Shown piece by piece: positions 1-60,051 of a stretch of DNA of 60,051 nucleotides. Under the pieces are notes generated by a model that was not told the origin of the DNA, made no database searches, and saw only the letters and a list, made by a program, of their open reading frames with translations. The position numbers and the translations under genes were made by a program. How positions within the stretch are numbered: position 1 is the stretch's first letter; each line of letters begins with the position of its first letter. Source of the DNA: Girardia tigrina (taxonomy: Eukaryota); the NCBI GenBank assembly GCA_001938485.1, contig MQRK01243963.1, positions 1 to 60,051 of the forward strand. Reading direction: 5' to 3'.

Positions 1-650
1 TGAATATATTTTAATTGATTTTATGATGATTTCAGAAATTCGCTTTTACTATAGTATTTATCTCACGACATTTTTTTAGAGAATCACAAATTGTATCTAG
101 TTTACTTAAGAATTTAATGGGGAAAGTTTAGTTTGGTTTTATTTTTTTTTCTCGAATGTAATAATCATGAGTTTAAGTTACAGTAGATAAAATTTTCTGA
201 GTTTACAATTTATAAGTTTACAATTACTTACGATTTTATGAATTTTACGAGTTAGATTCATAGTCGAATCTTCCTGGTTTAACAAATTTGATAAATTTCA
301 ATGATAATTATAATTTTATTAATTCCGATTTATTTCCAGAGAATTACTTTATGAATTAAACGATCAATTAAATACGAATCATTTTAATGAATTTATCTCA
401 AAGGTGTAATTTGATCTTTTGAATGTATGCCGTTTTGATCCTGACTATAATTATAAAATAAACCAGGTACAACAAGATTTATAGACCGAATTTTAGAGAA
501 CCGATTTGCGAATAATGTAGTGAAAGCGGAATGAGTAGAAGAGTTTAGGAATTAAATGGTTTACGAGCCTATAACGGATTGAATCGAGTTGAAATTGATT
601 TATGTAAGGCTGATGGATATAGATGACATAAACATAAATAGACTTGTACC
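1..650 (-). pseudogene. Degenerate Penelope-like N-terminal domain fragment
   Basis: Minus-strand translation RYRLVNHLIPKLFYSFRF...VL*NSVYKSC resembles the LIPKF...S..Y..C stretch of Penelope ORF N-termini; many stops. Confidence 0.4.
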
Positions 651-759
651 AGTAGAATTAGAATGAACATAATAAGAGTAAAATAGAGTTAGTCAAGGCT
701 GTTGTTGGGTACTCAGGTCCGCTGTTAACAACTTTGAGTGATTAAATTTCGGTAGCAAC

Positions 760-1179
760 ATTGAGACTGCGTTACTTAATAATTCTCGAACTAGTTCCAG
801 GTACGCCGTCAAAACGTACAATGCCACAAGTCAATATAGACACAACAACCAGGCGCACTAAGCCACTTGCAGACATAACATTGCCATAAGTTAATACTAC
901 ATATCACACACGATAGTAAAATATAAAGAAGTAGAGTCAAGTAAAATCATCCCCGAGCGACACTCCGCTAGGTGGGGGGCCCATCGCCCATCCTGTCTTT
1001 ATTTGAACCCGAAGGTCCTCCAGACTCTTCACTGTTAGACAGATGATGAGCGAGGAGAGACGTCCGACCCAGAATAGAATAAGAGATAATACAATTTGGT
1101 AAAAGGGTTGTGACTGACCCGTAATAGTCACTGGGGGCTCAGAGTCTGCAAAAATGTTTTAAACAAAAGGGTCGTGACA
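760..1179. repeat. LTR-like GC-rich repeat, copy 1 (left edge approximate)
   Basis: Core 948-1179 aligns with 1726-1985 (catccccgagcg...gggttgtgactgaccc...gggtcgtgaca); ends in -ACA. Confidence 0.6.
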
Positions 1180-1199
1180 AATACTAAATAATTATTTTA

Positions 1200-1603
1200 A
1201 TTAAACATGCAATACTGTAATGTTTTATCTAGCTTTAGAACGACAGTTTATTGAGAATCTATAGTATTTGAGAGTATAATTTAATAGTTATGGTACCTTC
1301 AGTCTATCCTGATAATTTTAGTAATTCTATGGATTTGAATTGTATCACAGAACAGTTGAAATTGTTAAGTATTTAGCGAAAATTTTAGTCTTAACTCTTA
1401 TTAATGAAAATTCCGTGTTTAATAATCGACGACTTTACCAGACATGTTTGCTAAGGATAAGAGTATTTGGCATATTACTAATTCCGTTATTCAGATTATT
1501 TTGTGTGACAAATAGGAGGAATAAGGCGACATTAATCAATTTACAACCAGTTATTTTACGGGCCTTAGCTGTAAAAAAGCGTTATAGTAAGTCGAGGGAG
1601 CAT
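1200..1603 (-). pseudogene. Second degenerate Penelope-like N-terminal fragment
   Basis: Minus translation VALFLLFVTQNNL...SRRLLNTEFSLIRVK; sits in the same position relative to the repeat as the 1-650 fragment. Confidence 0.3.
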
Positions 1604-1985
1604 GTAATGTAAGCCCAAACCATCGCCTCAAGTCTTTCTTTTACACGTCACGATTACAATGCGATGGCGTCATAATCTTCGTATCATCTATGGTAGTATA
1701 GTGAGGTTGAGGTTTTAACACATCATCCCCGAGCGAAACTCCGCTAGGTGGGGGGCCCATAGCCCATCCCATCTTTATCCGAACCCGCAGGCCCTTCAGA
1801 CTCGGCACTGGCAGGCAGATGTCGAGCGAGAAGAGCCGTCCGACCCATAGATAGATATAGTGCAGTAATGAGTATTAAAAAGTAGCATATGGATAATATA
1901 AGCTGAAATCGGGTTGTGACTGACCCTTAATAGTCACTGGGGGCTCTGAGCGTTCAAAATTGCTACGAACAAGTGGGTCGTGACA
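1603..1985 (+). repeat. LTR-like repeat, copy 2 (TGT...ACA, purine-rich tract upstream)
   Basis: aagtcgagggagca precedes TGTAATG at 1603; ends gtcgtgACA at 1985; homologous to copy 1. Confidence 0.6.
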
Positions 1986-2511
1986 CATTCTTGAAAAGAG
2001 TACATTTAATGGTTTACTCATTGATGTTTGTTAATACTCAAAATAAGATATAATCCCATTCAATGTCTTCAAAAGTTTTTTTTAAGAAAAAAATATTTTT
2101 ACATTTCTTTACACCTGATCTTCTTTAAAGTATATGAATCTTATTGCATCTTTTGGTAACAGTTTGTCAAGAAGATAACTCTCATGGTGTAATCTCTTGA
2201 AAATAGACAATAAAATATTTGGATAATAAAATAAATGGGCAAAAAAATTATCAATCAATCTGAATAATCAACACTAAATAAAAAAATTTTATTAGATAAT
2301 AATGGTTAATGTTTTAATGTTTTTAATTCGGTCCCTCCAAAGTCAACCGTTCTCCCGTCTCCGCCAGAAAAATTAACTTCTCCAAATAATAGATTTTCCC
2401 CATAACTTCTATTTGATTTTGCGGGATTATGTTTGCACTCTGCGTAGATTGTTCGGCCACCGTTGGTCTTGAGGTTTGAGTCCCGAACTCAAGGTGTTTT
2501 TTCCGATGAGT

Positions 2512-3860
2512 TTACGTACCAACACTTATTATTAAATCCTCTTTAATTCCTTCCGTCAGTGTTGCAATTAGATCCTCCTCCTCCAACAACTCTATTTCAG
2601 GATCCACCAACGGGTCTAAATTTACCTCCAATATCTTTACTTCTTCTTCGAGATTTCTTTTTCTTCTTTTCTCATCGATCACCATTCTACAGTCTAGCAC
2701 GGTTTTTCTTTTTTGGGTTTCCACTTCTATGGATTCCCAAATCTTATGATCAATATAATTCGGCTCGATTGCCTTATAAATATCCTTAATCGCGATGGCA
2801 TCTTCCAAAGCGTTATGATGACCAGGAATTTGAATGTTCCTATTTAGGATATTCTTTGCCAATATTTGTAATTTAAAAAATGCCTCCTTCTTTGGATTGC
2901 TGACCCATTTTATATAATGTTCTGGCCGCTGATAAATCCCTAATTCCTAGCAATCCCTTTTTATTTATGTTCAATGTTTTTAATTCTAGTTGGAGGTCAT
3001 TCACTACTAGAATTTTTCCAAAGCACAGTTTCTGGACCTCTTCAATGACCTCACATCCTCTGTTTTCTCATCATCGGCTCTGTAATGCCATGATACCTTT
3101 CTCCTGTGCATATAATTCTCTGCCTGGGCGTGGTTAATGTATTGATCAATTTTTCACCCTTAATATTTATAATTGCAATGGATACTAAACTTATTGTTTT
3201 ATCAATCTGTTTCGATGTAAATTCAGCATCCATAAATATTAAATTTTCTTGTATTTCTTTCTTCGATAAGGGTTTCCTTATAAAGCTTTTTTCTCTGACT
3301 AAAGTCCTCCTTTGTTGGCTCATACGATACATTCTCCAGTTTTTCTTTATGAACCCTGAGTTTTGGGTTATAATGTAGATTTTCTGGTTTTTTCCTATAC
3401 TCGATGGCCACTAATGCGGGAGCGTTGTAGGCGCGCACATAAAAATTTAATTATTCTTCCTTTAATTTCCAACTTGTGCGTCGCTCTAACACATTCAATT
3501 CGCTTTCAGTGACGCGAGATGTTATTGTCTAGTCAGCCAAAAATCTGTGGAGATTTTTTGAAATTTCCACCCTATAGGTAACAACATGAAGTTCTAATTC
3601 TCCTGATCATTCCTTTGGAAATATTTCACGTAGTCCTACGGGTTACTTATGCGTCAAAACTCTCAAATGCATTTCCACCTCCAAATCCAACACTCTAATG
3701 CCGTTTGGAAACGCTAAATTATCCGTGAGGGACCTATTTATTCCTATGTTTTCTCGGCCTAAAATTTTCGATAATTGAATATACACGGAATTTTCTCGAG
3801 CTATTCCTTATTCCAGGGTCACTTTGTGTGGATTTGATTGTTGTTGGTTTTGATTTTGAA
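2512..3860 (-). pseudogene. Retroelement-borne REX4/ISG20-like 3'-5' exonuclease with unknown N-terminal domain, copy 1 (frameshifted)
   Basis: ExoI FMDAEF, YHGIT, ExoII ILVVNDLQLEL, IRDL, ExoIII HNALED across frames; homologous to 13735-15350. Confidence 0.8.
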
Positions 3861-3958
3861 CTTCTACAAATAAAAAGATGTTGATTCAAAAAATTAAAAA
3901 ATAATGGCAAATTATGTTTATAAACAAAAACACGCCATTTGTTAAATTTATTTTTTAT

Positions 3959-3997
3959 GACAATTAATTTCGACGGTATAACCGTCATCGTCAGGTC
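3959..3997 (-). ncRNA. Minimal type I hammerhead ribozyme (Penelope pLTR)
   Basis: Exact reverse complement of 4792-4830. Confidence 0.8.
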
Positions 3998-4791
3998 TCA
4001 AGAAAGAAATGAATTTTAAATCTGCTTATATAGGCAAGCAGTGATTATGTNATCAATGGATTATTATGTCATCTAAACACGCTTAATAGGGTTTTCGAGA
4101 GAACCGTTTGCACATTAATCTTAGGATCTAAAGATCTGATATAAAGTGCTTCACAGGCCACCCTCTCCCAATAATTTTTAAAACGAGAACACAGAATTTT
4201 AAAATCATTTATGTTTATAGATCCATTTTTAGGATACTTAAATTCTTTGCATCAAAATATTAAGTTTACAACAGAAACAGAGAATAATGGTAAATTATCT
4301 TTCCTAGATTTACTGATTGAAAGGAAAAGAGATGTNNNNNNNNNNNNNNNNNNNNNNNNNNNNNNNNNNNNNNNNNNNNNNNNNNNNNNNNNNNNNNNNN
4401 NNNNNNNNNNNNNNNNNNNNNNNNNNNNNNNNNNNNNNNNNNNNNNNNNNNNNNNNNNNNNNNNNNNNNNNNNNNNNNNNNNNNNNNNNNNNNNNNNNNN
4501 NNNNNNNNNNNNNNNNNNNNNNNNNNNNNNNNNNNNNNNNNNNNNNNNNNNNNNNNNNNNNNNNNNNNNNNNNNNNNNNNNNNNNNNNNNNNNNNNNNNN
4601 NNNNNNNNNNNNNNNNNNNNNNNNNNNNNNNNNNNNNNNNNNNNNNNNNNNNNNNNNNNNNNNNNNNNNNNNNNNNNNNNNNNNNNNNNNNNNNNNNNNN
4701 NNNNNNNNNNNNNNNNNNNNNNNNNNNNNNNNNNNNNNNNNNNNNNNNNNNNNNNCTATATAAGCAGATTTAAAATTCATTTCTTTCTTGA

Positions 4792-4830
4792 GACCTGACG
4801 ATGACGGTTATACCGTCGAAATTAATTGTC
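4792..4830 (+). ncRNA. Minimal type I hammerhead ribozyme (Penelope pLTR)
   Basis: GAC-CUGACGA-u-GACGG(uuaua)CCGUC-GAAA-UUAA-UU-GUC: core boxes, stem II, palindromic loop III, stem I GAC/GUC. Confidence 0.8.
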
Positions 4831-5349
4831 ATAAAAAATAAATTTAACAAATGGCGTGTTTTTGTTTATAAAAAGATGTTGATTTATTTTTTTTTTTCAT
4901 CTTCACCCATACTGGTTACTCTTGAAAATAAATGAAAAAAAATAAAAAAAGGCTTACGGTGAACACTCTTGAGAAAGTTCATATTTGACGTGGCTGATGA
5001 AATTTAAATTTGTAATAAAAATTTTATTTTATTATTAATTTTTATATTATTTTTTATCCAATGAAAAGTTATTGAGTTATAATGGACACACACATCGATC
5101 GTCTTGGAACTTATCACACACTTACACATCCATAAAAACAAAAAGGTTCAATGATCACAATAATTTCAAGATGTTCATAATGTTATGAGAATAATTATGA
5201 CTCGCTTATACAAATTTTAAAAAAAATACACATTTAAAAAAAATTGTTTTATGAAAGATGGTAACGATATATAATACACAAATCACAATATCATAATGTT
5301 ATGAAAGATGATCAAAGTGATTAAATAAATGTAAATATGTACAAAACAT

Positions 5350-6090
5350 TCATTATTATCTTACACTACCGTCATCAAGTTCATTCGGACTCCTTGAGGT
5401 TCGAATTGACACAAAGGACGTAGGTAATCCGCCTGACTCTTGATCCAATATAAGGTAATGATAAGAAAAATCGTCATTGATAATATGATCCTGCCAAACA
5501 CAAAATAAGCAGTTGAAACTGAGTCCCAATAAAAGGTTTTGAATCGAAAGGTGGTTTGGACCTGTTTTGTTTTATTATCTAAATTAATAAATGTATGATT
5601 AGATAATGAATAATTATAATCAATATTCTATATGATTTCATTGATATTTTCAGTTTTGATTTCTTGTTGCTCCACAAAAATAAGTGTCCATTCTGAGTCA
5701 CTTTTATCAAGAATATAATAATTGATTTTTATATAGTATTCCTCATCTTCTTCTAAGTTAGAAATGGTAATCTTGTTAGCATAATGATTGAGTTCAGCTG
5801 TTCTTGTTATTCCAATGAAGATACAATAGATTATAACTTTTTCATTTTCTTTTGAATTTCTTGAAAAATGTATATTATTGGCATTTATTTTAATTGTTAC
5901 TTTGTTTGTTTCGTTAATTATAGGGATTTCATATGTTTTTTTCATGTGTTGGCATCTAAATATTTCGAGAATAAGTTAAATTATTAAAAAGATAGGCTTC
6001 AAGATAAGTTATTGATATTATATAAGTGTTACCAATTAGTAAATCATCAATAATAACGAAGTGTTTTTGACTGGATAAGGTGACCGTAGA
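5350..6090 (-). pseudogene. FN3-like repeat membrane protein, copy 1
   Basis: HFVIIDDLLIGNTYIISITY and ITISNLEEDEEYYIKINY resemble FN3 L-x-x-x-x-x-Y strands; downstream hydrophobic IILSMTIFLIITLYW; homologous to 15580-16200. Confidence 0.5.
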
Positions 6091-6091
6091 G

Positions 6092-9006
6092 CAGTGGTTT
6101 CCAACCTGTGGGGCGCGCCCCCCAGGGGGGCATGCAGCTGTTTCCAAAATATTATTTTCAAATACAAACCGATAAATTCTAATAGGTGTCAAAAAATGAA
6201 TCAGCAGTATACATAATCCAAAATCCTCGCCGCGAATTTTTCGGGTACAAAGGCTAAAACATCCAATCCATATTCTTTTTGGAACGAAATATCTCGCTTT
6301 CGCNNNNNNNNNNNNNNNNNNNNNNNNNNNNGAATCAAAAGATAAGCACTCGCAACATCCCGGGTATTCTCGTGCTTACTCGCGCCAAACTTCAGTAAAC
6401 AGAAGCATCTGATTGTTTCTGTTTTCTATGAACAAAATTAGTTCGTTAGTAGAGCTTGCGATAACCACGTTGATATATAGAATGAAACGCTTCGCTTTGG
6501 TAACTTCTAAATAAATTAACATTGAGGTAAATTTCATAACTGTTATAATAGTACCAGGAAATGTTAATTTAATGTTGAGTTAGTTTTTCGGCATGAGAGC
6601 GAAGTAACAGGGTTATAAACATCCGAAACAATAAAATAACATTGTAATAAGAGGGCAAGTTATTTTTATGTTGTTTATATTCCAGTAATTAATTTTGACA
6701 AAAAAATAGTTTTTAATTCTACATTTNNNNNNNNNNNNNNNNNNNNNNNNNNNNNNNNNNNNNNNNNNNTATTGATATGATTGTATTGTATTTTAAATTA
6801 ATATAAAGTAATTGATTTAAATTTTAAAATAATACCATTTTTAGATGGATAAATATGTAACAGGCTTGAAAAGAAAATTAAATGAAGCAGAAGCAGTCGG
6901 CAAAAGAAAAGATGATGAAAATATCGGAAATACATCTTCGCAAAATAGTAAACCTAAACATAGAAAATATGATCCAATGTACTTATCATTAGAATTTACA
7001 TATAAGGTTTTTAATGGCCAAGAACAACCATTGTGTTTGCTGTGTATGAATACTTTGGCCTCAGACAGCATGAAACCAAATAAATTAAAACATCTTGAAA
7101 AAGTACATGCAGATCACGTTGGCAAGACAAGAGAATTTTTCCAAAGAAAATTAGAGAATTTAAATAAACAACAAGAAATGTTTTCAAAGACCACGTCTGT
7201 AACACAGAAAGCATTGCTTGCGTCATATAAAGTTTCTTATAGAATTGCTAAATGCAAAAAACCCCATTCAATAGGAGAAACTTTGGTGCTACCTGCAGCT
7301 ATTGACATGATAGAAACAATGCTCGGTGAATCATATGCTGATCAACCTAAAATCATTCCACTTGCAGATAATACGGTGGGAAGACGAATATCCGATATAT
7401 CTGAAGATCTTTGCGATCAATTAATAGAAAAAGTAAAACTATATTCTTTCGCGTTGCAAGTAGATGAGGCTACCGATGTTCTTAAGGATGCACACTTGAT
7501 AACATATGTCATATAGATATGTTGTGGAAACTGATGTTAGAGAAGACATGTTATTCTGTAAACCTATTGAATGCAATACTACAGCAAGGGAAGTTTTTAA
7601 AATCATTGATAATTTTTTTAATGAAAATGTCATTCTGTGGGTGAACTGTGTTGGACTATGCACAGATGGAGCTCCATCTATGGCAGGAAAAAATGCTGGT
7701 CTACAGACACTAGTTCGAAAGGTGTCCCCTCGCGCAGTTTGGACGCATTGCATGATTCATAGTCAATCACTTTTTTCAAGAGATATGTGTGAAGATCTAC
7801 TATCAGTATTTGAAGTTATTACAAGAGTTTTAAATTTTATCAAAAATAGCCCATTACGAGGAAGGCTTTTCGCAAAATTGTGTGATGACATGGGTTCAGA
7901 ATATAGATCACTTCTATAATATTGTGAGGCACGTTGGCTTTCTCGTGCCAAAGTACTTCAAAGGGTGTTTAAGCTAAAAGAAGAGATCGTCATATTTCTT
8001 AGTGATAATAATAGAGATGAAGCACACTTGTTTTATGACACGAAATTCCTTGTAAAATTTGCGTATTTAGTTGATATTTTTCAAAGACTCAGTATTTTAA
8101 ATAAATCAATGCAAGGGGCTCAAATTCATGCTTTTATGCAGAAAGACAAGATTACTGCATTTATGAAAAAATTGGAACTCTGGATAATAAAATTGAAAGA
8201 TAATAACTTTGACATGTTTACCACTTTTAAAATTACCTGTCCTGCTGATGAAATGGAAGAAAGTAAAGTTTTTATTAATAATCATTTGACCAGTCTATGG
8301 AAGCAATTCTCGTTGTACTTTAAAGATCNNNNNNNNNNNNNNNNNNNNNNNNNNNNNNNNNNNNNNNNNNNNNNNNNNNNNNNNNNNNNNNNNNNNNNNN
8401 NNNNNNNNNNNNNNNNNNNNNNNNNNNNNNNNNNNNNNNNNNNNNNNNNNNNNNNNNNNNNNNNNNNNNNNNNNNNNNNNNNNNNNNNNNNNNNNNNNNN
8501 NNNNNNNNNNNNNNNNNNNNNNNNNNNNNNNNNNNNNNNNNNNNNNNNNNNNNNNNNATCTTACCTATGTGAAACTGGTTTTTCTACAGTAGCTGTCTTA
8601 AAAACAAAGTATCGATCTCGCTTAATAATTGAAAAGGAACTGAGAACCGCGATTTCTTCAATGATACCACGATTTGAGAACATTTGTGCTGAAAAACAAG
8701 CTCAACTGTCGCATTAAATTTTTATGTTGTAGTTAGTAATTATTGTAGTAGTATTAATTATATATTCTTTTTTTGTTTGTTATTATATCTCTTATAATAA
8801 ATATATTATGTTTTTACATAATATTGTATATTATTTTGTAGCCCATTAAATAAATTATAATATCAGTTGAGTATTTATGAAATTTGATTTTTATATAAAT
8901 TAACGGTTAATAATTAATGGGACGCAACAATTTGTTTTTTAAAGGGGGACGCAACAAATTATTTTTTAAAAAGGGGGCGCCGGTACAAAAAGGTTGGAAA
9001 CCATAG
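6092..9006 (+). mobile_element. hAT (Buster/Charlie, ZBED5/SCAND3-like) transposon with disrupted transposase ~6845-8717
   Basis: TIRs cagtggtttccaacct / aggttggaaacca; PLCLLC..SMKPNKLKH, LQVDEATD, CTDGAPSM, HCMIH, CEARWLS, SYLCETGFS. Confidence 0.95.
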
Positions 9007-10390
9007 CATTAAACTCATATAATCCTTTGCCATCTGTAAATGTAGATTTCATTTTATGTGCTTCTTTTATTCCAAATTGTCAATATCCACAATGTAAATC
9101 AATTGTCGTAAAGATTTCAGAATTTCCCATTTTATCATACATTGTATTGATTAATGGTAAAGGATAAGTGTCTTTTCTCTTCACTGTATTTAATTTTCTA
9201 TAATCTACACAAAATCTTTGTGATCCATCTTTCTTTTTCACCAGCACTATAGGTGATGTCAATGGTGAGAAACTGGGTCGAATAATATCAAACTTTAACA
9301 TTCCTTTAATTTGTTTTTGAGCTTCATCCTGTAACGCATATGGGATTCTATAAGGTCTTTGCTTGATCGGAATTTCCTCCAACAATGGTATTTCATATTC
9401 CATAATATGCGTTCTTCCAAAATCATATTCGTGTTTTGCGAATACTTTATCATATTTTCTAAGTAATGCTGTGAATCTAGCTCTCTGAATTTCCGTTAAA
9501 TTTGGACTTGTTACTACTGGTGGATCATATCTTTTTATACCTGGAGGAATACTTTTTGGAATTTTTACTTCATGTACTAAAGATACAGTTCTAATTCTCG
9601 TTTGTTGTTGTATGATTTTCGGTTTTACATCAAAATTGGCAAACCTGACTGGTATCGATTTTTGTGAGACTGATACTATTTCGCTACACATTTGAATATC
9701 ATATTTCTTCATAAACTCCTCATTTGGTTGAAAAAGTAGATCTCCTTTGATGTGACTGACTACATCTGCATGATATACTAATTCTGCTTGATAAGGAATT
9801 TCTAAATTTTTGCTGATAAACACATCAGATACTCTATGTAAGATTTTTCTATCAGGTATAGATAACAAATTTCCGCTTTTTAAATCCAGAGAAACTCCTA
9901 ACTGTTGCAAAACATCCATACCAAGCAATAATGATTCTGGGCAACTTTTTGAAATTAATACATTTGTTGTAATAGTCTTACCACCAATTTTTATTGACAC
10001 TTCTACAGTTCCTTCAATAGCTAGATAATGACCTGTAACTGATTGTAATCTTTCAATACAAGGTGCCAGATTTAATTTTTCAGATGCCAGAAGCATCTTT
10101 TCATCAACAATTGTGACTGCTGAACCAGTGTCAACTAAAGCTGTAATATATCTATCATTTAATAAAACAGTTATTGTTAATCTTTTGCCGAATTTAGTTC
10201 TCACAGCAAAAACATAATTACTTGGTAAACCCCATTGATTTCTTATTTCAACTTCTCTTTTTTGTTTTTCCTCTGAATTTACAGTTTCAAGATTTGGATC
10301 GACATGTTTCATTTCCTTAAGTTGTAGGAATGGATAATTCGGTAATGGTTCAAAACTCGACGGATTGAATGGTGCACCTGAATTTAACAT
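9007..10390 (-). pseudogene. Ty3/gypsy pol fragment: aspartic protease + N-terminal RT
   Basis: ALVDTGSAVT, LLGMDVL; PIKQRPYRIP, SPIVLVKKKDGSQRFCVDYRKLN, IDLHCGY*Q, YEFNAM cut at the hAT end. Confidence 0.95.
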
Positions 10391-10920
10391 TCATTTGTAG
10401 TTGATTCTCGTAATCTTTCCACTAGCTTTTAGATATTGTTGATGCCGTTAAATTGCTATTACTTACAGTTTCATTTCCAATTTCACTTTTTCTTCCATCA
10501 CTTGTTACACTTGGAACTATCTGAGACAGATTCAAATTGTACTTTTTTATTTCCTTTTTTAAACTTTTTTCGACGTTTATAAATTTTCATTTCTGATTTT
10601 AATGTATTTATTTCTTTATGATGATGGTGAATTATAAAAAATTTCGCTATCATAGGAATTGTTGGGTATTCGAAAATATTTTTGTTAACCACTTTAAGCA
10701 AGCTTTCGAATATAATTATCTGACTCCTTTTCAAACGGTTCTTCCAACTTTGTATTTAGTTTATCAATTGATTAACCCTCTCTTGAGGTTACAATTAAAA
10801 ATGAATCTCATCGGAGATTAGTTTTCAAATATTAACAATAGTAATAAGTCAAAGGAATTCTTTTCAAAAACTTTATTCAATTGAATCACAAAATTCTTCC
10901 GAATAATACAACGTATAAAT

Positions 10921-10944
10921 AACAATGGAGGATTCCAGAATATT
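10921..10944 (-). promoter_or_regulatory. Putative non-tRNA primer-binding site
   Basis: Directly after the LTR end and before gag/pol on the minus strand; complementary to the minus-strand transcript of 15419-15443. Confidence 0.5.
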
Positions 10945-10945
10945 T

Positions 10946-13604
10946 TGTAAAATCTTCTATAAAAAATATAACTATTATATTTAAAATTTCATTTACAAAT
11001 TTTTTATGTTTTTGGGTATTTATACCCGTTTGATAATAAAAAAATTATTAAATTTAAATTAGTTTGATTTAAAATATAACTTTGAAAAAACATTAATTTA
11101 AAAATTTAAAACATTAATTTAAAATTTAAATTAGTTTTTAATATTAAACCCAAATTTCCCTTTTAAAAAAATTTAAAACTTTAAAAAAATTTGCATAAAT
11201 TTGTTTTATCGGGCTTAATTACCCATTTATTTAAATGCTCAATTTATTTAGTGACAAGAAACTAATCCCAACGTAATTGCTGGTTGATTAGTTTTTAGAT
11301 CCAATAAAAATAGTGGGCATAATTGCCCATTTCATTTTATGCTGGATANNNNNNNNNNNNNNNNNNNNNNNNNNNNNNNNNNNNNNNNNNNNNNNNNNNN
11401 NNNNNNNNNNNNNNNNNNNNNNNNNNNNNNNNNNNNNNNNNNNNNNNNNNNNNNNNNNNNNNNNNNNNNNNNNNNNNNNNNNNNNNNNNNNNNNNNNNNN
11501 NNNNNNNNNNNNNNNNNNNNNNNNNNNNNNNNNNNNNNNNNNNNNNNNNNNNNNNNNNNNNNNNNNNNNNNNNNNNNNNNNNNNNNNNNNNNNNNNNNNN
11601 NNNNNNNNNNNNNNNNNNNNNNNNNNNNNAGAGTTTCAATTTTGATACCAATCTTTTAAACCGAATGTTCACATTACTATTAGTTTTTTTCAAAATTGAT
11701 ACCTGTTTTTTTTCTAAATAAATATGTAAAATAAATATTGTGATTTTTTTAGCTATTTTTTCCTTCATCTAGACCCTCAAGCAAACACACTAATATTAAA
11801 AATAAATCACTTTCGTAAATCAGGCTACTAATGGTTAATATAATAATAATAATGATAAAAATAATAGTAATAAAAGAATAGTAAAATAATAAAATACTAA
11901 TAATATTAATAATTATAATAATATAACAATAATAGCAAAAATAATAAATAATAATAATAGTAAGATAATATAATAACAATAAAATAATAAAAATAAAATA
12001 ATAATAATGTTAATATAATAATAATAATAAAATAATAATAAATAATAATCATTTTTTTTCAAAACCTTCAACGGCTTTTCCCAACCAACACAGGCGTGCT
12101 CCCTTAATGAACGGGCCCCTGCTAGGGAGGAAAAACTCGTTGACAGAATTTAATAATAAATTAATAATAATTGTTTTTTATAAAAATATAATAATGACGA
12201 AATAATAATAATAATATTAATAAATTGACAATATTCAAAATAATAACAATAAGTCTAATAAAAATATAATAATGATAGTAATAATTATGAAATAAATAAT
12301 AATAATAATATTATAATAATAATAATTAAATAGTTATAATTTTAATATAATAAATAATAATACTAAAATAATATTATTAATATTGGTAATATTACTTATA
12401 CAGATACAAATTATCCCTATTAACTACCTGGAGTCCCTGAGCACTGAGCTNNNNNNNNNNNNNNNNNNNNNNNNNNNNNNNNNNNNNNNNNNNNNNNNNN
12501 NNNNNNNNNNNNNNNNNNNNNNNNNNNNNNNNNNNNNNNNNNNNNNNNNNNNNNNNNNNNNNNNNNNNNNNNNNNNNNNNNNNNNNNNNNNNNNNNNNNN
12601 NNNNNNNNNNNNNNNNNNNNNNNNNNNNNNNNNNNNNNNNNNNNNNNNNNNNNNNNNNNNNNNNNNNNNNNNNNNNNNNNNNNNNNNNNNNNNNNNNNNN
12701 NNNNNNNNNNNNNNNNNNNNNNNNNNNNNNNNNNNNNNNNNNNNNNNNNNNNNNNNNNNNNNNNNNNNNNNNNNNNNNNNNNNNNNNNNNNNNNNNNNNN
12801 NNNNNNNNNNNNNNNNNNNNNNNNNNNNNNNNNNNNNNNNNNNNNNNNNNNNNNNNNNNNNNNNNNNNNNNNNNNNNNNNNNNNNNNNNNNNNNNNNNNN
12901 NNNNNNNNNNNNNNNNNNNNNNNNNNNNNNNNNNNNNNNNNNNNNNNNNNNNNNNNNNNNNNNNNNNNNNNNNNNNNNNNNNNNNNNNNNNNNNNNNNNN
13001 NNNNNNNNNNNNNNNNNNNNNNNNNNNNNNNNNNNNNNNNNNNNNNNNNNNNNNNNNNNNNNNNNNNNNNNNNNNNNNNNNNNNNNNNNNNNNNNNNNNN
13101 NNNNNNNNNNNNNNNNNNNNNNNNNNNNNNNNNNNNNNNNNNNNNNNNNNNNNNNNNNNNNNNNNNNNNNNNNNNNNNNNNNNNNNNNNNNNNNNNNNNN
13201 NNNNNNNNNNNNNNNNNNNNNNNNNNNNNNNNNNNNNNNNNNNNNNNNNNNNNNNNNNNNNNNNNNNNNNNNNNNNNNNNNNNNNNNNNNNNNNNNNNNN
13301 NNNNNNNNNNNNNNNNNNNNNNNNNNNNNNNNNNNNNNNNNNNNNNNNNNNNNNNNNNNNNNNNNNNNNNNNNNNNNNNNNNNNNNNNNNNNNNNNNNNN
13401 NNNNNNNNNNNNNNNNNNNNNNNNNNNNNNNNNNNNNNNNNNNNNNNNNNACATTAATTTACGAAAACATAAAATTTACTTTATTTTAGAATCCTTTATA
13501 TAGCGAAATTCTAAATTTATTGAAATATAAAATTAACTTATTTAAATCTAATCTTAACGAAACCGAACATTAATAATATATATTTTTTTTTCAGATCCTT
13601 GACA
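10946..13604 (-). repeat. Long AT-rich LTR, copy 1 (contains gaps)
   Basis: Minus strand starts TGTCAAGGATCT and ends AGATTTTACA; PPT upstream; direct repeat of 17572-19072. Confidence 0.8.
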
Positions 13605-13615
13605 TATCTTCCCTT
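13605..13615 (-). promoter_or_regulatory. Polypurine tract
   Basis: Minus strand AAGGGAAGATA immediately before the TGT of the LTR. Confidence 0.7.
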
Positions 13616-13734
13616 AATGGAAAGATATTGTCCCCAATATCAATTTAAAAAGGAAAAACAAATAACAATAAGTTTAACAATAATTTTATTAAATTATAAT
13701 TTAGATGGAATATTTATTCAGAGTTTCTTTCAGA

Positions 13735-15350
13735 TCATATCTTCCAATTCAAGACGTGTCCATTTTCCGATACGTATTGAATTTCGGAGACGGACGCCCT
13801 GAAAGTTTCTCCGTGGACCTGCAATTCCGGTAAGATATTGTTTCTTGGTTCAGGTGGAATATCGCAATGTTCTAAATTTTGTATTGTTAGATTTTTATTT
13901 ATTGACTTTGGTGGAATCTCGAAATGTTCCATATTCTGGATTATCAATTTAGTTTTTACTTTATTTGATTTTCTATTTCGTTCAGGATTTTCTGGATAAT
14001 TTGAGGTTGATGGCATCAATGCATTGAACGTTGATTGACACGTCACCGGTTGAAGCGCGTCATCCCCAATGTCTTGCGGAATCACAAGATTTTCGCAAAC
14101 ATCCAAATCAACTTCATTCTGCCATGCCATGATCAAATTCTCATTTGGCTCTCTTTGAATTAATGGTGATTGACACAAGATTGCTGGTACTCCAGACTTG
14201 AATTTCTTCGGTTGAGAATGTTCAACATCTCCAACGATGGCTGGAATTTTCCATCGCAAATCTTCGTGATTAAAATGAATGTTGTCAATATAAGAATCTT
14301 CAATTGTTCGATATAGATTCATAATTGCTTTTGTATCCTCAAATGAATTATTTTGTCCTGGTTGTTGGATTTTTATCTTCAAGATTGAAGCCGCCAAAGT
14401 TTGGAGTTTATAGAATTGTGCACCGCCTTTTGGAGAAAGATTGAATTTTTCTTGAAATGTTTTTTGCACCAGCCAGATCACGAATGCCCAACAGAGATTG
14501 TTTGTCAATGCAGAGGTTGTTCAGCTCCATTTGGAGATCGTGACCAACCAAGATTTTACCACGGCATAAAGATCGAATTTTTTTTAATGCCTCATATTCG
14601 TCCATTCGATTTCGCAAGTGGATTTCTTTCAACCCATGAACCTGATCTGCCAACTTTATTATTCGATGTCTCGGAGTAATTAAGGTATCCAGAACGGTTT
14701 TCCCATAACCGTTTAGAATTGAAATTGACAATGGAGCCTTGGATCCATCTGCCATTTGGCAAGCGAATTCTCCATCCATAAAGAGAAGGTAATCATTTAT
14801 TTTGTCCATATCGCTTCGTTTTCTTATAAAACTTTTTCTTTGCTTGTAGTCTTCTTCGAATGGATGGTATTGTAATCCTTCTAGACTCCCGCTATCTTTC
14901 CAGCGCATTGGATTGTAATGTTTTTGGGGATATTTTCTTAATTCAATTGCTATAATTACATGTTCAGTTACTGCTCGAATGCACAGTTCCATATCCTTTG
15001 GTGTGATCTCCCAGGATGTGAATTTGGATATTTTGTTGGATAAAAGTCTGTCCTTTCCAAAAATGAGAATTGTTTCTGAAATAACGTGCAATTCAATCGT
15101 CCCGTCATTCATTCCAGTACATAATTCCTTGATTGTTTTTTGTTGTTGAAGTTGATAATTTTCCCAGATATATCTCCATCTCTAGATCGGTGGTTCGAAG
15201 AATATTGGGTATGACGAGGTTGTTGGAGTAGCAGCGATGAGATTTTCCAGATTTGCTGAGAAGACTTCCAAATTCTTCGTAAACCTCCTGACGTTTTGGC
15301 TGAATGTTGCGGAGAAGAGGTGGTGTCATTTGGTTAGATTGTTTTTTATT
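13735..15350 (-). pseudogene. REX4/ISG20-like exonuclease with N-terminal unknown domain and low-complexity C-terminal tail, copy 2
   Basis: ORFs 15105-15329, 14408-15112 and 13735-14508 join by frameshifts: FMDGEF, VHGL, ILVGHDLQMEL, IRDL, NNSFED. Confidence 0.85.
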
Positions 15351-15579
15351 GATCTGAAATAATATTAAAATATTAAACTAGCACAACATAATTTTAAAAT
15401 ATTATTTATATATTAATTAATAATTTGGGATCCTCCAATTGTTTTACAGTAAAATAAAAATAAAGATTACAAGGTTTAACAGATAAATAAAGTTAATAAG
15501 GATGAACACAATATAAAGCATAATTGTTTAAATCAAAATTATGTCAAAATGTAACTGTACAAACATGCAATTTACTCAC

Positions 15580-16200
15580 AATTATACAAAGTTGACCGTT
15601 CTCCAGAGTATCCACTTGAAAGAGGTTCTTGGTTCCTGGATCGGTTTCTCTTTTTAAGGATCACCAGACATTGTATAATAGACATTGTTAATAGAGCAAT
15701 GATGATGAAAAATAATATGATTAAAACAAAATAATAGTTATAATCAAAATTAAGAATTGTATTGTTTATAGTTTTTGATCTTTGAACGATTTGTCCTCTG
15801 ATTTTCTGATTGTAAGGAATCTAATATTCGATTCATTTCTGAAGGTTTGATTATCCTTTAAAACAACTTTGGGGTTTTAATAATTTGTTCCTCCACGAAG
15901 GTAGTTATCCATTTATTTCTAGTGATATCTTTACGAAAGTATGAAAATTTTACAAAGGTTTCTTCGTCTTGAAGATTTAACATTTCACCATTTGATTTGA
16001 AATAATTTAATATAACCCTTTGATGTAAGGTTATTAAGGTATTTATAATGATAACTTGTTCATTTTTATTTGATTTTCTATAGAAATATATCTTGTCTGA
16101 AGTTACATTGATAATTACTGAATTGGGTTCGATTTCCAATTTTACAATTCGAGTTTCAGTATAAAAAAAGTATTCATTTATTATAGTTATAACTCAAATT
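15580..16200 (-). pseudogene. FN3-like membrane protein, copy 2 (3' part)
   Basis: SVIINVTSDKIYFYRKSNKNEQVII...NLQDEETFVKFSY aligns with copy 1; TM segment YFVLIILFFIIIALLTMSIIQCLVIL followed by KKRNR. Confidence 0.5.
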
Positions 16201-16209
16201 ATCAAGCAA

Positions 16210-17280
16210 TTGAGCTTCAAAATATATTAAATTTAAAATGTAATTTTGTCCCATTGTAAGTTCATCGATTTAGTCGTCTGTCGGGATCGTCTAACACCGG
16301 TTTAGGTCTTCTGGTGGAGGAGCACGTCAATTTGGCTGCGCGCGTGTAACGAGGACCGGGTTGCAAGGATCGTGAGCGTGTCGACAATGTTGACGACGAA
16401 CTCCAGTGACCGGTACTCGTCGAGCAGACTGAGCAGACAGTGGTGCGTCTCTTCGATCGTGTCGGACTCATGGTGGAAGCATCGCGCCGGTTTGATCGAC
16501 TCGATCTTCAGTACGGGTCGCTCCTCGAACATCGTCGGGCGAATCGGCTTGGGCATCTCTGTGACGACAAGAATGATGATAATGAGGCGATTATCGATCG
16601 AGGCGAGGAACATCGTCCAACTGGTGAATATCAACAATGATCGCGAGCGATTGTTCCAGTTATCACAGATTATTAACTGCTGGAGTCATCGGAAATATAA
16701 TTTGTCGTGGCAATTAATTTGTGATGACATAACAAATTATTATGAACCAGAGAGTTCCGCGAAATGTGGGAGCATAAAATCGGTTGTCGATTCGCAATGG
16801 TGAATTGAGAATTTTCAAATTTGTTATAAATCAAAGACATCACTCGATTGTCGATTTTAAAATTGGAAAAAAATTTATTTTCAAAAAATAATGGCATTCC
16901 ATACAATGTTTACAAATTCAAATAAATCCATAAATTAATTGATTACATTAGATTTGTAAAACTAATTCGAATTTCTATTAGTATTGTTTTTTTTATTTGT
17001 ATTTTTAGTAATTTTAATTTGATAATTAATATCAAATATTTTTTTACTAATTTTATCATTAAAATAGCAAAAACACATGAATCATCGTTTGGATGTCTTT
17101 TCTTGAATTAATCAAATAACTGCTTGAAATTTGGCGAGGTCTTCAAAAAAAATGAGAGAACATTGTCACGTTTTACATCATGTATCTTGGTCGAAAAATT
17201 GAAATTATAAATAAGAAATATAGGATTTTTTATATATATTTAATATTTATAAATATTGATTAAAATTTTGTGTCACTACA
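16210..17280 (-). other. Insertion carrying a GC-rich ORF fragment (16302-16637) of unknown function
   Basis: Sharp rise in GC/CpG; strong G/C third-position bias in the minus frame; splits the FN3-like ORF. Confidence 0.45.
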
Positions 17281-17484
17281 ATCGATAATAAGAAAGGGTT
17301 TTGAATTTAACAATATTCTAGAGACTGATCGTGAACCTCTTGAATATTGAATTAGAACTTTTTCGAGTTTCTTTAGTTTGCTGATTATAATGATTTTTGA
17401 CCAAGAAGGTTCTATTGTAAGCAAAGTATAGGCATCTTTAGTCCAAATTTGCATGAACATTATAAATTGAGGTTCCAAACCCAA
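17280..17484 (-). pseudogene. FN3-like membrane protein, copy 2 (5' part)
   Basis: SKPFLIID aligns with QKHFVIID of copy 1. Confidence 0.4.
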
Positions 17485-17571
17485 AACTATTATATTTATT
17501 AAATATAATATAAATTATATAATAAAAATTAATATAATATAAATTATAAAATAAACTATTATATATTAAAT

Positions 17572-19072
17572 ATATAACTATTATATTTAAAATTTCATTT
17601 ACAATTTTTTTGTGAAAAAAATCTTTATGTTTTTGGGTATTTATACCCGTTTGATAATAAAAAAATATTAAATTTAAATTAGTTTGATTTAAAATTTAAC
17701 TTTGAAAAAACATTAATTTAAAATTTAAATTAGTTTTTCATATTAAACCCAAATTTCTCTTTTAAAAAAAATTTAAAACTTTAATAAAATTTGCATAAAT
17801 TTGTTTTATCGGGCTTAATTGTCCATTTATTTAAATGCTCAATTTATTTGGTGACAAGAAACTAATCCCAGCGTAATTGCTGGTTGATTAGTTTTTAGAT
17901 CCAATAAAAATAGTGGGCATAATTGCCCATTTCATTTTATGCTGGATAATATTTTTAGGTGAGAATTTTATTTATTTATTTTATTTTTTTATATTTTTTT
18001 TATAATTTTAATAATAATAATATTAACAATAATAATAATATAATACTAATTATAATAATAAAATAATAATAAAAATAATATAATAATAATAAATTGATAN
18101 NNNNNNNNNNNNNNNNNNNNNNNNNNNNNNNNNNNNNNNNNNNNNNNNNNNNNNNNNNNNNNNNNNNNNNNNNNNNNNNNNNNNNNNNNNNNNNNNNNNN
18201 NNNNNNNNNNNNNNNNNNNNNNNNNNNNNNNNNNNNNNNNNNCCTAGAGTTTCAATTTGGATACCAATCTTTTAAACCGAATGTTCACATTACTATAAGT
18301 TTTTTTCTCAAAATTGATACCTGTTTTTTTTCTAAATAAATATGTAAAATAAATATTGTGATTTTTTTAGCTATTTTTCCCTTCATCTAGACCCTCAAGT
18401 AAACACACTCATATTAAAAATAAATCACTTTCGTAAATCAGGTTACTAAGGGTTAATATAATAATAATAATGATAAAAATAATAATACAATAAAATAATA
18501 ATAATAAATTAATGATAAACATAAAATATAATAATAATAATAAAATAATAATAGATAATAATCATTTTTTTCAAAGCCTTCAACGGCTTTTCCTAACCAA
18601 CACAGGCGTGACCCCTTAATGAACGGGCTCCTGCTAGGGAGGAAAAACTCGTTGACAGAATTTAATAATAAAATAATAATAATTGTTTTTGATAAAAATA
18701 AAATAATAATGACGAAATAATAATAATAATATTAATAAATTGACAATATTCAAAATAATCAAAATAATAACAATAAATCCAATAATAATAATTAAAGTTA
18801 TAATTTTAATATAATAAATAATAATACTAAAATAATATTATTAATATTGGTAATATTACTTATACAGATACAAATTATCCCTATTAACTACCTGGAGTCC
18901 CTGAGCACTGAGCTCAAACAAAAGGGAAGTTACAAAGGGATTTATCACCACATTTTATTTTATTTTTTTGTTATTTATATATATTTTTAATTTAATTTTA
19001 TCTTTTAGGAGGGTAAGAATTATATTTTTAAATTTTAATTAATAATATATATATTTTTTCAGATCCTTAACG
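17572..19072 (-). repeat. Long AT-rich LTR, copy 2 (3' end lost), abutting the env-like gene
   Basis: Direct repeat of 10966-12450 plus 13570-13604; starts (C)GTTAAGGATCT; no PPT upstream. Confidence 0.8.
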
Positions 19073-19870
19073 GAATATATCCAATTATTAATTTCCATGA
19101 ATATCCCAAAATTGTATATAATCTATATGTTGATAAAATTTGAGAAATTACAACTTTGGATATCGTAAAAATTTACATATATTTCGATTAAACCAGCACA
19201 AGCTTGACCAAAAAATATAAATTTTCCCCATATTCTTTTCATCCTATTCATAGTGGCTCTTTGATAATGATCTGTACTCACAAAATTATCGTAGTATACT
19301 TTTCCTACTCTATAAGGTAAAACGGTATCAATGATTTCATTCATAATTCTTTCTTTTTTAGAGGGAAATAAGAAATTTCGTCTTGAATCTTCAATTTCTT
19401 ATGGTGAATAAATACCAATTGTTGACATTTGATCTAAAGACGTAAAATTTATTAAATATTCTAATTTTGTTAAATCCAATTTTTCGATGCCTTTAACTTC
19501 TTTATTATTTGGTAACGAAATCCACATTTCTGGTGTTAAGCGATATAAGGGTGATGTTATCTCATTGCATCGTAATTTTCTGGGTCTTGTTCCATTTACC
19601 ACCAGAATTCGTGTTATAGGTTCTACGAATCTTAGTTCGCCTTTATAACTAACTGGAAGTTCATTTGTACACTCAATATGTTTTATTATTTGAAATGATA
19701 TTTCTTTACATTTATAACTATACAATGCTTCACCCATAATTCGTCCAAATACACCTTTTTCAGCGACTAATATTGGAGCGACTAGATTAGGATATTGGAA
19801 AGAAATGGGTACTGAAACGAAAATAATTGAATTAAAAAATATCTTTATCTCTTGTTTTAATAATTCACTT
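19073..19870 (-). pseudogene. env-like glycoprotein resembling chuvirus-type (class III) fusion proteins, C-terminal part
   Basis: GEALYSYKC..CTNELPV..FVEPITRILV..C..PLY..W; membrane-proximal FGQACAGLI..LYTILGYSWKL across a frameshift. Confidence 0.75.
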
Positions 19871-21214
19871 GGTGTAAAAATTATCATCGTGTTTACTTTT
19901 TTTTTCTCGTGTTTATCTGAGTGGAATGTACAAGTTATTTTGTGAGAAGATTTATATAAAAATGAAAATGTTGAATCGAGTTTATTCTTCATTTATTGTG
20001 GAGCCGAACACAAAGTGGATATATTTTGATTACAATCTCAGTATTTTGTTGTGGAGTATCGAGTGTGAACCCCCCAAGGAAGTGTTGCTGACCAAGTTGG
20101 ATAGGCAAGATGGCGCCTCCTGTTCATATTCCGAACGCCATCACTCAGCGGTAATCTTTATATTCAACTTATGATTTCTCTTTCCATTCCGTCACAAGGG
20201 ATCCCAGCGATATGTGGACGAAGGTATACAGACCAACTCATCAGCGTAATCTCACACATATCAACACGGTGTGACTATGCGTCAAAGCCCTATAAACTCG
20301 CTTCGATTATATTAACAGATATCTTCGTGGTGATTAGACGTCACCACAAGGTTTATCAAAGTGTTTATCACAAAATGATTAATGATTTTTTTGGAAACAG
20401 ATATAAACGAGTGAGAAGGCCAAGAAAAGTCGAATAGTAGGGTTTCTTCAAATTACATGAATTTTGATCCAAGAAGCGCAATGTGAAACTCAGAATGACG
20501 GGAAAAACCATAAATATAAATAAAAAAGTAATTCATCATATTCTGATATATGATTTTGGCAAAACAAAAGTATGTGATATATTTGTGTTCTACACACACC
20601 TGCCAAAGGATATGAATTGATCAGAGTGCAAATATTCCATAGAGTTCATACAAGCAACAAATAACAGTAAAACATTCTTAAACCTTCCCTCCCTTGTAAT
20701 GTGTACTTAGTTCAATACTAACTACTGTACTTTGCTTCAATATAATAAATATGATGTTTTAGATTTTAGATATTCCTCAGACATATATTTGTGTGTTTAA
20801 TTAAAAAAATAATACTTTTCATAATTATAGTTTCTTAGATTCATGAAGGATGATTTCTGAAAAGTATATGTTATAGTATACAAAAAGTATACATGTTATA
20901 ATATTATTAGAGTATTTCATATTATTAATTTTTTGATTTTTTAAAATTTCTTTAATGATTTTTTCATGTTTTCAGCAATTATACAAAAATTATTAAGATT
21001 TTTAACTTTATTTATAAACAACTGAATATTTATAACAATTCAGTTAAATGAATCATGATAATTTTTATTTTTTCAATCTTAATATGCTAATTAAAAATGT
21101 GTTGTCACTACACAACCCCGGAACACACGGAAGTTTTTTTCACTGTAAAGGAAAGGTTAAATTGATTTTTAATGTTGAATGTTCATGGCGTGGAAGTGGC
21201 GATGAGCCTGCTAC

Positions 21215-21630
21215 AGAATCCAAAGTGAGGTTAACTACGAGTAAGCATCTGGCTACCGTCTTCTGGGATTCGAAAGATGTGATCTTGATGGATGTTTTAG
21301 AAAATGGAAAAGTTTGCTGGAAAAGCTGAAGACAACTATCCTGGTAATACAACGACGGAAAACCACGGACGGTTTTCTGTACCTTCTTCAGGACAACGCA
21401 TGTCCACATGCGGTACATCTCACCCAGTCCAAGATTGCCGAAATGCATCTAAACATCCTGCCATATCCCTCCTATTCGCCGGATCTGGTTCCTTCAGACT
21501 ACTATCTATTTTCACCAATGAAAGTAGCTTTGAAAGGTCAGAACTGTGCATCTTCTGAGAAGGTTCAGGAGAAACTTCAGGAGTGGTTGAACACTAAGGC
21601 CGGATCCTTCTTCGAGAATGGTATCTATAA
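21215..21630 (+). pseudogene. mariner transposase fragment
   Basis: LATVFWDSK, LQDNACPH, YSPDLVPSDYYLF. Confidence 0.85.
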
Positions 21631-21927
21631 AAATAAGTATTCGAGTATACTTATAGCCGAATACTTACTTTTACTAATAAATAAAAATAATTTACAAAAT
21701 TAACAACGTCAAACGATTAGAAAAAATAACGATAATCTGTAAAAAAATAAAAAAATAACCTTTTAATAAACAAAAATTTATTCATCATCATAAATAACAT
21801 ACAGTAGTCGCAAACGGTAAATAATTAAGTTGATTATCAATTATTGCTTTAATGATCTCTTTTTAATTCAAATTAGAATTATTATTTCTGTTAGAGCAAA
21901 AAAAAATATATACAGACATAAGAGAAT

Positions 21928-22322
21928 TTAAATTGGGCATTGTACTTGTTTTGCTCGTTCAACGGCCGCTGTGACTTGGGTTTGATGTTCTTGTGAAAGA
22001 AATGGAATCACTTGAACGAGAATTGTGCCGAGTCGTTTAGTGATTTCACTCTGTTTATGCATTTCGACATTCAAACCGTACACCATTTCGTAATACATGA
22101 TATAATGTCTTTGCATTTCGTTTTTTTTCTGCAGAACTCTAGACATTGAGTCGGGCACGTTACTGATTCATTATCGAAGTTAACCGATCGTTCGAGAGCG
22201 TTATAATTTCTAATAAGATTACTCTCCTCATCCGCATCGTAATTAAGTGTTGCATGAAGGTCATCATTTATCGACAAATTATCTTTTTTTAAGATTGGAA
22301 ATTGATGTTTTGCGTTTTCCAT
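21928..22322 (-). pseudogene. gro: Groucho/TLE (AES-like) N-terminal Q domain, intronless, with a 1-nt frameshift in an A-run
   Basis: [54 protein letters not shown] is the TLE Q-domain signature. Confidence 0.85.
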
Positions 22323-23749
22323 CTTGACGTAGAAATTTATTGATAATCTTCTTTTGATACGATTGAATGTCCAAATACATAACCTTGAGATTACGCTAAA
22401 ATTTGAATTATACGTTGTTTACGTCCGAAAATCATAGTTTCTTTCTTGTGAGATGGCGAGTTAAAAAAAAATATAACCACAAACAAATTACATACCATGA
22501 ACGAGAACAACTATACACACACAAAAATAAATACAACATCACCAAAAAATATAAAAAATGAATAAAAACAAATATAGGCTCAAAAAAATCCAAATAGCCG
22601 ATAGATCAGAAAAGAAACTGGTGAGAGAAATTCACACTACAGTATCAATAAGTTGCCAGGACGTTTGCAACGTTGCAATGACAATAACGGCTGCTATTTT
22701 GAACACTTGGCTGATTATGATGAATGATTGGACATTATATTTGATAGTTTTTGTTATTTTCGAAAAAACTTAGTTGACAACCCTGTAGTGTTTAATTTGT
22801 GCTTCGTATTTTTTAAAGTGTATTGTTTACTATTTATATATTGATTCGTAAGTTTTTGTATTTCTTTATGTATGGTCGTGCCAATGTTCCAAATCTATTC
22901 TTGAAGGTGGAATTTGTGATTGTAATCTGTTTTTGGGTTTTTTAATTCTTTTTTGCTGTTCACAAGAGTCAGTCGATAATTTTGGTCTCATAAAATTTAG
23001 TTATAAATTTTTGAATCATATCGTGTACTGTGAAGGTTACCTTTTCCAAACGAATTTGATAAGGCCGTATATATTATGTATATATTCCAAAATTTAAAAT
23101 TATATGTTTAAATTTAAATGTTTAAGACATATTTGAAAGAATTCCCCATCAATTTCGGCTTATAGTTTATTTTATGTCATAATTTAATATTATAATTGAC
23201 TTTTAAAATAAAAGAATTCAATATTCCCTAAATCATATAGATAATAAAATCAATAGATGAGAAAAAATTGTGTGATGCAAAAAAATTTTTAATTCACGAC
23301 TGATTTTTTTACTATTATTCTCTGAGCACTAAAAATACTACATTTATTAAACCTAAAGATTTATTACAATAGAAAGGATTTATTTTATTTTTTTCACTAC
23401 ATCGTACGGACCAAATCTATTTGCAATTTCGAGTTAAAGAATTAAAGAAATGACTCAAGACAGTGTTAATATTTTAGTTACTCTAATCCCGATTGATCCC
23501 GCAGTCGTGTCCGACATACCGGATTCAAGCCGTAATAATTAACTATTTTGTTAGTAATCATTTTGGTGAGAAGCGAGCCTTTTCATTCAAAAAGTTATTA
23601 AACACTTTTCAACTATAATTAATTATATCTTTAATTATTTGTGTATATTGTATATGAAAAATATTTTCTTGTTGGCTGTTGTTAAATTATTAAATATTTA
23701 AGTTACAAATAAGAAATTCTTATTGTTGAATTCAATTTTAAATTAGTTA

Positions 23750-24170
23750 ACAAGACCTAACACATGGAAATAGTAATGTGTTGATGTTTGGTGCCTTTAG
23801 CAATGAGATGGTTGGTCTAATACATAGTATAGATGACATAATGGATGAATCTATGTACAAGGATATCATTGCAACTAAAGTGTTACTTTTTTCAAAAGAT
23901 AAATGCCATGAGGTTGGGTATTTATACAGGATAATGATCCAAAGGACACGACCCAAACAGAACAGAAATTTTTCAAAGCCAAAATAATTCAGGTTGTAAA
24001 TTTGATCATCATGTGAAGAACAAGAGCTTAAAATTAAAAATGTCATATATATTATTGAGTCTTACTAGACATAGCCCATCAAAAAACGTGTTTGATCAAG
24101 GGAGGCTGAAAGAATCTGAATTTTTAAAGACCTATGCAATCAATATCATATCAAACAAATTCGTACAACA
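23750..24170 (+). pseudogene. Tc1-like transposase fragment
   Basis: HGNSNVLMFGAFS..VG..IDDIMD..Y; FIQDNDPK. Confidence 0.75.
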
Positions 24171-24179
24171 ATGCACAAT

Positions 24180-26791
24180 TAGAGGGTCATTCCCGGGAAA
24201 ATATTTTGTATATTCCCGGAAATCGGGATTTTTGAGCGATATTAAAAAATTATTATTTATTATGTATATTATTTATACTATATTTATAATATATATTATT
24301 TTTAAATTCTTTAATATTTAAAGTTTAATGTTTAAAGTTCTATTTCTAATTATTATTATCAAAAACCTCTTAAAATACATCACAATTTTTAGTACTTTTC
24401 GATATTTTCATTTTTAATTTATTATTCAAATTATAATTGAAAGGGAATTTTGTTTAAATTTATATATAGTGTGAATATTAGCTATCTAGGTATTTCAAGT
24501 AAGTCCAAAATAAATATCAATATTTTATACATTTTTTATTTGACTTTTACTTTTGGTTATACAAATTTAAGAACCCCCATGGCATAAGTTTGGAAATATT
24601 TTTTGAAAATAGAAAATGAAAAAAGGCAAAGTGTTCAAAATGCCCAAATAAACTTTTTAGTTGTAAAGGAGCATCTACTACTGGATTCATTAGACATTTA
24701 GCTTCAAATCATAACATTATATGCAAAAACACTACAATCACGGATGAATATGAAGCTAGTTCCTCGAAAAAATCAAAATATTCACATTCGGAACCATCAT
24801 TATTATCTTTTGTGAAAATACAATCTCTAGCTAAAATAGTTGCGAGGCGCGCAGTGCTAGATGGCTTTTCTATACATGGAACCTGCAAAAGTCAATTCAT
24901 CAGTGCCAAACAGTTTTCTTTGTATAAAGATAAACATAATGTCATGCAACTTGTACACTCTTTTTATGATTAAGCAAAAGTAAAAACTATTCAAGAGATA
25001 AAAACTTTTCAAAAGATATATTCGAAATATAGTTTAATGCTAGATGAGTGGACCAGTTTAAACAATCACCGATATTTAAATGTCAATCTTCATTCCATCA
25101 ATGGTAATTATTTTATTTTGTGGCTTATTAGAATTTTGGGAAACTGTCCAGCAGAAATTGTACAAGAATTGATGGCAAAAAATTAAATGAATTTGAGTTA
25201 AATGCCTCAAATGATATTGTAGCATCGACTACTGATGGAGAATCTGTAATGAAAAAATTTGGTCGTCTAATTTCATTTCACCATCAGCAATGCTATATTC
25301 ACGGAATTCATCTTGCTGTTGTTCAAACTCTGTATAAAAAATATTTTTTGAATTAGCAAATGAAGAAAATAGAAATGAAAGTGAAAATAATTCAGAAAAT
25401 GACTAGGACAGTTCGCTAGATATAAATTTTGGCCATGAAAATCAAACAATAACACCGAGACCGGATATTGCAGCTTATTTAAACAGGGTTCAAAAGATTA
25501 TAAAACTTTTAAAATTGTCTCCAGTAAAAAATGCTATTTTGCAAAATTATATTCGAATGGAACACAACAAAGAATTACCATTGCTTTTGGATTGTAGAAC
25601 AAGGTGGAATAGTATAGGACGTATGCTTGATCGATTTTTGACTAGATATAATTCAGTTGTATTGGCATTAACAGATTTAAATTATTAGAATTATCGCGTT
25701 GATGATATTTTACTACAACTTCGTAAATTGTCAGCCACTTTAAAACCCATAAATTTGGCGGTGGAAAAGCTGGGTCAAAGAAAAGCGAATTTTTTAACTG
25801 CTGATGCAATTTTAAAATTTCTTTTTGCTGAATTGAAAGAAATATATACTGAATTATCCAAAGAGTTTTTATCAGTAATAGCAGCAAAAATGTCTGAGAG
25901 AAGAAATAGACTTGGTATCTTTAATGAAATATCTACAAAATAAGGTTATTGAAAGTAGACCTGAATTACCCATCTCAACCAATATAAGAATAACAACATT
26001 TTGTAAGGAGTTAATGAATACAATATTTACTCAAACTGAACCTGAGACTGAGAGTGAAGCTGTGAATATTCTTGAACTTGAAGAAAGCCCTAAAATACAC
26101 TAATTTAAATGAAAAGTTAGCTGTTGCGATACATCACATATCCTTAAAAGCAAATAAAACAGCAGTCATTAAAAAACTTGATTTTAATTCTATAGTAAAA
26201 AATGGGATTTCTATTTACGAGAGCATGAATTTCTTATCAGAAAACTTATCAAAGCTATTGGATATTTTAATATTCAACCTCTCATATTTTAATATTCAAC
26301 CCTCATCAATTGAAAGCGAGCGCGTTTTTTTCAAGCTCTTCAACTTTTTGTACAAAAAAGAGAGATGGTTTAACAGACAAATCCTTAAATGTTCCGTGCT
26401 TTTTAAAAAGCTTTTTCTTAAAACAAAATAAAATGTAGCTACGAATGCGATGTATTTCTTTAGTTAGTTTTTTATTAAAAAGGATTTTTTGACTATTGTT
26501 AATCAATAAAGTTTATTTTATTTTCGTTATGGATTATTTTACGTTCTGGTATATACATTTTTTCATTATAATTATAAACTAAATATGTATGTGTGAAATG
26601 AAATAAAGTATTATTTTACTTATAAGCTTGTTTTTAGTAAATTTTTTTTCAAATAAATCTAATGAAGACATATAACATAACTTTTTGGCAACTTTTAGAA
26701 AATATCCCGGGATCCCGGGAATTCCCAGGATTTAATGTTTAATATTCCCGAAACCCGGGATTGAAAAAACAGCCTGGAAAATGACTATCCA
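24180..26791 (+). mobile_element. hAT transposon (BED finger), decayed, inserted in a Tc1 remnant
   Basis: Imperfect TIRs tagagggtcatt / aatgactatcca; near-TSD tgcacaat/tgtacaaa; subterminal cccggg repeats; BED W.YF..C..C..HL, LDEWTS, TTDG, DCRTRWNS, SSIESERVF. Confidence 0.9.
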
Positions 26792-28394
26792 TGTACAAAT
26801 ATCAATCTAATGGCAAAGTAGAGATTTTCAACATGAATATGAAAGAAAATCTTTGTAAGAAATAAAACAATCATTATTGGCTACAACGCCTACCGGAGAC
26901 CCTTTTGGCTTCCATGATTAAACCAGATTATAGGAATAGTTTGTCTTAATTATATAAATTATACGATAAACGTTACATACCAAGGTTATTTATATCGGTA
27001 ACCGATAAAAAAACGACTATACTATGACTTAGAACAATCACAAGTATATATCACAAGAAACACCTCAAAAAACTGCGAAGATAGATTTAAGGGCTCATTT
27101 CCTGTTAGTCTACTTAAGATAACAACACCGCTGAAGTAGCCCTCAGAAATCATTCAGCATTCATTAACATGCGACGTTGAAAAGTTGAAGATCGATATGG
27201 TGTGTAGTGCTCGCTCGCACTTCATCATATTTTATAAAACATTTTTTTAGCCCGTCGACAGATCGTTTTGAATAATCGGGTTTTTGACAATTTTTATATT
27301 CAATGTTTCTCAAACATACGAAATAACCAAAATGCAACAACAGTCCAGTCTGCAATTTTGAGATAAAAATTTACTTTGTGATTTTGCATTTTTATCTGTA
27401 ATTAGCTAATCAACAATAATTATTGGTGGAATCAACTATAATTATTGAAAATAAAACAAATCACAAATATGTTTTAAATAACTGAAATTTGTACAAAATA
27501 TGAAATAAAGCTGTGCATGTAAATGAATGTCGTACAATGAATCGTCTCCAAATTTTAATATGCTTTCTATAATTTGTGTTACAATGAGGGTGAGTAATTT
27601 TTCGTGTTCGAAATTTCTTCTTGATTCAGTACAGTTTGTGGAATAAATATTTCAGTTTTAAAGTTAAAACAATTGTAAAAGAAATTAAGTAACAACATAT
27701 TTGGAATATATTTATAAATATTCGTCTTTCATCATTTAACAGAAGTGATGAATTATTATTTTATCTCCATCGGCCAGCCAAAACTTCTACTGAAACCTAC
27801 CTCGATAGTAATTTGTTTTCTAGTCCGAATCACTTTAGTATAACAATTCTGAATGGCTTATGTGTCTGTAAATCGACCGATCGATACTCTTAATCGAGTT
27901 ATTTTATCGTTTGTTACGGTTAATTCAAAACATTTCAGATTTAAATGTCTGATTAAATGAAATATAAATATATTACCCACTTTTTGATAAGACAAATTTA
28001 ATCACAAAAAGCGTATGTAAACTCGATTTATCTGGAGTTAAAAATTTCAATTGAATTGAATTTTTGAGTATACAATTTTTTATGGTTATTGAATTAGGAT
28101 ATTAAATTCAAAACTGATTTAGGAATTGAAATACAAATTTAGAAATTATTTTTGAAAGATTGATATTGTTAATTATGTTTATAACAACTCGACTACGGAA
28201 ACCAATTAAAATAAGAAAAAAAAAGAATTAATTTTCAATTGAAATCAGTAACTCAGATGCATACGAATTGGTTACGTTATCTCTAATTGCTTTGCCTTGT
28301 TTTTGAAAATATTCGTACCACGATTTCAGATGGAAATAAGTTTTTAATGTTTTTTTAATATTTTTCCACATCTGCTTAATATATGATTATATCT

Positions 28395-28463
28395 CCATAG
28401 CGTCCCAAGAAAATATAAAAATATGATATTATATAAATATTATAAGTATATCAGGTAAAAATA
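28395..28463 (+). repeat. Arm of the 58273-58850 MITE family (continues 29712-29765), interrupted by a mariner
   Basis: cccaagaaaatataaaaatatgat... matches 58285 onward. Confidence 0.55.
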
Positions 28464-29711
28464 TTAGGTTGGGGAAAAAGTAATCCATTATTTTAATCCA
28501 TTATTTTAATTCATTATTTATCGATCAAGCAATTTCAAATTTATGCTCTTTGTCAAGGTAACATTTCACAAAATTTTTTTTGCTTTTTTTATTCAGTTCT
28601 GAGTTACAGGGTGTTGAAAATGGAAGTCAACAAAGAAAAAATTCGGTACATTTTACAGTTTTATTCGATAAAGGCGAAAATGCAAGCCAGGCGGCTGTTA
28701 TTGTGAATGGTGTTTATGGTGCCAATACTGTAACAGCTAATTACATGCAATTTTGGTTTCGTCGATTCCGTGGAGGCATTTTTGATGTTAAAGATGCACC
28801 TCACACAGGCAGGCCTATCACTGAAAATGTCGATAAAATCTCGGCAATGATCGAAGTTGACCGGCATGTTAGTAGTCGTAGCATCGCACAGGAGCTGAAT
28901 ATCGACCACAAAACGGTTTTAAACCATTTGGGCAAAGCAGGATTCAAAAAGAAACTTGATGTTTGGGTTCCACACCAATTAACACCAAAAAACATGATGG
29001 ATCGAATTTCCATCTGCGAAGCCTTGGCCAAACGAAATGAAATCGACCCATTTCTTAAACGGATGGTTACTGTGGATGAGAAATGGGTCACATACGACAG
29101 TATTGTACGAAAACGATCGTGGTCAAAGCACCTCAAACGGTCGCCAAACCAGGACTAACGGCCAGGAAGGCTCTACTGTGTATTTGGTGGGACTGGAAAG
29201 GAATCATTTATTATGAGTTGCTTCCGTATGACCAAACACTAAATTCAGATCTGTACTGTCAACAACTTGACCGTTTAAAGATAGCAATTGATGTGAAACG
29301 ACCAGAATTGGCCAACAGAAGAGGTGTTGTGTTCCATCACGACAACGCCAGACCACATATGTCTGTAGTGACTCACCAGAAACTCCGGGAGCTTGTTTGT
29401 TAAGTTTTAATGCATGCAACATATAGTCCGGACCTGGCACCAAGCGATTACCACCTTTTTCTCGCATTGCAAAATTTCCTGAGTGATAAGAAATTGGGAT
29501 CAATAGAAGATTGTGAAAATCGATTACTACAGTTTTTCTCCAATAAGAACCAAGGCTTCTACGAGAGAGACATTATGAATCTACCTTCAAAATGGCAACT
29601 AATTATACAACAAAACGGTGCATATTTGACTCCAAGAGGACAATCCGAAACATGTTAAATAAAGTTTTGAATTTCACGCCAAAATAATGGATTTCTTTTT
29701 CCCCAAACTAA
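28464..29711 (+). mobile_element. Full-length mariner (DD34D), transposase 28620-~29640 disrupted
   Basis: TIRs ttaggttggggaaaaag / ctttttccccaaactaa, TA TSD; MEVNKEKIRYIL, WVPHQL, TVDEKW, HHDNARPH, YSPDLAPSDY. Confidence 0.97.
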
Positions 29712-29794
29712 TATTTTTAAAATTTTTAAAAATTGATTTTAAATTTTTTAAGTAATCTAACCCTAAGCATATATATATATATATATGGACGATC

Positions 29795-29832
29795 TACCTG
29801 ATGATTTATTGTTGAACACGAAACATGTAGTG
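29795..29832 (+). ncRNA. Degenerate minimal hammerhead (Penelope pLTR relic)
   Basis: tac-CTGATGA...GAAA-CATG-TA-gtg; palindromic loop III; stem II eroded; just after an (AT)n tract. Confidence 0.55.
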
Positions 29833-30069
29833 AATTTTAATGAAATAAATTGTTACTTAGATGATATTTTCTCGTTGTTCACTTCGTGTATTCAGCAACT
29901 CATTTGCCGAAATCGTGCAATAGGCAATTTTTTCTGAATACACGAACTTTTAAACGAATCTTTTAAAAATTTTTTTAATTCAATTATGAAATTGATGAAA
30001 AAAATATCATTTTAATATGCAAAAATGTTTTTAAAATACATACGTGAGCAATACGTTATTGCACGAAAT

Positions 30070-30175
30070 GTAGTGCATTTTAAGTGTGCTTTCATTGCAC
30101 TTGTTGATCCACATGAATAAACAATATATTTCCCCCGACACTTTTTCAAAATATTCCCAAGCAGCAGAGCTCAAT
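30070..30175 (-). pseudogene. BED zinc-finger fragment
   Basis: SSAAWEYFEK...GSTSAMKAHLK. Confidence 0.45.
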
Positions 30176-30789
30176 TGTTTTTTCTGACATTTTCGGGCTA
30201 TCAAACGAACTGTGTTTTTAATATTTCTTGAAATTTATTATTTTAATTTTTTTTTAAATACAAATGTATACTATCAAAAATAATAAATAAAATTTGAAAT
30301 TATGATTCATTTTTATTCTAATATTATTTAAAAACACTCATAGACTATGAGTCACAGTATTTTGTTTAAAAAATATCAATAATATCGACTAACGATTTTT
30401 AAAATTTATTCTGTCAAATTATCCAATGATTTATTTTCAAATTTTACATACGGGATAATTTTCAAGTTGATATTCTATTCAAAAAATTTTTCTTTTGTTT
30501 GTGTTAAAAATATATTGTCAATCAAGAAAATTGAAAAGTTTCAAAAGTTATTGTTGCAAATTTGTGCAAAGAGAAGCCGATAGTGAGATGGTCAAAATTT
30601 TATTTATTTATTTAATTCAAAGCAAATAGTATAAATACTATACGATTTGTAAAGAGTCTTTGTTTTTCAACTGTGGGCTTTATTGCTTGTTACAGATGTA
30701 TACAATGTTTACAGTAATATTTTATTAAAATGAATTTAAACATCACAAAGAAAATGAAATTTAATACATAATCAAAGTGCAAACTTCCT

Positions 30790-31050
30790 CTCCTCTTTCC
30801 TATCACAGCTGCCTCTCCCTCCATCGTTCCATGGCATGGATATGGTCAGCAGAAAATTCATACTTTTGTAAACCTTTTTCTAAAGTCGATTTCCAATTTC
30901 GGAATCCACCTGTTCTGAAAACACTTTCTCCAGCAGAGTTGGGCAATGAGAATTTTCGACAGCAAAAGCAGAAGACTGCATCTTTCTCATATAATCTCAT
31001 ATATCTTTCTCATGGATATTTGAAAACAAGGACATATGAATCGCATTAAG
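30790..31050 (-). pseudogene. TTF-type zinc finger of a ZMYM1/ZNF862-like hAT
   Basis: KDAVFCFCCRKF...GFRNWK...H..AMERW. Confidence 0.75.
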
Positions 31051-31066
31051 TTTGGCTTAACGGTCT

Positions 31067-31348
31067 TGTGGTGATGTCATTCCTCACCACATTCAGTAAT
31101 ATTGAACTCCAATGATGTCAAATCTCATGACATCGCTAGAGTTCGAATTCCGGTGATTTCATATGTCATGACATCACCGGAATGTGCAATTGCAAGGTCA
31201 ATTTCAATTGCATCAACTGACCCCGGCGCATATTATATAATATTGCCATAAGATAAAAGGGGAAGATTTCCAAGTTTAATTGCTTAGCAAACCTCGATCA
31301 ATATTTTATAAAATAAATTTTATTATCTAGTTTGCGTTCTTTATAACA
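31067..31348 (+). repeat. Small gypsy LTR (TGTGGTGATG family)
   Basis: Homologous to the copies at 37323 and 57919. Confidence 0.85.
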
Positions 31349-31656
31349 TATCTTTTCATATTAAATACAATTTTTCATTTTAAATACACAATATTAAAAA
31401 ATTAATATTAAAGAATTTTATACCAAAATTCAAAAATTAAAATCATTTTATTGAAATTTTTAAATAAACAGTATAATATTATATTTTTTAACTAAGTATT
31501 TATTAAAAATATAATTTTAAAAATAAAAATATCTGTAATAACTATTAAAAATTAAAAAAATCAAATTATAATTTTTTTTCAAACTTTTAATTTTAATATT
31601 TTAAGCCAATATTTTTTATTTAAAATAAAACAAATTAAAATTAATATTTCCTATAT

Positions 31657-31696
<40 letters not shown>

Positions 31697-34599
31697 AAGA
31701 AACTTTTTGTGATTTTGAAGGATCTAAAAATTTAATTTAAGAATATAAAGACATTTTCAGTAATAAATGATATTTTATATATGTTAATTAAAAAACTATT
31801 GGCTATAAATCACTAATTATATTTGTAGAAATACTGGGTTCAACACTAAGTGACCCAATATTTCTATTTGTACAATAAAAAAATCTAATCTTAAATTAAA
31901 TTAATCCAACTAGTATTTGATTGTCGAACTAATTCAATCTATAGATCTCAGAGTCGACAAAAAAACAAGCAATAAAAATAATAAATAAAAAATAAATAAA
32001 TAAACGAACCGTTAATAATAATGTTCTTTATTAATATCATAAAAATCTCTCTAACATATAACCATAATCTACACACGGTAATTTATTATTGTCTTTAACT
32101 TTTGTATTTTTGATTGATTTTTTTATTTTTTGATAGTTATATTTTTATATTGCTTGGATCAGATAATAAATTACTATTTTGTATTTGACATTTTTTTCTC
32201 TGGCAACTGATGATTTCAAATTTCTTATTTGGATCACAATATCTTTTTCCGTTATTAAACATTTAATGTTTTCATTCAATTCTTTAATTTCTTTCATTTT
32301 ACCAAATATTGACAAAGTTCCTTGGCAACACAAATTATCTGAGTTTTCTGCGCCTTCATATGCTGAAACTTTTTCATTTAAATTATCGATGTTATGTTGT
32401 AAAGCTTTAAATGCGTTTGAGAGAATCCTTAAATTTTTAAGCGAGAGTAATTAGACTCAGGATCATTGATATCGGGAATGATTAGTCTAAGATTATCGTC
32501 TTTGATAATTTCTTTCCCACTAACACAGATTATTCATCCGGTGATTGTGATTACTGTTTGATTAATTATGTATTTTCTGAATTATTTTATACATCTCTCC
32601 GGTTATTAGTTGTCTGGCAATTCATCTTCTTTGATAATCTCATCGGACACGAGATTTTTTTTATAACGATAACCAAATCCGACAAACTAATTCAACTTTC
32701 ATCGATAAGAGATTCCATATTAGATATGAATTTCGATTTCGGTTTCAAATCGACTTTCGATTTACGAAAAGTGAAACATAAAAACCAAAATATATAACCA
32801 CACAAACATGGACCACCATCCTGGACAAAAAAGACTGTATACAAGCAAAACAACCTCCATTCAGACTTTGTACAAAAAAATCAAACACACTCTGGTGACC
32901 AAGAACCGAGGTATCACAATAATTTTACAAATGGATAATTCGTAATATAATGTGTATTCGAGTTGCATGGGTTATTATTATTTTTTTATTAAGTTATTAC
33001 ATATTTTTTTTAAATGAATGGGAAAAATTAGAAGAACATTTGAGGAATGAACTTTGTGAAGAAGAAAAGAATAATAAAAATAATAAAAGAGCGATTAAAT
33101 ATCTTGTATCAAATGATGTTGAAAAAAAGTAAACAATTCGATGATTATATTGGAAATTACAATGATGAAGGAAGACCGATTGAAGCTTGAATGTAGTGAT
33201 GAATATTTTTATATTTAATTAATATATTTTAATATTTAATAAATTGATTACGTAATTTGCATACCAGGGTGACACACTGACTCAAATCGACAATTATTGC
33301 AATGTGGAAAATTAAAACAAAAGTCGATTATTTAAATTTTTTTCGTTTTTCTTTAATTTTTGTTGTCATCAAATTTAATATACAATATTAATTTTGGTAT
33401 AAAATATTAAATACAATTTTTCATTTTAAATACAGAATTTCACATTAAATTGTTTTTTTCATATTAATTTGATATTTTTTCATATTAAACTAATATTTTT
33501 CGTATTAAATACAATTTTCTTATTATATCGAGATTTTATCAAATTAAATGGTTTTTTTTCATAATAAATTTTTATGTGGAATTGTCTGGTTATTCTTTCT
33601 TTCTATTTACATTGACAAGACGAAAAGTACAATGTTTAAATTACACAACTTTTTATATATCGATCAATTTGAAATTTTGCACATTAACTGAAATCCTGTG
33701 ACTATTTATTTTAAAAATCGCCGGGAAGATTACTCACATAATTAATAGTTAATATTATTCATATTAGAGATTGGTTAACTTAAAATATGAATTGATATTT
33801 TATTAGTTTTTTTATATTATTTATTTTATGAATTTGATCACATATGCTAATATGATTCCACGTCACTTACTTTTCCATTTTATGTTTCTGTATTGCGTTA
33901 TTATTATCTGACTTATACAGTATAGTATAAGTATAATGGATAGTATAACTTTATGAAATAAATTTTAAATTGAAATTGAAAATGCGTTATTTAAAACAAA
34001 TGATTTTCATTATTGGAGACAACAAACAATTTGCTTAATTTAATAAAGAAAATTTGCTGGTTTTGTCTTTTTTGTTGTAGCAAATAATTATATGTTAGTT
34101 TTATTTAGATGTCGAAAATTGAATATAAATTTTTCTTATTGAAAAAATTCTTTTCACTTTAAAACGTATTTGATAATTAACTCTGTTAATTTATTACTTC
34201 AATGAAGTATTTGTGAAATGCAAGTTATAATTTTATAACTGCTTATAAATCATTCTTTTGAAATTAATTTCGATCTATGTAAAGAAATACAATATTATTA
34301 TTGTTAATTTATCAAAGTAATACAACTTTTATTTTGAGGGGTTTGATTTATTAAATTTAATTTTTCATGAATTCGAATAAAGAAAATACTCCACATTTCT
34401 ATTAAAAAATTATGAAAAATAGAAAAAATATTTGTTATTCTTTAATCTAGTGGAATTAAATTGATTTTAATGTTCCGAATGGTATATGCCATGTATGACA
34501 TCTAATGTTTGAAATTGATAATAATTACTATTCAATAATGATAATAATTTTAAACTATAAAAAACAATTAATGCAAGTAACCTATTGAGATTTTATTTC

Positions 34600-35800
34600 T
34601 CCGAGGTTTTTGATTGACTCAATGATGGCTTCAAAGCGCATGTTAACACATCATGGTGGAACAAAACTCAGCATGCCATACATGATCTTAAAAATTCAAT
34701 AAAACATTTATTAACTTTAAGTACTCTAACCCGGGGGTAATTTTAACTGTTAAACAACATATTCAAAATGGGGGACATAATTTTATTACTGATGAAATTT
34801 TTAGGGTTAAGGATAAGGATAAACTATCAGAAACCATTAGGAAATGTATTGGGTACTCGTGGGTTCTCAAATGGGATGAACAAAATAGTTCTGGTCGTTA
34901 CTCTGAATGTCTGTCAAATTCCCCATCTCCACCTCCCCTATTTATTATGGTAGCCTTAGTCAGAGCGAGTAGAGATTCATTCACCAGGCTCGGTCGTACA
35001 CAGTTCATGTGCGTTCTAGACCTAGGTGTTTGGTAAGTATTTCATGTAAGCGTGGTTGTCTTGTCGAAGAAACCCTGGTCCATGTGCTGGTGGGCTGTAA
35101 CTCTATAAGTAATTTCTGGAAAGCCCGACACGATTCAATTCAGGACATCATAGCCAAGGAACTGTCTACCTTCACGGATGCAGAGATTTATGTCAACGAA
35201 GAATGTGTCTTCATTAGTTCTGCCCAAAGAGTGGACCTTCAAATCAGTTTTCATAAAAAGCGTAAAATCTTCCTTGTAGACGTTAAGTGCCCATATGAGA
35301 CTGAGAAAAATATATATAATGCAGATAGGAAAAATATAGATAAATACTGGGACTTAAGGAAACGAATACAACATACATACGGGTACTCATGGAAAGTTGA
35401 ACTGGACACATTCATTGTTGGGCCATTGAGATCATGGTTACCCAACAATGAACGTATTCTTAATGATTTATTTCTATGAACAAGGAAAGTACCAATTGTC
35501 CGTGCCTGTGTACTCTCCAATATCAAATGGTAGGCTCTACAGTGGAAGGACTTTAAGGACCCGCGAGCAAACCTACAGGAGATCCAATGCCCGCTACTTG
35601 CCCACAACCCTGCGGACTTTGACGACGGAAAATTGCACACTGAGGGAGACATATTTGAGCATGATGTGCCGTTGGATGTCCCTCTTTAGGATAAATTGTA
35701 CTGCAAGATTGTTTGGGATTTTATGAGAGAGAGTTCAACCTTAGTGTTGACAGCATGTATGATTGTCTGACTTTTTCGACGCCATATAAAGGTTAATATA
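34600..35800 (+). mobile_element. 3' fragment of an early-branching non-LTR retrotransposon with REL endonuclease (NeSL/Utopia/R5-like)
   Basis: CKRGC..ETLVHVLVGC (CCHC), RHDSI, RVDL..LVDVKCPYE, K..KY, IVGPLRSW. Confidence 0.85.
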
Positions 35801-36159
35801 CTGTTGTGTTATCAGTTTTTCAATTTTTTTCTGCCGATAGTGTATTGTGTTAGCTGATATATGGTACTACTCTACACAGAGTATAGGATAGGTGTTTGAA
35901 TGTTGACTCTCATAGACTATAACCTCTCTCATAATTGATTAGACATGAACACAAATACATATGTCTAACCGAGGGATTTCCATTGGTTATTCATGCTCGA
36001 AGAGTCTCGCTCAGTGTCTACGGAACAATATCAGATCACTTTCAAGAAGAAAAAATTTGTTATATAAATATAATTTTGAACATAAAACATTCTGTATTAT
36101 TTTTTCTTTTAATCAAATCAAAAAAAATTTGAATTTACAAATTTCCTTTCTGCTGGTGC

Positions 36160-37310
36160 ACATTATCCAAATGAAAAACCCGTCACCTCGACAACATCGA
36201 CATATTTTATATTTATCACAATTTGATTTTGCAGTTTCACATCTTCCCGGCAAGCAAAATGTTGTTGCTGATTTTTTATCCAGAAATCCAGTTTCAGCAA
36301 TATCACTTCTCCCAGATTCAGCTCTCGAGTTGCTTCAGTCTGAAAATCTTTCCAAAGAAGAGCTCGCTGATTTCCCAAATCATTATACCGACACTCATGG
36401 TATAACTTATGATTCTGTGGATCTCGGTGTCTGAAGAATCATCGTTCTTACCGGTTTACGCAGTCACATCTTCGAAACATTCCACAAATTGCACCATCTG
36501 GGTCGAAAAGCAAAATTCGAACTGATTCATACTCGTTTTGTCTGGTCAAACATCAGACGTGATATCAAGACATGGTTCCAAGAATGTACCGATTGCCAAA
36601 AACAGAAAGTAACGCGGCATATTAAACCACCAGTTATCAGATTTCCAACAGGTAATCGTTTTCAGATTGTACATCTAGACATTGTCGGTCCATTACCGCC
36701 TTCAAATGGATGCTCTTATATTTAAACAATGATCGATCGGAAAACAAGATGGCCTGAAGCAGTTCCAATCTCTTCAATTTCTACTGAAAATGTTGCTAGA
36801 CATTTTGTCAACACTTGGATTGCTCGGTATGGTGTACCTTCTCAAGTTATCACGGATCAAGGTCGGCAATTCGAAAGTAATTTATTTCAGGCTCTTACAA
36901 AACGTCTTGGATTCAAACACGTCCATACAACTTCGTATCACCCCCAATCAAACGGTCTTGTCGAGCGTTTTCATCGAACCTTAAAGACTTCTCTACTTTG
37001 TTTAAATACCTCTTTAAACTGGCATGATTCTCTTCCACTCGTGTTATTAGGTTGACGAAATACTTTTCATTCATCTACAGGGACTTCTCCTAGTGTTATG
37101 TCATTCGGAGCTGGAACAGCTTTCCCTGATGAGCTTTTTAGAGAAACGATTAATACTGATCTCGAAGCTTTACATGCCGCCAGAAAACACTTCCTCTCCT
37201 CTGATACAAACCCATCTTTTGGCAACTCTGTCCAGAAATTAACTCATCTGCCAAGTTCAGTGCTCTCAGCCAAGTATGTCTGAGAACTCCACCCCGAACT
37301 CCGTTCTTCT
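36160..37310 (+). pseudogene. Ty3/gypsy RNase H end + integrase
   Basis: PGKQNVVADFLSR; HHCC; VHLDIVGP, ITDQGRQF, NGLVERFHRTLK. Confidence 0.93.
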
Positions 37311-37322
37311 CCAAGGGGGCTA

Positions 37323-37585
37323 TGTGGTGATGTCATTCCTCATCACATTCAGTAATATTGAACTCCAATGATGTCAATTCTCATGACATCACTAGAGTTC
37401 AAATTCCGGTGATTTCATATGTCATGACATCACCGGAATGTGCAATTGCAATGTCAATTTCAATTGCATCAACTGACCCCGGGGGATATTATATAATATT
37501 ATTTTATAATATTATATAATATAAAAGGGGAAGATTTCAAAGTTTAATTGGTTATTGTACCCAATCAATATTTAATTCAAATATA
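37323..37585 (+). repeat. 3' LTR of the small-LTR gypsy element (3' end eroded)
   Basis: PPT aaggggg just upstream of TGTGGTGATG; follows the integrase. Confidence 0.85.
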
Positions 37586-37599
37586 TTTTATTAGACGAA

Positions 37600-37870
37600 T
37601 TTTTGTTCTTTACAGGTCTCATACTTGATGTTTTGAAAATATTTCGTGATTTGCAAAAACAGCTACAGTGTGATGATCTGATTCTACCAGAGATAATTAA
37701 ATTAGACCTTTTATCCAGGGCTCCCTATCGTGGTGGACAGGAAGAGAAACTACAATCCCAGGAAACAGAAACTCATTTAAACGAAAAAATAATCAGGATG
37801 TGATGCGCCACGAAATTGTATAATCAGCACACAATTATCTTGGAGAGCGGTTTCATGTGTAACAAGAAGT
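37600..37870 (+). pseudogene. ZNF862-like hAT transposase fragment
   Basis: LILDVLKIFRDLQKQLQCDDLILPEI. Confidence 0.4.
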
Positions 37871-38729
37871 ACTCCAAGACATATTAAATCTTGCAAACAT
37901 CAGAACTCGAAGCATTTTTAAGCAGGAAAGAAATTAAAATTTTGTTCAATTTCAAAATTTAAACGAAGCCATTCAACAGAGTGGCCTGATTGTGAAGCCC
38001 AAATGACAGAATAGTAGGAAAACGTCCGACAACATATTAGATAACTCATCAAGACTGAGAGGTTTAAATACATCTTCTCAACAGTCCAAACTTAGCTTTG
38101 TAAGTGATAAAGTGTCGAGTGACGAAATGTCCGAACACCGGTGTCAATATCATAAACATGTAACACACATGATTTTTTTCATCCGACATAAAAAAGCTAC
38201 CGTATTTCGTTACATGACCATTCAAGATTACTTGTACCCCTCAGTTAAAATTTCTTTAAAAAAGCCCTACTGTGAGGGAAAATTCGGAATTTTTATTGTT
38301 TGTATGCTGTTTAAATTGGTGAATCTTCCACCCAGATGGGATTGATATGTTATTGATTAATTATTTAAATCTAATGAAATTAATTTAATGAGATTAATGT
38401 TTAAATACTAATTAATTTGAAGTTTTATAAATATAAATTTTAATAATATTTTTAGTAAACAATTTTAACTTATTGAATTTAATATAATTAAAAAAAAAAC
38501 AAATGTTTATTTTAAAAACTACTGCATGCATTTTTATCCGATAAAATTTTGAGAAAGTAAAAGTTAATATTATTCTTATCTCATTAATTAATTTTAAGAT
38601 TTGAATATATTAAAAAAACACGTTAATCAAGAACAATGCTTCCAGTAAATTGTGCGAATGAAAATGATTTTGTTTGTGTTGTAAATAAATGTTCTCACGG
38701 AAATTGTGATGCTGCTTATACTTTCAATA

Positions 38730-39246
38730 AGGACTGAGTGCGAAAAATATTACTACCTTTAAATGTCTATAACTCCAACATAAATTCTCAAATTACTAAA
38801 AACTAATCAAGTAGGCTGTTGTTTGAATAAATCAAAATAACATTCATTTTAGTATTCATTTTTAAATTTCATTTTTCATGAATATGTCATCAGAAACAGG
38901 AAGTCGCGAATTAATTATTCGTTTATTTCAAGAAAATCCACAATCAAGTCAGAAAACAATTGTCAGAATGGCAAACGTTTGTCAGAAAACAGTTTCTAAC
39001 GTTATTAAAAACTTCAATGAGAACTTGAACGTTTTTAGAAAAATTGGTTTGGGAAGAAGAAACGGTTTTTAACGTACACATAATGTGAGGGTTAGGGTTT
39101 TGATTTAATAATTATTATTAAATCAAAATAATAATAATTATTTTGATTTAAAAACATTTTTCAAAACAGTCGGTATTTTTTCAATCAAAAATGTATTTTG
39201 AAGATAGAGGATTTTAAAGTTAGTAATATTTTTCTCACTCAGTCCT
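38730..39246 (+). mobile_element. Internally deleted Tc1-like element retaining the HTH N-terminus
   Basis: TIRs aggactgagtg.gaaaaatattacta at both ends, TA TSD; ORF 38878-39072 ending G.GR. Confidence 0.85.
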
Positions 39247-42200
39247 TAATTAATGCGGTTAGGATGATTACAAAGAATGATTTATTTTATAAAAGTGATT
39301 TTAGATAAAGAAGTGTTGTACACTTATAATTTGAGTAGACAATTCAGACTGTGTAGGGGGCCCATTAATATCTTATGGTTTGCAAAGGCGTTTCAGGACT
39401 GAAATATTTTGAAAACCGCTGCTCTGTATGAAATTATAACAAAAGTAATATTGTATAGGGGTAGCAAAAGTATTTTTTGGAGAATATAATTTATGTTCAT
39501 GATTAGATAAATATTTCTTATTAAATTTCTTTTAGTTTTTATTTTTCCTCAGAGAAATTTCAGTTTAGTCTTCGATAATAAAATATAATTTCTTTTGAAA
39601 AAAGAAGTGTCAAAAGAGGATGTTATTAACTACTGGTAATTAGTGAGTAACTTGTGCGCTAACATTTTATTTCAACAATAAATTACTCAAAGCAATTTAT
39701 GAATATTTTGACAAGAAAGATTAATAATTATTTAATTAATGCTCCCATTTTTTTCTGAAATTTTTTTTTTAAATTATTTTTTTTATTACAAAAATATGAT
39801 TCATATTTATCAAAAGAATAATATAATTATAAAAAGGGTTCTTTTCTTTCTATTAAAAAAAAGTCACAATACTGAAAAAAAATCGCTGATTATTTATAGA
39901 AATTCCTATTTTTTCAAAACGAAAATTCAATCAAAAAACCGCAAATCGTAATATTATTAAATTTTAAATCGCGGAAAACAAAACGAAAATATCAAAAAAA
40001 ATTAAATTCTACGATAATCACATCTTTTGAGTCTTAAAAAATTGATCTCATCAACAAAAAAAACGTTAAGACTAATGAACTATCTAAAGGAAATAATTAA
40101 CGTTTTTACAAATGTTTCCCAGGCAGCTTCGTTCACACGGGTCGGTCCGTGGGTGATCGTGTATGTGTGCGCGTGCTTGATATTCTCCCACTAATTACTC
40201 AACGACGGGGGACCTGTTTCAATTCATTTAATTTTAATAACAATCGAGAAAGTAATGAAAAATAAAATCGAAAAATCAACATTTATCATCAGACATGAAT
40301 GAGTCTGAGAAAAATGAATTATTCCATTTTCTGTCGTTCTGTAAAAATAGAGCTGCGCTACATCGATTTCTCACATCCAATGAGCTGTTCCATTCGCAAT
40401 AAGTCCAAATCAGCTTAATCACCACACACACACTAGACACACAAACAACAAGTACTCGGGTCTCTACTTATCACACATGGTGTGCGTGTATTAGTGTTTG
40501 TTAAATCAATATACTGAAATCAGGTCACTAGAGGCCAGGCATACACACACACTCATTCGAGTGGTAATAGAATAGCTGTTTCCTGCGTCAGTTTCTGTGC
40601 CCCGAGAGATTGCGTGATTCACTCCATCTCGGATAACATACACACACATGCACACACACTCACTCTCTCAATGCTGCCTCATTCTAAAAATCGAGAATAT
40701 ATTCGATTAGTAAATAAGCATTGTTTATCAATATTATATACATTAAATACAATTTTAAAATACATTTTACTTTTAAAATAATTTTAAAATACAATTTTAA
40801 ATTATTATTAAAAATTAATTATTTTTTGTCTGTTTTTTTTTCGAGTTTAAATTAGTCGACAAAATTGTTATTTGATTAATTCACAGGAAATACGTTTTTT
40901 TTTCATAGAACATGTTCTTATGAGTCATTAAGGTTGGATTATTAATAAAATTTAGATGAAATTTACAATTGGCTTCAATATTTATTAACGCATCGATTTT
41001 CTATTGGCAGACAAGGATTATTCGCAACCCCTGCCAATAGAAATGGCGCACAGGACCGGTGTGTCGACCTAATGGGTTGTGAGTAATGTTTATTAAATCA
41101 ATATTTATTATGTCAGACTTTTATTTTTCAGAAAAAAATTTTTAATAACAAAAAAATATTTGATATTAATAATTAAAATTTAATCAAAAAAAATAATATA
41201 TTAATAGAGAATAATAATAATTTTTTGATTATACTGTTCGTAAAAAAAAACTTTTCTTTAATTTAGGAAATATTATTTTTTTGCCCAGAAATAAAATAAA
41301 TTAATATTTTTTTTCTTTTTAATGTATAGATAAAATTAATTAAAATTTATTACTACAATTAGGATTTTTTTCAGATATTGAAAATTTATTATTTATAAAA
41401 TTTTAATATTTATAATTAATTGAAAATTCGTATAAAAATTTTTATTGATTATCAATAATTGTGTCTTTGGATTTCTTTGAAATTTTATATTTTATTTTTC
41501 TAGTTAATTAAAATAAAAAAATTGTTATTCTTTTCATTGTTCCTTTAAGCCGATAATTGTTTATTAATTATTAAAATCGAATATTTTTTTAATATTCGTT
41601 ACATTAAAATTCTAGTTTAATTTCTTGTTTATATAAAATACAAATTTTTGTTTATAATAATATTTTTTTTGTTTTATTAAACAGAAAATGGTAATGAAAA
41701 TATTTATATAAAAGTAGCAAAATTTGTCAATAAAAACAATGATAATTATTTTGTAAATTTTCTATAAATTATTTCTTTTTTTATACTGGAACTGATTTTC
41801 CTGAAATAATTTGTTTTGCAAGATAGAAATTTATTATATATTATGTTATTTATATTTTAAAGATAAAATCACATTGGTTTCTTGGATCTGTCACTGATCT
41901 GGATCCAAACGAATCTGGGCGGATTACTTTATAATATCTTTATTTGACTGTACAATCTATCTTTAGAATTGATCAACTTTTATAAATAATCAAACAATGT
42001 ATTTTTTTCGTTTTTTTTTGTTTTTTAATCTTTTTCTTAATTTTTATCTTGACTTTCTCAAATTTGTTTATTGTTACAATGTAGAGTTCTTTAAAAGTAT
42101 AATATATTGAGAACTTTTTTTGTGAACTAATATTTATAAAAATATTATTTTCACTACTTTTATTTAAAATATAGTAATGGTAAAGAAACGTAGAGAATTT

Positions 42201-42743
42201 TATCTTCATACCTTCATTCACGGTTGAATGGATGACAATGTACCTTTAATACGCTTGAATATTCGGATGACAATGTCATAAGAATCAGTAGTCAAGTTCA
42301 GCTTGTCAACAATCAATGACACGATTTCCGGTTTCTCTTCATTCTTCAAGTAAATTATGGAAGATCCTGAGTGCAGAAATGAACCGGACGTTATCTTGAT
42401 GAGATACATGATGGGATGAAGCCGGTTTCTCTCCTGAACGAGGGTAAACACAGGGGCCTTATTTTGGCAAGAGTTTTTTTCTTAAAATATATCACGTAAT
42501 ATCTATCTATATTCTATGATGCTTTAGTTTTTTTCAGTTTTTGCGATTTTGTATTTATTATTTTGACAGTCTATTTTTTGTGTTTATATTATATTAAAAC
42601 GTATTAAAGATAACATAAATCTTTGCAATTAACATCTTGTTAAAATCAAAATAATATCTGAATATTAGTTTAAATAAAAATGAAAACATAAAATTAATAG
42701 AAATAATTTTAATGTTTATTAATAAAAGTTTTTTTTAATATTA

Positions 42744-43180
42744 TTAGGTTGTTGCAAAAGTAATGCGGGTTTTTGAACGTAAACTTTAAACAAATGTAAC
42801 TCGAAACAGAATAAACTTTATTAATCTAAATTAAAACTATCAAAATCAATAGATTTTTGCCAACGAGAAACAAGTTTATTAATGCCCCTAGTGTAGAACT
42901 CCTGAGTTCTGGATGCGATGAAAGCGTTAAAAGCGTCTTTGGTGTCATCTTGGTTTTTGAAGCATTTTTCCAGGGTGAAGAAGATGCTTGAAAAAATGGT
43001 AGTCGGTGGGAGAGAGGTCCGGTGAGTAAGGTAGATGAGGTAGAGTTTCGTAGCCCAATTCATTTACCTTTTGAAGGGTCGGTTTTGCAATGTATAGCCG
43101 GGCGTTGTTGTGGAGGAGAATCGGCCCCTTCATATTGACCAATCTCGGGCACATATGTCGGAGTTCGTGATGCATTTTGC
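42744..43180 (-). mobile_element. mariner 3' fragment with TIR
   Basis: GPILLHNNAR, YSPDLSPTDYHFF, GINKLVSRWQK; TIR ttaggttgttgcaaaagtaatgcg. Confidence 0.9.
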
Positions 43181-43299
43181 CAAAATTGTTTACATATGTG
43201 ATCAGTAATAAAAATATGGCCTAATTCTTATAAGATAATATTAATTAAAGACAATATTTCTATAATTTTATTTAATATATATAAATCTAAATAGATGTA

Positions 43300-43880
43300 A
43301 AGACACGACCTGAGCCGTCCCGGTAGTAATAACAACCGATTTAAAAGTCGGTTTGACTAGTTGCCGTTCCGCTCGTGGGGCGTCCGCGGCACTCCCGACA
43401 AGTGAGGACCAAATTCCAACATAGAGCAATATCGACTCTTTATCGATCGTCTTCGACAACTTCTCACGGATTTTCGGTAGCGATAATCACGATTTCATCG
43501 CACAATTGGAATTCACGATCGCTTTATTCGAGCAAGGGACAACAGACAAAGAAATCGAAGAATTGTATGAATACGCGCACGCGTTTTTCGATCGGATTTC
43601 GTCACTCAAATTCGAGCGATTTCGATACGGTTTCTTCATCAGACAAATTTCGTTTTCGACCGTCGTTTATTTGGTACGCTTGTCGCCTGACTTTTTTTTG
43701 TGAAAAAACGATCGATGTCTAGGGGGAACGGTAAACGAAAAGTTTTTCGGATTTTTGTTTTTGAAAAAGATCGATGGAATTCCTATGGAGCTGATCGATT
43801 TGCTGAGATTCGTGAATGATTTTCGCGGATTGGAATTGTCATTTGTGATGACCATTTTAGAAATTAAGTTGATTTAATGT
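43300..43880. pseudogene. CpG-rich decayed ORF of unknown origin
   Basis: Plus frame open apart from two or three stops over ~185 codons; the in-register minus frame is also nearly open. Confidence 0.35.
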
Positions 43881-45057
43881 GAGACAAAAACGATTTTTAA
43901 AAAACAAGTCAATTTGGCATTTTAAAATTTTTATTAACTTAATTTAATAAAACAATATCGTTTTTGTATTGTTTTTTATACATTATAAAATAATTTTTAA
44001 CATAAAAATTAATTTTTTACATTGAAAGAAAAAAAATTTTTTACACGACAAAATAAGTATTTTTTACAATAAAATAAGTATTTTTTTAATGTTTTTGTTG
44101 TAAAATGTAGTGGTACTATAGATCATCGAGGGTATTCTCACAACTAAACGAAAGATTTCTAAAATAATGAAGGTTACCAATGATATATTATTGCCTAGAT
44201 AATAAAAGATACCTTAGACAATTATACAAAAAAGAGTCATACTAAAAAACGGATATCAAGCATTTTCTTTGAAAAAAACCATAATTAGATTAACACAATT
44301 AAAGAACCCCTATTAATTTAAGTGAATTAATACACAAATATAAAAATATATGACCTTTTGCTGCCTGTAGAAAGTTTTGGACTCGACTTTGCGTATGTTT
44401 TTTCTGATATATGACCAAAAACAGAAAGATAACTCATTTTTCCAATGTTAGAAATATCTAAATTTATTTTTTTCTTTATTATTTACAATATTAAATAAAT
44501 AGTTTGATTTGGGTTGACTTGGTTTTCTTTCACCAAGTAATTCCTGTTAAAAAACCTTAACGATTCATTAATAGTTTGACCATAATGTTAGACCATTTTA
44601 TAAGCAACATATTCTTGTGTTTCCTCACTTCACAAAATCGTCTTCCCAATTAGTATTCAACGGATTTCTTTCCCCTCCGTGTAAATGCTTTCCTCTGAAA
44701 AATATTAGTAGAATTGGTGAAATAATTATTTGAAGAAAACTTTCCATTATTAAATTGTCATTTCCCTTTCCTAATTTTACTCTCGAAAAGATTCAATTGT
44801 TTCACAGGTGGTCTATTCCCCATGGGATTCTTCGAATACGTTATTGAGTAAATACTCATTATTTAAATGTTTTGATAAAATATTTCATTGAAATCCGAAT
44901 ATTATTTTTATAATCAATAATTTCAACTTGTCAATTTTTCTAAAATAAAAATAAATATATAAAATGTAATTATATAAATTCAATTCTCACAGTAAAAAAA
45001 GAATAATTTAACAAAAAAACTGGGATTTTAAAGAAAATATCATTTAGAAATATTTAC

Positions 45058-45101
<44 letters not shown>

Positions 45102-45710
45102 ATAATGGATGTTCTCGAATGAACCATTTCCTTGAAAACTCTTGATAAATATTTCTTTCCAAATTGAAATTTTCAGATAGATCAACACATTTTCTTTTTC
45201 CTAGGTGATGGTTCCTCCTCATCATTGAGTCATCCAATTATCCCGTCATATGACCCGTTTCGACACTCACCAAACATTGGTTAGTATTAGAGTAGATTAT
45301 ATTTTCCACAACAGAATATTTTCAATGCTTTAAATAAAAGATGAGAATTGTTTTCCCATTACGGGGCACTGATATTATTTCAGAGAATATTCTGCTTTTC
45401 ATAAAATATAACTGATTCTTTGATCGGTTAGGGCGCTGTCGTAATTGGGGAAAATTGACTTATCCTTCCATTTGATGAGTCACGGAGAAGAGGCGCCTCG
45501 TCAGGTATAAAATTTTATTATGTTTAACTATTATTGGATAATTTGCTATTGGATAATATATAACTAATATTTTATGTCAATTAATATGGTAAGTATTACT
45601 ACTGCTCTTAATCATCATGATACTTCCAAAAATCCGATAAGACTATTTAAAAATCATCTATTTCTTTGATCTAACAAAAAAGGAATTAAAAAAATTAAAT
45701 TTGAAAATTA

Positions 45711-47126
45711 TTAGATCGTCAAGTATGAAATTTGTAGAACTAAAGTGAAAGTTTATTGATAATTTGCCACTACAAATATTTATGTCATTCATCAAAGTAT
45801 GTACCATATTATCGAAACACTTGCCATTTGAGCGGTAGATTGTTTAGGCTATTTGAATTACAAATTGGTGGGCGAGAATCTATAAATTCCCGGAAGGCCA
45901 TTTTTAATGGCATCTTTCGATATTGATTTTTCTTCTTTCAAAAGGTGTTCAAATTGAGGAAGAAATGGTAGTCAGTTGGGGTTAGGTTTGGTGAGTATGG
46001 AAGATGATGCAGAAGTTCCAATTCAAGTTCCTGTAGTTTTGTTGCATTCATAAGTGTAGTATGAGGTTTTGCATTTTCGTTGAGCAAGATTGGAGTCGAC
46101 CTGTTTACTGAACGCGACTTTTTTACTTTCAGTTACTCTGCATCATATCTTCTAACTTGTTGCAGTAGACATCTGCTATGATCGATGAACCAGGTTTTAT
46201 GAAGTCAAAAAGGATTTCAACTGCGGCAGATCACCAATCACTCAACATCAGCTTTTTTTATGAATATTGTGCTTTGAACTGTGTTTTGATGCTTCTTTCG
46301 TGTCCATCCAGCTTACTGAACGTCATATCAGATCCACTTTTCATCACAAGTGACGATTTGATTCGAAAAGTGATCACATTTATAATGAGAAAGCATTATC
46401 CAAAGGCATTTTTTTCTGCTTTTCATTCAACTCATGTGAAACCCACTTTGTTAGGGGTTCCTTTTGGTGAACTGTATATTTTTGATATTTTTAAATTAAA
46501 AATCATAATGTTTTATTGAAGTTAATTGTCCAGAGAAAGTCTTATTAAAAATAATTTATAATTGAATGATTTAAAATTAAAGAAAAAATTATTTAGGAAT
46601 TGAATTTTTACAGGACATGTCCATTAAAATATTTTTAAAGATCTAAATTTATATTTCAATTAATAAACATTGTAAAAATTAAAAAACAATAACAAAATAA
46701 AGTTTTGTGTTAATGACGTCTTTGATCAAGAACCCAATACACTTATCCAAGTGATTCAATATTGTTTGCTTTGTAATCTTCAGTTATTCATTGTTTACCT
46801 GGATTCCGCAGCGACCATGAGACTCACTGTTGAGGTTAAAATTATCTTTCACTAATTTCCTGAAACAATTTGAGATTGTCTGCTGCGAAGTAGCATTGTA
46901 ACCGAATGTACTATTGATGTTTCGCATGGTTTCTGATGCTGAGGTTCTACATAGGAACTCGTACTTCATTGTAGTTCGATTTTACGCCGTTCCATTTTTA
47001 AAATACTGATTATTAAAACAAGTTATCAATAATTTTAATTCACATTAATTGATGTGTTCATTTGCCAAAATATGTAATTTAAATTTATTGTAATCATGCT
47101 AACGAATTTCGTGCTTGACAACATAA
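45711..47126 (-). mobile_element. Decayed mariner with a nested insertion
   Basis: TIRs ttagatcgtcaagtatgaaattt / aatttcgtgcttgacaacataa with TA; MKYEF..TSASETMRNIN N-terminus; catalytic remnants 45800-46400. Confidence 0.85.
46452..46739. repeat. Non-autonomous repeat nested in the mariner; relative at 50178-51060
   Basis: Shared ggggttccttttggtgaact start, AT-rich core and gaacc(c/t)aata end. Confidence 0.6.
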
Positions 47127-48733
47127 TAATAGAAATACATTATATTTACAATATTTGATTACAAATTTAATTCTCCTCAGGACTTTAACATATCGTGTGC
47201 GTGTACATTTTGCAGGGAATTGTACCGGGAGCGGGCACTTTGCTCGTAAATTTAATTATTTAGTGAAATCTTTGTGGTTTCGCATCGACTGGTGCAAAAT
47301 CTAATTTTTATTTGTCTAAAATTTTCCAGAATCTATGTAGTAGACAAGAACATTCGGCTTCGTTTTCCTGTATACATCGTTATTTTCGTACTCACAAACA
47401 AACCATGTTGTTACACTAACCCGTACTAATACGTGACCCGCATACAATGTGGAAATAAGAATTGTAGAAGAACATTGAAAATTAAAATGGATCCCTCAGA
47501 TTTTGTGTATATTAACCCATCTCTCCTTGAAGAAATTTCCTTAACCAAATTGTTAAATCATTTCACTAGATTTACATTTGTGACAATTTGGTGAGTTGAA
47601 CATTTGACCAAAAACTTATTTAAATAATGACGTATCTCTCAGGGAGATAATTGACAGGGACGAAAAAAAGGCTTATCTCCCCGGGTGGGACAGTCAAGGG
47701 AAGAGACTTAATTAATATATTATTTCTTCCTTAGGTTTCGTAATATTGTAATTAAATTGGCTCGAATATGAACGTTCCTTTCCAGTTTGTAATCCAATTA
47801 TTTTGATTTTCTAAATTAAGATAGATTGAATTATATGGGTTTAATAACATTTATTCCTCATTACAGGTTTATCTTAACAGTTCTGAACACAGTTTATGTA
47901 AAACGATGAAGAAGTTGGAATGTTTTTATCACTAAAGAAAAAGTCAAATAATTATGGAATAATTTGTTTAAATAGCCGAAGACTAAATGATCATTAATTT
48001 ATTAATTTACAAAGATGAACACCGATATAAGTCTTTTTTTATCGAAAGAACAAAGATTGCAATATGTCAGTTTTAAAATATCTCTTTTTTCATATTATAA
48101 ATTATTCGCGAATATCTAAGATCCACATTGAAACTTTCATTATGCCAGTCGATTAAACTGCTTTAGTTTGACATTACCTTGGACCTTTCTGATCAGTCAA
48201 CACCCTAAGAAATTAAATTAGAAGATGAATAACAAAAGTCAATTTACTTATTCTTCCTGTATCATTTTATACTTTCATTTAAGCAAACAAATATTTACAA
48301 GAAAAGATAAAAAAGACAAATAATATTTCAATTGATTCACAAAATTAGACTTGTAAATAATTACGTGTATGATATATTGTAAAATGTAATTGAGTACACA
48401 GACGAATAAAAAAGGAGTAATTAAATTTTGCTCAGCTGAGTCATTAATTCCTCGTTGACTCTTCTGCAGAAGAAGATATGTTAGGCCACCGAGAAATTAC
48501 TATTGCTTATTATAGAAACTCTCTTTTTTGCGATATTAAGAAAAATTAAATAACATTTATGGAAAATTATATTTTTTTAGGAGGAAAGTGTATAAAATAC
48601 AAATGGAATTCTTCGTTCTTATTGGATTTTATTTTGTTCTGTATGTTTCAAAGACATTTAACCAGAATGTCGCTATAATATTGTAACTGAATTTTAATAT
48701 TTTCAGGTATTTCTTTACAAAAAATGATAAATT

Positions 48734-49185
48734 ATTGGGCTGTCAAGTACGATTACAATAAATTCAAATAGTTATCATTTGACAATGACTTATCATTTTG
48801 TTGTTCAAATTTTTGTTTGATTGCTACATATCTTGGCTATCGAACACATCAATTAAAATTATTGATAACTTATTTTAATAATCAGTATTTTAAAAAAGGA
48901 AAAGGCAGAAATTCGAATTATTATGAACTACGAGTTCCTACGTAGAACCTCACCATAAGAAACTATGCAAAACATCAGTAGTGTATTCGGATACAATGCT
49001 ACAGTGCAGCAGACAACCCTAAGTTTGTTCAATAATTAAAATATTCATTCAAATTGGCTCAACAAGTGGTCGCTCAAATGGCAAAGTATGTCGATAATAT
49101 GAGTACATACTTTGAAGAATATTTAAATTGGTAAATTATAAATAAACTTACTTTAGTTCTACAAATTTCATAGTTGGCGACCTAA
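48734..49185 (+). mobile_element. Internally deleted mariner related to 45711-47126
   Basis: 48840-49020 is the reverse complement of 46870-47060; right TIR matches 45711. Confidence 0.8.
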
Positions 49186-49559
49186 TATTATAACATTGTC
49201 ATCTTTGAAAATTTTCGAAGATTGTATCAGAAAATTAAAATTCTTTAGGTTAGATCAGTCCCTCTTAATCATTTCAAAGACAGGAAAAGCTGGGATAAGA
49301 TAGCTTAATAAATTGAACCACGTCTTTTCGATTTTGATATACTCTATAATCGATTTGGAATAGTGCATTTTTACATGAAACATTTCTCGTAACAGATAAA
49401 CACGCGTTACAAGAGTACATAAATACGGTCGATTCGGATTGAATCTAACTCATTAAATTAATTCGGTCATTTTTATATTATTTGAAGTATTATAATTTGT
49501 TTTAATGATTATTTTTTGTGATTTAGTAAATATTTTAAAAGTTGAAAACCGTCAACAAT

Positions 49560-50000
49560 GAAGTAAACAGAGATTAGCATTAGAAGACATGAACTGGAAG
49601 ACCGAATAAGAAGAGAAGAAACTAACCGGGAAGGAAGAAATTGAATTATAAATGAAATAACTACAAATAGGAGAATAGAAAAGAAAAGAAGAACAATAAA
49701 TGAAATTAAAAAGATATTTATAAACGAGATAATGTTTAGAGTACAGAGGGCATCAAAGCAAGTAATGATTCCTACCATTTAGTTTCTAGAGTTATGCCAA
49801 TATAACTGTATTCTAATCCCGAGAAAATAGAATTGTATCTAAAACACTCTGAAAGATGCGCTACTCAACGAAATCTAAAAAAGAAGGATGGGATTTTTCT
49901 AAATGCACTACTCATTAAATGTCCAGAGAATAGTTTCCCCGAATGCCGATAGAAGCATGATATCTCAAATGTCACAAAAAGACAAAAGAAAATCATTTAG
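49560..50000 (+). pseudogene. Possible gypsy gag remnant
   Basis: E/R-rich coiled coil followed by IELYLKHSERCA..W-like motif. Confidence 0.3.
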
Positions 50001-50177
50001 TATGGCTTACATAACTTTCTATGGAAATTTCAATTAAGCTGATTGAACATTGATTTATGGATCAAGTGATTTTATTATTAATCATTTATGTAGTACCCTC
50101 TCCATAAAAGTATTAATTTTTAAGATTTTATTTAAAAATTACTCCTATTCAAGCATCGCCTTTTGTGTTCATCAATG

Positions 50178-50609
50178 TTGGGGTTCCTTTTGGTGAACTT
50201 TAAATTTTTGATATTTTTAAAAATCATATTTATATTTTAAATAAATTATAAATAATGTTCGATTAATTAAAATGAAATAATTCTTTAAAATAAAAATCTT
50301 TTTAAATTCTTTAAAAAAAGAGCAGGCTCATTCTTTAAATTTTTGAAAATAATTAATTGTTATAATCTCTAAAATAAGAAAATATTTAAAAATAAAAGTT
50401 TTTAAACAGTTATAAGTAAAAAATATCTTAATTAATTTTAAAAGTTAATTTCATAAATAATTGAATTTTAATTGTTTTGTATTTATTTTAAGAGTTATTC
50501 GGAAGAATTTTTTGTTGAACTTTTTGTTGTCAGAGATGTAATAAAAAAAGATAATTTAAAGTTAAAAAGCAGTTGGGAATTCTGCAAATTAAAATTTGAT
50601 AAATAATAG

Positions 50610-50650
<41 letters not shown>

Positions 50651-51060
50651 TTTTATAATTAATGAATCTCTATTAAATAATAAATTTAAATATTGCTAAA
50701 TATTTTTGTATTTTAAATTTGTGAATTGTATTTTAAATTTGTAAATTATTTTTGCAATTTTTATTAAAAACAAATAAAAGGTTTTTATTAAAAAAAAAAT
50801 TTATAATCGAATGATTTAAAATCAAAGAAAGATATTTAGGAATTGAATTTTTAAAATATTTTTAAAGATCTAAATTTATGCAAAATTGAATAAAATAACA
50901 TATTTATATATTTATCGATATTATTATTTATATTTAGAATTTTGAGATCTGGATTATGTAATTAAAATTTTGTTCCTCATAAATTTGTTTCAATAATGAA
51001 AATTGTAAGAGAAATAAAGTTTACAAAATTATGACTTCCAATTTAATCACGAACCTAATA
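50178..51060. repeat. AT-rich non-autonomous element (family of 46452-46739)
   Basis: Shared termini and core; mariner-like end tttaatcacgaacctaata. Confidence 0.55.
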
Positions 51061-52384
51061 AGCAATATTACCCCCACTTTTCTTTTGATTATGTTACTGG
51101 ATCCGTTTTGACATCACATATAAAAGAACGTAAAATGATATTTATTAATAACATATATTTATTAATTCACCAACTACCATAAAATATTTCGTTCCTTTTT
51201 GACCTTATTATGTGGTTCGTCACTTTAAAAGAACAATAATCTTCTAAATGATTTCGGAATTCTCTTCAATGGACAATCCACCGAAGGAAGTTCATTTAGG
51301 AATTGACTCTGATGATTTCGGTGAATCAATGAATTTTTTTGAAAAAAATCTTAATCTAGTGAATAATTCTTCTAATTAAGAATTTTTCTTTAATAATTCA
51401 TCAAAGAAAACTAAGGTGAGAATTGCATTTTAACCATTAATCTACTGACACATCTGATCAGTATCAATCACTTTAAAACTTTAAAGCACTACAACGATTA
51501 CTTGTATTCTAATGGTGGGTTTTATAAATAGTCTTTTGACTCTACTTTTTCATGATAAATGACCTGAGGTGTTCTAGGCTGATTAAGTTTGCGAGGATGA
51601 AAGCTATTTTCGAACGGACATTCTGTTCAATAGTTCATAATGTAACAGATAAAAGGTTAACACATTTTTAAAAGGTTTATGATCAGACCTTTACAATATT
51701 GGACATTTTGAGGGTCCATAAATGAGAATTTTAAAAAGAATAAAAATGAAGAAGTTTAACTATTATTACAATTCGTAATATTTTGGCAGATTGATATCTT
51801 TCCTTCTTTTAAATCACATGGTAATTTTAAAACATATATTTCTCATACCTAAGATGAAAGTTAGAAAAAGACTTTACTGAAACAGACGTTTGCATCAAAA
51901 GTGAGTTCTGATCTAGGCTCCTGAAAGAAGTCCAGAAGCTGACAAAGAAAAACAGTCTCTAGAATGTCTATTTGTCCGACAATCCATTCGTTCACACCAC
52001 CCGGCTATTAATGTCATGACTTAACAAGTAAGGATTATTATTTTTGAACATATTAGGCGAATTCTTCGATGTAAAAATTTAGAGAGAAAGAATATTTTAA
52101 GTATACCGTCCTAAATTTCTTTGCCCAACAGCTCCTGGAATTTATCAGAAAAAAAACTATCCTTTATTTTGTTGTGAAGTTGAAAAAATGTGTTTATGTA
52201 AATGGAAATCTCTTTGTGAAATAATGCCTCTATAACTTGGTTGTTATGGAAAATAAATTTCATTTGAATAATCAGATTATGGTTTCTCTGACAGAATTGA
52301 TTACTTTTAATAATTTTAATAATTTTTAATAACTTAAAAAATTTATAATAGATCCTCAGTGATTGTTTAGTGAATTATTTTATG

Positions 52385-52424
<40 letters not shown>

Positions 52425-53345
52425 TTTTCAGGGATCTCTATCTTAAATAACAAACTAATTTAATGAACAATAAAAACATAAATATAAAAACCCCCACGAA
52501 AATATTTAATATAGTTCGACAATTCTTTCTACTAGGTAAAAGTAATAAAATTTAAATTAATATAATTCTTATAAATAAATAAATAATTAAAAGGAAAATA
52601 TTTTATAATAATTTAACGAAACAATTTATCATGATTGTTTGAAAAAAAATAAATACCATTTTAATCTATTTTATTATTATTATTATTATTTTGTTGTTCT
52701 GCAAAAAAATTAATTATTTTTTCTTAACGAATATTTTAATCTGATAAATAAAAATATTATTAATTTATTAATTTATTAATCATAAAATTGAGGAAATTTT
52801 CTCTTATAGAAAATAATTTAGTAGATAAATTCTGTTTTAATTATCTTATTTATTAGTTAATTGTCATTTTATCTTTCCATCAATTTGTTTCTCATTTTGA
52901 ATTTTCGATTAAATTGTGTTTTTTTCCTAAATTTTATCAGATAAATTATCATATCAATTACAATTTTTAATCCTTATTTCCAACCGATGGCTTTTATACG
53001 AACATGGGAACAACGGAGGGGGGTCATTCAAACGCAAAACTAAGACTTTGACTTACCTATAATAATGGGTTTATTTATACAACCAGTCAGAAATATTAAC
53101 CCAGACATACGACTTGTCTTTCCATCGCTTTCCTTAAGCTTACTTTGAAGAATTGTTCCTCTTATTTTAAGTATTTTTATTGCAATAAAAAGAATATTAC
53201 GTAAGATCATTTTAGATTCCGAATCCTCTTTTTATTATAATAAATAACTTATAAATATATGATAAAATGATAATTTAATATTTATATTATTAACAACAAC
53301 AAATAACGGAAATATAAAAAAAGAAGGAATAATGATTTATCACTA

Positions 53346-55194
53346 CAGTGCGTTTCATAAATATGTTCCACCACCCAAAAAGAATCATGGTTGGTATACT
53401 TTCCATGAGGATGTGTTAATGATTTTTTGATCACAAGTTAAGAGCGATGTGTAAAGCTGGTCTTTAACCCTTTCCTGGCTGAATTAAAAATCCTTAAATC
53501 ACTTTCTGCAACTTTCAAATGATAAAAATAAAAGGACGGTTGACAAAATACGTGTTAAAATAATTTTTCTTTAAAAGAAAAATCTTCCTTATTCATCAGG
53601 ATAAAAATTTTATTCATATTTTTTTCATAGATGCCTATAAAATATTAAAATGAAACATGATTCCATATGACATCAATAGTCAGGAAAGGGTTAAATCTAT
53701 GAGTTGATATTCACTGCATTTTAGTTGAAATGTTAAAAAAACCGAAATTTTGGTGTTTCTTATATATCCAACCCTGTCAAATTTGTCTTTAATTTGTAAA
53801 TGTTTGGTTCATTAAATAAATTTCTTTTTTGTTAATGTTTTGCTTTATTGTATCAATTATTTTTTGGACATTAGACCGCGCGGAATTGAATTATCATATG
53901 AGTAAAAGATTAGAATTGAAGCTTTATACGAGTCAGGAAAAGGTTACGGCTATATTGTTACAAAAATGGTCGACATTATGAAACCATCCGCAATTTTCTT
54001 TCAAAGAGACTAGGAGGGGGCTTGAAAACGCTATGAGGATGGCCTAAAAAGGTATCTTAGAAGACAGCAAGTCGAATTGTTCGTGCAGCCTCGAATGAAA
54101 TGAAATCTTTGACTGATATCGAACGAGAATGCGAGTTAAATGTCTCAAAATCCACTATTCATCGAGTTTTAAAAGGAACCTTATACATTACTCATGAGAA
54201 ACTGAAATCTTCACCAAGGTTAAAAGACACACACCAGCAGGTAAGACTTACCTTTGCGAGGAACAACATGAATCGGAACGGGAAACTGGTAAGAACATTT
54301 ATACTATATTGTTTAAAATCAGAACGAAATTAAACTGACCAAAACTGCAAATTAAATAATTGAATACAAAGTTTTTATTCATTTTTATTCCTTTTGTATT
54401 GTAGGTGATATTCAGTGACGAAAAAAATTTAACTTTGACGGCCCAGATGGCTATTCTTACTAGTGGAGGGATCTAAGAATACAACCACATTATTTCTCCA
54501 AAAAAAATTTTGATGGTGGATCGGCTATAGTCAGGGCTGCATTCTCGTTCAAAGTCAAAGCCTATATTGTATATACCTCACATAAAATGGATAGCGCTCA
54601 ATATATCGGAGTGATGGAAAAGCATCGAAAACCATTCTGGAATGCGATTCGAAAGCCAGGTTTTGATATTTACGCAAGACAATGCATCGATACACAATAT
54701 TAAGGAGACCAATGAGTGGTTCCAGGCTCAAAATATCTATCTTTTGGAGTGGCCTGCGTGCTTCCCTGATGAAAACCCCCTTTAAAACTGCTAGGGATTA
54801 CTTGTTTGAGAGGTTTATAAAAATAATCGCCTGTTCCAGATAGAAGCTGGCCTGAAGGCTGCGATTACTGAAGCCTGGACAAATATTTCCATCAATACTC
54901 TGCAAAACTTGTTGAGAATATACCTTCGCATGTATTTAAACTTATTCAGAATGGTGGTGACAGTACGCATTATTAAAACTTGGTTCTAGCCCGTTGTTGT
55001 TGCATTATTTCAATTTTATTCAAAATATTTATGAAATGTCCAAATTATTTTTAGAGAAAGGTAGGGAAAAGCGAAAGGAGATATTAGCATAACATGTAGG
55101 CGTAACTTGTGGTCAAAAATTCATTACCATATCTTCATGGGAAGTATAGTAACCGCGATTTTTTGGGGGTGGACTTTATTTATAAAACGTACTG
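53346..55194 (+). mobile_element. Tc1/Tc3-like transposon with long TIRs and an intron (54289-54404)
   Basis: ~95-bp TIRs CAGTG.../...TACTG with TA TSD; VSKSTIHRVL, VIFSDEK, DGPDG, QDNASIH, WPAC.PD.NP. Confidence 0.92.
53468..53690. mobile_element. piggyBac-type MITE
   Basis: TTAA TSD on both sides; TIR ccctttcctg(g/a)ct. Confidence 0.9.
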
Positions 55195-55842
55195 TATAAA
55201 AATAGAAAGATGTCAAATGGCTTACGATAATGAATAAGTTACTTTAATTATAATTCGGTTGAAGAAATAATAAACTAATTTCCTTCTTTGTACAAATGTT
55301 GCATAGGAAACCGATCGAAAAGTTAGTTAATAATATGGGAATAATTCTGTAATTACAAATTTTGTATTTGATAAACAAACTTTTCGACAACCGCAAACGT
55401 CTTGACTTTATTTGTTTTATATGCAATACTTCTATATCGAAATGAATTTGTTTAGAGATGAGTAATTAGTCGCGAAACAGATTATACATTTAAGAAGTGA
55501 TATATCTGTATAGACACGAAGGAAACGAATAAAAAATGTTCATTCAATCATGTAAAAATCGCAATAAAAATTAAATATCAAAACGTTGATACAACATTAG
55601 TAATAAGTTAATTATTAAATTCAATTATGAAATTATTATTCAAATTTGTATAATAAATATTTTATTTACTTTTAAAATATACTATTATTTATATACATAT
55701 ATGTTGTCACCCGTCAGAACGTGGTCGCTTATAATAAGGCTCATCATACGGGACAGACGAAATTAACTAGCATAGTTATAAATAAAATAATTATTAATAA
55801 GTTTTTTTAATATAAATTTGTATATAGTAGGGATGTAAAGAA

Positions 55843-56110
55843 TCTTCTTCTTCTTTCTCCTTTTTGACCTTAGCCTTTTACCGTGGGTGCATCCAATTAT
55901 ACACAAGCCTTAGCCACATCTCTCTATTTGTAGCATCTTTTCTCAGACATTCCATGTTCAATCCACTCCCTTCTTTTAAATAGTTAGTCCCTTGTCTCTT
56001 TGGATTCCTCTTAGTCTTTCTCATTCCACTCAACCTTCAATCATAACCTTTGCTAGTGCTTGTTTCTTTATCTGATGTCCGTAGAATTTCAGCGTCCTCT
56101 TGATTGTCTC
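55843..56110 (-). mobile_element. 3' end of an RTE-like LINE with (GAA)n tail
   Basis: IKRTLKFYGH..LAKVMIEG.V..R.RG; tail gaagaagaag. Confidence 0.7.
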
Positions 56111-56605
56111 ATCTATTCATTCCAATTGTTTGGAATACACATAATATATATCTTTTAACAAATGTCTTTAAAATTAATTTTGTGCTTAATTATTGGACAC
56201 ATAATCACCATTCCATCATGAAAGATTTCTTTTTGCCTTTTCTAAATTTATTTGGACAAGAAATTCCGGGTAACAAAATGATCTAGCGCTCATATGCACT
56301 TATTTCACATTAATTTATTTTTGTTTCTGAAGACTTAACGCAAATTGTTTACTCTCTTTGGTGAAGCCCGATTGAAGACGGCTGTTGAGATTTATTTTAA
56401 GGTATGTGGTAAATATTGGTGTAGAGTAATTTGCTCTGTTATAAATTATTTTTTAAAGTTCCTTCATGACTCAAGAAATATTCAGTATGATTTGATTGTT
56501 ATATAATATGCTCCCTGTTATCACACCAGGACCTCGCTAATTTTATTCATTTTTAAATTTTAAAATGTATAATTTATTCATTTATTAAAAGATTGTGTTT
56601 AGTTT

Positions 56606-56643
<38 letters not shown>

Positions 56644-56679
56644 ATACTTTTGTTAAAGTTATTTAAGAAATTGATTATT

Positions 56680-56800
56680 GTGCATGCTTCGGAACTTCAT
56701 TTTCCAACGTCAGGAATTACAATGTAATGTGTAAGATAAGAAAATCTCTCATTAATTAACATTTTATTATCTTACACATTACATTATAAATCCTGACGAT
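56680..56800. repeat. Inverted-repeat Penelope pLTR relic with degenerate hammerhead cores
   Basis: Arms 56708-56739 / 56767-56798; CTGACGA on +; CTGACG..GGAA..TTCC-GAAG-CATG on -. Confidence 0.5.
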
Positions 56801-56899
56801 GAACAAGTGAGATCAACCGTGACTGAGTGATCATTACTCACATCTGTGTACGCACACTTGCCCTCCCCGCCAATGCCTTTCTGCATGTCACATGTTCAT

Positions 56900-57485
56900 G
56901 AAGACCAGGGAATCCAATCAATCGACCACATGCATCTATTTACCCACTTCTCTTCAACAATTTCAGACTTAAGACGATCTCATTTTCATGTAAGATGGTG
57001 CTCCCACACATTGAGCAATCGTATTGCGCAACTGCTTGAATGCTAATTTTCCTATAACGGTATCCATGACCAGCTCAATGTTCCGACCTCAATCTTTGTG
57101 AATTCTTCTGATGGGAACATATCAAAAGTCTTGTCTACAAGGATGTTCAATATCCAAACCTGCGAGCCTTGCAGGCTCTCATTTCCCAAGTGATGCAGGC
57201 CATCCCCAAAGAAGTGATCAATCCTCATTACCACACAATTGAGGGAATGTGTGGTAAGGAATGGAAGGAGTATAAAAACTGTATGACTGTTTTGGAATTT
57301 TCCTGTTTTTTTGTGTGACTTTAGACGCTTTTGTGCCCAACGTTAATATTTTCTTTCCAAATTTGTTTTTCATATGAAATGACATTGCATGGGCTTTAAA
57401 ATAAGCTATTGGGCACATGATTTTAGCAAATGTAAGTGCGTCATTTTTCTAGTATAAACTGGATACATAATGATTCGCCACCCTG
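56900..57485 (+). mobile_element. Tc1/mariner (maT/DD37D-like) 3' fragment
   Basis: DGAPTH, SDLNLCEFF*WEHIKSLVY; terminal ccaccctg-TA. Confidence 0.7.
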
Positions 57486-57918
57486 TATATTACAAATATA
57501 AGAATCCTGAATATAATTACCTTTTAATATAGGGCTTCAATCATCACCTAACCTGACGGAGTCTCGAAAATTGACGCCTTCTCTGCTTCATATCCCATCA
57601 ATCGTGTTTCATCCACTTCGTCCATTCCAGCAACGGTCTATCAATACTAAAATTCTCGTCGGTTATGCGGACTTCAATTTAGGTTACCGGATCAATTTTT
57701 TCCTCTTTGTAGCAGTGATACCCAAAGTGACCTTGAGCTGCACACACTGAACATTTTTAATACGGGTACCCGACAGTTATAACAGATTTTCGAATTTTCA
57801 AGATATGTACGACGAATATGAAAGATTTTTTTGCAGCCATAGTACATTACATTTGAATTTTTTATTCTTACGGTTTGTTGTCATTGTACTACTGTAATTT
57901 TCAATCTGTAATTTTCCT

Positions 57919-58208
57919 TGTGGTGATCTCATTCCTCACCATACTCAGTAATATTGAACTTCAATGATGTCACATCTCATGACATCACTAGCGTTCAAAT
58001 TCTGGTGATTTCATATGTCATGACATCACCAGAATATGCAATCGTAAGGTCAGATGCAATTGCATAAACTGACCCCAGAGCATATTATATAATATTACAT
58101 AATATTGCCTTAATATAAAAGATCGACGATTTTCAAGTTGAATTGGTTAGTAAACCCCAATTAATATTTCATCTAATAAATTTTGTTATCTAGTTTTCGT
58201 TCCTTACA
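57919..58208 (+). repeat. Solo LTR with 5-bp TSD
   Basis: TG...CA, flanked by TTCCT on both sides. Confidence 0.93.
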
Positions 58209-58272
58209 TTCCTGTTTCTGTATTTTTCTTCGTTGTTTCAACTGTTGTTGACACTGATTTGAGAAAGTCATT

Positions 58273-58850
58273 CGTTCTGTTTGGGCCCAAGCAAATATAA
58301 AAATATGATAATATATATAAAATTATAAGCATACTAGGAAAAATATTTTAAAAATTTTTTTAAATTTTTTTTACAGTAACTTAATCTTTAAAAAAATATC
58401 TAAACTGATTACGTACTTATTAACTTTAACTTATTTTATGTATATTTTGAAATCATATATATTTAAAATCATTTTTAAAACTATTTTTTATCTTTTCTCA
58501 TTTTTGCATAAAAAAGTTAAATAAAATAATTTAAAAAAAAACAAAAAAAACATTCCAAACAAATTATTCAATTTTAAATTTATAAAATATATTCGACATA
58601 TAAAATAAGAAGTAAATAAGAAATAAATTTTTAACCATCTGAAATCGTGATACAAATATTTTTTAAAATAAGTCGAATATTTTCGAGAATAAGTCAGTGA
58701 AGTTAGTGAATACGTAATCAATACGTAAAGATTAGGTTGCTTAAAATAATTTAAATAGATATTTTTTAATTTTTAAAATATTTTTCCTAGTATACCCATA
58801 ATATTTTTATATATTGTCATATTTTTATTTTTGCATGGGCTCATACGGAA
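58273..58850. mobile_element. MITE with ~120-bp imperfect TIRs
   Basis: gttctgtttgggcccaagcaaatataaaaatatga... / ...tcatatttttatttttgcatgggctcatacggaac. Confidence 0.7.
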
Positions 58851-59881
58851 CTACACGCATATTCCCCATAACTAGACCTTTACTTTTGCGACATAAAATT
58901 CCCTAATATGTTTTTTGAAACATCTTGAAATGTTGTTCGAAGGACCAATGGTTAAATCCGACTTTCGATATGAAAATTTCGATCAATCTTTCTATATTTA
59001 TTAATTTCAAAACCCAAAAACGACCAGCCTCGTAAAAATTGAAACACAAATCCCATACACTCAGCTTTGTAAACCTCTCCAAACTAAAAAATAATTCGTT
59101 TGGGTCATTAACATGCTGTGCCACCATTCTTTAACCATTGACAGAATCATCTTACCCTTATGGGAACATTTATTCTAATGTTTTACCATCAAATGGCATT
59201 TTATTTTTCAATGTCCTTTAGAGTTTCTAACATATTTTATTAATTGCAGTGTCAGAAAATTGATAGAAGTTAAATTATAACAGTGGATAATCTGAAAATA
59301 TAACTATTTATGGATTATTCGCACATGATCCCGATCGATCAGCAGTGCAAATCAATATTTGACGACGTTAGCACAAGTCGGATAGATTTATTAAGTAAAC
59401 AAGTTTATTCGGAAAATATTCCGCCGTGTCATCAGCGGATTCTGTGTTGAATTTAGATTGAGATTGAAACGATGTGTCCGTATCTTTGCACATTTGTACA
59501 ATACTTTGTGCTACATTGTCGGTAACGAAGACGCGATTCTCTCTTCATTTTGTATCTACGGAATTCGGCTGAATCAAACATTTCTAAGTTTATTTGTTTA
59601 TAAATATCACTGTTAAAATTAGGTCCAACTGTATTTCAATAGAAATAGTATCGTATTATGGACGATGAGTTCATACGATCGTGGTTCGAATTGAGCAATT
59701 AGCATTCAATATGAACTACACAAGCTTAAACTCTCTGATGTTTGATTACTTTGAATGTGAAATATCGACTTTGTACAAATAAGCAATTAAAATTATTAAA
59801 TGACGTCGAGTCATCATTTTTTGCCCATTTTAAATGTTGATTACCTGATGGACGCCCTATTACGTATCTTGGCCCATAGCA

Positions 59882-59936
<55 letters not shown>

Positions 59937-59945
59937 TATATATAT
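59882..59945. repeat. (AC)n(AT)n microsatellite
   Basis: Direct reading. Confidence 0.9.
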
Positions 59946-60051
59946 TAGGGTGGTCCAAAAAACCAAAGTTCAAAAAACTATTCGTCCACAAGTCTCATTT
60001 TGTTCTATGCCTGCCTAGTAACACAGCTGCCAAATTTCAGCCATTTCGGTG

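What the first reader, a model, noticed from the sequence alone, without database searches (positions are those of the whole stretch)
2400..19870. Virus-like giant Ty3/gypsy elements with a conserved accessory cassette (fusogen, FN3-like membrane protein, exonuclease)
Seen: on the minus strand, long (>1.5 kb) LTRs with PPT, protease-RT, an env-like glycoprotein, and twice the gene order FN3-like TM protein then exonuclease (6090-2512 and 17484-13735). The second cassette ends right before PPT+LTR. The two cassettes are strongly diverged but collinear. Known: some nematode and rotifer LTR elements carry DEDD exonucleases, and planarians have giant gypsy elements. Inference: an endogenous-retrovirus-like lineage with an ancient, selected accessory module. 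Linkage of env to the same family is inferred only from adjacency and orientation.
Basis: partly seen in the sequence, partly recalled or inferred. Interest (0 to 1): 0.9.

Follow-up and report, generated by a model that had tools for sequence, protein, structure and literature searches.

The report
Retrovirus-like elements carrying an exonuclease gene
The window holds two decayed, nested copies of a retrovirus-like Ty3/gypsy lineage that, besides a viral fusion glycoprotein, always carries a small membrane-bound domain and its own RNA-type exonuclease gene after the integrase, a module that I did not find described in the papers I could search.

Summary
On the minus strand there are two 1.5-kb LTRs (87% alike), a polypurine tract, a protease-RT stretch closest to Ty3, part of a viral fusion glycoprotein (Pfam PF24664), and twice the order FN3-like domain then DEDDh exonuclease (39% amino-acid identity, collinear).

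The LTR pair bounds a nested, non-autonomous unit (N) holding only cassette 2. N sits inside an older element (H), between H's env remnant and its protease. H continues to cassette 1.

Seven independent external loci from four samples show the family plan: gag, env, protease-RT-RNase H-integrase, a post-integrase FN3-like domain between two hydrophobic segments, then a separate 434-684-aa exonuclease gene. The exonuclease folds like ISG20, PAN2 and SDN1. 26 of 31 family representatives keep all five catalytic residues, and dN/dS is 0.19 for the one unsaturated pair.

The gag-env-pol order is already published for nematodes, bryozoans and flatworms. DEDDy exonuclease ORFs are known in rotifer LTR elements. 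The DEDDh exonuclease plus membrane-domain module appears unreported. All genes in the window are broken. Verdict: a real feature, a new variant of a known kind. The exonuclease's function is inferred, not shown.

The parts
19080..19827 (-). Remnant of the env gene of host element H. Only the C-terminal third of a Monjiviricetes-type fusion glycoprotein is left, including its membrane anchor. The gene is broken: at least 1 frameshift and 1 stop, and the N-terminal two thirds are missing.
   Evidence: Pfam PF24664 E 3.6e-19 and 9e-5. tblastn with the giant ORFs of L006, L010 and L011 gives 36-51% identity. Break counts.
19073..19078 (-). Candidate target-site duplication (ATATTC), upstream copy, touching the start of LTR_A.
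   Evidence: Read. By my own arithmetic the chance of such a 6-mer recurring within a few bases is about 0.004. The downstream copy is 2 nt away from the LTR_B end, so this stays a candidate.
17545..19072 (-). LTR_A, the 5' LTR of nested unit N (about 1.53 kb, including a 143-N gap). A TATA-like box lies about 80 nt from its 3' end.
   Evidence: Self-BLAST and alignments. Its upstream flank is H sequence, not a PPT.
16651..17544 (-). Internal leader of N. It is AT-rich, has no recognisable gene and no primer-binding site was identified.
   Evidence: ORF list and Pfam searches found nothing. The window holds no tRNA gene for comparison.
16250..16650 (-). Island of 53-55% GC inside N that encodes a fragment like the N-terminal region of Integrator subunit 7. 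It is absent from relatives.
   Evidence: Pfam PF24436 E 1.8e-11, 44.3 bits against a cut-off of 42. Composition. The PDB match to INTS7 is only E 0.8.
15870..16223 (-). FN3-like beta-sandwich domain, copy 2 (in N). Only the domain of about 90 aa survives. The flanking membrane segments seen in relatives are not detectable.
   Evidence: tblastx against copy 1. blastp against the L008 pol C-extension E 7.5e-11 and L002 E 6e-4. Counts.
13735..15329 (-). DEDDh exonuclease gene, copy 2 (in N). It covers the full length of the 510-aa relative P0123. The gene is broken by at least 2 frameshifts, with no in-frame stop inside the aligned pieces. 4 of 5 catalytic residues are kept.
   Evidence: dN/dS is 0.19 against L009.
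13605..13615 (-). Polypurine tract of N, directly 5' of the LTR_B start.
   Evidence: Three-way alignment with L009 and LTR_A.
10946..13604 (-). LTR_B, the 3' LTR of N. It starts TGT and ends ACA. It is interrupted by the gaps 12451-13450 and 11349-11629, and about 110 nt before the first gap do not align with LTR_A.
10938..10943 (-). Candidate target-site duplication (ATATTC), downstream copy.
9002..10945 (-). Host element H: the env-protease linker, the aspartic protease and the N-terminal part of RT. One stop lies inside the aligned stretch. RT is cut short. RNase H and integrase are absent from the window.
   Evidence: Pfam. Ty3 RT 4ol8, E 7e-21. 63% identity to L008 RT and 36-42% to L006, L010 and L011. 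Counts.
6845..8717 (+). Plus-strand ORFs that I read from memory as hAT (FAM200/ZBED5-like) transposase. They occupy the place where H's RT C-terminal part, RNase H and integrase should be. No Pfam family reached its threshold.
   Evidence: ORFs. Pfam gave weak hits or none.
5664..6005 (-). FN3-like beta-sandwich domain, copy 1 (in H).
   Evidence: Structure model pLDDT 76, with FN3 domains as top fold matches at E 2e-3 to 1e-2 and TM about 0.5.
3889..4897 (.). Unrelated insertion between the two genes of cassette 1. A 145-nt inverted repeat (94% identity) lies around gap 4336-4755.
   Evidence: No Pfam hit.
2512..3804 (-). DEDDh exonuclease gene, copy 1 (in H). The gene is broken by at least 3 frameshifts and 4 stops. 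About two thirds of the relative's length can be aligned. All 5 catalytic residues are kept.

Best explanation
The region holds two dead members of one lineage of envelope-bearing Ty3/gypsy (Metaviridae-like) elements.

Family plan. The plan is read from intact relatives. It runs LTR, gag, viral class of fusion glycoprotein, protease, RT, RNase H, integrase, a post-integrase segment in which two hydrophobic helices bracket an FN3-like domain, a spacer of 230-370 nt, a separate exonuclease gene, PPT, LTR.

Layout in the window. An older copy (H) was hit, between its env and its protease, by a related but strongly diverged unit (N). N has kept only its LTRs, a leader, the FN3-like remnant, the exonuclease and the PPT, so it could only have moved with proteins supplied by others. 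H later lost RNase H and integrase to other insertions or to assembly gaps.

How it most likely works (inferred):
- The giant ORF is made as a membrane-threaded polyprotein. The two hydrophobic pairs place the fusion glycoprotein and the FN3-like domain on the luminal or outer side. Gag, protease, RT and integrase stay on the cytosolic side.
- The exonuclease is made separately, as an accessory protein. It is an ISG20/REXO/PAN2/SDN-type 3'-5' RNA exonuclease with a cupin-like N-terminal domain.
- Its most likely job is to trim or destroy RNA 3' ends for the element's benefit. My preferred reading is removal of host small silencing RNAs or of immune-stimulating RNA. The alternative is a role in the element's own RNA or primer processing.

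Shown: the anatomy, the homology, the conservation and purifying selection. Inferred: the topology, the separate expression and the substrate.
For: Nested layout:
- The giant ORFs of L006, L010 and L011 align with window 19800-19100 (env C-terminus) and then with 10300-9000 (protease-RT). Between those two points the relatives have 290-410 aa, and the window's two flanks add up to about 300 codons.
- No gag lies between LTR_B and the protease.
- LTR_A has a foreign upstream flank, while LTR_B is preceded by the PPT, as in L009.
- There is a candidate 6-bp target duplication.
- The two cassettes are only 39% identical, whereas the LTRs are 87% identical. LTR_B therefore cannot be H's own LTR.

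Conserved module downstream of pol, same strand:
- L002: pol, then FN3-like.
- L003: pol, then a 383-aa protein with two membrane segments, then a 575-aa exonuclease.
- L006/L007, L008, L010, L011, L012: pol with C-extension, then an exonuclease of 434-684 aa. L012 has two exonuclease genes.

Family size and selection:
- 37 representatives at E<=1e-10.
- 26 of 31 representatives keep all five DEDDh residues.
- dN/dS is 0.19.

Fold of the exonuclease:
- ISG20 with TM 0.81 and rmsd 2.1 A, also ISG20L2, PAN2 and SDN1.
- In the viral library the matches are giant-virus DEDDh and 'small RNA degrading nuclease-like' proteins.

Hydrophobic segments: the four-segment pattern recurs in L006, L010 and L011.

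Gene order in the literature: gag-env-pol with a gB-type env is reported for Nematoda, Bryozoa and Platyhelminthes (PMC13524379).
Against: - Every gene in the window is broken, so nothing here shows activity.
- N is known from one scaffold with gaps inside both LTRs. The join between cassette 2 and most of LTR_B crosses a 1000-N gap.
- The target duplication is offset by 2 nt and sits in AT-rich sequence.
- No primer-binding site was found.
- No 5' LTR of H and no LTR pair of any external relative could be read, because the loci were cut at the flank limit.
- Membrane topology rests on a simple hydropathy scan.
- Nothing tested bears on the exonuclease's substrate.
- 5 of 31 relatives lack the catalytic residues, which fits a binding role as well as decay.
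- Host taxa of all external contigs are unknown. One sits in a bacterial MAG as an evident contaminant.
Confidence: 0.75

Rival explanations
1. Tandem array instead of nesting. Env plus LTR_A would be the 3' end of one element with the usual gag-pol-env order. LTR_A-cassette 2-LTR_B would be a deleted second unit. LTR_B would be the 5' LTR of the protease-RT element.
For: Env ends about 10 nt from LTR_A, and an A-rich stretch precedes what first looked like the LTR start. LTR-sharing arrays are common in general.
Against: - Relatives place env directly upstream of the protease in one ORF, and the flank lengths match.
- There is no gag or primer site after LTR_B.
- The true LTR start lies 120 nt further up, and no PPT stands before LTR_A.
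- Cassette 1 is far too diverged from cassette 2 to share LTR_B.
Confidence: 0.08
2. The exonuclease and the FN3-like ORFs are host genes or pseudogenes that merely lie next to transposons.
For: - L004 and L005 are short contigs that carry an intact exonuclease ORF alone.
- The closest solved structures are cellular enzymes.
- An INTS7-like fragment inside N shows that host-like sequence can sit there.
Against: - The same order and strand downstream of pol is found in seven external loci from four samples, with 230-370-nt spacers.
- In L006, L008 and L011 the FN3-like domain is in frame with integrase.
- The PPT and LTR follow directly after the exonuclease.
- Relatives have uninterrupted ORFs with no sign of introns.
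Confidence: 0.05
3. Scaffolding artefact. The LTR halves on either side of the gaps were joined wrongly, so the true locus is a solo LTR inside H and cassette 2 belongs elsewhere.
For: Both LTRs carry a gap at the same internal place. About 110 nt before the 1000-N gap do not align with LTR_A. The gap lengths are only estimates.
Against: - Three junctions lie inside gap-free stretches: env to the LTR_A start, the LTR_A end to N's interior, and the LTR_B end to H's linker.
- The start of LTR_B lies on the cassette side of the gap, with its PPT.
- The two LTRs differ by 13%, which helps an assembler keep them apart.
Confidence: 0.12
4. The exonuclease serves replication itself, for example by trimming the primer or template RNA 3' ends or by proofreading for RT, rather than acting against host defence.
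For: - It is nearly always present, and catalytic residues are kept in most lineages.
- Nidovirus ExoN is a precedent for proofreading in long genomes (abstract of 10.1101/2021.02.01.429129).
- These elements are unusually long.
Against: - It is a separate ORF, not part of Pol.
- 5 of 31 representatives have lost all catalytic residues yet keep long ORFs.
- The gene is duplicated in L012.
- The nearest folds act on free RNA 3' ends such as small RNAs, poly(A) and rRNA precursors.
- None of this is decisive.
Confidence: 0.3

Closest known systems
GAG-ENV-POL 'errantivirus-like' Ty3/gypsy elements of nematodes, bryozoans and flatworms (Sacco et al. 2022, J Gen Virol 103:1739, not held in the library; Chary and Hayashi 2026, PMC13524379)
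   Same: Ty3/gypsy pol. A fusion glycoprotein of RNA-virus or gB type sits between gag and pol. Long LTRs. Found in invertebrate hosts.
   Different: In the paper I could read there is no mention of an exonuclease (word count 0), of a post-integrase membrane domain, or of gag-env-pol in one ORF. I could not read Sacco et al., so I cannot exclude that they show extra ORFs.
Juno and Vesta LTR retrotransposons of bdelloid rotifers with a DEDDy exonuclease ORF3 (Rodriguez et al. 2017, PMC5408684)
   Same: An LTR retroelement carries a 3'-5' exonuclease of the DnaQ-like superfamily as an extra ORF after pol. Its function is unknown.
   Different: The rotifer enzyme is RNase D-like of the DEDDy type, lacks membrane or coiled-coil partners, and its ExoI motif is altered. 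Here the enzyme is DEDDh of the ISG20/REXO type, has a cupin-like N-domain, sits next to an FN3-like membrane domain, and occurs in env-bearing elements.
Cellular DEDDh RNA exonucleases: ISG20, ISG20L2/REXO, PAN2, Arabidopsis SDN1
   Same: Same fold (TM 0.77-0.81 to ISG20 and ISG20L2) and the same five catalytic residues.
   Different: Sequence similarity is marginal (E 0.004 to ISG20). The extra conserved N-terminal beta-barrel, the disordered linker and the small C-terminal beta domain are not found in those proteins.
Anakin, a mosquito BEL/Pao element with a chuvirus-like glycoprotein (Dezordi et al. 2020, PMC7642597)
   Same: A glycoprotein of the Monjiviricetes/chuvirus kind was captured by an LTR retroelement.
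   Different: Different superfamily (BEL/Pao). According to the cited papers env follows pol. No exonuclease is reported.
Viral ExoN domains: arenavirus nucleoprotein and nidovirus nsp14 (abstract of 10.1101/2021.02.01.429129)
   Same: A virus-borne DEDDh exonuclease taken from cells, used for immune evasion or for proofreading. This is a functional analogy only.
   Different: Those are domains of RNA-virus proteins. No similarity beyond the shared superfamily was seen, and they were not among the fold matches.

Membership tests
Ty3/gypsy (Metaviridae-like) LTR retroelement | Direct long terminal repeats with TG..CA ends | tested here: met
   LTR_A and LTR_B are 76-87% identical. LTR_B and L009 start TGT and LTR_B ends ACA. 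LTR_A starts CGT and ends ATA.
Ty3/gypsy (Metaviridae-like) LTR retroelement | Polypurine tract directly before the 3' LTR | tested here: met
   13605-13615, shared with L009.
Ty3/gypsy (Metaviridae-like) LTR retroelement | tRNA primer-binding site after the 5' LTR | tested here: inconclusive
   Nothing recognisable lies below LTR_A. The window has no tRNA gene for comparison.
Ty3/gypsy (Metaviridae-like) LTR retroelement | Domain order protease-RT-RNase H-integrase, with RT nearest to Ty3 | tested here: met
   The window holds protease then RT, with Ty3 RT as best hit at E 7e-21 against 3e-7 for foamy virus. The full order is seen in L002, L003, L006, L008, L010 and L011. RNase H and integrase are missing from the window copy.
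Ty3/gypsy (Metaviridae-like) LTR retroelement | Target-site duplication of 4-6 bp | tested here: inconclusive
   ATATTC occurs on both sides of N, but the downstream copy is 2 nt away from the LTR_B end.
GAG-ENV-POL envelope-bearing gypsy elements | Env located between gag and protease | tested here: met
   One ORF in L006, L010 and L011 runs CCHC or gag-side sequence, then PF24664, then protease. The window is collinear with these, but interrupted by N.
GAG-ENV-POL envelope-bearing gypsy elements | Env is a class III (gB-like) fusogen | not tested
   Only the Pfam family PF24664 was matched. The link to the gB fold rests on PMC13524379. No env structure was predicted here, and the window env piece had no hit in the PDB sequence search.
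DEDDh 3'-5' exonuclease (ISG20/REXO/PAN2/SDN group) | Five catalytic residues, with His rather than Tyr in motif III | tested here: met
   26 of 31 relatives have D, E, D, H, D. Window copy 1 keeps 5 of 5 and copy 2 keeps 4 of 5.
DEDDh 3'-5' exonuclease (ISG20/REXO/PAN2/SDN group) | RNase T/DnaQ-like fold | tested here: met
   The model has pLDDT above 90 across the domain. ISG20 matches with TM 0.81. Pfam RNase_T scores 28.4 bits for P0276 against a cut-off of 24.
Rotifer-type DEDDy exonuclease ORF3 | Tyr-type motif III and RNase D-like sequence | tested here: not met
   Motif III carries His. The nearest folds are ISG20 and PAN2, not RNase D or WRN.
Fibronectin type III domain | Match to the Pfam fn3 sequence profile | tested here: not met
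   No fn3 hit for the window pieces, the L003 protein, or the L006 and L008 C-extensions.
Fibronectin type III domain | Seven-to-eight-strand beta sandwich of FN3 topology | tested here: inconclusive
   The model comes from a two-sequence alignment (pLDDT 76, 8 strands). The top 50 fold matches are almost all FN3 domains or monobodies, but at E 2e-3 to 1e-2 and TM about 0.5.
Planarian giant gypsy elements | Length above 30 kb; planarian host (both from memory) | not testable with these tools
   The host of the window is unknown. Relatives carry about 12-13.5 kb of coding sequence. No comparator sequence came back from any search.

The most novel reading that the evidence does not exclude
This lineage of reverse-transcribing, envelope-bearing elements encodes its own ExoN-like accessory enzyme, which disarms host RNA-based defence by trimming piRNA or siRNA or by removing immune-stimulating RNA. 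Its whole Gag-Env-Pol-FN3 coding region is made as one membrane-threaded polyprotein, in the manner of a flavivirus polyprotein. The FN3-like outer domain would act as a partner of the class III fusogen. As far as I know, neither feature has been described for a retroelement.
Probability: 0.2. Interest if true: 0.85.

Novelty: new variant of a known kind. Interest (0 to 1): 0.62.

Why it matters
Extra genes in retrovirus-like elements are rare, and they show what limits such elements in their hosts. A DEDDh RNA exonuclease kept under purifying selection across many diverged lineages, next to a captured RNA-virus fusogen, would parallel the exonucleases of arenaviruses and nidoviruses. It would give paleovirology a new marker gene for a deep branch of envelope-bearing gypsy elements. 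The recurrent four-helix pattern also raises a testable question: how can a cytosolic Gag-Pol and two outward-facing domains be made from one reading frame? For genome annotation there is a practical point. The exonuclease and the FN3-like ORFs should be masked as transposon genes, not called as host genes. One relative is already filed under a gut bacterium's MAG.

Tried and rejected
- The scan of metagenome contigs with the exonuclease alignment found no relative. The second scan that was allowed was not used, because the exact-protein look-ups gave better context.
- A MAFFT alignment of the non-overlapping exonuclease halves stacked them wrongly and was discarded.
- My first LTR_A start (18952, with the A-rich run before it taken as a PPT) was wrong. 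The three-way alignment with L009 moved the start to 19072 and placed the PPT below cassette 2.
- No LTR of host element H was found. No repeat links 1-2500 with anything above 19900. No gag or env N-terminal part was detectable above 19830, even at E 0.1.
- The purine run at 2573-2584 is coding poly-Glu sequence, not a PPT.
- The window has no tRNA gene and no primer site was identified.
- Pfam gave nothing above threshold for the plus-strand hAT-like ORFs, for the insertion in cassette 1, or for N's leader.
- The env piece had no PDB sequence hit and only one close database relative.
- The cupin-like N-domain gave only weak fold hits. Its conserved columns show no AlkB-type metal triad.
- dS was saturated for all gene pairs but two.
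- Sacco et al. 2022 is not held in the library.

Full report
1. What is in the sequence

The window is AT-rich eukaryotic DNA (about 29% G+C) with eight runs of N. Self-comparison finds one long direct repeat in the finding's range. Region 10948-12450 matches 17552-18914, at 87% over the 3' 420 nt and 76% over the 5' 830 nt. Alignment with an independent related contig (L009) moved the 5' boundary outward. LTR_A is 17545-19072 and LTR_B is 10946-13604, both on the minus strand and both about 1.5 kb. LTR_B and L009 start TGT, and LTR_B ends ACA. An 11-nt purine tract (13605-13615) stands directly before LTR_B, about 120 nt below the exonuclease stop. L009 has the same arrangement.

2. The genes

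- The long minus-strand ORF at 9.0-10.4 kb carries a retroviral-type aspartic protease and the beginning of an RT. Its best solved relative is Ty3 RT (E 7e-21), far ahead of foamy virus and caulimovirus. Named database relatives are gypsy-group polyproteins of spiders at about 32% identity.
- The ORF at 19.4-20.0 kb matches Pfam PF24664, the fusion glycoprotein of Monjiviricetes (E 3.6e-19, profile positions 354-480 of 653). The next piece downstream matches positions 517-560.
- The two cassettes share 8 collinear translated matches, 403 aa in total, at 39% identity.
- Their second gene is a DEDDh exonuclease. The window gives weak RNase_T hits and ISG20 is the best PDB sequence hit. A confident model of the 510-aa relative P0123 has an exonuclease domain that superposes on ISG20 (TM 0.81, rmsd 2.1 A), ISG20L2, PAN2 and SDN1.
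- Their first gene is represented only by a beta-rich domain of about 90 aa. Pfam does not call it fn3. A model built from the two window copies (pLDDT 76) returns almost only FN3 domains, at weak scores.

3. The gaps

No coding frame of the element can be followed across any gap.

- Gap 11349-11629 is inside LTR_B. Both sides are collinear with LTR_A, which has its own gap at the matching place.
- Gap 12451-13450 is also inside LTR_B. The PPT and the first about 45 nt of the LTR lie on the cassette side, about 110 nt then fail to align, and the rest of the LTR follows the gap. The order fits, but contiguity is not proven.
- Gap 4336-4755 lies in an unrelated insertion with a 94% inverted repeat.
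- The three gaps between 6304 and 8557 lie in or beside plus-strand ORFs that look like a hAT transposase. That is my reading; Pfam gives nothing above threshold. H's RNase H and integrase would be expected in this region and are not present.

I filled no gap and assign no letters to any.

4. Relatives from elsewhere

Word-based protein search found only two close relatives of the exonuclease. The full HMMER search found 188 representatives, 37 of them at E<=1e-10. Many are 430-680 aa long and align from their first residues. Exact look-ups gave genomic context for several of them and for close RT relatives.

- L002: pol, then a gene with the FN3-like domain.
- L003: RT, RNase H-integrase, a 383-aa protein with two membrane segments, then a 575-aa exonuclease.
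- L008: RT-RNase H-integrase with a C-extension that holds the FN3-like domain and a membrane segment, then a 522-aa exonuclease.
- L006 (L007 is a fragmented version from the same sample): a gag-like gene, then a single 3003-aa ORF with PF24664 (E 5e-80), protease, RT, RNase H, integrase and a 475-aa extension, then a 446-aa exonuclease.
- L010: the same plan in a 3108-aa ORF, followed by a 684-aa exonuclease.
- L011: a 3700-aa ORF that also carries the CCHC knuckle, then a 222-aa ORF, then a 434-aa exonuclease.
- L012: pol followed by two exonuclease genes.

The FN3-like domain is detectably homologous among both window copies and L008, L002, L006 and L011. In L006, L010 and L011 a hydropathy scan finds four strong segments. 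Two bracket the env ectodomain and two bracket the FN3-like region. Spacers between pol and the exonuclease are 230-370 nt.

5. Re-reading the window

The giant ORFs of L006, L010 and L011 align with window 19800-19100 and then, 290-410 residues further on, with 10300-9000. The window's own flanks, between the env match and LTR_A and between LTR_B and the protease match, add up to about 300 codons. No gag lies after LTR_B. LTR_A is preceded by sequence unlike the PPT region. The hexamer ATATTC touches the LTR_A start and recurs 2 nt after the LTR_B end.

The simplest reading is a nested insertion. Host element H runs env remnant, linker, protease, partial RT, then (after foreign DNA and gaps) FN3-like copy 1, an unrelated insertion, and exonuclease copy 1. 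Nested unit N runs LTR_A, an AT-rich leader, a GC-rich island, FN3-like copy 2, exonuclease copy 2, PPT and LTR_B. N has no gag, env, protease, RT or integrase.

The cassettes differ far more (39% aa identity) than the LTRs do (87% nt identity). H and N are therefore different members of the lineage, and the LTRs are N's alone. I compared the flanks of N separately and did not close H across the insertion.

6. State of the genes (counts only)

- Env of H: only the C-terminal third remains, with at least one frameshift and one stop.
- Protease-RT of H: one stop, and RT is cut short. RNase H and integrase are absent.
- Exonuclease copy 1: at least three frameshifts and four stops. Two thirds of the relative's length can be aligned. 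All five catalytic residues are kept.
- Exonuclease copy 2: full-length coverage, at least two frameshifts, no stop inside the aligned pieces, four of five catalytic residues kept.
- FN3-like copies: only the domain survives.

Both elements are dead. The 13% divergence between N's LTRs indicates an old insertion.

7. Selection

26 of 31 family representatives keep all five DEDDh residues, and five have lost them while keeping long ORFs. Between L009 and the in-frame C-terminal piece of copy 2, dN is 0.116, dS is 0.625 and dN/dS is 0.19. A second pair gives 0.12 with dS near saturation, and the other pairs are saturated. Intact ORFs of 434-684 aa in eight or more unrelated contigs agree with purifying selection.

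8. How it probably works

Shown: the anatomy and its conservation.

Inferred:
- The even number of hydrophobic segments around each outward domain would let one polyprotein keep Gag, protease, RT and integrase in the cytosol while exposing the fusogen and the FN3-like domain.
- The exonuclease has its own ORF and spacer, so it is an accessory protein made apart from Pol.
- Its nearest folds all act on free RNA 3' ends: small RNAs, poly(A) tails and rRNA precursors.
- Some lineages have lost catalysis but kept the ORF, and one has duplicated the gene.

I therefore favour a role against host RNA-based defence or sensing (about 0.35-0.4) over a role in the element's own replication chemistry (about 0.3). 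The rest of the probability is open. The conserved cupin-like N-domain (conserved columns include one His and one Glu) and the small C-terminal beta domain remain unexplained.

9. Comparison with what is known

The gag-env-pol order with a gB-like env is published for nematodes (Sacco et al. 2022, cited in PMC13524379; not held) and for bryozoans and flatworms (PMC13524379). Chuvirus-like glycoproteins captured by LTR elements are known from Anakin (PMC7642597). Exonuclease ORFs in LTR elements are known from rotifer Juno and Vesta, but these are of the DEDDy, RNase D-like kind (PMC5408684). Four literature searches found no report of an ISG20/REXO-type exonuclease or of a post-integrase membrane domain in gypsy elements. 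I therefore rate the finding as a new variant of a known kind.

10. Limits and disclosures

- Host taxa are unknown.
- LTR pairs of the external loci were out of reach.
- Topology rests on a hydropathy scan.
- N is known from one gapped scaffold.
- Disclosure 1: in my working I once remarked on the nature of one in-frame stop in a related contig. I stopped and do not repeat it.
- Disclosure 2: the scripts printed bounds of alignment pieces rounded to 100 nt. No residue-level path was kept.
- Disclosure 3: displayed letters of L009 beside the window's letters on both sides of the 1000-N gap, in order to test the adjacency of cassette, PPT and LTR.
- Every query ended at a frameshift, and pieces in different frames were never joined.

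Noticed in passing
window 16250-16650 (-): An island of 53-55% GC in a genome of about 29% GC, inside nested unit N. Its ORF matches Pfam INTS7_N (Integrator subunit 7) at E 1.8e-11, just above the curated cut-off. Relatives lack it. It could be a captured host-gene fragment, foreign DNA or an assembly chimera.
   Followed up: partly
L012:6909-9923: One relative carries two exonuclease genes in tandem after pol (446 aa and 443 aa).
   Followed up: no
proteins P0129, P0145, P0152, P0155, P0161: Five of 31 family representatives have none of the five catalytic residues (one keeps a single one) at the aligned positions, yet keep ORFs of 417-609 aa. They may be inactive binding variants, or they may be misaligned.
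   Followed up: no
L002 (GCA_051646305.1, contig JBOFCV010000293.1): A 4.6-kb contig with eukaryotic gypsy protease-RT-integrase and the FN3-like gene is filed in a Turicibacter MAG and named as a bacterial protease. This is evident contamination of the bin.
   Followed up: partly
window 31065-31343, 37323-37614, 57917-58208; window 36000-37200 (+): A second, unrelated repeat family in three copies (82-86% identical). A plus-strand RNase H-integrase stretch of another gypsy element ends just before one of the copies.
   Followed up: no
window 21048-21703 (+) and 28580-29403 (+): Two mariner/Tc1-like transposase remnants (HTH_48 and HTH_Tnp_Tc3_2 hits, weak DDE_3). The first lies where the N-terminal part of H's env or gag would be expected.
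   Followed up: partly
window 6040-6170: A short GC-rich stretch just above FN3-like copy 1 that reads the same in ORFs on both strands and looks like a SINE or tRNA-derived repeat. This is from memory and was not tested.
   Followed up: no
L004 and L005 (Logan SRR12687059, SRR13496040): Contigs of 1.7-1.9 kb that hold an intact 510-512-aa exonuclease ORF and little else. They could be transcripts or domesticated copies. The type of sequencing run is unknown.
   Followed up: no
window 3889-4033 and 4756-4897: A 145-nt inverted repeat (94% identity) on either side of gap 4336-4755. It is either a foldback-type insertion or a palindromic assembly artefact.
   Followed up: no

Follow-up and report, generated by a model that had tools for sequence, protein, structure and literature searches.

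Based on the analysis of 60,051 nucleotides of Girardia tigrina DNA (contig MQRK01243963.1; this whole stretch is called the window below), we found that an exonuclease gene is, very probably, the last open reading frame (ORF) of a Burro-like LTR retroelement of the gypsy type, where it follows pol and precedes the polypurine tract and 3' LTR. With similarly high confidence, the product of this last gene is predicted from fold models to be an ISG20/REX4-derived exonuclease fused to a jelly-roll or double-stranded beta-helix (DSBH) domain. As its function, we tentatively put forward that it may be an accessory nuclease directed against small-RNA silencing, with the non-catalytic DSBH domain aiming it. 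The DEED motif that first drew attention to the gene is in itself ordinary, and it is the fusion, the pairs of dead and active versions and the loss of the residue equivalent to Arg53 of ISG20 that are worth experiment.

Position of the gene in the retroelement

Direct repeats were found in the window at positions 10948-12450 and 17552-18914. An internal duplication was ruled out as their origin by the target-site duplication, the polypurine tract and the TG...CA ends, and because of these same features the repeats are identified as the LTRs of an element, called element A (Table 1). The polypurine tract and the LTR begin about 120 nt past the exonuclease stop codon. Element A has lost gag, env and most of pol by internal deletion, and it is inserted in the env region of another element, which is the source of the fusion-protein fragments, of the protease and reverse transcriptase, and of a second exonuclease copy (copy B), the latter being assigned by its position.

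Table 1. Features of the retroelements and of the exonuclease copies in the window.
Feature	Position	Strand	Remarks
Target-site duplication, first copy	10656..10659	.	4 bp
3' LTR, element A	10660..13604	-	TG...CA ends; two N runs inside
Polypurine tract	13605..13615	-	Immediately precedes the 3' LTR; also seen in 4 further copies
Exonuclease accessory ORF, copy A	13735..15329	-	ATG at 15329, stop 13735-13737
Copy A C-terminal tail	13738..14289	-	Low model confidence; fastest evolving part
Copy A ISG20/REX4-like DEDDh-fold nuclease	14290..14789	-	Ala at ISG20 Arg53 position
Copy A ExoIII	14329-14352	-	
Copy A ExoII	14522-14545	-	GHDLQMEL, Glu
Copy A ExoI	14765-14788	-	
Copy A linker	14790..14924	-	About 45 aa, YNP and RxSFIR motifs; boundaries approximate
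Copy A motif Y.P..ED..QRKSFIRK	14819-14869	-	
Copy A motif AIE...HYNP	14909-14950	-	
Copy A N-terminal domain	14925..15329	-	About 135 aa; predicted DSBH fold without iron triad; approximate boundary; based on models of a natural open sister copy, fold searches and motif tests
Copy A motif TSW	15011-15019	-	
Copy A motif ELHV	15083-15094	-	
Copy A motif NLVIPN...DLEMEIYL	15165-15221	-	
Remnant of Pol C-terminal extension	15575..17514	-	Beta-rich region and transmembrane segment (by eye), interrupted by insert; in frame with integrase in L093
5' LTR, element A	17552..19072	-	Shortened by internal deletion
Target-site duplication, other copy	19073..19076	.	4 bp
Exonuclease ORF copy B, second subfamily	2329..3885	-	More decayed; protein about 35% identical to copy A; Gly at Arg53 position
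Copy B ExoII	2981-3004	-	VNDLQLEL, Glu
Pol C-terminal remnant upstream of copy B	5364..6081	-	
Protease and start of reverse transcriptase	9083..10390	-	Element into which element A inserted
Fusion glycoprotein fragments (Pfam Monjiviricetes_fusion)	19126..19992	-	env of the interrupted element; E 3.6e-19, 7.6e-09

Where 800 nt or more was available (39 loci), the C terminus of Pol was found upstream of the exonuclease, on the same strand, in 26. In better-preserved copies (L093, L096) the order is a ubiquitin-like domain, a fusion glycoprotein (Monjiviricetes_fusion), protease, reverse transcriptase, RNase H, integrase with a membrane-type tail in frame, and the exonuclease ORF. When L093 (1536-3335) was read together with window positions 15575-17514, the integrase continued in frame into a hydrophobic segment and a beta-rich region; Pol of other copies ends in a terminal transmembrane helix, and a membrane protein without Pfam match is thus coded at the end of Pol. 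A third subfamily of this genome had no pol within about 7 kb upstream in three of three contigs, so that the 3'-terminal position may not be universal. On the opposite strand near one exonuclease copy of this third subfamily (L132, 3658-4878), an ORF joins an Hsp90 fragment to ubiquitin.

The exonuclease ORF is a large repeat family with thousands of candidate copies in the AT-rich genome of 1.43 Gb: searches started from the window copies gave 2556 first-look candidates with copy A and 2047 with copy B, of which 148 and 150, respectively, were scored, and these counts are not copy numbers. When 19 starts were scanned for a conserved splice acceptor within 90 nt, 3 gave a match, and no acceptor was common to the subfamilies of this genome. 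Contigs from four runs guessed to be RNA align to the gene, mostly with 85-99% identity, and this is evidence neither of transcription nor of copy A itself.

An intact element was present on a metagenome contig (L110, 3-11517), with an open Pol of 2368 amino acids and a second protease-like domain. After Pol, a dead exonuclease homologue is followed by one with the canonical Asp and then by a ubiquitin-like ORF, and the last two of these ORFs start close behind TTTTAG. As reviewed for Burro (PMC6431247), the elements described here carry a ubiquitin-like domain and then a mononegavirus-like fusion protein before protease, reverse transcriptase, RNase H and integrase, and occur in thousands of copies; L110 also has the ankyrin repeats after the integrase. 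This likeness is one of domain content and order, and on architecture alone it would make a triclad flatworm the likely host. Unlike Burro, the window family has a membrane-type Pol tail. Of the Burro accessory domains (ankyrin, BIR, BCL2, MATH or Smc), ankyrin is present in L110, and ankyrins were not seen in the deleted copies examined in this genome. The accessible text of the review names no exonuclease for Burro, and the exonuclease mentioned there concerns Terminons.

State of the window copies

Copies A and B are both broken, and neither makes the proposed protein. The reading frame of copy A has two frameshifts, near 15140 and at 14430-14460, and the copy lacks the ExoIII histidine. 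All folding and searching was therefore done with natural open-frame sister copies (510-530 aa) instead of the broken window copies. In these the layout is a folded N-terminal domain of about 135 aa, a linker of about 45 aa, the nuclease, and a tail of about 160 aa with low model confidence. The N-terminal motifs that the initial annotation quoted as common to both copies were all located, with QRKSFIRK of copy B split across a frameshift.

Within the Pol remnant upstream of copy A, an insert at 16270-17280 is flanked by a 6-bp duplication, and a GC-rich piece of it matches Integrator subunit 7 (Pfam INTS7_N, E 2.5e-11); this could be part of a host gene transported by another element. Other decayed elements lie at 6845-8717, 24620-26428, 28562-29655, 34973-35476 and 36435-37280 of the window, and comprise two hAT-like, a mariner-like and a non-LTR endonuclease-like element (named by eye) and a separate integrase.

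Nuclease domain

The AF2 model of a natural open copy was confident over residues 1-352. The best fold match of the nuclease was ISG20 (1wlj; Z 18.5, rmsd 2.6, 165 residues aligned), and further matches included Pan2 (Z 15.0), SDN1 (Z 14.0) and coronavirus nsp14 (Z 9.4, rank 40). Arenavirus NP, by contrast with these, was not among the 50 fold matches listed. The domain has the RNase H-like DnaQ fold of the DEDDh superfamily (Pfam RNase_T, E 1.1e-08) together with its motifs, that is D-x-E in ExoI, an acidic residue in ExoII and H-x4-D in ExoIII. In 24 copies from this genome the catalytic positions D186, E188, E269, H326 and D331 are invariant or at least 90% conserved. ISG20, ISG20L2 and REX4 (REXO4) share the fold, the ExoI-III layout and the GHD motif, and gave the best PDB sequence matches (E 1.3e-08, 3.4e-07).

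Relatives were collected by a profile search of 1.84 billion representatives, of which the best 150 were listed. From a set of 154 proteins, 20 were dropped as short or without the domain, leaving 134, namely 62 members of the element family and 72 REX4-like proteins. A tree was built with care from 60 rows whose motifs are intact, excluding dead and fragmentary rows and including the ExoII column (outgroup sampling small); in it the 49 family rows were split from 11 REX4-like rows, host exon included, with support of 100/100. The host REXO4 exon, which belongs to an intron-containing gene whereas the element-borne exonuclease is intronless, grouped with the cellular rows. The family was not nested inside the REX4/ISG20 cellular clade and does not carry the cellular signature of Asp in ExoII plus Arg at the ISG20-53 position. 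It thus differs from ISG20 and REX4 as a separate clade in which ExoII has Asp, Glu or neither, Arg53 is lost, the Ser57 position is mostly His and a DSBH domain is fused.

For the nuclease the dN/dS ratio was 0.07-0.19, and the N-terminal domain gave 0.09-0.3, in the 4 unsaturated of 11 pairs, all from copies chosen for open frames; the other 7 pairs were saturated or nearly so at silent sites. As judged from these sequence comparisons, the N-terminal domain is under purifying selection, and it is retained in catalytically dead paralogues. No other part of the protein is as well conserved as the nuclease domain. An IMG/VR scan gave 103 pattern matches, none of them confirmed, and the best scores in the ESM Atlas (0.78 and 0.77) stayed below lead level.

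As ISG20, the closest solved structure, is a broad antiviral RNase, and a part in antiviral defence has been suggested for accessory domains of retrotransposons (PMC6338049), the exonuclease could also act in general RNA decay against host or competing viral transcripts, by shut-off or superinfection exclusion. We regard this as very unlikely, since nothing here points to host or viral transcripts as targets and an untargeted activity would strike the RNA of the element too.

Glutamate and aspartate in ExoII

The reported Glu in ExoII of both copies was confirmed (GHDLQMEL in A, VNDLQLEL in B), and it aligns without gaps to Asp94 of ISG20 (GHDLKHDF). The other Asp of GHD was ruled out as the ExoII ligand because ISG20 also has Asp there, which is the substrate-binding D90. 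Among 66 readable motifs from 90 loci of this genome, picked by similarity to the window copies and thus biased to their subfamilies, 60 had Glu (33 GAA, 27 GAG), none had Asp and 6 had another residue; such a proportion, encoded by both codons, indicates that Glu is not there by chance.

Beyond these subfamilies the picture is mixed. The third subfamily has 3 Glu and 3 Asp in 6 copies, and the 62 family members have Glu in 24, Asp in 21 and a degenerate motif in 17, with at least five Asp/Glu changes in the family tree; 70 of the 72 REX4-like proteins have Asp. The call of a DEED-type variant therefore holds for the window copies, but not as the mark of a special enzyme, since 21 of the 62 relatives with the same N-terminal domain have Asp, and this switching rules out DEED as a family marker. 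The MERS-CoV nsp14 mutant E191D has activity near wild-type, the site alternates between Glu and Asp among nidoviruses (PMC7654266), and a change from DEDD to DEED is also reported for rotifer LTR elements (PMC5408684). On the strength of the switching in the family, the nidovirus alternation and the rotifer case, DEED is real and recurrent, and probably a near-neutral swap rather than a functional signature.

The suggested link to nsp14 did not hold: its Z score is about half that of ISG20, and descent from nsp14 was rejected, as the fold match is distant and DEED is unstable in the family. The likeness to nidovirus ExoN at motif II, where Glu alternates with Asp (PMC7654266) and part of the element family is DEEDh, is convergent. 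Unlike nsp14, the element protein has no conserved Cys/His clusters (zinc fingers) and no methyltransferase match, its tail being of low confidence. Proofreading of a large genome, as by nsp14 in coronaviruses, would suit the size of Burro-type elements, which exceed 30 kb (PMC6431247), as well as the shared DEED motif. It is nevertheless the least likely of the roles considered and most improbable, given the structural distance of nsp14, the unstable motif, the lack of a link to reverse transcriptase and the existence of dead lineages. Moreover, host transcription also mutates retroelements, beyond the reach of a proofreader of cDNA.

N-terminal domain

Where the initial annotation had described an unrecognised N-terminal domain of about 170 aa, this length is made up of a fold of about 135 aa and the 45-aa linker, and the fold is now predicted. 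It is not a host REXO domain: its profile scored at most 1.2 bits on the retrieved REX4-like proteins and had no match in the host REXO4 loci, covering about 1.5 kb around the host exons. Pfam gave no consistent family in 56 members and no AlkB or cupin match. Folded alone (53 sequences), the domain reached a pLDDT of 88. Fold matches were ALKBH6 (Z 9.4, rmsd 4.3, 137 residues aligned), Ofd2 (9.1), a prolyl hydroxylase (P4H, 8.9), OsALKBH1 (8.8) and a cupin (8.7); these Z values are modest and tied, with about 130 residues aligned to the oxygenases and about 95 to the cupins. The matches listed by VIA-align and by Foldseek against the PDB were cupin, AlkB, hydroxylase or similar DSBH proteins, and the same classes appeared among viral models. 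The domain, a DSBH core with an N-terminal helix and strands, is thus predicted to be AlkB/prolyl-hydroxylase/cupin-like at the level of fold only.

Both His elements of the HxD/E...H iron triad were found in 3 of 53 rows with loose windows, and in no shared column; the 2-oxoglutarate arginines (RxxxxxR) were found in 0 of 53. The motifs of metal cupins (three His and one Glu) were likewise missing, there being one conserved His column and one Glu/Asp column. A profile of the domain gave a probability of 0.1 against 5 host AlkB exon pieces, a very thin template. The conserved columns (n = 53) are Pro42 (50), Asn43 (45), His82 (49), Ser/Thr106 (50) and Glu/Asp130 (50). It was observed that Arg, His, Ser/Thr and Glu/Asp in columns 52, 82, 106 and 130 (L029 numbering) lie on strands expected to be adjacent in the DSBH sheet. 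The Ser-His-Glu combination may recall a catalytic triad. A giant gypsy element of orchids also has a DSBH fold of the 2-oxoglutarate oxygenase type, but this AlkB domain is an m6A demethylase that has retained HxD/E-H and RxxxxxR (PMC9289625), whereas the domain described here has neither motif and is fused to a nuclease.

The N-terminal domains of vaccinia C16, a protein that blocks DNA sensing, were among the fold matches (Z 7.4). The protein could accordingly be mainly a binding protein, in which the DSBH and the nuclease fold tie up RNA or a factor of the host and catalysis is secondary, as with the degenerate oxygenase folds of poxvirus proteins. A clade of 15 rows with dead nuclease retains the N-terminal domain with His82, Ser106 and Glu130, and dead and intact copies adjoin in L110. 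We nonetheless consider this reading unlikely, since 45 of the 62 members have an acidic ExoII, most of them with all catalytic positions, in what is the best conserved domain.

Loss of Arg53 and the proposed role

The change that we find more telling than DEED concerns Arg53 of ISG20. As placed by ungapped sequence alignment rather than by residue pairs from superposition, Arg occupies this position in 69 of the 72 REX4-like proteins and in the host gene, and in 5 of the 62 family members; it was found in 1 of the 45 members with acidic ExoII and in 0 of 24 copies from this genome. The ISG20 mutant R53A degrades RNA with a 3'-terminal 2'-O-methyl group, which the wild type cannot (PMC10085690). 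The Met14 position is taken in the family by the bulkier Phe, which might restore the clash, and the Asp90 position, the second stop in ISG20, is retained in 43 of the 62 members. Considered from the sequence, the loss of Arg53 would fit tolerance of DNA equally well.

In fly and mouse, the 3' ends of piRNAs are 2'-O-methylated by Hen1 (PMC12138184), and in planarians the PIWI/piRNA pathway silences BURRO elements (PMC8532177). Of the roles suggested initially, defence against small RNAs has thus gained a specific lead in the loss of Arg53. Under our proposal of an accessory nuclease against small-RNA silencing, versions with intact motifs would act as two-metal 3'-5' nucleases on single-stranded nucleic acid, and versions without Arg53 would no longer be halted by a terminal 2'-O-methyl group. 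Aiming would fall to the non-catalytic DSBH domain through its binding of a partner, either protein or RNA. For dead paralogues binding would be the whole of their action, and the element would benefit from the degradation of host small RNAs, including 2'-O-methylated piRNAs. Against an anti-piRNA reading, the 3' ends of piRNAs bound in Argonaute are normally shielded, and 17 of the 62 members have lost ExoII, so that some lineages can do without catalysis. A stronger version seems to us rather unlikely: giant animal retroelements would have captured a REXO4/ISG20 nuclease that then lost the arginine of the methyl stop and gained, by fusion, a repurposed AlkB-like domain as its reader, the enzyme would destroy mature piRNAs, and the dead paralogues would be adaptors or decoys.

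It is also possible, if somewhat doubtful, that the nuclease serves replication by trimming the RNA or cDNA ends of the element, or by removing single-stranded leftovers of reverse transcription before they alert the cell, in the manner of TREX1 but with an ISG20-like enzyme. ISG20 acts on both ssRNA and ssDNA (PMC9157404), loss of Arg53 on the side of the 2'-OH could broaden the substrate to DNA, and the same role was proposed for the exonucleases of rotifer retroelements (PMC5408684). The exonuclease is, however, a separate ORF outside Pol, and no longer fused form was found among 4755 candidates in a weak search. Most gypsy elements replicate without such a nuclease, and dead lineages persist here.

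Comparison with known systems

An action on small RNAs is known from the same nuclease subgroup, as Arabidopsis SDN1 degrades small RNAs according to the title of its entry (PDB 5z9x), and the alignment with SDN1 reaches into the linker. SDN1 differs in being a host enzyme without a DSBH match, and it has other accessory domains. Some nematode Cer elements also have an exonuclease-like accessory ORF. That LTR elements can carry exonucleases is already known (PMC5408684; PMC6338049). Those of bdelloid rotifer LTR elements and Terminons are similar in that a captured 3'-5' exonuclease forms an extra ORF after pol, with DEED variants; these ORF3 proteins are RNase D-like DEDDy enzymes for which the accessible text reports no DSBH, whereas the present ones are ISG20-like and DEDDh (PMC5408684). 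In a full-text literature search, judged by titles and the openings of abstracts, no ISG20-type nuclease with a DSBH domain was found in such elements; Repbase and the original Burro paper with its supplements lay outside this search and may annotate the ORF.

To our knowledge, much effort has gone into finding transposon-encoded suppressors of the piRNA pathway, and few have been traced to a particular enzyme. The family described here is a candidate piRNA suppressor with a prediction at the level of a single residue, which could be tested on methylated versus unmethylated RNA. Versions with Asp, with Glu and with a dead nuclease offer natural comparisons, two of them adjoining in one element. 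Even if the substrate is a different one, a fusion of DEDDh nuclease and DSBH domain would be added to what giant planarian-type retroelements are known to encode.
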